64,000 nt of DNA from Anthoceros angustus. Lineage: Eukaryota; Plantae; Anthocerotophyta. The stretch covers positions 2,480,001 through 2,544,000 of the forward strand of contig MU008159.1 of assembly GCA_010909165.1 (NCBI GenBank), in the 5' to 3' direction. This document shows, one piece after another, positions 1-64,000 of the stretch. Within the stretch, counting starts at the first letter, position 1; every line of letters starts with the position of its first letter. Made by a program: the position numbers and the translations under genes. The notes beneath the pieces were generated by a model, which saw only the letters and a program-made list of their open reading frames with translations, searched no databases and had not been told where the DNA came from.

Positions 1-1665
1 AACCAAGTGCAGTATGGGCACACAAAATGACGGTACAACACAATTTGCGATTATGTTCCAAATCGCCAAAACCGTGTCTCTATTCGATGGACCTTATTTT
101 TTAGGACAACACATGATAAGACCGGCTGTCGACAAATGTTCAAGCGCATCCACGATTCGGTCCCACACTTTTACGAAGTTTTGGAGGAATGAATTCAAAG
201 ACAATAATTTTTTGGCCACGTTCTTTTCGGTCCTCGAAAAGTGGATGCCAAATTTCTTCAAAACCATAATAACGTACATGGTTTTACGGGACATGCTTTT
301 TGGATATGATGATGGGAAAGTTTCGCCTTTTGACCCATTTCAACGGAATCCGCCGATATTGCGCAGACTTTGTTCTTCAACAACAATGCTCCTAGTTGGA
401 TCTCTTTTGCATCCTTTGTAGCCCCTGGCCTATACAACTTGAGAAGTGGTAGGTGACTAAACACCTCCAAAATGTCTCTACGACATTCTGCCGTGTATGC
501 AGCGGTAAGGCATAAAAACTGATTGGCTAGCGTACGAGCAACTTCTTGCTTGCGACGCACCGAGCATTCCCTAATACCAGAATTGGCTGCAAGAGCCCGC
601 TGTCGCTCTCTATGCTTCTGCACACGGGCTGTTGATGTTTTGACGCCCTCTCCTTCAACTCTACCAGAAGGAGCATCCTCCCCTACTCCCCTTGCCGCTG
701 CTGGAGGAAGTGTCTCCTCGTTTCACATCTGCTCCTATCCACCTCCAAGATGTATCCCTACCCTTCTTCCTCCCACACCCTGGACACCAGCTTCACGTGA
801 AGCACCTTGATTTGTGCTTCACTTTGTTCAATGACAACGTTTGGCTGCTGCCTATCGACTCCGTTGTTGGGAAGGTGACCGAGCCATAGCACCGTCCCAA
901 AAACAGCCAAGAGTTTGAAGGCACCAACTCCAACGCCATGGCACTATCCACCGTATTTGAAGTAGCACACCGCCCCCGCACTATCCACCAACGCAGCGCC
1001 GCGGACCTACTTGCAACTTGTAGCGCCGTCCGAACCTGATCCGCTCCTTCCACCACGTCCTGCACATGTAGCCCTGGAGCTTGTCACGATTAACAGCCTA
1101 GCCTACAGAGTTCAAGTTGAGTTCTACAGTACATAGGTCATTTGCCAGCACAAAAGCGGTATGCACGTACTCCAGTCCCGCCTGCACCCTGTAAATCATA
1201 TTCAACCCTAAACCATAAATCCGACCAGGATTTTTAAACTCGCAACATTTCGAAGGCAGCGCGTGGGCGGGCCCGTTCCTGGGCCACGGGTTCATGAAAT
1301 GAAGCGGCAAAAGGCCAGCTATGTGGGGACATTGTCCTTAAACAAGTTGAATTTTTTAAGCATATTTTAATATACCATTCTTTATTAAATTTTAATCCTA
1401 GATAAAAATAGACATTACTATAACATGTAAAAAAAATCAGACAAGTTGGAAAAGAAATGAATTTTTCATAATTGTAGACATTGCGTGAGGACAAAATAAG
1501 AGCGTTTCAACCGTTTCTAACTAAAGTGAGCACCTAACCATGCACGCACCCTGAAGTGCACCATGCTCTAGCTTATCTTGGTCAGTTACTCAGACCTGGT
1601 TGTTGAGCGACATGTGTATTGCACCCTAGTCATGTGCTGTGTGTTTCTCCTCTGCTTGGTGTGCC

Positions 1666-1834
1666 CAATGTCAATTTATCTGCAGTTTGTTCCACTAGTG
1701 TGTACAATGCCACTTTGCTTGCAATTCTGTTCCACTCTGCCACATGTGTGTTCATATGCCCAATGCCACTTTTCCTGCATATTTGTTCTACCTGGTGGGC
1801 ACAATGCCACTTTGCCTGCAACGATGTTCCACTG
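1666..1834. repeat. Degenerate minisatellite, 4 units, probably intronic
   Basis: Motif CAATGCCACTTTGC(C/T)TGCA..TGTTCCACT recurs at about 1666, 1706, 1761 and 1802, just upstream of an AG acceptor at 1869-1870. Confidence 0.7.
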
Positions 1835-1870
1835 GAAGGGTGGATGGGTAATTTACTAGACTATGTACAG

Positions 1871-2214
1871 GTGAAGGCAGCACGCGAAGGAAGAGCAAGG
1901 TGGCTACCATCCTCAGCGACCACCTGATCCGTATCGCTGGGGAGTTGACAAATGTAAATCTGCAACTTGACAAGGTGGATGCCACTGCAAAAGAGGTAAA
2001 GCAAGCATTGACTAGTGAAAAACAAAGGCTTGGGGAGGTGGCATTCGACATTCGCAAGTGTTCCCAAGAAATGGAGATGGTGCAGAAGAGCATTGAAGAG
2101 GACGAAACTTTTGAGGACATTCAAGGGCACAGATCCCTGCTCAGCCACCTTTCGGGCCAGCTTCAAGCCTTGTACACTCTGGAGAAGAGCCTATACCTTC
2201 GGTTGAGGAGCTAG
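1871..2214 (+). CDS. Putative terminal exon of an unknown coiled-coil protein
   Basis: Acceptor-like ...tgtacAG at 1870, then an open frame GEGSTRRKSKVATILSDHLIRIAGELTNVNLQLDKVDATAKEVKQAL...LYLRLRS* with heptad-like Leu/Glu/Lys pattern. Upstream exons not identified. Confidence 0.35.
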
Positions 2215-3514
2215 AGACGGAGGACTGCCACGCCCAACATGAGCTTCAGCAGCAAGCTTGCATCATCGACCGGAAGGAACGGATGTTCAACATCCTCAAG
2301 TCTCTTCCAGCAGTCATGGATGTTGAAGTGGAAGGGAGGCCTGGTCGCACCAACTTTCTTCCAGCGCCCTTGGAGTGGACGACCGGGCCAACCATTGCTG
2401 TGAATGCTTGCCCTACATGTGCTAGGTATTCTTTTGGTGTACTGTGTGGATCTATTTACTTGTCTGGAACTGGTGCAGCTTATCCTGTGGAGAGTGGAAA
2501 TGGATAATTAAAACAGTTGGGCAACTAGGGTCCTTCCCAACTAGCCATACATTTTGGAAAAAGATCCACGTAGTTGGAGCTTAGTGGCCAAGAAGTTAGA
2601 CACCACGTGCGCAGTCCTACAATTCGGCGGGCTCGTCACTTGGAGATTAAGGGAGCGCTTAATACATTCTTGAGATTCAAGAACGGATGGATTTACTCCA
2701 TCAGGCAGTAAACCGAGCCTGGCAAGGTCTGCAAGCTCTGAGCAGAAGGAAAGGGCACAGAACGAGATCCCGAGGACGGGTTCAACAAATATCCGGCAAC
2801 AAATATCGGGCATCTCATATTAATATTTAAGTTTTAAAATCCTTTATCGTGCGGCAAGTAAGCATTAAGGGAAGGGACCCTTGCGAAGCAGTTCGGTTTC
2901 GTCCTGTCGGTGCATACATATGTAGATACCGGAACCCCATTTCACGCCATAGGAACCGTTACGTTGTGAGAGTGCAAGGATCCCTGAGGTGTAAAGTGGA
3001 TGACAGCGGAAGCTGTGATGGACGGTGGGAACGTGGCTCGTTTGTGGTATGTCTAATGTGTCCCGTGTCCCGCCTGGAACAAAGTTGACTAAATCTATTG
3101 ACAAGAATGCGCGAGCCGAACTTCGCGTTACTGCCGCGCCTGTTTTTTATTTTGGTCGTTTCCTAACTGGAAGGATCCCTAAGATCAGATTTTCCCGCTG
3201 TGTGCCAGTCGAGGACGCGCTCAGTGCTGCCTCCACTAAGCCCCAGTGGCGGGGCTCCAGCATCCCACCAGCATCAGCGCATGAATCCGCCGCTCAATGT
3301 TGCCGTCTGCCTGTGGGACACTCGCCAGCCATGGATCGCTTCCAGGTCGAGCTGCGGGCTGGGGAAATGGCCATGGGAGGATGCTGGACTGGAGCTGGTC
3401 ACGGATCTGGTAGCGGGAATTCGAGATGATCAGATCGCGTAGGTCGAAGGCCAGATCACGCTGAGTAAGGGAGGCCGTGTGCGGATCGAGGACCAGGTTG
3501 CAAAGGCCCGGGCA

Positions 3515-6040
3515 ATGGAGCGCAAAATGGAACGGTTGTTCTCGGCTAGTAGGTTCAATCTTGGACGACAGTCCTCTCTGAAGCCAGAAGATCCGTCTCA
3601 AGATGAGGACAACAAGTTCCCCACGGCTGAGGACATGGAGGACACAATCCAATTGCTCTTCTACGCTCACGAGGGGAATAAGGACGGAATAGAGTCGCTT
3701 CTTGCGAGAGGACTGGACGTGAACTCCCCGGATATTGACGACCGCACCGCATTGCACGTGGCTTCCTGCGAAGGCCATTTGGAGGTGGTCAAGTTTCTCA
3801 TTGAGAAAGGTGCCAATGTGAACGCGGAAGACCGATGGGGAAGCACGGTGATGCTCGGCTTTGTGGTGGTGTTTGTGCTGTGCTTCAATGGCTTCTTCAA
3901 TTTTGCGCTTTTGCACTCATTCATGCGTATAGCGGTAGCGTGTCCCAGGTTGGTGCATTTGCACACGTTGACTCTCTTGGTAATTGGTGGTTTCCAGCCG
4001 TTGCGAGATGCAAACCACTACGAGATGAAGGAGGTGTCGGAGTTGCTAGAGAAACACGGTGGAAGAATACCTGTGAAGTCCTTTCACCGGACCTGTGTGT
4101 GAACAGTTTGCTTGAAATGGCAGCTCATTCCTTGGGCTACGTTTGCTTTAGGATATCGTGGTAGGTTGTTTGCTTGAAACTTTCCGAACCTGCTTTGTGA
4201 TATGTTGTGGCTCATCTTTTTTGTTTGCAGAAAACCTTTTCATCCATGCGCACTGAGACTCCGCCCGAATATGAAATCAACCCTGACCTGCTGCTTTTCG
4301 TCAAAGACATTGTAAGTGCAATTTGTTCAGCCCAGTCGTGTTCTCACGTCCTTAGTCCCGTTGGAAGTTTCTTTTGGCCTCGCTGTCTTTTGTTGGAGTA
4401 CGTTTTTCAGCATCAAACATTTTTGCTATCTCAGGCCGGCAAAGGCAACTATAGGGAGTACAACATGACAGGTACCAAAGTTGTTGTGAAAACTCTATCC
4501 AGCCGAGCAGTGACAAGCGAGAATCTGTAAGTGTTGCGGGTTGTGTAGATGCAGGCATTGACTCTGCGAGAACGGGTGTTAGGAGACTGACGTTCTTCGG
4601 ATGTTTGCAGAACATCGTTCAGAGATGAGCTGACAGTATTGCAAAAGCTGAGGCACCCAAACGTTGTCCAGTTTCTTGGTGCCGTTACTCAGACAACGCC
4701 TATGATGATTGTGACCGAGTATCTTCCCACTGTACGTGCATGCTTATGATAAGTGGCTCTGAATCTGAATTAAGCGAGGTCTTGTGGGGATATTATTGCA
4801 GATGAACAAGCCTTGATGACATGTGGGATTATGTTATTACCCTAATGGCAGGTTCTGCGCAATTATCTGGACAAGCATAAAAAGCTGGAGCCCGTAAAAG
4901 CAGTGAAATTTGCTCTTGATGTGGCAAGGTAAAGGTTGTTCAAACATGTGAAAAACGAGACGAGCTCAAGCCTCTGGAGCTCGTCAATTCTGAGATTTTC
5001 TGCCTGTCCTGTATGCGTGACCAGAGGAATGAATTATCTACATGAACGCAAGCCAGAAGCAATTATCCTTCATGATCTGAGTCCAAGGTAATGTTAACAT
5101 CCGTGCTCGGTGTCCTGTTTTCAATGCGTTCTGTCCACTACCACAAGGAGCCAGTGAGTCCTAATGTTGGTCTGTCTGAAGAAGTTTCTGGGACAAACCA
5201 CTCATCAATCTACCTTCCAGCAAGCTATCAGAAGCCTCATGCGGGACAAAGGAGGTCATGTGAAGGTGGCAGGCTTCGGTGCAAGTCTACTGAGGCGTGA
5301 GCGTAATGGAGGCCGCGTTTCCTATTCTGAGTTCAGCGCAAAGGTCGGGCCAGAATACGACCACGCAGACGAAAGCTGTAAGTCCTACTTGCGCAATGGT
5401 TATCTGGCTCACTGCTGAAGTGGACCTCATCTGCTAGTCTATCCAGAAAGGACTCCGTTAGAGTGTAGTCTAACCCCCGGTTCGGCTGCCAGGTCGTTAT
5501 ATGGCTCCCGAGTTGATCAGAAAAGAAGATTATGACTGCCGTGTGGATGTCTTCTCCTTCGCGTTAATTGTTCAGGAGGTAATTGGTTCTAGTGGGAAAT
5601 GATGTCATCTTGCCTCTTCTGTTTCTCAGGAACTTTCTGCGGCTGTAAGATTCTAAGACGCCCATCTTTCCGTTGCAGATGATTGAGGGTTCCATTCCCT
5701 TTGCAGAGAAGTCGGCCAAGGAGGCTGCCAAGTGTTATGCCCAAGGTGACAGGCCTCCATTCAAGGCCAGCATGCGGCATTATCCTGGCAACTTGAAGGG
5801 GTGAGAACTTGGGCAGCCACCCAAATGATCCTAGCTTTGCGGCTTGTCTGCCTGACTAATAGTAAGATGTGATTTGGCAGGCTCATAGAAGAATGTTGGC
5901 ACGGTGATCCAAACAAGAGACCAATGTTTAAGCACATTATCAGGGAGCTTGAAGAGATCCACCGGCATTTCAAAGAGAGAAAGTGGCTCGCAAAGGTGAA
6001 GAAGTTCATCAAGGACAGGGGCTCATCCCGAGGTGTCTGA
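3515..6040 (+). CDS. Ankyrin-repeat Raf-like protein kinase, plant integrin-linked kinase (ILK/BHP) family; probable pseudokinase
   Basis: Manual splicing with GT-AG introns gives exons 3515-3847, 3998-4072, 4231-4311, 4435-4526, 4611-4731, 4852-4928, 5025-5087, 5232-5377, 5493-5578, 5679-5800, 5881-6040 = 1356 nt, 451 aa, no frameshift. Family motifs: RFNLGRQSS; ankyrin DIDDRTALHVASCEGH / DRWGSTPLRDA; PEYEINP; LRHPNVVQFLGAVTQTTPMMIVTEYLP; ALDVARGMNYLHE; RYMAPE; DVFSFALIVQEMIEG; LIEECWHGDPNKRP. Confidence 0.95.
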
Positions 6041-6181
6041 TGTAGTTTGGCACCAGGCCTCAACGCGGCCTATACCGATCACCTTAAGGAGAAGAAGAAT
6101 TTTATCTTTTAAGTCCAAGATTTTTATTTAAGTCTAGGAAGGACGGATTTCTGCCATGGGATTTGGTACTTGATAACTTGG

Positions 6182-6352
6182 ACCATGGTGTGCCTTAGCT
6201 ACTTACACCAAGGGCATCCATTCCCTTTAAGCACCCCATCTAAGTACCGAACTAAGCATCCGATGCTTGATGTTCACTTGACAACTTGTGCCATGTTGTG
6301 CCTAAGCCACTGACACCAAGGGCATCCATTCCCTTTAAACACCCCATCTAAG
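6182..6352. repeat. About 62-bp imperfect direct repeat downstream of the kinase
   Basis: CCATG.TGTGCCT.AGC.ACT.ACACCAAGGGCATCCATTCCCTTTAA.CACCCCATCTAAG at about 6183 and 6291. Confidence 0.8.
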
Positions 6353-6580
6353 CGCAGGATGCTTAATAACGATGTATTGACGGCCAGGAAGCTCGTATTA
6401 TAATAATAGGTACTTTCCTCTTTTTTTTTTTGCCCTCAAATCCACACCATTTGATGCTTCCTAAATCATCGCAAGCCAGTCGGGACAGAAAGTCGAGGTC
6501 TTTTTTTTTATTGTGAATAAAATCTATTCTATAAAATGTTTGAGACGACTCTATTGCTCCCCCAAGTTCCGTTGCCGGGA

Positions 6581-6713
6581 TTAGACCCCGAGTTGCTCGA
6601 ATGCTTTTCCATCGATACCCGATGGCCATTAAGGCAAATACGGTTAGACCCCGGGTCGCTCGAATGCTTTTCCATCGATACCCGATGGCCATTAAGGCAA
6701 ATACGGTCAGACC
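6581..6713. repeat. 63-bp tandem duplication, each unit with a small hairpin
   Basis: TTAGACCCCG..GCTCGAATGCTTTTCCATCGATACCCGATGGCCATTAAGGCAAATACGG x2; internal CCATCG-n5-CGATGG. Confidence 0.9.
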
Positions 6714-6966
6714 CGTGCGAACGCGCAACTCGATGTACCCTGGCTTCATATCGACATATACGACATAGCAACATCAGTTTGTGGTTCTCCTTGCATACCC
6801 GGGTTTTTGCACCCGTTCTCTGTACTAGCATTTCCATACCCGACTTTCCATACCAGGGATGAAAGGTTTCTAAACCCGTCGGTTTCAAGTCGAGGTTTCA
6901 AATCAGGTTTTCAAAGCTATGCACTTCTTATCGCGGGTGAAGCGATCTAGAAAGAAAGCGGTGCGT

Positions 6967-7605
6967 ATGCGAGACAGACGCTAATCACGCCTGCGATGCG
7001 AGACAGACGCTAATCTGCCCGTGCGAATGCGGAGATAGGACACCTAATTTGCTGCCCGGTGCACGTGCGGAGACAGGACGCCTAATCTGCTGCCCGGTGC
7101 AGATGCGGAGACAGACGCCTAATCTGCCCGGTGCGGTCACGGAGCAGGGCGCTAATCTGCTGCCCGGTGCAATTGCGGAGACATGACGTTTGTCTGCTGC
7201 CCGGTGCGAGATGCGAGACAGACGCCTAATCTGCCCGTGCGGTCACGGAGCAGGGCGCCTAATCTGCCCGGTCGGTCACGGAGCAGGGCGCCTGTCTGCT
7301 GCCCGTGCGAATGCGGAGATAGGACACCTAATTTCTTTGCCCGGTGCGGTGCGAGACAGGGCGCCTAATCTGCCCGGTGCGAGATGCGAGACAGGGCGCC
7401 TAATCTGCCCGGTGCGGTCACGGAGCAGGGCGCTAATCTGCTGCCCGTGCAATTGCGGAGACATGACGTTTGTCTGCTGCCCGGTGCGAGACAGACGCCT
7501 AATCTGCCCGTGCGGTCACGGAGCAGGGCGCCTAATCGCCCGGTGCGGTCACGGAGCAGGGCGCCTGTCTGCTGCCCGGTGCGGTGCGAGCAGGCGCCTA
7601 ATGTG
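6967..7605 (+). repeat. GC-rich tandem array of roughly 30-40 bp units with alternating variants
   Basis: Recurrent GCGCCTAATCTG(CTG)CCCGGTGC joined by either GGTCACGGAGCAGG or (A)GATGCG(G)AGACAG; more than 15 units. Confidence 0.9.
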
Positions 7606-7909
7606 CAGAACTCAAGCGAACTTCGTACCTTCAAACATTCCCGAGAATTCAACTCGCTTTTTGCATGTGTTCAACTTGTGAAGTGGCGTGTTGTGATAGT
7701 TTCTTTGTGCGCAGACCCCATTTGGCTGATGCCCTGCAGGTGACTCCTTGATTCCTGCACGAATACAGCAGGTCATTTGGCCTCTCATACGAAGGAGGAG
7801 TTAGGGAATTTATGGATGAAACTCTTTGCTCTCCTGTTGATTAGTGTGATGAGAACTTCATACCAGATCCTTGCCGCTTGAAATTGGGTCCACACTCCTA
7901 CCATCAAGT

Positions 7910-8013
7910 GCAGCAGATTAGGAGTCTTGTCTCCGCATCTGCACCGGGCAGCAGATTAGGCGTCATGTCTCCGCATCTGCACCGGGCAGCACATTAGGCG
8001 TCCTGTCTCCGCA
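7910..8013 (-). repeat. Inverted copies (about 3) of the 6967-7605 repeat unit
   Basis: GCAGCAGATTAGGCGTC.TGTCTCCGCATCTGCACCGG is the reverse complement of CCGGTGCAGATGCGGAGACA.GACGCCTAATCTGCTGC. Confidence 0.9.
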
Positions 8014-8112
8014 TTTGGGCTTAACCAAAATTGTCTCACTGGTTAGCAGGATGCGTGCGTTGGATGCTGCTTTCGCTGTGTGCATGCAGGAGTCAAGTAC
8101 GTAGGGAGCTGC

Positions 8113-8760
8113 CCCTACTAGAAAGGGCAGCCTATGTTACAATTGTTGTTGCAATTTTATGTTACACTTCTAATTTGCAACATCATTTGGAGGCTTGGTA
8201 TTAAGTTTGTCATTTCTTTCCCCAAGTGGGCCTACAATCGAATCTGAGCACGGCTCTCTCCTACCACTTCACCCTCTTAACTACATCCCTCTCTCATCCG
8301 CATTGTTTATGAATTCCCTCATGCAATTGCAACATGACTGTAACAAGGACCCCTCTCTCTCTTCTCTATCAGTCCCCCTCTTTATTACACTCCATTGGGA
8401 GTACAATTAGTTAAGGTTTTTCCTAGCGCTCTTCATTGCACTCTCTCTTCACAACTATTTGTTAATGGTGCCCAGACCTGGATATCACAGTAACATGCCC
8501 ATTAACTGTCACCTTCTCCTTCCACCTCACAAGGTCATAATTCCTTTATCAACCTTTTTTCTTTACTATAGCTATTATTGGCTTGTATACTAATTGTTTA
8601 TGGCTTTTGCCATATATACTGGTAGAAATGGAATACACGTTACCTTTGTACGTATAGGTACCTACTTGTAGATATATTTTTGTGCATATATGATGTATAA
8701 CAACGGATTTGTACATCAATACTGGATTATTCTATTGTTTTCCATACATACGTATGTTTA
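8113..8760. mobile_element. Orphan terminus of a CCCTA-ended CACTA-superfamily element (right limit uncertain, may run to about 10845)
   Basis: CCCTACTAGAAAGGGCAGCCTATGTTACA nearly matches the 30-bp TIR at 33820/59718. The following TTGCAA/GTTACAC subterminal motifs and TTTGGAGG.TTGGT.TTAAGTTTGT match the reverse complement of 59620-59690. No partner TIR seen. Confidence 0.75.
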
Positions 8761-10846
8761 CAGTACACAGATATCGTTTTCCTGCTGGTGTTGAGCGTCT
8801 ATATTGCACATTTTGGCGTGGTGTGCGTATTCGTGTACAAGTCCTATGTTACCACTTTCTGTTGCAGTTGCAAAATCGTGTGGCTCAAATGATTTCGAAC
8901 ACGCGATTAGTGACTCGTCACCATCTGCCTCCTCCACTACACCAACACGGAGTACATGGACGAGAGGGTCCCTTTATAGATACCTGTCTCCTGCCCGAGC
9001 TACAGCTATTCATAAAACATCATGCGCCTGCCACGCAATTGCCAATCGCTGACCTTCTTCGATTGTATGCACGGGAAGGGAAGCCTGAATCCATGTGGCT
9101 ATGTTCTTGTCGCAACCATTCAGGCTTGTGTAATGGGAGCAGACTTCAAAGCTGGGCAGTTGTACCTACGCTAGGAGGCTGTGCTCGTGTGTTCCTCCTT
9201 CGGCATGTGTCCAACAAGCCGATGTAGCTTAATGCGGTGACTATAGAAGGAGGACATCAAGCTTGCTATGAGACCCGAACGACTATGACTTGAAGAGTTA
9301 GAGGCCATCTTCTCCGACATCTGTCCAAATCGTGGCAGCTTGGAAAATGTTCAAACGGAGTTGGAGAAGGATCATGATCTCGTGGCCTTCCCAAGGAGAA
9401 GGATAGTGGGAATGGGACAATCCATCGAAACGGATAGTAGGGCGAAGGATGTGAGGCGGCAAGGCATTCGAGTCGCAGAAGGGGAGCCCCACTGTGGTGG
9501 AGGACAAATGCGCACGAATGTGCAGGAAGGTAGGACGAATGGCAGGGGACAACAAGGCAGAAGTGGAACCCGACATGGACAGGGACGTAACGAGATGAAT
9601 GATCGACCATGGCGGGGCGTCAAGGCAGGTGGTAGGCCATGGAGCACACAATCAGAGAACAAACAAAACAGGGGTGCGACCGGCGAGAGAAGGAAACGCT
9701 TACACGGTGGGGCAAACGCATGACAGTCCCAAGGCAGCCAAGGGCAAGGCGACTGACATCGTCGACTATGGCAAGGGCGATGAGGTGGTGGTCCCAGCGA
9801 CACCTCGAACGGCCGTGGTTGTGGCAGAACCCAGCGGTGGTCATGATCGTAGAGGGGGGGACATGGTGGCTATGGGTGGCTCGGGAAAAAACGGGGCCAA
9901 CCAAGAACATGGTACGTAGGGAGAGCAGTGTCAGCATTAAGTGAGTTGTACATGGGGCTAGGTATAGATGCAGGGAATGGCATTATACAGCGAACATCAA
10001 GGCTGGTAGGGGCGCAACAGGATGGGCAGGAGGAAGAATGGAGGGCAGGGGGAGCGTGGGGTCACCACATGTGTGCCGAATGCTGCAAAACAAACGTTGC
10101 CCTCAATGGGGGCAGCCAGGGAATGGAGGCTAGAGACAGAAATGAGACATCTGTCACGGGGATTCCAGCAGCCTGCAATGGACAGTCTGACGGCGTCACG
10201 GCATGGTGACGAGGAGGAAGAGAACAGGGAGGTGGCGGAAGAGGAGGGAGATGTGAACGAGCCCGTATTGAACTTTATACCCGACACAGACCTGGCCGAG
10301 TCAGAGGCTGAGAGCATGGACCCGCACAGCGGGCTCCAGATCGTGACGCAAGTCATGGAGAAGGGAGGAGGCCGGAAGAGGAAAGGAAGAGGAATGCCTG
10401 GCTAGGCGGATGGGGAAGAAAGAGTAACACGATCGAGGGCTGTGCCAGCCAAGGGATGGTGATAAGCACACAACTGCTTGTAGGAAGTGGGCGGAAACAA
10501 AACAAAGAGAAGGCTGCGAAGGTAAGCTTGCAGATTGCAAGTGCACTGATGGCCACGTATATATACTTACAGGCCAAGGGCATGGGAATGGCATGTGGTC
10601 ATCTGTTATTGCAGAAATCCCAGGAAACAGGTGGAATCACAGAGGTGCAGCACGGAAGGAAAATGGCAGCAGACCGGAGGAGGAAGGGCAAGGGCAAAAT
10701 TGCTAGCCTTGTGGGAGGTGGACAGTTTCCAGCTGCTGCATACGACGAGGAGTAGGCATGCTCTTAAACGAGGACGGGCGAGGCAGCAGAAAATGCGCAC
10801 CACAACTCCAAATTCACACCTCCCGGGCGAGGAGGGAACACGGTAG

Positions 10847-12343
10847 ATCCCTTCCATTGCCGTGATTGAAGGATCTGCTCTTGGTGAGGGCTTGGAGTTG
10901 GCTCTATCATGTGACTTGCGAATCTGTGGTGATTATCTGCACAAAGCTTGCATTTGGACATGGCCAAAGTTTCATACACCCATGACGACAGGGTGCATAG
11001 TCACTCACTTTGCTAGCCTCATCTTTGCTACAGGGCTGGATGCTATCCTTGGGTTGCCTGAGACAAGCCTAGCTATTATTCCTGGGTACGACAGAGCTTC
11101 CTTTTCAAGCGATGCGCTCGCATCCTATAATCTCATGCAAGATGTTGTTCATTACAGCAGGCGCAACTCGAGGCTCCCAAGACTTGATTTTTGGAAGAGC
11201 ACGTGCCAAGAGCTTATCTTCACCGCAGTAATCGATGCACTATATGCTTCAGATAGATGAGTGATCCTTCTAGTACAATCGCGTTTTGACGTGAGGCGTT
11301 ACCTGTCACTAAGTCTTTTATATCGGTGACAAGACTCGTAAACCATGCCGTGGAGTCGGGAGGTGCTTACGAGAAGGCCCTTGAAATTGCTCGAGAGATC
11401 ATGCAGTAGGTATTACCAGGTTTCTCAGTTTCTTTGATCAACCACTACTTGGAACCTACAACTGAATCGAAACCGTCGCTTGTTGCAGGGCCCATTGCCG
11501 TTAAAATGGCAAAGGTTGCCATAGACCGTGGAATAGAGGTAGAAAAATCTTCCGGTCTGGTCATGGAGGAGGCATGTTATGCTCGACGCACAGCTCAAGG
11601 ACTGGAGGGAAAAGACATTGCCGAGAAGAGGAAGCCTTTCTACAAAGGGAATAGGTAAGATTAGATGCAGCTATTGAATACCTAGCCGTTAGTACCCCTT
11701 TAGTCTTATAAAGGTGCACCTCGCCTCGTAGTCAACTATCTACTCCGGATGTTCCATCAACTTAAAGCTTCAAATTGTAATGGAAATTCAGCGATGCGCT
11801 CGCATCCTATAATCTCATGCAAGATGTTGTTCATTACAGGTCAGGCGCCTCGAGGCTCCCAAGACCGATTGGAAGAGCACGTGCCGAAGAGCTTATCTTC
11901 ACTGCCCGCAGAATCGATGCACTATATGCTTCACAGATAGATGAGCTGATCCTTCTAGTACAACTGTGCTCTTGACGTGAGACGTTACCCTGTCACTAAG
12001 TCTTTTATACTGGTGACAAGACTCGTAAACCATGCCGTGGAGTCGGGAGGTGCTTACGAGAAGGCCCTTGAAATTGCTCGAGAGATCATGCAGTAGGTAT
12101 TACCAGGTTTCTCAGTTTCTTTGATCAACCACTACTTGGAACCTACAACTGAATCGAAACCGTGCTTGAGGGCCCATTGTTAAAATGGCAAAGGTTGCCA
12201 TAGACCGTGGAATAGAGGTAGAAAAATCTTCCGGTCGGTCATGGAGGAGGCATGTTATGCTCGACGCTACACACCAAGGGCCGGTGGAGGGCTAGCAGAC
12301 ATTGCCGAGAAGAGGAAGCCTTTCTACAAAGGGGAATAGGTAA
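10847..12343 (+). pseudogene. 3' half of an enoyl-CoA hydratase / methylglutaconyl-CoA hydratase-like (crotonase) gene, last exons present twice
   Basis: IPSIAVIEGSALGEGLELALSCDLRIC, LGLPETSLAIIPG, RLPRxIGRARAEELIFTARRIDA, LVNHAVESGGAYEKALEIAREI, GPIAVKMAKVAIDRGIEVE..GLVMEEACY, AEKRKPFYKG, separated by introns. No 5' exons. In-frame TAG (11406-11408) and damaged splice sites occur in both copies. Confidence 0.85.
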
Positions 12344-12984
12344 GATTAGATGCAGCTATTGAATACCTAGCCGTTAGTACCCCTTTAGTCTTATAAAGGT
12401 GCACCTCTGCCTCGTAGTCAACTATCTACTCCGGATGTTCCATCAACTTAAAGCTTCAAATTGTAATGGAAATTCTGTAGCGATGCACTAAAGACCTGGA
12501 ATGCCTTGTGCACCTTCTGATATCCAGGAGAGGCGGAAGAAGACCCCATCCGAGGTTCAGCAGGACGTGACCACTTTACGGTCTATTTATTCAGCTATTG
12601 AGGTGAGAATGCCACTGGTATGTTCGTCCTGGTTGTTAGACCCTACAGAGGGCGGGTTTCCTTTTCTGTTTTTTGTGGGTGCAACTGCAGTCTATCCAAG
12701 CCCTTAACATGCTGAAGGGTCCGAGTAGGCATTACCGTATGTGGGCATCATGCCGGTTCATTCCTCCCACACGAGGAGGGAGCACGGTCCATCGCAGATG
12801 TGGATGCGGCAAAGAACTGGCATGTATAGGGTGCACGAAACAACTTTCTTTGTTGTTTTTGTGGACTGTAAGGGTTTCCAATACAAGAACGTTATATAGG
12901 TCACTACAAGGAGGGGCTACCTTTTACAAATGGGTCTAAGTTTAGTTAGAGGAAACTACAACACTCTTACTACAGCTCAAAGCC

Positions 12985-14105
12985 CTGTTGTAAGTTTTTG
13001 AACATTTACAACAAGGGTTCCTAACTAATATGATGTGGCATGGATTTTACAATGTGGTTTGTTGACATGGCATGTTGACAATTTTACAACGGGATTTGTT
13101 GACATGGCATGTTGACACAAATTTTACAAGCGGATTTGTTGACATGGCATGTTGACCATTTACAGGGGTTTGTTGACATGGCTTGCTCGTTGTACATGAC
13201 GTTGTTAATTGTGCATAAACTCTTTTGATTTAGAAAACTATGGGGGTTATTTGTTAATAAAACTACATTTTGTTGAATTTATAATGACGTCGTAAAGGAT
13301 GTTGTAAACGTACTTGTAAAAGACGTTGTAAACCATGTTTGTTGTAGATGTGGTTGTAAATTGTGCAAGACTTGATTTTTGGAATAATACCATTTATTGG
13401 AATATCTATGAATAGATTTATTATTTGGTGATGTGGCAAGTTCGTTGCAAATGATGTTGTAAATATGTTTCTCTGGATTTATGTTAGTTATGGGATTATC
13501 TTTTTTTTTGTATTACCGACGTGTCACATGCATTGTAGCTATGGTTGTAAAATGCATGAAAACCATTTTATATAAATATCTATAAATAAATTTATTATTT
13601 GCTGACATGGCAAGCTCATTGCAAATATCATTGTAAAATGGTTTCTCCAATTTATGTTATATTATTGGATTATTCATTTTATTGTATATTTCTGGCACAT
13701 GCGTAACTATGGTTGTAAAATGCACAAGCCAGCCAATATCCATGAATAAATATATTATTTGCTGATGTGGCATGTTTGTCGCAAATGCCGTTGTAAAATT
13801 TTGGAAGAGACCTTTTCCTTATTTATGTAATTTATGAGGTTATATATTAGTAAGATTGTTGATGTGGCATGCCTTTTCCTTATTTATGTAATTTATGAGG
13901 TTATATATTAGTAAGATTGTTGATGTGGCATGCTTGCATAAATGCCGTTGTAAATATGTGGAAGAGACCTTTTCCGATTTATGTCATTTTATGAGGCTAT
14001 ATATTAGTGAAATTGCTGATGGCATGTTCATTGCAAATATCATTGTAAAATGTTACAAATTTATCGATTTATAAATAGTGCCAAGCATTGTAAAATGTCG
14101 TGTAA
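12985..14105. repeat. AT-rich array of short motifs resembling CACTA subterminal repeats
   Basis: Dozens of (G/A)TTGTAAA / TTTACAA and GA(C/T)(A/G)TGGCATG motifs in both orientations, plus a 63-bp tandem duplication near 13810-13935. Confidence 0.7.
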
Positions 14106-14109
14106 GTCA

Positions 14110-14760
14110 CCACATCCTTTTGGGCTCAAGCATTCAAAACTTGAGGCATGCATCTTGGCATCTGGTCCACCGAGCGCCCACAAGTGCAAGCATCCAATGT
14201 CCTCTCCACAACTGGAGTGCACCGCCTCAGGGCACCACAATGCTTGCACAGCCTTCAAAAGGTGCTGTAACTCTTGCCCACAATCGTGCCCTCCATGTCC
14301 ATTTGTCCATACAAAATAGTGCCCATCCCATGTCACGACATCCTTTCTCGCTAACCTATCGAAAACCGTGTGTGCCTCTTCCAGCCACCACGCTATGACA
14401 TGTCCACCGATACTTGGCAATAAACAAGTTCGGTGGAATGTCAGCATGCAACATATCATGCGCACTTTTCGCTAGATTCCACAAAGAAATGCACAAGCTT
14501 GAAGGGCTGCTACAAAGATGTGGGCATCCGCCACACCGTGAGCGACACATCGCATAGTAAAGTTGTATCGCCTCATTAGGCTCCCCATGTGTAGCATGCG
14601 GAGATTATTGAAAACCACATGAAGGGATTTGGTTTGCCCACCCTCCTGTAGCCTACCTCCGGATACATACATCCGCAAGATATGGTTCCCCAAGTATGTG
14701 ATTGACTGCACCCAAGTTTGAGTGAGATCATGAACGCGTCATCCCACAACCATGTCCTTC
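14110..14760 (-). pseudogene. PLS-class pentatricopeptide repeat (PPR) gene fragment
   Basis: Frameshifted PPR motifs: TYLGNHILRMYVSGGRLQE, KPNPFMWFSIISAC, DAHIFVAALQACA, PNLFIA, LEEAHTVFDRLARKDVVTW. Ends at the AT-rich array. Confidence 0.8.
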
Positions 14761-15232
14761 TTATCTCGCACAAAGTTTTAGCACGACATATAAGATGGAT
14801 CGAGGAATAGAATAGTCTATCTACGCTAGATTTTAGAGCTCCAACGGCCTCGAAGCTTTCCCTACTCACATAACGTCGATGGTTACAGTGTGTCACGACT
14901 CCCATATCCAATCCGCACACCTCCTGTGCTCAGCTTTCGAGAGCTCGACTTGGAAGGAGAAGCACAATGACCCACCGCATATTCAAAGAAACAAGCTTCT
15001 CATCCAACAAGTCGGCTTGAACATGTTGTTTAACCCGAGGACCTCACCGGACTCCTTGCACGAATGTCGAGCGAGAGCTCCTCTTACCTCGCCTAGTTTC
15101 CCACGCACAAGAGGGGAGTCCTAGGAAGTGGTGATGGGAGGATTACTTGGTGTGGTCACACCGAGAAGCGGTGGCCGCTCAAGTCCGCTACCCGAGTCCG
15201 TAGTCCTATCTATTCAAATAGGTAGGACTCAA

Positions 15233-15488
15233 GTCCTTGGTCTTTGGGGTTTGGGAAGAAAGACTCAAGTCCTTGGTCTTGGGGTTTCGAATGATGTTCC
15301 TTGGTCCTTGGGAAAAGTAGCAAGTAGATAGAAGCCTATTTCGAGTCCTTGGTCTTGGGGTTCAAGGATGTTCCTTGGTCCTTGGGAAAATGGTATGTAG
15401 ATAGAAACCTAGTCCTTGGTCTTCGGGTTTCGGAAGGATGTTCCTTGGTCCTTGGGAAAAGTAGCATGTAGATAGAAACCTATTTCGA
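15233..15488. repeat. About 70-76 bp tandem repeat (3 units plus a partial)
   Basis: GTCCTTGGTCTTGGGGTTTCGAAGGATGTTCCTTGGTCCTTGGGAAAAGTAGCATGTAGATAGAAACCTA units at about 15269, 15345 and 15412. Confidence 0.85.
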
Positions 15489-18352
15489 GGGCCGAGGAAG
15501 GCAACTTCCTTGAACCATGGGAATTCCGTTTTCTAGATATTGCATGTAGGGCTATATATGCATGTTAGGTAGCTCAGGGGTAAAATTGGCCGACTCATCA
15601 AGGGCCGGTCGGGACATGTATACAATCTCGCTACTCCATGGTGGAGTAGTGAGTTCAACCTAGGCCGTGGAGTATACGGTTGAAAATTTTATAGCAACTG
15701 CGAATCTAGGTAGGAATCCTAGTGTACTTCCTTTTGGATTGCGATACGCAATTCAATGGAGATACACTAGGACAAGCTACTGATTAGCGAGCTACATATA
15801 AAGATTTGTAATACAATGATATGCGAGTTCTTGCATATTAGCGGCACAAAGTCGGGCCTAATGAAATGGCCAATCCGGGCGCCGATGGCCTCGCCTGAGC
15901 TAATTTCTAATAGGCAATAGGTATAGAGTTTCGATAGGCCTTCACTTGCGATAATCTACATAGTATGCGAGTGCTGAAAAACCAATCTGAGAGGGATTTC
16001 ACGAAGCATGGTTAGTCGTAACATCCGAAATGTAGAGGCATGTTGAAATGTTGAAATGTCACCGCAGATCTGGAAGAGGTTGAAGGACCTGTATGCATGA
16101 CGAAATGTCATTAGTGTAATGGCAGCATTGAGGTGATTCCACTGAAAAACACATAGGAGTATTTAGATCCTTAGCTGCTAAGGTTGAAGGATCCTCTGGT
16201 GACCTTCTGAGTGAAGAGGAGCTCACACTTTGACTCCTCATCTCACTTCCAGAATCTTGATCTCACTTCCTGAGCTCAAACACAGCATCCACTACTACAA
16301 AATGGGTTTGAATATGACAAGCCATATAAGACAGTCCATATGACGGGTGTTTTTCATCATTTAAATATGACAATACTGGGCGGTTAAGACAATTACCTTG
16401 GGTCGTCATTCATCCAATATGATGTGGTGTGCTTTCGTCTTAAAATCGTCCTTCCCAACTACGCTTATCGGAGGGTTACCCAACCTGCCTGCCAACCAAA
16501 GTCTAGTTACCGTGCACCCGTTGGAGATTGCACTACCCCGCCTAACGCTTGTTCCGACGTATGGAACTGCAACATCGACTCCGCTGCATGTGCAGCAACG
16601 GCTCGGCTTGCACATGTACCGTCATCTAGCAAACCCCTCTCGCCTCACCGCCGGGTGCATGACTCCAGGATATCCGTTGGGGTTTGCCAGCGGACCGTCG
16701 AAAATCAACGGCTTTCTCGATAGCTCCAATTACTTCGCTGGTTCATACCCTCAGACCAAACGCGTTGCGGAACCCTCGTCGGCAGTCCATGGATCTCCCC
16801 CGCTCAAATCGGCAGATCCCTCGAGTGCTATGCCAATGCCCTCGATGCACGGAAAACACTCGCCCAATTCGTGCGGACATTGCAGCGCGACATGAGAGAT
16901 CTTGGGTGCGGCTCCTCGCAGAGGTTAGGCACCATCACTGTTTTTTGGGAATTGTATGTGTGGGGCTTGTTTGGTTGGATGGATGAGCTCCTCACCACGC
17001 ATCTTCTGCCGCAGTGCGGCCAGCCGACGGTGACCTCCACTCTACGCATGCGTACATCTACCCCGATGCCCGGCGTCGACCCGCCTTCCCGCAGTTGCAC
17101 TGCAGCCCTTGGCGCCGCCTCCGCCCAATTCACCTCAACATGTTCCCACAAACCCGGGTATGCAAATGATAGAAGACGAGGCCATTCCGATACTTGCGTC
17201 GCCAGGGGTGTGAGCATGGTTCCGAACATTGGGGATGCTGACCGCTTGGCAGAGGCCATGCGGCAGTTCATGGCCGATACCCCGCCTTGGAAAGCCCTTG
17301 TGGATCAAGCTTGACGGATGTGTCTCATCACACACGGTTATCTGGGGCACTGGCCTTCCTAACTCTGCAGGAGCGCTTCAAGATTTCCGACTCAGCGATG
17401 ACGGCAATCTTCCAACTCCTCTCCACTTCTATTCTGCCGAAGATAAATTCGATGCCCACATCGAAGGGGGATGCTCGGAAAATGCTCCTTCACGTCGGAC
17501 AGACAACACAGCGAATTGACGCCTGTGTGGGCGACTGTTGCCTATTTTGGGGCCCCAGCGTAACACACAATTTGGCATCGTGGTCACCGAGGTTTCGGAT
17601 TGGGCAAACAGGGAAACCTGTGCCCGCAAGACCATGTTCTTCTTTCCGCTTATTGAGCGACTCGTTTGCTTGTCCTACCATTGCGCGCTTGCTCCGTGGA
17701 AGGCGACGGAGTTCGACGGACAACCGCATCATGGCCGATACCCCGCCTTGGAAAGCCCTTGATGCTGTGGGCGGCTTTGGTGGGGAGGATCGAATATTCG
17801 GCTAGGAATATCGACGGATGGCTTTAACCCAAGTGGGCACCGGTCTGCTTCTTACTCTATTTGGCCCGTGTTCCTTTTCATTCATAACCTGCCTCCTTGG
17901 CTTACCACCAAGAGGCATCGCATACTCATGCCCATTATCATACCGGGCCCGAAACAAGTGAAGAATCTTGATGTGTACTTACAGCTCTTGATGGAGGAGT
18001 TGGCCTCCCTATGGACTGGTGTGGCCGCAGTGGATCATTCCAAGGACGTGTCCGACCCTGCCCATTACTTTCTCCTCCGTGCTGCGGTCCTCCACGCTAC
18101 ATGTGATTACCCCGGGCTGGGGGCCCTTTTCGGGCTTCAGGTTCGTGGGTACCAATGTTGTTTTGAATGTGGACCCCTACTTCAGCCACGGTGGTCGCGC
18201 GCTTTGGATAAGGTGGTATGTGATGGGCACCGCAGATGGGCACCTGCAGGTGACCAACTGAGGCTTGAGCATCGTGAGTTTTTCAACAACGAGATAGAGC
18301 GCCGCCCCCCGCCCCCGCCAAGGGCCGTCCAGGACATTATTGATGAGATGGA

Positions 18353-18598
18353 TGACAATTTATATGGATTATGTAGATTAATTACAACATTAAGTAATTA
18401 CAGATTAATTGAGAATCAAGAAAAGAGTCTAAAGTGCTTATGCGAAAAGGCAACTTAAACTTAATCTAAACGATGTGACTATTCACGAAAAGTCGTAACC
18501 CTAACGAAAAGATATTTACCTAACTCAACATCATACTAAGGATTATTTATCGTAACTATCCTTAGACCTATAGTCATGACATCAACATAATACCAATA
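18353..18598 (-). repeat. Copia-1 3' LTR (element-strand termini TA...CA)
   Basis: Direct repeat of 26969-27214, bounded by TSD and PPT. Confidence 0.97.
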
Positions 18599-18878
18599 CT
18601 CCCACTTGTTGAGTGGATCATGACCTAGACATTATCTGAATCACGGTCTTCACTCTCGTGTGCTACCCGTGAGACTGTTGCTGAGCTGCGGTATCACCCA
18701 AACGCGGTTGCGATCTTTCGCGTACACTTTTACGCTCAATCTTCCTGCCAATTCTGAACTCCACATGCAGTACCAGTGTGAAGCCACTGAGATGAGGTAC
18801 ATCTCGCTCATAACCCTGATGTATTTTCTCAGCCTTTTGTTCGTTGAGCATCTGGAGCGTAAGATTGCTGTGCTCGCC

Positions 18879-19692
18879 ATGTCTTCCCCTTCGCCCGAGA
18901 TCGCCTCTGCCGCTGCCAGCCCGCACGCCTAGGCGTGTTCGCACCTAGAACAGCTGCCAAAGTTCAAAGTCCGGCTGTGGCAAACGCCGCAACGGAGCCA
19001 TCACGCAGGAAAGGACGCCCCCGTGGTACTACCAAAGAATTCCTGGCAAACAGGAGGGCTACAACGACTGCTGAAGCTGCTACCGCCGCATCTGTGCCAT
19101 CTCGCGACATGGGTGGCACCTCAGCGCATCGAAGGACTGTGACGAACACTCCAAGTGCTACGAAGACTGTGAGAAAGTATCCTGTGCAGGCTGAGTATGC
19201 TTACTCTGATGACGAGTCGCAGCCATCATTACCCTTGTGTTTCCCTCGGCCTCATGACATTGACAGTGAAACCAAGATTGTCAGTATTGGCTGCATCGAG
19301 CATCCTCGTACCCCTGTGTGGTACAAGATATATGTCAACGGCGTCAAGGTGATCATGAAGAGGGTTTCGGTGCGCCTGTGTTCTCACTATCCAGGGCATG
19401 TTGTAAGCATATATAGTATGTCTCTGAAACTGGCTACCTGTTGCTTACTCTGTTCAGAAATTGCTTGCTGTCTATTCATCTCCTTGACACTATCTCCCAC
19501 TGGATGTGAACAGGGTCAAACCAGGTAATCGAGAGAGGCGACTTAGAGATCAAGAGAGAATCTCCTACGAGGAACGCAAAAGACGCAATTCTCCTCGATC
19601 CGATGAAAGCTTCTTCGCCTGTGAGCCTCGACTGCACTCAAGCTAATGAGGATGCTTCTACATCCTTTTCCATGAAGTCGGGAAAGAAATAA
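18879..19692 (+). CDS. Antisense extra ORF of Copia-1 (AT-hook-like motif plus unknown conserved domain), frameshifted in this sequence
   Basis: GCCATG at 18879 (MSSPSPEIASAA), frameshift into track ORF 18935-19528 containing RRKGRPRG and AYSDDESQPSLPLCFPRPHDIDSETKIVSIG...IMKRVSVRLCSHYPGHVVS. Homologous ORF at 61500-62205. Confidence 0.65.
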
Positions 19693-20932
19693 GCTTTGAT
19701 GAACCTTCGATGATGACTCGTGCTACTAGCCCGAGAAAGTTAGGCGATTGAAGTAGTGGCTAGAGATTCCGTGAATCTCCTAGCCCAAGACTTTTCATGT
19801 GTTTGAAGTGCAGCTCTCGGCTTCGTGCCTTGGTAAGTATATCTCAAGGATTGTCCTGTGTTGGCACATACGCAACTCTATCTTACCACCGCCACTAACC
19901 TCGGATGTAGTGATATTCCACTTCCACGTGCTTGGTGCGTGAGTGGAAAATCGGATTCTTAGCCATGGAGCCTTGATTGTCCGTATGGATTGTCGGGCAT
20001 GTTGTAAGCATATACTGATCGTCAAACGGCAACTGTTGCTTAATATGTTCGAAATTGCTCATTGCCTTGTTCATCTCCTCGACACTGCCTCCCACCGGAT
20101 GTGACAGGTCAAACCATGTAATCGAGAGAGGCGGACTTAGAGATCAAGAGAGAATCTCTTACGAGGAACGCAAGAGACGCAACTCTGCTCGATCGATGAA
20201 AGCTTCTCTTCGCCTGTGAGCTCGAGCTAATGAGGATGCTTCTACATCCTTTTCCATGAAGTCTGGGAAAGAAATAAGCTTTGATGAACCTTCTGACAGC
20301 TATGACTCAGGCTACTAGCCTGAGAAAGTTAGGCAGTTGAAGTAGTGGCTAGAGATTCCTGTGAATCTCCTAGCCCAAGACTTTTCATGTGTTTGAAGTG
20401 CAGCTCTCGGCTTCGTGCCTTGGTAAGTATATCTGAAGGATTGTCCTGTGTTGGCACATACTGCAACTCTATCTTACCAGCTGCCACTAACCCTCGGATG
20501 TAGTGATATTCCACTTCCACGTGCTTGGTACGTGAGTGGAAAATCGGATTCTTAGCCATGGAGCCTTGATTGTCCGTATGGATTGTCGGGCATGTTGTAA
20601 GCATACTGATCGTCAAACGGCAACTGTTGCTTAATATGTTCGAAATTGCTCATTGCCTTGTTCATCTCCTCGACACTGCCTCCCACGGATGTGACAGGTC
20701 AAACCAAAATCGAGAGAGGCGGACTTAGAGATCAAGAGAGAATCTCCTACGAGGAACGCAAAAGACGCAATTCTCCTCGATCTGATGAAAGCTTCTCTTC
20801 GCCTGTGAGCTCGAGCTAATGAGGATGCTTCTACATCCTTTTCCATGAAGTCTGGAAAGAAATAAGCTTTGATGAACCTTCGACTATGACTCGTGCTACT
20901 AGCCCGAGAAAGTTAGGCGATTGAAGTAGTGG

Positions 20933-23900
20933 CTAGAGATTCCGTGAATCTCCTAGCCCAAGACTTTTCATGTGTTTGAAGTGCAGCTCTCGGCTTAGTG
21001 CCTTGGTAAGTATATCTGAAGGATTGTCCTGTGTTGGCACATACTGCAACTCTATCTTACCAGCTGCCACTAACCCTCGGATATAGTGATATTCCACTTC
21101 CACGTGCTTGGTGCGTGAGTGGAAAACTGGATTCTTAGCCAGCGCCATGGAGCCTTGATTGTCTGTATGAATTGTCGTGCATGTAGGAATAGGAATCCCG
21201 AGATCCTCAAACAACAAATTACACCACACAATCTCTTTTGCAGCTGCTGTTAAAACCCTGTATTCTGCCTCTGTGGATGATAGGGCAACTGTGGGCTGCT
21301 TTTTACTGGACCAACAAACTGGTCCACCTGCGATGGAGATGACATAGCCAGAAACGCACTTCCTGCTATCAACATCCCCTGCATAATCTGAATCAGTGAA
21401 GACTTCAAGGTCTAATGGCTTTCCTTTCAGGTGCTGGTATCGAATGCCCAAGTTAGGTGTGCCCTTGAGATATCTAAAGGCCCGCTTAAGGCTTGTCCAA
21501 AGGTTTTGACCTGGATTTTCCAGAACCGCGATAATGCACTAGTTGTGAAGGCAATGTCCAACCTCGTTGTGTTGGACGCATAGATAAGCTTGCCTACCCC
21601 TTGCCGGTAAGGAATACCAACCATCCGATTCTTTTCTTCTTGTGTAGACGGTGACATACTCATCGAGTCGCCGCAAGGGTGTAGCGAAGGCTTGGCGTCC
21701 TTGAGACCGAGTTGTTCGCACTATCAAGGATTGTCCTGTGTTGGCACATACTGCAACTCTATCTTACCAGCTGCCACTAACCCTTGGATATAGTGATATT
21801 CCACTTCCACGTGCTTGGTGCGTGAGTGGAAAACTGGATTCTTAGCCAGTGCCATGGAGCCTTGATTGTCTGTATGGATTGTCGTGCATGTAGGAATAGG
21901 AATCCCGAGATCCTCAAACAGCAAATTACACCACACAATCTCTTTTGCAGCTGCTGTTAAGACCCTATATTCTACCTCCGTGGATGATAGGGCAGCTGTG
22001 GGCTGCTTTTTACTGGACCAACATACTGGTCCTCCTGCGATGGAGATGACATAGCCAGAAACGGACTTCCTGCTATCAACATCTCCTGCATAATCTGAAT
22101 CTGTGAAGACTTCAAGGTCTAATGGCTTTCCTTTCAGGTGCTGGTATCGAATGCCCAAGTTAGGCGTGCCCTTGAGATATCTAAAGGCCCGCTTAAGGCT
22201 TGTCCAATGCTCTTGACCTGGATTTTCCAGGAACTGCGATAATGCACTAGTTGTGAAGGCAATGTCCAACCTCGTTGTGTTGGACGCATAGATAAGCTTG
22301 CCTACCCCTTGCCGGTAAGGAATACCAACCATCTGATTCTTTTCTTCTTGTGTAGACGGTGACATACTCTTACTGAGTTTCTGTCCTGCAGCAAGGGTGT
22401 AGCAGAAGGCTTCGCGTCCTTGAGACCGAGTTGTTCTGCACTATCAAGCAGATACCTTGGTTGAGTTAATGTCATAACTCTGGCTTGCCTGTCCCTCTGT
22501 ATGAGGATGCCGAGACAGCTTTGTAAAGGTCCGAGACTTGACATTTTAAATCTCCTTGCAAGCCTATCTGTGATCATTGTAATAAATGCCTGGCTGTTGC
22601 TTGACAGATCAAGTCATCAACGTACACGGCCAGGTAACAAACTACATCGCCTTTCTTGTAGATATAAAGGCTGCCGTCTGCCAGGCTTTTAATGAAACCT
22701 AAAGCTAGAAGTTCGTAATCCATCTGCTCCATTTCATTGTCGATTGCTTGAGACCATATGTGCACTTAATTAGCCTCGCACATGGTCCTCTTTGCCCTTA
22801 ACCTCATACCGGAGGTTGTTGCATGTATATTTACGTATCAAGCTTTCCGTAAGAAAGTCGTCTTTACATCATACATCTGTAATTCATAATTGTGATGTGT
22901 TGATATTGCGAGGATGATGCGAAGTGTGGCTAGCTTCACTACTGGAGCGAAGGTCTCAAGATAATCAAGTCCAGGGACTTGTGAGAAACCTCTTGCTACT
23001 AGCCTTGCTTTATACCTATCAAAGGTACCATCGACTTTAATTTTTAGTTTGAATACCCACTTACAGGACACCATTTTTCCGCCAGAGGTAACTTTGCTAT
23101 CTCCCATGTGCCATTTTCTATCAGTGAATCATACTCTGACTGTATAGCCTTCTCCCACTCCTTGTGGTCAGGTCTACTCAAAGCTTCCACATAGGACTAT
23201 GGTTCTATCGGGTCGAGAGAGGTGGGCGCATGAGTCACATGAGCGGAGGAAGCTCGAAAATCGAGGCCGTGTCGGAGGTCTCCTTTCACGAGTGGGATAT
23301 CGCGAAAGGGTTCGCGGCAGTCTTGGTGGGGGTTCAGTTCTTCGTGTTCTTGAGTATCAACTTCTTCGCCAAAGATCAATCGGGCTGATTATGATCAGCC
23401 TCAGATGGGTAATATCGGGATCCTGCATTTGTGGCTCGGCATAGCGGAGGTTCATTGTCTAACTCGCCTCTACATGTTCCCCACCGCAGGGATGTCCGCG
23501 CGGGAGCTCGAGTGCCATGATCGAAAGATCAAAATGAGACATATGTTGTCCTCGGTGTCATCAAAATGTAGGATGTGTTTGTGCTCCCACCAAGCCCAAG
23601 TGCGGCCCTCATCAAAGGTAACACTTGAGCATAAACCATCGTGTTTGTGGGGACATCATACAATTTGTATGCTTTGATGCCCTCCGTATAACCAAGCATA
23701 AGAAGTTTCCTTGCCTTATCTCGCAAGTTTCTTCCGCTTGTCTCTAGGTATGAAAGCATAAGGTGGCAACCAAAATCCTCAAATGTCAAGAGATGGTTTC
23801 CTACCGTGAATGCCTCATAGGGTGTCTGTCCAAGAATGTTAGTAGGTAACTGCTACGGAGGTAAGTGGAAGTCATAAGTGCTTCCGCCCAATATGGCAAA

Positions 23901-25932
23901 TCGAGCATCATGAAGCAAGGAGGAAATCATTTCGCAAGGTAAGGTTAAGACGCCCGCCACTCCATTCTGTTGGGGAGTGTAGACAACCGTAAGTTGTCGA
24001 CCAATTCCCTCGTCTTCTGATGGGACTGGAATTCGTTAGAGGTATATTCACCACCATTGTCGGACCTAAGAGTTTTAAGCTTTCCACCCAAATTGCTCAA
24101 AGAATTTGATGTACTCCTTGAAATAGGAGAAACATTCACTCTTGTTCTTCAGCATGTATGAAGTGACAAATCTGCTTTTGTCATCTGTAAATGTTAGGAA
24201 GTACTTGCCACCACCGATGGAATCCTGTGACAAGGGTCCACAAATATCAGTGTGCACAAGTTCTAGGAGATCATTGGCTCGGTGAGGGGCCTTATTCTTA
24301 AAGGCTGCTTGGTGCCTTTTCGAAAGCACACAAGCTTCACAAAGTGGGATAGCGGTCAAAGGGCCTATTTGTCCATCCTGGTAAAGGTCACTCACAGCCA
24401 ACTTCTGAAGTTTTGCCATGTGAGGATGACCAAGGCGGGCATGCCACAACTTAGATTTTGCTATCTCACAGTGATGCTGTGACACGCCCCTGTAAGGTGA
24501 GACTCGACTACTCCACTATGCAAATGGAGACGAAACAGATCATGGTCAGAAGACCCATAGGCAAGTACCTTCTGTGGTCAAATGCATCTATGACTTGACA
24601 ACTGCTCTAGTAAATAGGATATGGCAATTATTTTCTGCATTCAGTTTTCTAACCGAAATGAGATTTCTGGTCATGTCAGGCACGTAATAAACACCTTGCA
24701 GTGTCAGGGTGACTCCAGAAGAAACTGGCAAGTCTACTGTACCACGACCAGGAGATACCAAAGACCTATCATCTCCAAGGTAAACATACTGATCATTCAC
24801 TGACCTGAATGTTGTAAATGAGTTTCTATCAAAGCAGATATGAGCTGTTGCTCCTGTATCTAAGTACCACTCAGATGTGGGTTTTAAATGTGCTTTGGCA
24901 GACAAACATATAGGGAGCAAGAGTGGACTAGCAAACTCCCTGGTCCCAACAGTCAGGGCAGATGGAGTGTTTTGCTTTTTGACCACAACGTGTGTCTCAG
25001 CACTCGATGATCCCTCCTTGCGAGGTACTCCAGCCTGTTTCTTTCGACAATCACGTTCCCAATGTCCAGGTATTTTGCACCAATTGCAAGTACCTGATTT
25101 TTTATTTTTCTTGCTGGAAGGATTAGCTCATGAGCTACCTCCCTAGAGGAGCTACCACCACCACGAGAGGAGAATCTTCCACCTCCTCGTCCCGGTTTGA
25201 TGTGTACAAGGCCCTGTTGCTTGCTCAGAGCGCTCTTGCTAGCCTCCTCTTGAAGCATAGTACTAACAAGCTCGAGAATGACATCTCCGGCATCTCAATG
25301 CCTTGTTTCCTTGCTATGATGTAGCCTGGCTTGTGCAGCGTGTGATGTCACGAAATGTGACCAGGACTCGAAGCGAGAGGAGAAGTCTCATGACCAGTTC
25401 TTCTTGTCATGATTATTTTAGAGGCACCTTCTAGTTTTGAAGCGAGGGTCCTGAAGGTACTGATATGTCTCTCCACGGAATCTCCATCCTTCATTCTGTA
25501 GTTCTGAAAGTTGCGCATTGCTGCCATTGTACTAACCTTATTGGATCCTGCATAGAGATCAGAGAGACGGGTCCAAATCTCGGCCGAAGTTTTTGCCCCA
25601 CCAGTCTGCCTCAACATGTCAGATGTTAGGCCACTGCGTATAAGGTATTTGGCTGCGCTATCTTTAGCTAACCATTCTTTGCCAGACTTACCCTCTCCGG
25701 GATACTCTATCTTTCCGGTTGCATGTTTCAGCAAGTTCCTAACTTCAAGGATACCCTCCATCCGGATTACCCAAATATCATAGTCAGTACCATTAAACCT
25801 ATCCTTCTCCTTGAAGGAATCATTAGCAATGCCAGAGGATGATGAAGTGTCACCCATCCTAGGTTTGTGTGTTGACTCAAACTCGTCTTCCAAAGTTTCT
25901 GTTGTCTCCTGATCACTATCTGCTGCGTCCAT
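20933..25932 (-). pseudogene. Copia-1 gag-pol (frameshifted; RT/RNase H end repeated down to about 19780)
   Basis: gag DRFNGTDYDIWVIRMEGIL; zinc knuckle CNWCKIPGHWERDC; protease WYLDTGATAHIC; LWHARLGHP..CEAC; integrase [49 protein letters not shown], YVDDL; RNase H TDSDYAGDVDSRKS, HSRTKHVEVEYHYIR, SDILTKAL. Confidence 0.95.
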
Positions 25933-25941
25933 AGGACTAAC

Positions 25942-26503
25942 TTATAGTGGGTGTTGGTTGTGGTGCTGCAGGGTTTGATCCCAAGCAGCCCTACATGCAG
26001 CAATTCTAGAGCTCCTCATCTCAAACTTATTGTATGCGTAAGTTGAGCATGAAGGACAAGAATTAGGTGAGTCAAACTTCCTCTCGTGATTAGTTTTGCT
26101 CACGTGCTTACTATGCTTGAATCTTTGGATTACTAAGCAATTCAGTTTCAATAGCATCACTAGCTTGTAATCTATATGAACAAGTCGCTCCTTCAAGTCC
26201 CGGAGATCAATCGTGGAAATATGGCCAGCAATTTGATTGCATCTCGCTTCAACATTCTGTTATTAGCCTCAAGACGAACAAGTGTGTTTACACGATTTGT
26301 GATGCGGCCGATTGTGAGGAAGCCGTCGGTGGTCATTTCCATCAAGTGGTTGTACCAGAGCGCTTGAGTTGTTCTTGTCTTGGAGGAAGTGTGAATGTAA
26401 GATCAAGCTCCTGTGGGAATAGCAATTCAACAATTGTGTTGAATGCTTCCTTTAGCTCTTCACTGGTTGAGTCCGTGCTCGTGGCTCCATTCTCGACGCA
26501 CAT
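25942..26503 (-). CDS. Putative extra ORF upstream of Copia-1 gag (two apparent frameshifts)
   Basis: ATG at 26503: MCVENGATSTDSTSEELKEAFNTIVELLFPQEL.. / ALWYNHLMEMTTDGFLTIGRITNRVNTLVRLEANN.. / DLRDLKERLVHIDYKLVMLLKLNCLV...QHPL*, ending just before the gag frame. Confidence 0.4.
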
Positions 26504-26968
26504 GTAATTGATTGGCTAGTGTTAGCCTATCTAGGACTCTATATCTATTACGCCTAGGAATCGATTGTAGGCGATCCCAGCCTCTGGGCTCGGGATATTT
26601 GCCATGGCTTCAAGCCGGTTGATGTTTTCTAGGATGCAGAACTTCTGCATTTTAGAAATTCTTTATAAAACTATATGCAAATCTGCCTATTAGGCAGTTG
26701 TTCTAGTGCATTTTCATGGAATTGTCTAAATTGGCAATTTCAATGAAGATGCATTAGAAAACCTGTCTGATACTGCAGAAATTTGCATATGTTTTTCCTA
26801 AAAGAAAACATCATAAACTATTTTCTTGAAAATCTTCTTGTTTCTTTATTTGACTTCATTTTCAAAACAAGAAAACAACAGAAGACAAATTCATGCACAT
26901 CTTCTAGTGCAGAATTTTTATGTGCATCTATTTAGATGCTTTCTACATAGTATCTTGCTCTGATACCA

Positions 26969-27214
26969 TGACAATTTATATGGATTATGTAGATTAATTA
27001 CAACATTAAGTAATTACAGATTAATTGAGAATCAAGAAAAGAGTCTAAAGTGCTTATGCGAAAAGGCAACTTAAACTTAATCTAAACGATGTGACTATTC
27101 ACGAAAAGTCGTAACCCTAACGAAAAGACATCTACCTAACTCAACATCATACTAAGGATTATTTATCGTAATTATCCTTAGACCTATAGTCATGATATCA
27201 ACATAATACCAATA
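26969..27214 (-). repeat. Copia-1 5' LTR
   Basis: Directly abuts the PBS (no spacer); flanked by TSD ATGGA. Confidence 0.97.
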
Positions 27215-28761
27215 ATGGATGCATGGGAAAATGCAGGGCCAGGGGAGAGAGCGAATGGACGCGGTTGGAGTGTGAAGCGGAAATCAGCTTTTGCTCTCCA
27301 CTTGCCCTACTTACGATCTATTCCCAGGTTGTGGCTGAAGGACGTGATGCACACTGAGGTGAACAATGCCCAAGCGTTATGGAACATTTGGACTGGAGTT
27401 TGGGACACGCACAATGCCAAGGTTGACCTCGTTGACTTGGACTCCAAGCCTTGGTTGTGGCCTGTTGTTGACGACCATGATGAGACCCACCTGCCGGATG
27501 CATCGTACGCACTTTCGAAAACTGACATTCAAGCGGTGAAAGATGAGCTTTGTAGGATCAGACCACCAACTGCCTTCGGCGCAAACCTTTCCTCTTCTTT
27601 TGGTGGGTCTAAAATAACTGGTCTAAAGAGCCATGATTGGCACCTTCTGATGCATTTTTCCCTATTGCCTTGCGGGCGTTTGAAGGGGCCTGAGTATGCC
27701 TGTTTTGTTGAGCTTAGTGGCTTATACCGCTGGATATGTCGGAAGGTTATAAATCCAGCTGAGATTCCAGCAATGCAGGTTAAGATGGTGAACACTATAG
27801 TGGCATTGGAGCGGTGTTATCCGTCAGTCTTGTGGAACCCTATGCAACACCTGCTCATCCACCTCCTGGACGAGGTAGAAACGCATGGCCCAGTCCACGT
27901 CCGATGGATGTACCCTGTGGAGAGGCATCTCCATGTATTGAAGCAGTCGATCCGCCAGCGAGCAAAGCCGAAAGGGAGCATGGCCACAGGGCATCTTGCC
28001 ATGGAGAGCATGTTTTTCGCGAGTGATTTCCTGGCAGCAAGGACCCCTGGTGAAGCACATTTATTCCAGCAAACCACGCATTCCCGCACCGAGGAGCGGC
28101 CCGTGGGGAAAGGCAAGCGAAAACCACATGCGCTCAAGAGCGAAAGCGTCTGCATTGGCACTTCCTCCGCATTCGGGTCGTGCGAGTCGACTCGATGGCG
28201 CGACCGAGGCGCTTTTGACATGGTTGGGCGGGGGTTCTTTCGGGGAGGTGGGCAAGCATGGAAGACTACAATGACCTCCAGCGCTATGGTGTTTGGTCCC
28301 GAATCAAGGTAACTACTTACCGCGGTTTGGACACGATGGGGTACCACTATCGCACTAAGGAATCGATGCAAATCGGTCAACAGATAGTTGGGTTTTGGCA
28401 CATTCGACATGGAGGACCAGCCGGTTGATTTTACGGGCAAGTGGATGGGATATTCGATGTTGCTTTCGAGGCGGCGGACTTTACCGCCTTCGTCCTCGTG
28501 ATCCAGTGGTTTGGCGAATTCACACCAACCCTGCGTCTATGGGCCCGGATTGCGGTGGGTTTACCGCTGATCGATACAAGGCGCTTGTACCGTTATCGGC
28601 GAGACCATAAGACCGGCCTTCACATTCCCTCGTGCACAGCATTGGCACATCCGGATGTGGGAGGGGGGCGGTTGGTACATTTGCACCTGTTCCTTCCAAA
28701 TGGGATTTCTTACTAGAAAGGGATGAAGACACACCGTAGACAAGCGTGAGCAAATGCATCA

Positions 28762-30760
28762 TTATGGGCGATTACGAATAAGGCACTCGATGGCCGCAAA
28801 ATTGCGACTCGGGACCAGCGCTCTTCTTATCACTCCTTGGGCGGGTGGGTGTGGGTGCCCGGCCGTGATTGCGCAAATGATGCACCGTGTCGAGCTCGGC
28901 CGCCCGATTAAATGCGTGATCAAAGGTTGTCTGCGATCGGCGGTGCTCCCCATGAAACCCGTGGATCGAGCCTGAGCAGTCTGAGTGAGTGGACGTAATT
29001 TGGCAATGATGCAGCATCTGGTCGCATTAATGGCTATTGCTCCGTGTTGCTTTGGGCAGTTCAGCGGACTCAGATGAAAATGCTAACAATATGCAATGGA
29101 AACGCCAACAATATGCAATTGGATCTAGTGAACCACGACCATTGCACTCAGAAGGGCCACACAAAAATGAGCCCGCTCAGGGGCGACCCAAAACCTGGCC
29201 GCAAGGATGCTACACTAAACTACCCGTGGGGTCCTGCACCGAACAGTCCGCGTGCGGGCGACACAAAAGTGTTCATGGCCTGGATGAAGCCTGAAGCTCA
29301 GGTCTTCCTACCCAAACAAGAAATCAGAGGTGGCATTCCCACGACGCACTTCCACTTCAAGCGGGAGGTGCAGGGCAGTTGGCGCGAACATGAAAGCGAA
29401 AACAGATCCCACAATCAAGGCATGCCCTTTGCGAGCACCCATGCAATGGCAACATCGCACGATAAGGTCACAAGCCTCGAGTATATGGAAGGTACCCTCG
29501 TCGTTCAAGCGAAAGTCGACGTATGCCACAAAATGCTCGAGCCATTGTACACGAAACGCAATTTGAGCAAACCCCACTACCCATTTGCGATCGACCGACT
29601 TCTTCATAAGAGCCAATTTCCCCCCCACGCGGTGGCGGCCCGGCGGCAGCGGTTCTCGAGCCACATCCGATTGCCGGCATGGCTCCCACCGTAGATGCGG
29701 TGCAACATCGCCACCCTCATCCGTTGCCTTCACCCGGTAGCAGTTCACCCTCGGCGAAACCCGCAAATCCTCCGCCACGGTGATGGCGTGCGTGCTCTCC
29801 TCCCCAAAGGCGGGCTCCGGCTCCACGCGGATATCAAATCGGCTCAAACTCGGTGGCGCTTGAACATCAAGGTGAGCGCTTGGGTCCCTACCTCCACAAC
29901 CATCGCCATGTTCTTGATTCTCATTCTTTCGCATCTCACCCGGTATGTCCACTATGAATTCACCGAGTTCTTTAGCGCTCCAACACGCCGCTTCCCCACC
30001 GTGATGGCACCCAACCCACCACGGCCTATTCGTCTTGTCCTCGCCGCACAAGCACAGGGCCTCCGTCGTAATGGGACAGTTGGGCCCAATGGTATTCCTT
30101 CATCGTCGACGAAAGCCGGCGGCTCGACAAGCATCGACCACTTACCGGTGTCTCCAAGAAAACTCCTAGTCGATCGACATCCCTAAGCGGAATGCTTGGG
30201 CAACAACATAGTCACCGACCGAGAGGAGTGGGGCATGATTCCAAGACCGATGGGCTTGGCGGAGGCGGGCATCTTGCATCTCCTTCCGCCGCTTTGTGAG
30301 GCTCCACATAGCGGGACACATAATCGGTGAGGCTTCGGCGACCACCGCCATCGGAGGGGCGTCGGATCTCCCGGGGTTCTTGGGCAACCCAATTGCAAAT
30401 CCATCCTGGCTGTCGTCCGACATCGCCGAGGGCGTGAAGTGTTTGAGCGGAAGATGCCACAACGAATTCTTGGAATGATTCGAAAGCGAGCCGTAGTGGT
30501 CGGATGTAGACCCGAAATGCGTGTCAATCCCACAGGGCGTGGTTTAAGCGGGCGGAATATTCTGGCCTTGAAGAATATCTCCTCGTCAGCGTAAACCCCA
30601 TCACGTCGGCAGCGTGCACTGACCTTACCGGACATGGTCTGACGGCCTGCCAATCGTGATGTCAGCGTCTCCACCAACAAGCGCGAGTACATGTCAGCGT
30701 CCCCTTCGATGACAAGCTCGAGTACATGGCCATTGGGCGTACCCCCTTTTGACACCAATT
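28762..30760 (-). pseudogene. Unknown accessory gene (ORF-X) of CACTA element 1, antisense to the transposase
   Basis: Chain of minus-strand frames (30183-30758, 30166-30462, 29952-30134, 29308-30051, 28762-28953) with motifs shared with 44280-45255 and 62750-64000. Confidence 0.5.
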
Positions 30761-32429
30761 CTCATCAGCTTGTTGGCGTGTGAAGGGGTGGTGGTGGTTG
30801 GTGTCTTAATAGAAAACCTCGCGGCAATGCTCATCTGAAGGATGCCATGGACTCGCAGGCATCCGTCCCGAGTTTTGCCCTCAACTGGTCAGAAGAGCCG
30901 GCCTTGGTCAGTGGGTCGCCTCGGAGGAGCCGGCACATTCCCCGTCGTATACCACAACAGTTGGTAGCAGGCGGGGAGCAAGCCACGTCGATGGCCAGCT
31001 CTCAAATGGCCACAATAGATGATGGTGGAAACCTTGGGAGGGAACTCGATGATGCGAGGCAAGCGTTGAGCATGACTCCATGGTTTGGTTTCGTCGTCTG
31101 GGCTGCATGGACTGCGTTTTCTTGAATATGTATACCCATGAGGTGTTGCCGATCATACGGTGCCCGCAATGCATGCACTTGGGGTCGAAATTGCGGATTC
31201 GAAGCAATGGGGAAGCGAAAGTGATGGTAACAGGCGGGACAGCAGAAGCTTCCACACGACGGTAGCCCTTGTCGCAATTCAGTGTTAATCCATATGTCGG
31301 CCCGAAGCAGGCCACCCTTGTAATCACTGCTTTCTATAAGACAACCTTCAATGTTTGAAGGCGATGGGCTGTGGTCCTCTTTGGTTACGAGACCCACCAT
31401 TTGCAAGACAACTGTAACGTGCATGCAACGGCAATTGAGGACCCTACAGGCCCTGCTGCAAGCCAATGTCGAAGCAGACATTGCGAAGGCGCGCGATGGC
31501 GGTGGGAACGACAAGCAGAAACGGGTGCGAAGCGGAAATGGGTGCTGCGTGCTTGCGAGTGGGTGTGACTGGAAACCTGCACCACAGCGCAAATGGCGTG
31601 ACTGTGGTGGCGTCATCAGCTGTGGCAAGGATGGGCAGTGGCGGCTCATGCCGGAGGTGCCCGACTCTGACAATGTCCGATGCCCAGTGTACGTGCAGCG
31701 CGCAACCAGTTTTGCCTAGTGGCAACTTGAACGGGAGCGTGATGGACCACTGAAGGCGCAAAAGGGTTGCGCTCTGACAAAGCGGACATGGTGGCAGTGG
31801 CCCACACACCAATGTTCTGCTGGCTTTCTGCTGATTGGACCCGACTGTGTGCAATGACGTAGGTGGGTAGACGGCGCTGCACCAAGGCATTGGAGGGCTG
31901 GTGAATAGTCAAGGACGTTAGTGTTCAAACGCTGGGCGTGATTGTAGCATCTGCCAGTGTTTAAACATGATCTACACCGCTTCTTTCTCTTACATGTGTG
32001 TAATGTTCACAGTTGGCTATGTCCAAGGACATCCACAGACGGCCTCGGACACTGCGAAGGTTGTCCAGTCGAGTCCACATAATGACATTACGCGTGCTGG
32101 GCGGCAATCGGCATGTCACCCTCACGGAAGGAGACCACGTATACTTCTAAAGGGGTGGGCGGACGAGGAGGGACTTGCAAGATGGGAGGATGATGAAGGA
32201 GACCGCAATGTGGGTGTCAATGACAACAACAGTATGGACTCACGGACATGCGAGGAGGAGGACAAATCGATGGCGACCTCCACCAATGGCATGGCGAAGA
32301 GCATGGACGATTACACTCAACCACTCCACCGCCTGTGGAAGGAGGCCGCTGTCGGACTTGATAAGGCCTCGCCACTTCTGGAGGTCATCCAGTGATCAAG
32401 TTCATGGTGCTCGCCTGATTATTCGTCTT

Positions 32430-33063
32430 TGTGCAGAGGCCGCGAAAGGTGGGCAGACATGTCCGTGACGGTGTCACCGGGGAAAAGAGTCTGGAGAAGA
32501 GAATTCAAGGCGGTTACCACAAAGCTCACTTTTCTAAAGTGTTGGACCAAGCACCCACCGGAGATGCGCCTGGAGCTGGTGGACCTGGTAGCCGTGGAGT
32601 TTCCAGCCGTCACGAATAGAGAGGTGATCAAGACAAAATTCTCCAACTGCGTGCGAGCAAAGAACTACAACTCCCTGAAGAAAGTGAAGGAAGGAGCTTG
32701 GATTATGCGGACACGAGGGACCAGAGAGCCTATGGCGGTGCATACAGGGTATCTGCACGGAAGCATGGTGGGCTGCTATTGAGTGGGGTGTTGAGCGGTA
32801 TGAGCGTGGGAATGGTTCTTGGCGAGGTGCCCGAGATAACTTGAAACCGAATGGCGAAGCATGGGCTAGGAACCAACTTGTTTGGCAGAGGAGGTGGCAC
32901 TGACTTCAAACGGCGGTATCTGAATATGTGGGGGGAGGACCCGAACTTGGAGGAAACCAAATGGGGAGTACTGCATGGGGTTGAGGAAATGCCAATTTTT
33001 TGGGCCGCTAATGGAATCCGCAGAGGTGACTGGTGGTTTTCGAATAGTTTTGCATCAGATTGA
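32430..33063 (+). pseudogene. TnpA-like (second CACTA gene) conserved core, element 1
   Basis: KRVWRREFKAV...VAVEFP...RAKNYNSLKKV; EAWWAAIEWG; KHGLGTNLFGRGG; NLEETKWGVLHG. Position downstream of Tnp2 and the GRGG motif recall TnpA/Ptta-type proteins; paralogues at 36480-37000 and 57100-57616. Confidence 0.6.
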
Positions 33064-36000
33064 TTATTAGTGGTAAGGCGCTTGTGTTCTCACCCTGGTG
33101 GGATTCCATGTATTGTGCTTTTTAGATGATGTTCACATGGGAAGACATGGACTGCCACAACAGACAACGAAAGAGACTGGCCAAGCGCATGAAGGTAAGA
33201 GCTTGGCTTTCATGAACAGTGTCCTTTGGAAGATAGAAAGGATGTGAATCGGCTGATCTGGTGTCTTAGAACTATCCGTTGAATATATGCGCTTTGTTTC
33301 CTTGCAGCAGTGGTAGACCTGGCCTCCATCGACCTCGTCCTATCAACGCCGGAGGCCCCCCGAACGAACTGCCGTAGAATGACAAGGAGGGCGGTGCGGG
33401 ATGGCAATGCATTAGCCGGTGTGGAGGCAGCGAACGAACCAGAGCTGCTCTCGCGCCCAGTTGTGGCTACACAGTCAGGGAAGAGGAAGGATGGCGGAGT
33501 GTCAACAGGCCGGAAGCACGCAAAGAAGGGAATGCTTGCTGTTGGCGGGCAATTTTAGGATTTTCGACTCTAAGGCATCTGTAGGGATATATGGACAAAC
33601 TGGCGCCACCATTGAACATGGGAAGGCAGTTTTGTGAACAATCCAGGTACATGACCGACTGAAAGGTTTGGCTTGCTCTGGAGTAAGTAAGGTACAGCAT
33701 GGTAACTACTTTATGGTAGTCGCATGAAGGGAAAAACAGTCGACGCCCACCATTATGGTTCCTACGAACAAGGATAATTATATACATAAAATTATGATAC
33801 TCATCACGTTGTTTCTTAACCCTACTAGAAAAGGGCACCCTATGTTACACTTTATGTTAAGATTTGGACCCCTGGATGTAACACTCATGTTGCAATTTTG
33901 GGGTCATGTAACACTTATTGCGCCCCTTGTTACACTTTGGCTTGGAAACCATACCACGGCCGTTGTTGCAATCATGTTGCAATGGTGTTGCAATTATGTT
34001 AAGATGAAGAGAGGTGGTTTTGCCTCTCTCAAAATTGCAACATGATTGCAACATCTAAAGTGTTACAAGAGAGGTCTTGTAACACTTTTGGAGGCTTGGT
34101 ACCGAACCTCCTCCCCATCCACTATTCCTTTTACTTTTGCCCTTGGCAATACCACGTTTACTTGGTAGTTACCATGTCGCCCTTCAATACGACCATATAT
34201 AAAATACATGCGAATACATCCTTATACTATACACATGTAGTCTCTGATAAATGTAATATATTATTCTAAGTGCTATAAGGCGTATTCAATTTCATATAAA
34301 ATAAGTTTGTATACTATCGTATTCCATACGTACCTTTGCATACATATTCATGATGCGGTACTATGTATTTACTATACGTGTAAATAGCGGCTCTTTCTAC
34401 CCCTACTTTATAGCATGCCGGCGGTTTGTCCTTCCACGTCACCAATAATAGCGGCTTCCATATTACTTGTCCCCACCTATCACCTTATTGTGACGCATCA
34501 CGTGAGGTTATGCCCCTACAAGATTGTCTTTGTGCGGAGGAGTTTTGGTATGCTCGCTTATGCTTTTACGCCTCCATGTAAGGCACTTCCTACTCGTCAT
34601 CGTATGCACCTCGAAACTTCCGCCTCCGTTCGATTCCCAATTTTCTTCTTCCCCCTCCGCGTTGGAGGCAAGCTTTGCCACTTCTACTTCCCTCCACGCC
34701 TGGGCACACGTTGCACATACAAACCAGCATGGCCATCATGAGTTACCCAACGTTAATGGGTGTACCAATCACCATAGCGACCATTTGCCTTACCTTCCGT
34801 CCTCCTCGTATCTTACCTTCTTGGTGGGCCTTTCCTCCGTCCTTCTTCCGGCCGCCGTGCCCTTGTCACTCGCCCACCGGCTGCCGCCTCTACTCCTCCT
34901 CCTCTTTTCCTCTTCGCCCGCCACCCCTTTATCGCGGTGGCGTTGCCTCAGGGCTCCACTATGTAGGTCCATGCTCTCGGCCGGAGGCAAGATATGTGTC
35001 TGCACGTGGGCACATCGTCCTCTTGACTGCCTCTTGGATCGTCCACTATCCAGCGTCCCCCGTCTGTCCCCTTGCCTGCATCGTATGCACCTCTGGAAAC
35101 TTCCGCCCTCGTTCGATTCCCAATTTTCTTCTTCCCCCTCATGCGTTGGTGAGGCAAGCTTTGCCACTTCTACCGCTTCCCTCCACGCCTTCGCTGCATT
35201 GCACATACAAACCAGCATGGCCATCATGAGTTACCCGTTAATGGGTGTACCAATCACCATAGTGACCATTTGCCTTACCTTCCTCCGTCCTCCTCGTATC
35301 TTACGCCCTTGGTGGGCCTTTCCTCCGTCCCTATCGCGGCCCGTGCCCTTGTCACTCGCCCGCCGCCGCCTCTACTCCTCCTCTTTTCCTCTTCGCCCGC
35401 CACCCCTTTATCGCGGTGGCGTTGCCTCAGGGCTCCACTATGTAGGTCCATGCTCTCGGCCGGAGGTGCAAGATATGTGCACGAAATTAGGCACATCGTC
35501 CTCTTGACTGCCTCTTGGATCGTCCACTATCCAGCGTCCCCCGTCTGTCCCCCCTTGCATCGTGCGGCCTTTGCCCATATCAAAGGCGCACGCATGATGC
35601 CCTCTTGAACCTCCTTCATTCTCTCTCCCCCACGGACATCGCCTCATGCTAGTGGCGCCTTTTTTTGGCCCCGCCCGAGCATGGATCTGCTGGGTGATCC
35701 ACCGCCGCCCCCGCCACCCGCTCCTCCTACTCCCCTGCGTTTTGGCTGTCCACCGTGCACACAAGTGTGTTTCCTCCACAGTGACGGATCGTTGCCCCTC
35801 CGTGGTCCACCACCCGACTCCGCCTCCACACTCATTGTTCACGCCATTCAGCGTCGTCAATCCATCCGATCCCAACGGCCTCCACCCTCCGCAAACATGG
35901 CCGTCACCTTCGGTCTCGGGCACTCCTCCACCTCTTCTCCGGTGCTTGCTGCCACGTGACCTGACCCTCGTCGCCTGCCTCCATCACACCATTCCGGGCA

Positions 36001-36479
36001 TGCGGCTTCCACCAAAACAGGCGATCGTGGTGTCGCGGCACCACAATTCGTCCATCTTGTCGTCGTTTCCCCTCTGCTGCCTCCCCTCACCTTGCGCCCT
36101 CGTGACCGTGGCCCGTCTCCACTTCACTCTTGTTTCATCGTCGCCTTTCCCCCTTCCAATACGTTGTGCCCCGCCTCCTCTCCTCCTCCCCCAAGCCCCT
36201 TCCGTGCCATCCTTCCTTCCTAGCCTCTCCACGTCCACGCCACCACGTGCACCACACGCCTCCCACCCCTTCCTTCCGTCGCCTCGGAAGGCCACCATAT
36301 CGGATCCATCTCCAATTCAATGTCATTAAGCAAAATGGTCATTTCCTTGTTCTCCTTGCAATGGCTGAATCTCGGTGTCTTGTCATACACTCCCCTGCCT
36401 TACCAGTAGGAACTCGCAGAACCCCACTATCGCGGACCGCCCACAGGCTGCATGGAAATCGTCCTCTTCAACCTCCCAT

Positions 36480-37000
36480 ACTCGCCTCTTCCGTTGGAAA
36501 CCGCCCATCTTGATTCTCAAACCTCACCACCAGTGACGCCCTCCCTTTCCCCATGGGTTTGGACCCATCCCGTTTTGGCTAGCCTCTCTTTTGCTGCGAT
36601 TTCGTACTTGATGGCTCAAACTTCCGTTCCTCTTCAACTCCATCCGAGCCCATGCAAGTGCATCTTCCCACTCTTCGTCATCCACCATGCTCGGTTTCTT
36701 CCCATGTCCTCCCCCTACCATTTCCTCTAGCGCCGCCGCAGCTTCCACACATCGAGTGCGTGTCGCGTCATGCGAAGTGTCGGCTTATCTTGGACTTGAC
36801 CACCAGTGCAGGAATGCTTGAACCGGATTTCACTAACGTGCTTTCTCTTCTTTGAACGTCCGCCATCTTGCGGTACCGAGTTCATTCACAACCTTCGTCC
36901 TCACGGTACCAGATTCTGCGTGCCTTGCTTGCTCGGCCGAACAACATGAGTCCCTCCCCACTTCATGTGGTTGCATGGCCTCCTTGACCATTTCACCCCA
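36480..37000 (-). pseudogene. TnpA-like gene, left arm of element 2
   Basis: RRIWYRE; EEWEDALAWARMELKRNGS; SQNGMGPNPWGKGG; ESRWAVSNG, colinear with the motifs at 32430-33063. Confidence 0.6.
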
Positions 37001-37899
37001 TGCTTGTTTATCAAGGCTTTAACGGCATCGTTGTCCACCGCACTCACCGCGCCCGGATCGGACCCTGCACCTCATCATGGTTAGAACACCACCCCCTTGC
37101 AGAAATTGATTGCGCCATTCGAGATCAAGTGCCTGTGCGTCGGTCGGCGCTGTCCGCTGCCTCTGCCGGCTTGTCCGGCCCCTTCCACGATTCCCACTTT
37201 CCCTTCTTGCAATCGCTGCCACCGCCCGGCCCTCGAAAGGTTGCCTCCCCTTGTCCCCATGCTTAAACACCTGCCAGCATGCCAGGTGCTCCTGTGTTAC
37301 CCGTTTGTCCACCATGCCCACTCATCCGGCCTGCAAACTTCAGAACGTGTGCACACTTTGCCAGCGTCACTTGCCGGCAAAGTGTGCACTTGGTGTGCAC
37401 ACTTTGCCAGCATCACTTGCCGTTAAATCGACTCCGCGACAACCAACCTCATCCGACGTAAATAGCTCCTCCTCTATGTCGTTCAATTCTTGCACGCAAT
37501 GCTCCAACTCCGCATCCGTCGGGTGGGAGGTTCCAGATCTCGGCGTCGTCAAAATCAACTCCTGTTCAGACCATCTCGCCTCGCCTCTTACCGCGAGTCT
37601 TGATGAGGAGGCCGCTTCTTGGTCGCCGATGTCGAATGAAGACCGCGGTGGTGCGGGATGGCCCCGGCCGAGGCGGTTGCCCCCATCCTCCCCACCCGGA
37701 TCGGTCCATCGTCGTCGCCATCGGCCGCGCCCGGCTTGTCCGGCCTTCCGATTCCACTTTCCCTTCTTGCAATCGCCACCGCCGCCCTCCCTTCCAGAGA
37801 CTTGTCCACCGCCTTCGTTCCATGCTGAAGGCAATGGCTTCCCTCTCGGGTGAAAGGCGCCAGGCCATGAGTCCGGCGCATTCAAGACAGCCATTTTGA

Positions 37900-40800
37900 A
37901 AAAGCTTGTTTTGCAAAGGCCGGCGGTGGTCATTTACTGCTATCGGCCGGGACCGGTACTGTGCACTTGCTACTTGCCCATCATCACAACAGTTTTCTGA
38001 CCACAACCTCGACGGTGGAGCAATTTTCATGTCCCATTGGTTACGTTGTGCGTTACTCGTGATGTATGATATTGCCCAAATGGCGCGCTCTCAATGCCCC
38101 CATTACTCCATTTTAACAGGAATCATCGACTTCCTCTGACCATTCCCACACGTCACTTGGGTATTGGCACATTCCGCCATTGGATCGTGCTTGTTTGTTT
38201 GGAAATACTTTAATGCCCACTTGGCATCTTGGTTTTGCCCCATCCGTTCACTCAAACGACATGCCACAATCTATGTGCCGGTAGCATGGGTTCCTCCTCT
38301 CTCCATCCCTCGCCGGAGTAGGCACGGCCAAGGCCCACCCTGTTTCCATCCACTCTCCGGATGCATCATGCCGAGTTACTGCGATGGCCACACAAATGGA
38401 CCATCGATGGAGTGCACCACATACCTAAACCTTCTCGTATTCACAAGGTCAAACCCGTGTACGACTTCCGTGATGGCCTTGTCCCTCTGGCCGACACTCG
38501 TACCATCCAACCTTCAACGGATTATACTCCTCGAAGCGCATCCAGATTTGCTCTATGTGGCCGTAGAAGACGCGCTCCTCTTGAGCTCCCGCAGCCTGTC
38601 CCACCCATGATAAACTTTGCGCTGCACTATCTTTTGTGCTCCGCCGTTTATGCGCCTCCGCTCGAGGTGGCTGCCTTTGTTCCACATGTGACTATGTGCC
38701 GGTGCAACGCGGGCCATCCATTATAGCCCTCACTTCGTGGGTCATAGCAGATGCCCCTCCCAAGCGCTCACCGCCTTCGTGCACCCACCTCTTGAAACTT
38801 CGTCGTTCCTCATGTGCACCGTACATCCTCACCTCTTCGTCGTACATGTCCAAAAGCGGCTGCATCACCTTCGTGTGATACATAAGTATGGGCTGGCGCA
38901 CCTCAACGGCATCCATTGTGTGACGGACACCCAACTTTTCTCCCACACGGTCCTCGGGACTCCATGATCCACCGACGTGACCATAATGCGGAGGAATGAC
39001 ATGCCGAAATGCATACTCTCCTCTCTCATATACCCCACGGCTATCTGGACTCTGGTTTGGCGCCGTCCGCTGGATCCTAAGTATCTCTCCACCGGGTACA
39101 TCCACAGTGTGCTGGGCCAATCACCACCTCGTCCACTAAATGTATTATGAGGTGGGTTGATATATCAAAGACCTTTGGAGGAATTGCTTTTCCAGAGCAC
39201 ATCACCCGCTGACCTCTTCTCGTTGTGCTTGAATTTCATGGCCGGTTGCCCCCATCCTCCCCACCCGGATCGGTCCATCGTCGGCCGCCGTCGGCGCGCC
39301 CGGCTGGTGTTCGCGCCCGTCGACTGCAAGCCTCACCGCCATCTCCACCTGTGAACGGTTGTCCACCGCCTTCGTTCCATCTTTGAAGGCAATGGCTTCC
39401 TCTCGTGAAAGGCGCGGGCCATGAGTCCCTATCGCATTCAAGGCACCATTTTGAAAAAGCTTGTTTTGCAAAGGCGGTGGTCATTTCACTGCTCGGCGGG
39501 ACCGGCTGTGCACTGCTACTTGCCCATAATCACAACATTTTCGACCACAACCTCGGCTGTGGAGCAATTTTCATGTCCCATTGGTTCGTTGTGCGTTACT
39601 CGTGATGTATGATATTGCCCAAATGGCGCGCTCTCAATGCCCCCATTACTCCATTTTAATGTCATCGACTTCCTCGACCATTCCCACACGTCACTTGGGT
39701 ATTGGCACATTCCGCCATTGGATCGTGCTTGTTTGTTTGGAAATACTTTAATGCCCACTTGGCATCTTGGTTTTGCCCCATCCGTTCAACTACTCAAACG
39801 ACATGCCACAATCTATGTGCCGGTAGCATGGGTTCCTCCTCTCTCCATCCCTCGCCGGAGTAGGCACGGCCAAGGCCCACCCTGTTTCCATCCACTCTCC
39901 GGATGCATCATGCCGAGTTACTGCGATGGCCACAAATGGACCATCGATGGAGTGCACACGGAAACCTTCTCGGTATTCACAAGGTCAAACCCGGTATACG
40001 ACTTCGCGATGGCCTTGTCCCTCTGGCCGACACTCGTACCATCCAACCTTCAGGGTGGATTATACTCCTCAAGCGCATCCATGATTTGCTCTATGTGGCC
40101 GTAGAAGACGCGCTCCTCTTGAGCTCCCGGCAGCCTGTCCCACCCATGATAAACTTTGCGCTGCACTATCTTTTGTGCTCCGCCGTTTATGCGCCTCGCT
40201 CGGTGGCTGCCTTTGTTCCACATGTGACTATGTGCCGTGCTTGCAACGGGCCATCCATTATAGCCCTCACTTGTGGGTCATAGCAGGATGCCCCTCCCAA
40301 GCGCTCACCGCCCTTCTGCACCCACCTCTTGAAACTTCGTCGTTCCTCATGTGCACCGTACATCCTCACCTCTTTCGTACATGTCCAAAAGCGGCTGCAT
40401 CACCTTCGTGTGATACAGACATAAGTATGGGCTGGCGCACCTCAGCGGCATCCATTGTGTGCAGACGGCCGACACCCAACTTTTCTCCCACGGTCCTCGG
40501 GACTCCATGATCCACCGTGACCATAATGCGAGGAATGACATGCCGAAATGCATACTCTCCTCTCTCATATACCCCACGGCTATCTGGACTCGGTGGGCGC
40601 CTTGTCCGCTGGATCCTAAGTATCTCTCCACCGGGTACATCCACAGTGTGCTGGGCCAATCGCCTCGTCCACTAAATGTATTATGAGGTGGGTTGATATA
40701 TCAAAGACCTTTGGAGGAATTGCTTTTCCAGAGCACATCACCCGCTGACCTCTTCTCGTTGTGCTTGAATTTCATGGCCGGTATTGTCCATGGCAAATCC

Positions 40801-42300
40801 ATCTGCGATCGACCCAATTTCACAACCGCCTTGTACACCTCCGGGTCTATGCACCCCGAAGGACGATGGGAAGATGATTTCCGGCATGATGTGCGATCAT
40901 GGCACTTCAAGCCCCACACCCCTCTAATTTCGCTCCTATGTTAGACCCATAGCCTGGGCAGCTTTATGCGTTTAATTCTCTCTATGACTTGGAGGTCGTC
41001 TTTCGCCAAAGCGTAAGGCGCCTCGGGGCAATGGCGATCCTCTCCTACCACAACCACCTTTTCCCTCCATTGGCTTCCATGTCCATCCTTGATGCTAGGT
41101 CGTCTCGCTCTCCCATCAAAGTGTGCCATATGGCCTCTGCATTGTTCTTTTCCACGTGCATGACATCCTTTGGCGCTAACACAAGCAGGTGTCGCCAATA
41201 TGGCAGCACCCTAAACAGGGAAGACATCCGCCGAGTTCCAAAATTTCCTCGCTGACGGATCTCGGCTGGTGTCGCACCTTCTCTGCGTACCATATCTGTC
41301 ACCACATCATCAAACGTTGGTGGCCTGGGTGGGGGACGGAGTTCCGCCCGTCCATCGTACCAGTCCATGTCTTCCCACCGTCCGCTATCGCCTTCTGGCA
41401 ACCACCTCCTGTTGCCAACATAAATCTGCTTTTTTAACTGATGAGAATAGCGGGAATCCAGTCCAGCCAGCAATCCACACACGCCGGGTCCCTTTCACTT
41501 GCAATCCAGTCAGGGTGCCCAACCCTGGGTAGTCGGCAATGACGTTGACCCGCACCCTAAAATGCCTCCTAGGATCGTTCACGGTATTGAAAAGTCTTCC
41601 ATGTCCACCCCTCTCCACAACTCTTCCGGTTCTTCTACCAGCGCCATATAAACATCAAAATTTTTACCATGCCCGGTACATACAATGAGAGGCATGATGA
41701 CATGGGCGTCCTTTGTGCAAGCCGAGGCATGTTGTGAGCGAATAGCATAACTGGCCATATGGACGTGTTGGCGGACACAACCAGGGTTGAAGCCGTCGGC
41801 ATAATGCCAACCTCAAGTTGCGAGGTTCATCCCGAACCCTTCAAGCGCATCAAATACTCTCCATGTTGGGGTGTCGCCATCATGGACATGTCCCCATTCT
41901 CGCTTTGCCTCCCGACGTACCAAGTCATCATCATGCTATTTAGGCATTCAACATGCGTTTCAATCGCGTCTTAAGAGGGAAATGCCAGAGGACCTTGCGG
42001 GGAACAGCATCTCGCTCATCAAACCCTTCCTTGTACCGCGGCGTGCCACACTGAGGGCAATGGGCGCTGCCGCGTACTCACCCCGAATAGAATACAATCT
42101 TTTTCACAAGCATGGATTTTCACGTATCTTGGCCCAAACATGTACCTTGACTTTGCCTCGTACATGTCCTTGACTTGTTCGGGCAAAATATCCACACTTA
42201 AGAGCTTTAAAAGTGCGTCACGGCGTCACCGATGTCATACATCGTTTGCCACGCGGCAACAACGATGTTGCGCTTAGCTGCTTTCTTTCGATTGGACTTC
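37900..42300 (-). pseudogene. CACTA TnpD/Tnp2 transposase of element 2 (3' part present twice)
   Basis: ADGFNPG, SIWPVMLFAHNMP, IADYPGLGTLTG, LFRVLPYWRHLL..KDVMHVEKN, GLKCHD, WMYPVERYLG..IAVGYMREESMHF, FYGHIEQI. Confidence 0.92.
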
Positions 42301-44279
42301 CTCTTCAATGTGGTATAACGTTTGCCCGTCGACAAGCGGTATCTGGACTCCATCCCGCATCGCAACATCCGTGGCTTCCAAACTCGTCCACGTGTACGCC
42401 GGGCATATCATCACCTCCGAACCCTCATCCATACTTTCGTCGTCGGAACTACTAGTGTGGTCGGTAGGATGGCCACCGCTCGTTCCTGTCGGACCCATCG
42501 AGCCGTATCCGAATCCGTGGGTGCGGCCGTCAAGACGCTCTTCTATGCCGCTCGTGTCGCCGACCGCAAAAGCCACCTTAAAGCTAGAATTGGAGTGCAT
42601 TTGCTGGCCATTGATGCGAGAGAACTCACGGCCACCGGGTGCACAGGCGGTAGTAGCGGTGAATTCTTGAAATGTGTGCGGAATCGAGCCTGCGAGCTCG
42701 CGCGACACATGTGGCGGGGACAATACATGTACACCGCATCTGCATTTCGTGGCATCCTCCCGGTCGTGATCGGTAGGCACGGCAACCACAGCAAAGGTGG
42801 TACATCCGTTATCCGAACGCCCGTCCCCACGGTGTGCTATCGCGACCCATAAACACAGACGACACGTAGGACTGGAGCGTGCTTGCGAAACCATGGACGG
42901 AAGCACAAACGTCACTGCTTATGGAGATCCGCCGTCGTGATGACCCATCGGCGGTAAGTCGACCGATCGGGGCAAAGCGGCTCGAGCGATGCACGCAGCC
43001 GACATCGGGGCGGACAAGAACCTCGCCTCGGACATGAGCAGCGAATTTGCGCAGAGCCACCACCGTCTTCCAATCCCAACTCGGCGGCGAGCACGGTTGG
43101 CGAGCACGCCATCGGATGCACGCAATGTTCGGCGATGCGTGCGCTAGCGGCGGTGGAAGCTGCCGGGCGTTATGTCAGCGTGGTAGCCGACTCTTACGGG
43201 GCCGGAGATTGGGCGTAGTGTAGGGTGACACGCAATGGAAAGGGAGGATGTGCTGGCTAGCGGTGGTCGGCACCAGCGGTCGAGATGGTTGACACGTGTC
43301 GATCATTGCATTTGGGGATGCGTGTTTTGATTTAAAGTTGATTACACACAATCCAAAGTTCGACAACGGCCTTGATCGTCCTAAGCTTGCAAGCATATGC
43401 GAACAAAGCGTTCGGGAGGCGCCTTCCCCTTGGTGTAAACAACCTCCTTCATGTCCACTTCGTCTGACAAGGAATAGTGTTGAGCTCATTGTCTCAAAGT
43501 CTCATAGCTCCCATGTTGCGTCGCCATTCACTGAAAGGGCACGAACCCGGTGCCGCGAGTCGTTCCATCTTTGTCGTCCAACGCATCCCAATTCCATTCC
43601 TTGAAGTGTGTAGCTTGACCACGGTGGCGCGCGGACGTGAAGCCCCACATCGGCTTGTTCTATCCGAAGCAGGCGACTCAATTTGCAACCTCCTCCTTGG
43701 ATCGTGGCCTCTGCAGGTGTAGCTCCGAATGCGGTTCGCCTCTTCTTCCCATGGAGGAAATGGCAGGCTGGCACTCCGTCGGCGCCCGGATGCGTCGCCG
43801 CGATTGCTCCTCCACTTTCCTCTTGCCCTTCGCATCACCCGGGGCGGATCGGTCCCTACGGGAGGGTGGCGTGTACATCCCTTACCCTTCTCTCTCAATC
43901 TCCCTTTCGCCTTCAACTTCCGAGGCTTGCGAGCCAATCCTTGCCAATTCTCTCCATCGAGGTATGCAATGGACGGAATCTAGAGAATGCCTTGTGCATC
44001 TAGGAGGAGAGACAAGAGCTATAGCACCAATCACCATACTTTGTTTATTACGCGTGACTCGGAAGGGCGTGCAAGCGGTGACTTGTCATGTCGGTCAGCG
44101 GTATGAGCGGGCACCAAACCATACCCATCCATTCCATGCCGGGCGGGGACGGTCATCGAGTTTTATTGGGTGACGGCATGAGAAGTACACGTAGTGATCA
44201 AAGAAGAAGGACTTTCCCATCCCAGCGTTTAATTACGGTAATCATATACCCCACATTGTGAGGTATAAACCGTCCCTAG

Positions 44280-45255
44280 TCACCGACGGCGTGATCCGAG
44301 GCGGCAGAGCCAAGGCGGGCGGCACTCCATACCAGGTCCTTGATGGCCGACGGAGGAGAGCAACCTCCGTCCATCATCCTTGATGGCCATCGTCATTGAC
44401 GAGGCTGCAGCCCTCGTCCTTGATGGGCATCGTCGGTTTCCACCAGCAACAACGATGTGCAAACACTTCGCAATGATCCACAAATGAGCGGTGAGGGAGC
44501 GGAATGTTGCGGGTTCGTCACATGCGGATTCCACAAACACTTCACACTGCAGGCATGAACTTGCGGTTGGAGAAAAGGGCCAAACAAAAGTGTTCACATG
44601 CGGCGCCTCCGAGCACCAATCCATACCGTGTGCGGTCACACGAACACCATGCCGCACGGTAGAAGGGACCACCTCGCTAGAGAAGGAACCACCTCGCCAC
44701 CGAGCGGCAAGGCGTGAGGGATAGCAAGAGGAGAGCCCACGCCGTGAAGGCGGGGACACCGCGCCCAACATTCCCATATGATCCTTGATGGCCATCGGTA
44801 TTTCCAGTTAGGCGGTGAAGATGGAGACATGCACACACGCCTCGTCTTTGCGAGCTACCGGTGGATACCCACGGTGGTTTCGGAGCTCGTTGCGGCATAC
44901 TTGCACATGTCCGTCATAGACGGCACAAGGTAGAGCGACGGCGAGGCGTGTTTGTGGAAGACAAGCTCGCCCTCGGATGCGAAGATGACCAAAACAAAGG
45001 TAGTAGCGTGAAGCGAGGGCAAGGTGGTGACATTTAAAGCGGAACACGACCTTAGGCAGCCTCTTGTCCTCCAGGCCACATCGGGTTGCGGATGAGAGGA
45101 TCTTGAATTTCAGCCGTTCCTTACATGTGAGAAAAGGAGACATGGCGGTGGCATGGCGGCCGTCATCGAGCGATGGTTGGCGGTAAATTCATGGAGGCGG
45201 TGGCGCGCCGGGGGCAAGCAGGCGGAACACGAAGGTAGATGTCATGTCTCCCAAG
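44280..45255 (-). pseudogene. ORF-X homologue in element 2
   Basis: GDMTSTFVFRL..QPSLDDG..CGLEDKRLPKVVFRFKCHH..VNTFVWP..WIIAK, colinear with GDYVVAQAFRL..PPAFVDDEG..CGEDKTNRPWWVGCHH..MNTFVSP..CIIAK in element 1. Confidence 0.45.
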
Positions 45256-45740
45256 GTCCGGATATCGCTGCGGCAGTGCGGCGCGGTGGCGTCATCATTG
45301 GCGTCTGCCGGAAGGTGTGAATACATGACACGCTCGCCATGTGGCGTTTGATTGGTGGGCTGGCAGGAGTCTCGAGCGATGCACATCATTATATGGGAGA
45401 ACGCGAATTGGCATATATATGGCAAATTCACATACTGGCCGGTCCTTCATTCATGGCATAATGAATGGGGGCATTTAGTTTGCTTGAATGGCTCTCACGT
45501 GCCACCTACCGTCCTTGCACAATGGTGTAGAAGAAGCGGATGCGAAGATGGAGACATGGCGGCGTCAATGCACACGACCTTCGGACATGGCATGTTTTCT
45601 ACCATGCAGCTTTTCAAATATTAAAATGGCTTCACCACACCTTTCTTGGACAACGGTGGAGAAGACAAGTTTATGCGAGAGATAGGGAGCCATTGTCTTT
45701 GGTTCATGGCAGGTTGTACGAAGGCCATGACATTGTCATG

Positions 45741-45943
45741 AGTTAGAATTGCATGCGGAAGCGTCTTAAGCAAAGATGCTATATTAACAATGAATCAAGT
45801 GTGTTCATAGGTGGGCTTTTATAGGTGGTCTCGTAAGGGGTGTGTCCTTTCGCTAGCCTAGCTAACTACCTATACTAACTGCCAGGTCTAGCTGACTAAC
45901 CATATTGGTACAGAACCAACGTGGTCTGCTATTATTTCTAACT
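45741..45943 (-). repeat. Copia-2 3' LTR (termini AGTTAGAA...TTCTAACT)
   Basis: Direct repeat of 54181-54382; 8-bp terminal inverted repeat. Confidence 0.96.
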
Positions 45944-46164
45944 CTCCCTCTCAGACACGTTGCCGAGAGCTCGAACTAAGAAAGGAGGTCACTACTAAAA
46001 GCGCCGCCAGAAGGCTACCATCTTGGCTCTGTCACATCTTCTAGTCGCTTTTCTTGTGCGAGTCTCGTCGTCGACAACTCACGCAGAGAAACCGATCATG
46101 ACCAGGCGAAGCAAGTCTTCAACTTAAGTTATCTTCGTAGATGATGGAACAAACATGGAAAGCC

Positions 46165-49100
46165 TCACCAAATGAGTGATTTGTCTAGCGTCACATAGCT
46201 ACTACAATCTACAAGTCCGAGCCCTTCTCTGTGGAAACAGTGTTTAAACTTGGCAGAGACTTCACGTCGAACATCGAGTATTATCATCTGTTGATACATC
46301 GTATCTTCACTAAGCCCTCTCGTGACATCTCTAACATAATGATGTTGAATCTCAATGTGCTTAGTGCGGGCGTGAAACATGTGGTTAGAAACCGGGCGAT
46401 GGCTAACATCCCGATTAATAAGCGTAGGTCACCTTGTTGCATACCCAAGTCTTCGCATAACTTCCTTTCCTCTGCCTCCTTAGTGGCTTCAGAGAGCTTT
46501 GTACTCCGACTCCGTGGAAGATAAAGATATTGAGGCTTGTTTCCTACAAGACCAGTTTACAACAGTGGAGCCGGCGAGGAAGCAATAAGCCGATAGACTC
46601 TTTCGGGTGTCTGCATCGGAAGCCCAATCTGCATCGACATAGCAAGTCAATTGTAGACTCCTTTTTCCACTAGGCTTGTAGCAGAGACCATAGTTAGAAG
46701 TACCCTTGAGGTACCGCATAATTCTTTTAAGTGCTACCCAGTGATCCCTTCCTGGGTTCTCAGAGAATTGGGCCGTGCATTAATGATTAGATATACGGTC
46801 TTGTCCGGTTGCTAAGAAACATGAGAGTGCCAACCGCCATACGATAAGGTACACTCTCCATTTCCTTTTCTCTTCTCGGGTGGACAAGAAGATGAGGAGA
46901 GCTTAACACCACACTGGAGTGGTAGCTGCTCGTGCATTCTCCAAGTTGAACCTCTTGAGCATCCGGCTACATATCGACCTTGATGAAGGTAGATTGCTCC
47001 GTGGAAGATAAAGATATTGAGGCTTGTTTCCTACAAGACCAATTTTTATGGAGGCGAGGAAGCAATAAGCCGACAGACTCTTTCGGGTGTCTGCATCGGA
47101 AGCCCAATCTGCATCGACATAGCAAGTCAATTGTAGACTCCTTTTGCCACTAGGCTTGTAGCAGAGACCATAATTAGGAGTACCCTTGAGGTACCGCATA
47201 ATTCTTTTAAGTGCTACCCAGTGATCCCTTCCTGGGTTCTCAGAGAATTGGGCAACTGCATTAACAGTATTAGATATGTATGGTCTTGTCCAGTTGCTTA
47301 GAAACATGAGAGTGCCAACCGCCATACGATAAGGTACACTCTCCATTTCCTTTTCTCTTCTCGGGGTGGACAAGAAGATGAGGAGAGCTTAACACCACAC
47401 TGGAGTGGTAGCTGCTCGTGCATTCTCCAAGTTGAACCTCTTGAGCATCCGGCTACATATCGACCTTGATGAAGGTAGATTGCTCCGTGGAAGATAAAGA
47501 TATTGAGGCTTGTTTCCTACAAGACCAATTTTTATGGAGGCGAGGAAGCAATAAGCCGATAGACTCTTTCGGTGTCCGCATCGAAGCCCAATGCATCGAC
47601 ATAGCAAGTCAATTGTAGACTCCTTTTGCCACTAGGCTTGTAGCGAGACCATAGTTAGAAGTACCCTTGAGGTACCGCATAATTCTTTTAAGTGCTACCC
47701 TGATCCCTTCACGGGTTCTCGTGAGAATTGGGCAATGCATTAGATTAGATATGTCCGGTCTTGTCCGTTGCTAAGAAACATGAGAGTGCCAACCGCCATA
47801 CGATAAGGTACACTCTCCATTTCCTTTTTCTCTTCGATGCAAGACAAGAAGATGAGGAGAGCTTAACACCAACAGCACCTGGAGTGGTAGCTGCTCGTGC
47901 ATTCTCCAAGTTGAACCTCTTGAGCATCCCGGCTACATATCGACCTTGATGAAGGTAGATTGCTCCAGTGGACCTGTCTTTGTGTACGTGCATTCCAAGA
48001 ATGTATTTAACTTGACCCAGATCTTTCATTTCAAACTCCTTCGAGATCGCCTTGATCCGTTAACCAACTCCACATTGTTACCGGGATAACTAAGTCATCC
48101 ACGTATAACGCTATCAAAACAAGTGAGCTGTCCTTTGTAGCACATACAGTTAGTATCTGCTTCGCTTTGCACGAAGCCAATCTTCTTAAGATAAGAGTCA
48201 ATTCTCTTGTACCACAATGAGGACTTTGTTTGAGCCCATAAATAGAACGAAGGAGTTTACACACCTTGTGCGGAATCTCTTATCCTCATAATCCTCGGGT
48301 TGATCCATGTAGATCTCTTCTTCCAAGTGACCATAGAGGAAAGTCATACAACGTCCGGTGATAGATGTCCAAGTTAAGTTCAGACATAAAGCAAGGAGCA
48401 TCCTTATCGGTCGCTTTGACGACGGTGAGTAGACTTGATCGCCTTGATAGTCGACTCCTCTTTCGACTATAGCCCTTGGCCACTAGCCTCGCTTTATAAC
48501 GTATGCGGGCTCAACCTCTTGAAACTTGGTTTTGAGTACCCACTTGCACTTGATAGTAGTCCTTCCTCGGGGTAGATCCACTAACGCCCAAGTGTTATTC
48601 TTGACTAAAGAGTTATACTCATCGTCAACAGCCAGTTTCCACTTGTTAGACTCAGGTCTAGCATATGCTTCTTGAAGTGTGAGAGGATCTCCCTCTGAAA
48701 CAACAGAACTCATAGCAAAAGAATAGGCGGCTGGATCAAGATCAGTATAACCAGCTTGATTGAACTCCAAGTCAAATGGCTTCTCATTCCAGAGGTGTCT
48801 TGGTAGTCTCTGACGCGTAGGGTACCTACGCTCAGGAACAACGACTTCAGGTCTCGGGGGTGATGGAGGCGGTAAAGGAACGTCTGGAGCCGCTCCAGCA
48901 TGTATGTCCCCCAAATCCAGAGGCAGCTGTCCTTGTGCATCATCCATGGGCCGATCATATTCCCCCTCTCGAGCAGGAACCGGAAGAACCGGAACTGCTT
49001 GAGGTAAAGGAGCCATGGCGAGGGGCAGAACAGCCGTGAGGAAAAAGAAGGGCTTAAATCAAAGTGAGCAGAAATGTCGTCGATGGGCGGGGACTATTGG

Positions 49101-52100
49101 GGATAGAAGCGCATCATCATCCTCATCCAAAAGCGGACCCGGAGGAGAGAATGCTAGCCTCGTCGAAAGTGACAAAGCATAAAGCGAGTCCGAGTAGCCA
49201 CGTCAATCAACTTGCGCGATCCTCACCATAACCCACAAACACCGGCTTGGTGCTGGAAGAAAGCTTATCACTGAGGAGGGACATAGGCATAGCGGGAGGC
49301 CAAAGACGCGCAAATGGGTGATCAAGGCTTGTACCCATGCCAGCACTCGAAAGGAGTACGGCCAACAACGGACTTGGTCAGTAACCTGTTCTTGATGTAT
49401 CTTGTGAGACCTCACAAAAGACTTAGGCAAGCGAGACTGGGCTAACATAGCTCGCGCCATGGCCATGAGATCGCCATTGGCCTTCTCAGCAACGCCATTC
49501 TGAGCAGAAGTGTAGGGAACAGTGAATTGTCTCAAGATCCCACGCTCCTCACAGTAGTCTTTGAACTGATGGTTGTTGAGTTCTCCCGCATTGTCGGATC
49601 TGATGCACCGCAGCTTGCATCCAGTGTGCAACTCGGCCATAGAAACAAAAGGTGAGAACACGAAAGGTCACTCTTGAGACGGCGGAGCAAAGAGTAGCAG
49701 GAATAATCATCCACTATCGTCATAAAATGGCGTGCTCCGCCTAAAGAAGTAACAGGGAGAGGTCCACACAAGTCTACGTGAACTAACTCCAAAGGCTGAG
49801 AAGCCCTATGAGCAGGAAGACCAGAGTAGGGAGAGCTCCGCTGCTTGGCGAGCACACACGCTTCACAAAGAGGTGGTGTCTTGGCCAAGGAGGGCAACTT
49901 ATCTCGATACAAGTCCTGCTGAGTCATGGCAAGGAGCTTGGCAGGATTGAGGTGCCCAAGTCGACAGTGCCAAAGTAGGGCATTCCCAGATGGAGGGAGC
50001 CCAGGTGGTGAGACAACCTTAGAAGATGCTACCACTGCAGCAAGTGTAGTGTACACAGGGGTGCCAGTGAAGATGTAGAGATCAACTGCGGGCTGCCCTC
50101 TCGACAACTTGCCTTGGAGGAGGAGCGATAGAGAAAACAATCCTCACGTCCAAACTCCAGCCGAAAAGCTCCATCTAGCAGAAGTTGGCGAACGGAAATC
50201 AAATTCTTAGCCATCTGCGGGACGTGGAGCACACTATTTAGCACAAGGGAGGAACCATCCTCCGGTGTAGATATCCGCGGAACCAACTCCAAAGAATAGC
50301 AAGGCCGAGTCATCGCCCAATTGCACAAAACGTGGAGTGTCAGTTGTCGCCGTGTAGGAAGTAAACATGTGCTTGGAGCTGCAGATATGGGCGATGGAGT
50401 CCGGCAACGGAGGTCTGAACTCAAGCTACCAAGCACACGTTAAAGCAATCTCAGACTTGGACTGGTTCTTGGCCTTGGAGACGATAGCTGTATTAGCAGT
50501 CTTGATCTCACGCTTGGCCTCACCGGCTTTCTTCCTCCGCTCCGGTGGCGGGTGATCGACACCAATTGCACGCGTCCTTGACGCGTTTTGCGAGCTTGGA
50601 GGAGGAAGAGGCGGAAGGAGCCTTTGATGGCGGAGTTGTTGTTTCTCGGGGTTATTCCTCTCTTGTTGTTGATTTTGTGACCGTCCTCAGTCACAAACAT
50701 CACTCGCTCTCCACCATGTTTAGATGTGCCGGAGTTGAAGCGGGATGCCTCCTCCGAAGGAGTGCGCCGCCAAGCTCGGACTGATTAGGTGGATTGTCCA
50801 CCGCCACCGCTCGTTGTGAAGTCCGGACCGGTGGTTTTGGGAAGAGACGACGGCGATAACTAGCCGGAAGGCTAGCGGAAGCCAGACGACATCAAATTCA
50901 GACATTGTAGTCCCGAGTGCAGCCAATTGTGCCCGAAGGTACCTGAATCGGCTCACGTGATGGGCAATACTATCACCTTGTTGCATCCGAAGAGTGTAAA
51001 ACTCTTGTCGGATGGTGACCAAGGTCATCACATTCGTTGACTGATAGATGTCATTGATCTGCTTCCAGGCCTCTGCTGAAGTAGTCGCACCGTCGGTGTG
51101 ATGCAAGGTGGTTTCGTCAAGGCCAGAACCAGCATTTGCATGGCTTGACGATCTAACTTGAGCCACGCAACAATCGCCGACTGAGGTGCGGTAGACTTTG
51201 GGGAAACACCCTCCACCAGTGGGAGAAGATCGCGCGTGTTGACAGCCGTCTTCATCCGTCGAGACCAAATCTCATATTTGGTCCCGTTGAACCTATCTCT
51301 CTCTTTGAAGTCAGTAGAGACGTTCATAACATTAATTACAGGAGCCAGAGATGGCGGAGGTGGCGGTGGGGGTGGAGTGCCTCCTGACATGGTCAAATCC
51401 TTGGCTCCACAATTGTGTAAACGAGCAGCGAATGTGACACAAGGCTCAGAAAAACACAAGTGTAGTGTGAGCAAAAATTTTTCCAGGAGAGTTCAAAGCA
51501 AACACACTCACACCACCTACAACGCATCACCGGATCACGTGCTCCAAAATTGTTTTCGAGCACTCGCCCTATCAAAAATGGACTCAATGCGTCGAGCAGT
51601 TTGAACATTCACAAGATTAGTCTTGATGTGGGTGATCGCCAAAGATTTTGATAATGGAGAGGCGTTGCTCTGCGTAGCTTGGCTTGGGCCTCGTTGTACT
51701 TGAACTCCTTGTAGGCGGCTTCCAAAGTCTCGGCGGAGAGGACGATCTTGGTTCCTCATACTTGCTATGACGGTGTTGCGATGTCCGGTGTTGAAATCGT
51801 GTGTAGGAGGCACACTTGCAGCCAATTGTGCCCGAAGGTACCTGAATCGGCTCACGTGATGGGCAATACTATCACCTTGTTGCATCCGAAGAGTGTAAAA
51901 CTCTTGTCGGACGGTGACCAAGGTCATCACATTCGTTGACTGATAGATGTCATTGATCTGCTTCCAGGCCTCTGTTGAAGTAGTCGCACCATCGGTGTGA
52001 TGCAAGGTGGTTTCGTCAAGGCCGGAAACCAGCATTTGCATGGCTTGACGATCCAACTTGAGCCACGCATCGCCGGAGGTGCGGTAGGCTTTGAAACACC

Positions 52101-52272
52101 CTCCACCGTGGGAGAAGATCGCGTGTTGAGAGCCGTCATCCGTCGAGACCAAATCTCATATTTGGTCCCGTTGAACCTATCTCTCTCTTTGAAGTCGAGA
52201 GAGGCGTTCATAACATTAATTACGGGGAGCCGAGAGATGGCGGAGGTGGCGGTGGTGGAGTGCCTCGACATG
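46165..52272 (-). pseudogene. Copia-2 gag-pol (frameshifted; gag x2, RT/RNase H junction x3)
   Basis: DFKERDRFNGTKYEIWSRRM; LWHCRLGHLN..CEAC; HVDLCGP, IVDDYS, RSDNAGE, PYTSAQNGVAE; KCKWVLKTK; LRSIYGLKQSP; LYVDDL; YVDADWASDADTRKS; HARTKHIEIQHHYVR. Confidence 0.94.
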
Positions 52273-52952
52273 GTCAAATCCTTGGCTCCACAATTGTGTA
52301 AAGCAAGCGTGTTGTGACACAAGGCTCAGAAAAACACAAGTGTAGTGTGAGCAAAAATTTTTCCAGGAGAGTTCAAAGCAAACACACTCACACCAGCCAC
52401 CTACAACGCATCAGCCGGATCCTGTGCTCCAAAATTGTTTTCCAGAGCACTCGCCCTATCAAAGCTTGACTCAATGCGCCGAACAGTTTCAGCAACATTC
52501 ACAAGATTAGTTGATGTGGGTGATCGACTGCCAAAGATTTTGATAATGGAGAGAGCGTTGCTCTGGTGCAGTAGCTTCGGCTTGGGCCTCGTTGTACTTG
52601 AACTCCTTGTAGGCGGCTTCCAAAGTCTCGGCGGAGAGGACGATCTTGGTTCCTCATACTTGACTATGACGGTATTGTGATGTCCGGTGTTGAAATCGTG
52701 TGTAGGAGGCACACTTCGCATAGCCAAGAGCCGTCGGAGGTGAGAAGGATCGCCACCAAAATCGCCACTAATTTCTGTTGGAAAAGAGCCCGAAAAACAA
52801 TTAACACGAGCGAAAGAAAAAAAACAGAACCGGTAGCCCCGTTGGAGGTGACGGGGGTCACGCCCGTTCGCGGAGCGGGCACACCGTTCCGTTGAACGGG
52901 CGCCCCGTTAACCCGAACGGGTGGCAGCCGTCGCGAACGCAGCGGCGCCAAT

Positions 52953-53674
52953 TTAAGGGCACCGCCGTGAGCGGGCCCGGCCCGCCGGTTGCCCAACAAG
53001 TTGGGCACCGTTGCCGGACCCACCCCTGCGGCGCGCGCCGCTGGCAGCGCGACTCGCGGTGGCCGCCGGCGCGTCTCCTGCGGCGCGTGCACTCACGACC
53101 TCGGTGAAATCCGCTGGTTGAGAGGACCTCCCCACAGATCTCGACGACCGATGGGGCGTCGAGGCTGATTGAATCGGGCGCCTCTCCTCTCCTGATTGCA
53201 GCCTGGATGGGGGAAACTCGGTGACGATCAAATCGTCGTCGCTCTCCCCCCAAGCAGAATTTCCAGCGGAATTGAGGCCGTCGGACAAATCCTTCTGGAG
53301 AGACGTGCTTGCTTCTTCATGGCACCTTGAGGATGTCCTGCAAGGTGAGGAATTGGGCTGGGAATCAGCAGAAAAACCAGAACGCCTGCATCTTTCCTGC
53401 AATCTCCTTTGTTGGCGATTGTGATGACTTGGCGATTGATTGGATCCCAATTCACGACGATTGTGGGCCGCATCGGCTGGGGAGTCCACCCTCTGTTATC
53501 CAAAGCTTGGATCAAAGCATCCAGGAAGTTGTCGCCCAAGGATTGATAGTAGCGAGGTGCATTCTGCCATCCGAATCCCCGTGAATTCCTTCGTTGAAGT
53601 GATCGCCCTTGAGCACGCTCCACATCGTCACCAAAGCGCCGAGAATGAGCAGCGTTGCGCCGATTTCTGGCCAT
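52953..53674 (-). CDS. Putative extra ORF in the long 5' leader of Copia-2
   Basis: ATG at 53674 opens MARNRRNAAHSRRFGDDVERAQGRSLQ..QSLGDNFLDALIQALDNRGW.. (to 53228); an overlapping frame continues to 52953. Lies between PBS and gag. Confidence 0.45.
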
Positions 53675-54180
53675 GTTGGTGTGTAGAAGCAAGGCTTGCT
53701 TGAATTGGAGGAGGAGTAAAGCTTAGAAGAGCAATGTGTATGAAGGAGCAAGGCTGAATGCCTTCCCTAAACACAAAGCCATGCTTATAAACCTATGTAG
53801 AGCACCCTATCAAATCTCCTCTTTTTAAAAAAGAGATAAATATGATAAAAATAGAAACATGCTTTTCTATTTTTTCATTTCTTCTAAAGGAAAAAAATTG
53901 TAGGACACTAAATCTAATCCTATAAGAATAGAGAGTCTAGATTTAGTGTAAGACATGGGTGAGCCAGCTACATTGTATGAAAGCGGCGACAAAGACATTG
54001 TCGTAACTTCCAATGGTGGTCTTGTCATTCCAATATGCTATCAAGAGCGGCGTATCTAATGCTTCTATCCATGAGCGAGCACGTAGAGCTTCATCGTCCA
54101 TTGCTCACCTAGATAGTGACACATTCGTAATCTAGCCATTGGATCTAGAGACCATGGTAAGAGCCCGTGGCTCGATACCA

Positions 54181-54382
54181 AGTTAAATTGCATGCGGAAG
54201 CGTCTTAAGCAAAGATGCTATATTAACAATGAATCAAGTGTGTTCATAGGTGGGCTTTTATAGGTGGTCTCGTGAGGGGTGTGTCCTTTCGCTAGCCTAG
54301 CTAACTACCTATACTAACTGCCAGGTCTAGCTGACTAACCATATTGGTACAGAACCAACGTGGTCTGCTATTATTTCTAACT
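54181..54382 (-). repeat. Copia-2 5' LTR
   Basis: Directly abuts the PBS; flanked by TSD TCATG. Confidence 0.96.
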
Positions 54383-54839
54383 TCATGGCCTTCAACATAG
54401 GGGACCATACATGGCATGCATGGAGGAATGGCATACGTTGACACGGAAGGGTTTCTGCACATACAACAAGTATCGCGCGGTGAAGGCGCCATGGCAAGCC
54501 AAGGTTGCAGGTGGCATGGCACGCCACGAAGTCTCCCTCCTCTCTCCTCTTTCCTCCCTCCCCCACCGCCCCGCGCCGCCCCCATGCCGGCACCACCACT
54601 CCCCACACACCATGGCCACCGTCATACCGTCACCACGGGGCTCCCTGGAATGTGGTCGCGGACATCGTCGCATCGCGGGCTGGATCGGTAGGCAATGTGG
54701 TATGCGAGAACGGGGCAAAGCATAAAAAATAGCAAATTAACACATGCATGGTCCGTGGAGCATGGCAGGTTCTAAGCTGGTCTTGCCCTTGAAATGGCAT
54801 GCCACATCTGTGGGCATTACCCAGACGAAATGGCATTGC

Positions 54840-55310
54840 GAACACTTGTCCTTGGGTCGCCAATAGGGGATGATTAAATGCAAAATTGTCTTATTGGAGG
54901 AAGGACTGCTCGTCTACACAGGGAATCATTTGTCCTTGTGTCACGAAATGGTAATCCACAAAGGGCAAATTCTGTCCTTGGCTCTCCAAATGGTCATCCA
55001 GAATGGCCAAAAATTGACATGAGGCGAAGACATGGTCATGACGAATGAGGAACATTTGTCCTTGGGTCACGAAATGATCATGCATGATGGGAATGTATTG
55101 TCCTTGGACCATGCAACGGTAATGAACAATGGCAAATTATTGTCCGTCGATCGAAATGATCTTCCATAATGGAAACATTTGTCCTTGGCTTCGAAATGGT
55201 CATCGAATGGCCAAAATTGACACGAGGCCAAGGCATGGTCATGACGAATGAGGAACATTTGTCCTTGGGTCGAAATGACCATACATAAGAATGTTTTGTC
55301 CTTGGACCAC
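54840..55310. repeat. Internal array of element 2, motif (A)TTTGTCCTTGG about every 40-45 bp
   Basis: About 10 copies of (T)TGTCCTTG(G), many followed by ..GAAATG(G/A)TCAT. Confidence 0.8.
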
Positions 55311-57099
55311 AATGCGCATGAAACCCATAACTTTGTCCGGCAGCTGAGCATGAAGGAGGGCTAGCTCCTTGAGTTTCGATCTCCCACAGCATGCGGGCGC
55401 GTCGTTCCGTTCGTGGAAGCTAAACCCCTTTCTAGGAACAAGCGAATCTTGATCGTCATCCGCGCGTACATCGATGCGTGTTCAATGGTGATTTCTTGGC
55501 GAGATCATGTGAGCCAAGCGATACCATATGCAGGGCGATGTGAAGGGCGGTCGGGCCTACACAGTAAAGCGCCGAGCCTCCTGCGTCAGTCTTTCGATCG
55601 TACATCTTTGAAGGATATGTCGCACAGGAAAGGATGAGTTGGGGAGATTTTCTAGTGAGGCGGCCATGAAGGATACCTTTGTTGATGTTATAGCATCTTG
55701 TGCCCCATATTTTCCTTCGATGATATGGTAATCCATAATGGGCTAAATATGTCCTCATTCATCGATACCCGGATGCCATATGGAACATGCATGGATGCCA
55801 TATGTGCGCAGAATGGTGTGGTGGACAATCGCTGTTGCTGTGTGTTTTAGGCATGTGAATGCCACATGTACACATATAGGTGGTGGGCGCAAACTCGAGT
55901 TTGTGCGGTCGGCGCATGCACATGGGCGGTGGCATGCCCTAGGACTTCGGCGCCTCGCCTCCTCTTCTCCTCTTGCCCCTCTTCCCCATCACCAGGTTAC
56001 CTCACCGCCCTTGATCGCCACCGGAGTTCCTGTTCACTTTGTCGATTATCGGTTGTGCATGTGCGGTGACTCGGTTGGCCTTCCTCGACCATGGTTTGGG
56101 ACGTTGACTTTGAGGATTTGGCTGGGCTGAAGCCGCGGAACAACGCCAATCCGGGCCGGATGTCGGTGCCCATAACGTCGCTGCGGAAGGAGGACTTGGG
56201 GCCCATCGGCGCTTGCGCCGCCGAGAGGGAGAGGCCGAAGCCGGAAAATGGTCCACAGAAGGGGACTTGGCGAGCGAGGCAAGCGGCCCACGGATGGAAG
56301 CACGGCGGATGGTGGAAGCGGCAAGTGAGGTGGGCGCGGTCGTGGAGAAAGCCGATTCCACAAGTGGAGAGGTGGATGCCCATGGCGTGGAGCGGAAGCG
56401 GCGAGAGAGGTGGAGGTGCGGAGGAGAACCTTCATGCAGGAGTGGAGTCTCAAGAGGCGGGCGATGCTCGGGCGGCGGAAGTGGAGTGGGTGTCTCCAAG
56501 TGGGGAGCTAACGCTACTGTTTCTGCAGGAGAGATTCCAAAGTCGGAGGAGGGATCTGCCAGGCGCGACATCCGGAGGAACGAGGACATTGGCCTTAGTC
56601 TGGAGCTTGAGGGTTGTGTCCAACTTGAGGAGCATGGTGGTGGTGCACAAGAGGGTGACGTGGTGCCGAGAGATGGCATACGTTTGTGGACCTTCGCTCG
56701 GTGGCGACGGACAACCCCAACAACGTGGCGGGAGGGAGCCTTTGGAGGAGGAAACTCCTGCGGTGGGAGTGGAGCCCGGTCTGCTGGTGGACGCGGTTGC
56801 GGAGGAGGGCCAAGGGCGCATGCCTATGATGGTGAGGAGGGCGGTGAGAGGAGGACACCGGCCGGCGAGGATGGGGAGAGCGGAGCGAGGAGGAAGATGT
56901 GGAGATGGCGGATCGAGGTCGAGGAAGACATGCCGACTACATTGCCAGCACATGAAATTGGAGGACGAGCACTGGCGGTAAGCCATTAGACGATGTCATA
57001 GCCGTGTTGTGCGAGCTACATGGCGTGGTGGCGTGTACATGGCGTGAGCCGGTTATGCGATGGAGGGTGGATAGAGAATGAGGAGGAGGATGAAGAGTC

Positions 57100-57616
57100 G
57101 TCCGATGAGGAAGGACGAGTGAGGAAGGCCTTCCACCGCGTGTGTTGGAGCTAGTGTGTGCAAAATGGAGTGCCATGGTCGAGCCACGAAAGTTTGCGAA
57201 AGGCGGTGAGGAAGGTAGAGTATGAGTTTGCAAGTATAGAGCGAGGATATTGTGGCCGGGTTTGCGGTGCATCGCGGACAAGGAACCACAATGTGGGCAA
57301 GAAGGTGCGGCGCAGTTACATGGAGGGAGAAGGGAAGGATGCAAAATGGTTGCATCCGCCTAATGTGAGAAGGCATGGAGAAAGGGCGTGCGCAAGCCGT
57401 GGTGACGCGAGCATGGGGTGTGTGGCCAACACCACGAAGGCCGCAACGCCGGCAAGAATTGCCACGAGCATGGGACGAATCCCTTTGGTCCAAGAGGAGC
57501 AAAGGAGTTCGGAAACATGTCCAGGGAGGGAGCGCAACCTGGATGAGTTGAAGTGGGCAGCAAGGCATGGATTGGACATCTTAGAATCGAGTGGTAAAAT
57601 AGTCGTTGACGGTTAA
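57100..57616 (+). pseudogene. TnpA-like gene, right arm of element 2 (acidic/low-complexity region upstream from about 56090)
   Basis: RVRKAFHRV..VEYEFA..RTRNHNVGKKV; HEHGTNPFGPRGAKEF; NLDELKWAARHG, colinear with 32430-33063. Confidence 0.6.
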
Positions 57617-58732
57617 TGGAATGCTTGGTTGTGATATGTAGGTTTCGCTATGTAGGACGTGAGCGAGTGATGCGTGTGCATGACTGGGAAGAAGGGAAGG
57701 CGGTGGAAGGTGAAGGCCAGTCGTGAAGGAAGGCATGAACCCGGTGGAGAGAAGGAAGATGGAGGAAGGTGCCAAGCAGGGGCGTCACCGTCAAGTGATG
57801 CCGGAGGCAACGTGGATGGTGGGGATCCCGGAGGTGTGATGGCGGTGCCGAAGGCGTATCACACGATCCGTGTCAAAAGCGTGAGTAGGGTGGCAACCCG
57901 GATCGAGAGATTGAATGCTATTCGTTTGCCGTCAATTGTGGAAGTGGTGATTTGGCAGCCTATGGGGCCGGAGTGAAGGGCTAGCCATTGAGGCTAGTGG
58001 GTCGAATGCCAGACGGTGGACCACACGGGAACGAGGAGGTCTTCGAAGAGGGTCAAGCAAAGACAACGGTGTTGAAGGCTGAGGAGTCCAGGTCGGACGG
58101 TGGCGAAGGGGTGTAGGCGCAAGTGACATAGGAATGGTTGGTACGTCTATGGGTAGGGGGCCGTTTGTGGAGGGGAATGTAAATGGTCGAGATGTTTTCC
58201 TGCGGACGATGGAGTCGCGGTGCATGGGTGGGTGATGGTCAATTAGCAACAAACAAGAGGGAATTGGTCGCCCACCTTTGTAGCCAGCATTGACATAGGG
58301 TCTGTAATTGTGGAAGTGGTGATTTGGCAGCCTATGGGGCCGGAGTGAAGGGCTAGCCATTGAGGCTAGTGGGTCGAATGCCGTAAGGTGGACCACACCA
58401 GACGAAACGAGGAGGTGCCGAGCGAAGAGGGTCAAGCAAAGACAACGGGTGTTGAAGCCGCAAGAGGAGTCTGAGTGGCGAAGGGGTGTAGGCGCAAGTG
58501 ACATAGGAATGGTTGGTACCTATGGGTAGGCTTGTGGAGGGGAATGTAAATGGTCGAGATGTTTTCCGCGGACGATGGAGTCGCCAGCATGGGTGGACCG
58601 GTGATGGTCAATTAGCAACAAACAAGAGGGAATTGGTCGCCCACCTTTGTAGCCCGGCATTGACATGCCTCAGAATTGTGAAAGTGGTTATAGAGGTCAT
58701 TTGGATAGGTGTAGGAAGATGTGGAGGAACCA

Positions 58733-60880
58733 CAAAACCATTGGTGTTGGTCGAAGAGTCACCAAGTGACGTCTCGGATTCAGGCACATGTTGGTGGTGC
58801 ATGACGCATATGCCCATATCACGTGGAGTTCATTGCAGTGGAAACAAATGCAAGGGATAGAGGACGATTGAAGTGTCCAAAAATTTGATTTAAATTGTCA
58901 ATAAAATCAAACACTTAGATATGTAAGGTATGAGAGTGACGTAAGGGTTAGCACATATATATTATTATATATAACAAGTCTTGATGCCTATATCGTACGT
59001 ACATGTATACAAAGAGGCACAATACACTAATATAATAGAAGTATAATGATGGATGTGTACATATAAACGCATACATACTTATGTCTTGAAGCCTACAAAC
59101 ATATATATGTATATTGAGTATATGCAAAGGAGGTAAAAGGAAGGAAGGGCGGAGAGAGAGGTCATTGTAACAAGCAAGTTGAAAGAGGAATAGTGGAAGA
59201 GTATAAAATGGTGATAGGGGAGGTCCTTCTCACGGTCATGAAGGAGGAGGAGAAGTGAAAGAGTATAAAAGGGTGTGATAAGGGGCAATAAATAGGAGGG
59301 TGAGGTGAGAGGAGAGAGACCAAGTATTGTGTTAAGATGGGGTGAGAAGTTGGATAAGAAAAGGACACCTTGAACACCAAGCCACCATAAAGTGTTGCAA
59401 TATTGAAGTGGTACATGAAGTGAGAGACCAAGCATTGTGTTAGGATGGTGGGAGAAGGAAGAGAAAGAATGGACCAACTTAACACCAAGCCATCAAACCA
59501 TGCGGAAGTTGGAAGTGGAAATTATTAACAATGCTTGTGAGAGGGTGTACCGAAGGGGAGGGGGAAGAGATAGTGTCAGGTTCGTGTTAAGATGGCTGCA
59601 CCAAACGGGGACAGAACTAACAAACTTAAAACCAACCCTCCAAAACATGTTGCAATGTGGAAGTGTAACAAAAAATTGCAACATCCACTGTAACATAGGG
59701 TGCCCTTTTCTAGTAGGGTAATTTGTCTTATGATCGGAAGTGGATTTGGAGAACACAAAAAATATGCATTACCATTGATCAAATCTGCACGCTTATAACC
59801 ACGAAACCATTGGTGTTGGTCGAAGAGTCACCAAGTGACGCCGCGTCGCCGTGAGGCACATGTTGGTGGTGCACGCCCGACGCATATGCCCATATCACGT
59901 GGAGTTCATTGCATCGGTGGAAACAAAGCAAGGGATAGAGGACGATTGAAGTGTCCAAAAATTTGATTTAAATTGTCAATAAAATCAAACACTTAGATAT
60001 GTAAGGTATGAGAGTGACGTAAGGGTTAGCACATATATATTATTATATAAACAAGTCTTGATGCCTATATAAAATGCGTACATACGTATACAAAGAGGCA
60101 TGTAAATACACTAATATAATAGAAGTATAACGGATGGATGTGTACATATAACGTACACATACTTATGTCTTGAAGCCTACAAACATATATATGTATATTG
60201 AGTATATGCAAAGGAGGTAAAAGGAAGGAAGGGGCAAGTGAGAGAGGTCATTGTAACAAGCAAGTTGAAAGAGGAATAGTGGAAGAGTATAAAATGGTCA
60301 GTGATAGGGGAGGTCCTTCTCACGGTCATGAAGGAGGAGGAGAAGTGAAAGAGTATAAAAGGGTGTGATAAGGGGCAATAAATAGGAGGTGAGGTGAGAG
60401 GAGAGAGACCAAGTATTGTGTTAAGATGGGGTGAGAAGTTGGATAAGAAAAGGACACCTTGAACACCAAGCCACCATAAAGTGTTGCAATTTTGAAGTGG
60501 TACATGAAGTGAGAGACCAAGCATTGTGTTAGGATGGTGGGAGAAGGAAGAGAAAGAATGGACCAACTTAACACCAAGCCATCAAACCATCTTGGAAGTT
60601 GGAAGTGGAAATTATTAACAATGCTTGTGAGAGAGGGGTGTACCCGAGGGGAGGTGGGAAGAGATAGTGTCGTTCGTGTTAAGATGGTGCACCAACGGGA
60701 CAGAACTAACAAACTTAATACCAACCCTCCAAAACATGTTGCAATGTGGAAGTGTAACAAAAATTGCAACATCATCGAACATAGGGTGCCCTTTTCTAGT
60801 AGGGTAATTTGTCTTATGATCGGAAGTGGATTTGGAGAACACAAAAATATGCATTACCATTGATCAAATCGCTTATAACC
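58733..60880. repeat. About 1.07-kb tandem duplication covering the right TIR of element 2 and its flank
   Basis: About 58733-59800 repeated at about 59800-60880, including TIR + TAA + flank; copies differ mainly by small indels. Confidence 0.9.
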
Positions 60881-61345
60881 CCAGCCAACCTCATTCAAAT
60901 ACATGCACTGAACAAAGACGCAGACAAAGCGTACATGGCATGAAGTGGATGCACGACTGGACTTACGGACATCGCGGATGGCATGGCATCGAGCGGGCGT
61001 AAGGAAGGCATGGCATATATGCGCTGCAGCCAAAGCGTCTTGGCGATGTGTCGAAGTGTCGGGGCCCGGTGGCATGGGTGGAGGGAGCTAAGCAGGCGTG
61101 TCTTCGCCATGATCGCCGTTCGGAGATCGCGGATGGGACGTTAACGAACTAGGCGTGCGGCCGAGGCGTGAATGGACAGCGGCGGACAGGCTTGCCATGG
61201 TCGCATGAGTAATCCCGTCCTGCGGGGCGCACAGCCTCTCGGACCACCCATTGTGGGCACGTCATACATTCTCGAACACGTTTTCAATATGGACATTTAA
61301 CACAAAAACCATCCCATACTGTCATTTCTGTTAATTTGTCTTACG

Positions 61346-62440
61346 GAGTATGTGCCTACACAAGAAAACCCTGGATATATTAACGAAAGCTCTTTCAAAA
61401 GAGGCCACGAGAAGCATGTTTGAGGTGGGGTTAGAGAGTCTGGAACTTTCCTATCTAACCCCAACTAGCCTACATGCCCGCTACCTAATCCCTCAGTTAA
61501 CATCGGTCTCGGAGGACTCTTCCTTTGGATTCTCGAGTCGGAGGGCTCTGGAGGCCTTAGCATCGGAGTCCTCACACATGTCATCTTGGGAGGAGCAGCA
61601 TCCTCCTCAATCCTCAAGGCAGATCCTGCGGTCAAGACACAAAGCAATTAGATAGCTTTAGGCGAGTGGGAGTAGGAGGCGAGATGAAGCAAAACCCAGT
61701 CACTTCGTGGCGGCTTACAACATGACCGAGGAGCAGTGTAACCACGCACTCGATCCGTTTCATGACCGGACCCGGTATGCTTGCATCGATGCAGATAGGA
61801 GAGCTGGGCATTGCCGGTGCCTAGGCTCACAATCTTCACATCCTTATCGGGGTTACCTCGAGGGAAATTCGAGGCCGTGAGGCCTCACCTCCCCTCCGTC
61901 AGACATAGCCTCGGGCCCACAGGCAGGCCACAGGCTCCCTCTTCTGAGTGGCGTGGGGGCAGCGTGGGAGAAATTGTGGAAGCTAAGCGCGCAATGGAGG
62001 ACCTCCCATGTCCTCCCGATTATGGCCTCGCGCCTAGTCCTCGGCCTGCCGCGTTGTGCGAGGCGCTCCCGTTTCTTGGTCGGCTCGAGCTTCCCCGGCG
62101 GTGTCGGGTCCCTTGCGAGCAGAGGAGGTTGTCCTAGCCGCCTTGCTTGCCGCGGCCTAGGGAGTCTCTTCTGGCGGGGTTCGCATCCTTAGAGGAGGGC
62201 GACATCTCGATCGATTCGCTCCACAACCCCTTCTCCAATTGCAGGCGTGAAGATGAAGAAGAGGAATATAACGCACTGGTGAGGAGGTTTCTCAGCACGC
62301 TCGAATATATACGGCGAGGGGCGTACGTGAGCAATGCATCTGCAGCTTTCACCCGACTCCATCCTACAAGGGTGGAGATGATCCGGTTGTTGGAGCATCA
62401 CTTTCCAAAATGATCAACAAGTGGGAGTGAAGAGTTATAC
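61346..62440 (+). mobile_element. 3' fragment of a third Copia element related to Copia-1
   Basis: RNase H C-terminus EYVPTQENP/DILTKALSKE at 61346-61440; PPT CAACAAGTGGGAG (62415-62427) identical to that of Copia-1, followed by TG; about 1 kb between pol and PPT. Confidence 0.8.
61500..62205 (-). pseudogene. Antisense extra ORF of Copia-3 (homologue of 18879-19692)
   Basis: MSPSSKDA.., EPTKKRER, EAMSDGGEVRPHGLE/NFPRGNPDKDVKIVSLG, VMKRIECVVTLLLGHVVS, FCFIS. Confidence 0.6.
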
Positions 62441-62504
62441 CCAAACACACCTCTGTCCGTCACCTCCTCCGACGGTCACCTCCTCCCGGCGAAGACAAAG
62501 CTTG

Positions 62505-64000
62505 TACAACACGGTGTTTAAAGCCCAATTGTACGTTGTAAATATGTTTGAGACGGCCGGATCGGCCTCTCTCATGTTTTACAACATACATACAACCTAA
62601 TCTAATTTACAACACGATCCATTGCAAACCCGCTGTACATTGTAAAGCGTTTAAGAGAGGCCAAGATAGGCCTCCCACAACTTTACAACATAGTCTAATT
62701 TACACAGCCGTTGCAAAGCGCTTGTTGTAAAATGTATGACAAGGCCGAGATCAGCCTCTGCGTTTACACCAAATTCACAACGTAGTCTCATGTACAAAGT
62801 CCATTGCAAAGCGATCTTGCGCGTTACGCCTCGGTCGGGCTTCGGTGCCATTGCGGTGCTTGGGTATTCTACCGATCTCGCTTCCATCGGCCAAGTCCAC
62901 CACGGCTACCACATCGCGTTCGCAGCGGTCATCGAACATAGTCATGATCCATGCCAAGCGACTATGTTAGTTTTTGCTTTGAGGCAAAAATGGCCTCACC
63001 ATCTATAGATTACATGTGCCCAGGCGGTCGCCACATGATGCATGCACTCGGCATGGTGATGCGTGAAAACATTTGGAAGCATATGTGCGGTGAATGAAGC
63101 TCTCCTAAAAAACATAGCATGAGTGCAAGGAAACGGCGGAGAGGCAATCAGACTCACGACCTTGCTAATTGTCCATCCGAGTTGCGAACAAAGTGCTCAC
63201 CTCATGTCTCCCATGTTTCAGTCTTGTCCGAGGAGTTGAACTCGCTTGTTGTGAATGATGGGTCATGGTGGGTCATGGTGCCTCACCTTCCAAGTGGAGC
63301 AAACCGGAAAACTGGTGGCGGGCATTTCATTGCCGTTCATAAATTGTACAATGTGTCGCCATTTCGACTGCATATGTATTTTGTTTTACATGGCGACCAA
63401 TCAACCATACGTGCCGCTCATCAATCGATCATGTCACTCGCACGGTCACGTAGCATGGATGACTCGTTCGTCTTCTTGCGGGCATCACCACCCATGCGTC
63501 ATCCATTATTCAAGACATTTGTACCGGTGTGACAAAGCGGTGCGGATGGATATCATGGCCGCCCATAATATATAACCAATTCTGTGTGGGGTCACGTACA
63601 TATTCCAGGTATGCGGGATGTGATCACCACAATGGGAGTTTGGGAGAGAACAACATCGATCGGATCATCACACCACCGGGGCAAGCCAAGTCCGGTGGGC
63701 ACCAAGGAGGGAGCATCTTGGTGACTCTGTGCGCTTTTCGAGCCTCCAAAATTATGCGTGAGAAGGAAAGGATTCCAGCGGTATGGCAATGGCATTTTAG
63801 GTCTTTTAGTCGCCACCATGGGCAAATTGGAGTGAGCATGCGTCGAGGTTTGGGCGGTATCAATTCCTTGCACGGCAACTTGCGGGCTGATTGGCAAGAC
63901 ATTGGAGTGGTGTTCCAAGTGGCGGCAACCATGGATGCCTTGACTTGGATCCTGGCCCTTGCCTTTGTACTCTATCTCCTTTCGAGCTATGGGTTGTCGA
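62505..64000 (-). mobile_element. Fragment of a third CACTA-like element: subterminal-type repeats plus ORF-X homologue running off the window
   Basis: TTGTAAA/TTTACAAC motifs at 62505-62735, as in 12985-14105; minus-strand frames GGSKSAQSHQDAPSL, GGHDIHPHRFVTPVQMS, SIDERHVWLIG, PKPDRGVTRK resemble element-1 ORF-X. Confidence 0.5.

Follow-up and report, generated by a model that had tools for sequence, protein, structure and literature searches.

Two diverged Ty1/copia retrotransposons within a 64,000-nucleotide stretch of the hornwort Anthoceros angustus genome (contig MU008159.1; hereafter the window) share, between pol and the 3′ LTR, a region on the strand opposite to pol that is probably a real coding gene. 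We give a probability of roughly 0.55 to the reading, predicted from sequence, that this is an element-encoded accessory gene whose product is an AT-hook-type nuclear protein acting in trans as a regulator of the AT-rich LTR. An earlier note on this DNA had proposed a selected antisense accessory protein, and this proposal was supported at moderate strength by frame-specific similarity, an excess of third-position changes and the retention of a GRPR motif through synonymous codons. What antisense accessory ORFs do in LTR retrotransposons has been investigated almost exclusively in the large Gypsy elements found in flowering plants. If the reading is correct, a compact and unrelated antisense ORF in a bryophyte Copia would represent a convergent gain of the same layout, would add a protein family without a detected homologue and would provide a small model in which a single clear motif can be mutated; annotation of transposable elements by gag and pol alone would then miss such conserved genes in Copia.

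Copia elements of the window

The first element, Copia-1, is a full insertion on the minus strand (18353-27214) flanked by the TSD ATGGA, found at 18348-18352 beside the 3′ LTR and at 27215-27219 next to the 5′ LTR. The 3′ LTR (18353..18598, minus) is 246 bp long with 29% GC and non-canonical TA...CA ends; the 5′ LTR (26969-27214, minus) is adjoined by the PBS TGGTATCAGAG (26958-26968, minus; together 26958..27214), which we take to be of the tRNA-Met type. A PPT-like motif, AACAAGTGGGAG, lies at 18599..18610 (minus) and is identical in Copia-3. The gag-pol region (21019..25932, minus) holds gag (25348-25932; PF14223, E 3.5e-21), a weak integrase match (rve, 24078-24419) that fails the cut-off at E 0.009, and RT/RNase H (21727-22365), whose relatives include Copia RT (PF07727); its RT/RNase H end is repeated in a 707 bp tandem duplication. 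Two LTRs, a TSD, a PBS, a PPT and the order gag-integrase-RT-RNase H, as expected of Ty1/copia, are all found in Copia-1. It is a young insertion, with 4 mismatches and 0 indels between LTRs of 246 bp. Like those of the tomato Copia element TARE1, its LTRs are short and begin with TA, and as in TARE1 they are nonetheless bordered by an exact 5-bp TSD (available text of PMC3701649). The insertion splits a CACTA tnp2 gene, with PF02992 to its left and PF13960 to its right. Among the matches listed, the closest to the Copia-1 RT/RNase H came from a contig (P0001) at 71% identity, with named plant matches at 46% or less; for RNase H, a single match among the 120 listed exceeded 52%. A palindrome, CCACT-TGTTG-AGTGG, overlaps the Copia-1 PPT (18595-18625), and in Copia-3 (62410-62430) the PPT half alone remains.

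Copia-3 is a fragment on the plus strand, truncated upstream and without a second LTR. It retains an RNase H tail broken by indels (61346..61430) and the PPT-like motif (62416..62427), after which a TG marks a possible LTR start. The RNase H tail has the same amino acid as Copia-1 in 19/25 aligned codons, and since 11 of these 19 identical residues use different codons, the two families are old. Among 121 candidates, the Copia-3 tail scored 71 against Copia-1 and 70 against the P0001 contig, the two nearest, with a median of 33. The distance from the RNase H end to the PPT-like motif is about 0.99 kb in Copia-3 and about 1.16 kb in Copia-1, close to the 1.1 kb given for the latter in the earlier note. 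Beyond the RNase H end, the Copia-3 sense frame stays open for ∼75 codons (61430-61655, plus); this frame overlaps the tail of the antisense ORF and has no significant match to the Copia-1 sense frames.

A third element, Copia-2 (45741-54382), is a young Copia of another lineage, with LTRs of about 203 bp that are 99% identical and a poorly defined TSD. Its RNase H scores only 17-21 against the Copia-3 tail, its 3′ region is ∼0.35 kb long, and the antisense stretch is missing from it. Both lineage members in the window, Copia-1 and Copia-3, bear the stretch (2/2). As Copia-2 belongs to another lineage and has no long 3′ region, the long 3′ region follows one lineage (two of two members in the window).

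Several other features of the window were recorded. The kinase exon at 3515-3847 is exon 1 of an integrin-linked-kinase-like ankyrin kinase gene; it has 67-69% identity to a protein of the hornwort Nothoceros aenigmaticus and at most 59% to the orthologues listed from a fern, a liverwort and seed plants. A GC-rich tandem array (6959-8015) with inverted copies at 7026-7113 and 7928-8015 (93%) possibly consists of transposon subterminal repeats. The segment 8113-8336 matches 59607-59718 and 60588-60804 in inverted orientation, and a minus-strand frame at 14061-14459 includes a stretch that looks PPR-like by eye and has no PPR match in Pfam.

Layout of the antisense region

The earlier note had described a single ORF in Copia-1 from 18879 to 19692. 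The peptides that it quoted were all found where it had placed them, but they are distributed over three pieces of frame (18624-18929, 18863-19525 and 19510-19689) that are interrupted near 18915-18935 and again near 19410-19510. The likely true N-terminus (18792..18929, plus) carries an RYI block and a heptad-like VEHLERKIAVL block, both present in Copia-3. In-frame ATGs occur at 18765, 18792, 18819 and 18879; because the two conserved blocks (18792 and 18843) lie upstream of ATG 18879 in its own frame, the gene is likely to start at or before 18792. ATG 18879, which had been taken as the start, is thus probably internal, with ATG 18792 the likely start unless an earlier one is used. The main stop-free frame (18926..19525, plus; stop to stop 18863-19525) encodes, in order, a S/T/A/P-rich linker, a basic patch with an AT-hook-like RKGRPR (19007-19024), DMGG (19106), an acidic SDDE patch, a conserved core with FPR, KIVS, MKR and GHVVS (19241-19408) and FIS (19475). 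A C-terminal piece (19510..19692, plus; TAA at 19690-19692) has a PTR..K...L.D block matched in Copia-3 and falls in the noisy first unit of a tandem array. The gene as pieced together is likely to be near 300 codons long.

The Copia-3 counterpart (61500..62276, minus) contains several indels and an in-frame stop. As the earlier note had claimed, the similarity is antisense and at the matching position; it is also collinear and above chance: between pol and the PPT the two elements have 12 collinear peptide blocks in common, which in Copia-3 lie at 62276, 62224, 62186, 62053, 62015, 61909, 61866, 61848, 61769, 61727, 61691 and 61544. The residue is the same at 54/95 codons of these blocks and the codon differs at 30 of the 54, counts that are descriptive as the blocks were chosen by similarity. 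The Copia-3 Met aligned to ATG 18879 is at 62186 rather than at 62205, the start given previously, and two correspondences had been overlooked: RGRPR (62053), which is how the AT-hook core reads in Copia-3, and the common DMGG.

The distance from GHVVS to FIS is 78 nt in Copia-1 versus 36 nt in Copia-3 and varies between tandem units. The last 12 bases of GHVVS are identical in the two elements, a possible sign of an overlapping cis element. An ACCAGTG just 5′ of the first conserved block is also common to both (18770-18835; 62276-62290), in differing frames, and might serve a putative antisense transcript as a splice acceptor or as an element of its 5′ UTR.

Assembly noise and frame breaks

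The 3′ end of the Copia-1 antisense ORF sits in the first of three tandem units of ∼595 bp (19394..21184), which comprise the ORF 3′ end and the RNase H end, differ largely by indels and are a probable artefact of long-read assembly. Across the window there are at least eight head-to-tail duplications with 87-95% identity, many of them indel-dominated (11108-12489, 19394-22448, 34598-35563, 37674-40782, 46510-47972, 50918-52716, 57934-58691 and 58728-60880). These are probable long-read gap-filling artefacts that would affect any ORF call in the assembly. The duplication at 37.7 kb has 60 indels versus 29 mismatches and the one at 58.7 kb has 27 versus 22, in contrast to the Copia-1 LTR pair. 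The RNase H tail of Copia-3 has 3 frame breaks in ∼40 codons. Given the indel-noisy duplications and the broken RNase H tail, breaks in the antisense frame are inseparable from sequencing error, and neither copy is intact in this assembly.

The breaks in both copies, together with the in-frame stop in Copia-3, would also be expected if the stretch were a once-functional gene or a captured piece of a host gene, passively carried and decaying in both families. This is an improbable explanation, since the breaks are equally dense in the Copia-3 RNase H tail and the duplications of the window are dominated by indels, while Copia-1, despite its young age (4/246 LTR mismatches), still has a frame of 221 codons. 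Moreover, no cellular homologue was found among 1.84 billion representative sequences, and transduced genes are usually in sense orientation, as far as the available part of PMC7264820 describes them.

Tests of coding potential

In a six-frame test against Copia-3, the stop-free antisense frame of Copia-1 scored 67 (z 6.7) and the other five frames scored 29-37 (z -0.4 to 1.7). The sense frames of the Copia-1 region contain 5 to 11 stops each and score at null level, and sense-strand coding was rejected on these grounds. A frameshift-aware score of 59 was obtained, with maxima of 51 in 60 protein shuffles and 49 in 57 other 1-kb tiles. In a neutral simulation at matched DNA similarity (444 runs kept of 972 tried; a first, too little diverged simulation yielded 5 comparable runs), a lead of that antisense frame by at least 30 over all others arose in 3/444 runs and a score of at least 67 in 11/444. 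When frameshifts were allowed in both copies, the antisense strand scored 59 and the sense strand 36, a difference of at least 23 being reached in 8/603 neutral runs. Frame-blind DNA alignments had an excess of third-position mismatches in the antisense frame under all four scoring schemes, reached by 130/2954, 46/3210, 157/2633 and 1/2045 neutral runs (0.044, 0.014, 0.060 and 0.0005), and position 2 of that frame was the least changed in all four. All coding tests reuse the same two noisy sequences, with p-values of about 0.01-0.05.

Individual motifs were also compared. GRPR occurs three times in the six frames of the window, two of these in the antisense ORFs at matching places, with 4/4 codons and 6/12 bases differing between them. 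Of the antisense tetrapeptides on the diagonal, six of six follow the proposed reading path, and the four sense ones are spread over three frames. In the RYI block, different codons are used at 5/5 identical residues. The upstream flanking block reached z 2.9, with the neighbouring antisense frame there at z 2.7, and the downstream block reached z 3.2 in tandem unit 1 and z 1.4 in unit 3 and was not recovered in unit 2. Plain tblastn of the Copia-1 ORF reached Copia-3 at E = 8.8 only, and a search of 184 window tiles for further copies of the core gave none, Copia-3 itself scoring 49 versus 48 for the best unrelated tile.

The region could in principle be a homologous non-coding 3′ sequence that prefers one frame by chance and owes its conservation to DNA or RNA elements acting in cis, for packaging, termination or antisense RNA. 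The two regions are significantly similar already as DNA (z about 5-6), with short exact blocks preserved, and tests of the core by itself are inseparable from neutral expectation: its score of 45 was reached by 422/6271 neutral runs and its protein-guided pS-pN of 0.20 was as high in 485/822. As this pS-pN is within the neutral range, the synonymous differences in the chosen blocks are no independent proof, and the measure was dropped as coding evidence, the neutral control having the same bias. We nevertheless consider non-coding conservation quite unlikely, given how rarely the whole-region frame contrast arose in neutral runs (3/444 and 8/603) and that GRPR is kept despite 6/12 differing bases. 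A stop-free frame of 221 codons arose in 5/2000 Markov-1 resamplings of the region; frames of that length also occur in 14/109 real window tiles, including those over pol, tnp2 and the kinase exon. The consensus RNA fold is weak (-11.45 kcal/mol over 241 columns, with helices of 2-4 pairs) and has no Rfam match. A sense-strand origin and RNA structure, which the earlier note had named among the explanations fatal to its proposal, were not upheld.

Protein features and homologue searches

The basic patch of the Copia-1 main frame has 8 K/R in 25 residues and contains GRPR; a GRPR core with basic flanks is present in both families. The AT-hook core of the HMGA type (Pfam AT_hook) is R-G-R-P-R. 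The Copia-3 hook is RGRPR and the Copia-1 hook departs from this canonical form as KGRPR. In contrast to known AT-hook proteins, the antisense protein has a single copy of the motif, with K before GRP in Copia-1, and no Pfam AT_hook match. It is likely to be nuclear and DNA-binding, a prediction drawn from this one motif.

No Pfam family matched the main frame (E 0.5), and none matched either the core or any of five antisense pieces of Copia-3 (E 10). Transposase_28 (PF04195), the plant mobile domain (PF10536), SMC-like families and DUF390/601 were absent from the Pfam results for the antisense frames, and no described Copia accessory domain, a match to which the earlier note had also held to be fatal, was found by Pfam. 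By eye, likeness to a chromodomain, an MBD and the hybrid-binding domain of RNase H1 had been considered, and none of these had Pfam support. A word-indexed homologue search gave 0/426 candidates at E ≤1 (candidate lengths 121-387 only), phmmer gave none at E 0.001 among 1,835,955,588 representatives, and matches to the ORF were found in 0/164 metagenome and 0/3 viral stretches. Among PDB sequences, the best match (E 0.47) was to Fab tags. RNase H searches recovered one viral and seven metagenome loci, the latter at 33-41% identity, and none of the seven had a similar 3′ ORF (scores 25-43). These blanks carry limited weight, as close relatives of the host are scarce in the collections, judging by the single RNase H match above 52% among those listed.

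AlphaFold and Foldseek, which the earlier note had suggested, gave no confident fold or structural match (mean pLDDT 42.5 and 46.4; Foldseek best E 0.93; VIA best Z 2.8). In both low-confidence models, a beta-hairpin falls at PVWYKIY/VKVIMKR within a hydrophobic core. Poor structure matches from such models are uninformative and are no argument for a new fold.

Proposed function

If the stretch is a coding gene, a nuclear DNA-binding role for its product appears reasonably probable, and, given such a role, we lean towards an LTR regulator over an integration-targeting factor. An antisense transcript would arise, as reported for Grande gene23, at a promoter located either within the 3′ LTR or within the 181-bp spacer. 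Together, the basic patch and GRPR would serve as a nuclear localization signal and minor-groove hook, the N-terminal heptad block would dimerise or recruit a partner, and the beta-rich core (19241-19408) would be the effector domain. Tethered to the AT-rich LTR (29% GC, versus 50% GC for the window), the protein would keep the element transcribed in trans.

The gene may be real and its product instead be cytoplasmic or anchored in a membrane, with a role in the particle, in transport or against defence and with GRPR as an RNA-binding or nucleolar signal. The likely Copia-1 N-terminus has a 19-residue stretch with a mean hydropathy of 1.68, a match to SRTM1 (transmembrane) lies below threshold (E 0.0094; 16.5 bits versus a cut-off of 27), and a second hydrophobic stretch (2.16) is found at the Copia-1 C-terminus. 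However, the Copia-3 frame with the aligned RYI block has a hydropathy of -0.06 (a different Copia-3 frame has 1.86), and the stretch at the C-terminus belongs to the noisiest tandem unit, with units 2 and 3 giving a different reading. We feel that a membrane or cytoplasmic role is unlikely compared with the nuclear one.

The nuclear regulator may be taken a step further. It would then be the retrotransposon equivalent of VANC-type or HBZ-type proteins, and to our knowledge the Copia superfamily in plants lacks counterparts of either type. We tentatively suggest, while regarding it as doubtful, that the hornwort Copia lineage independently gained an antisense gene for a new family, combining an AT-hook with a beta-rich domain not recognised so far, and that the protein transactivates the element's own AT-rich LTRs or counters their silencing.

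Comparison with known antisense and env-like ORFs

Antisense 3′ ORFs have been described in Grande, RIRE2, Retand, PvRetro13 and Boty, with a nuclear GENE23 and antisense promoters reported for Grande (PMC7264820). According to Gao 2014, 15 gypsy families have antisense 3′ ORFs, and 2 copia families have env-like ORFs in sense orientation (PMC4093653). In the REXdb table of Neumann 2019, antisense ORFs of at least 250 codons (eORF-3′R) occur among Copia only in SIRE (1%), compared with 86% of Retand and 60% of Ogre, if two values in the Bianca and Ikeros rows, whose column assignment is uncertain, are taken as 5′ (PMC6317226). The same table lists the env-like eORF-3′F in sense orientation in 74% of SIRE and in antisense in 1%, in agreement with the earlier note, which held that extra ORFs of plant Copia are mostly sense ORFs of SIRE. 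Vicient 2025 tied the Retand ORFs to Transposase_28 and placed Retand only in eudicots and monocots (PMC11963269). The available portions of PMC8220671, PMC11728184 and PMC5445492 show no antisense ORF in Copia, and the literature searched, with most subscription papers outside its scope, did not describe any gene of this kind from a bryophyte Copia.

Unlike the eORF-3′F of SIRE (Sirevirus, Ty1/copia), which is in sense orientation, the hornwort Copia ORF is antisense and so does not belong with the env-like class; its LTR is 246 bp. The aORF-3R class is defined by an antisense ORF that separates pol from the 3′ LTR, and such an ORF is present here, though broken in this assembly. The antisense ORFs of Retand/Ogre elements (Grande gene23, RIRE2, Retand ORF4 with Transposase_28, bean ORF2) share with it a place between pol and 3′ LTR, an antisense orientation, conservation between families and a proposed nuclear or DNA-binding role, as described in the available parts of PMC7264820, PMC11963269 and PMC4093653. 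Those elements are Ty3/gypsy with a 3′ region of 2.9-6.6 kb, whereas the host element here is Ty1/copia with one of ∼1 kb; in the hornwort ORF, unlike in theirs, Pfam detects neither Transposase_28 nor a plant mobile domain nor SMC; and its host is a hornwort, unlike the eudicots and monocots in which alone Retand was found (PMC11963269). On the best reading of the sequences, the hornwort ORF would be analogous, and not detectably homologous, to the Grande/Retand/Ogre antisense ORFs. It is probably the known layout of an antisense accessory ORF, here in a superfamily and host group for which the sources available to us give no prior listing.
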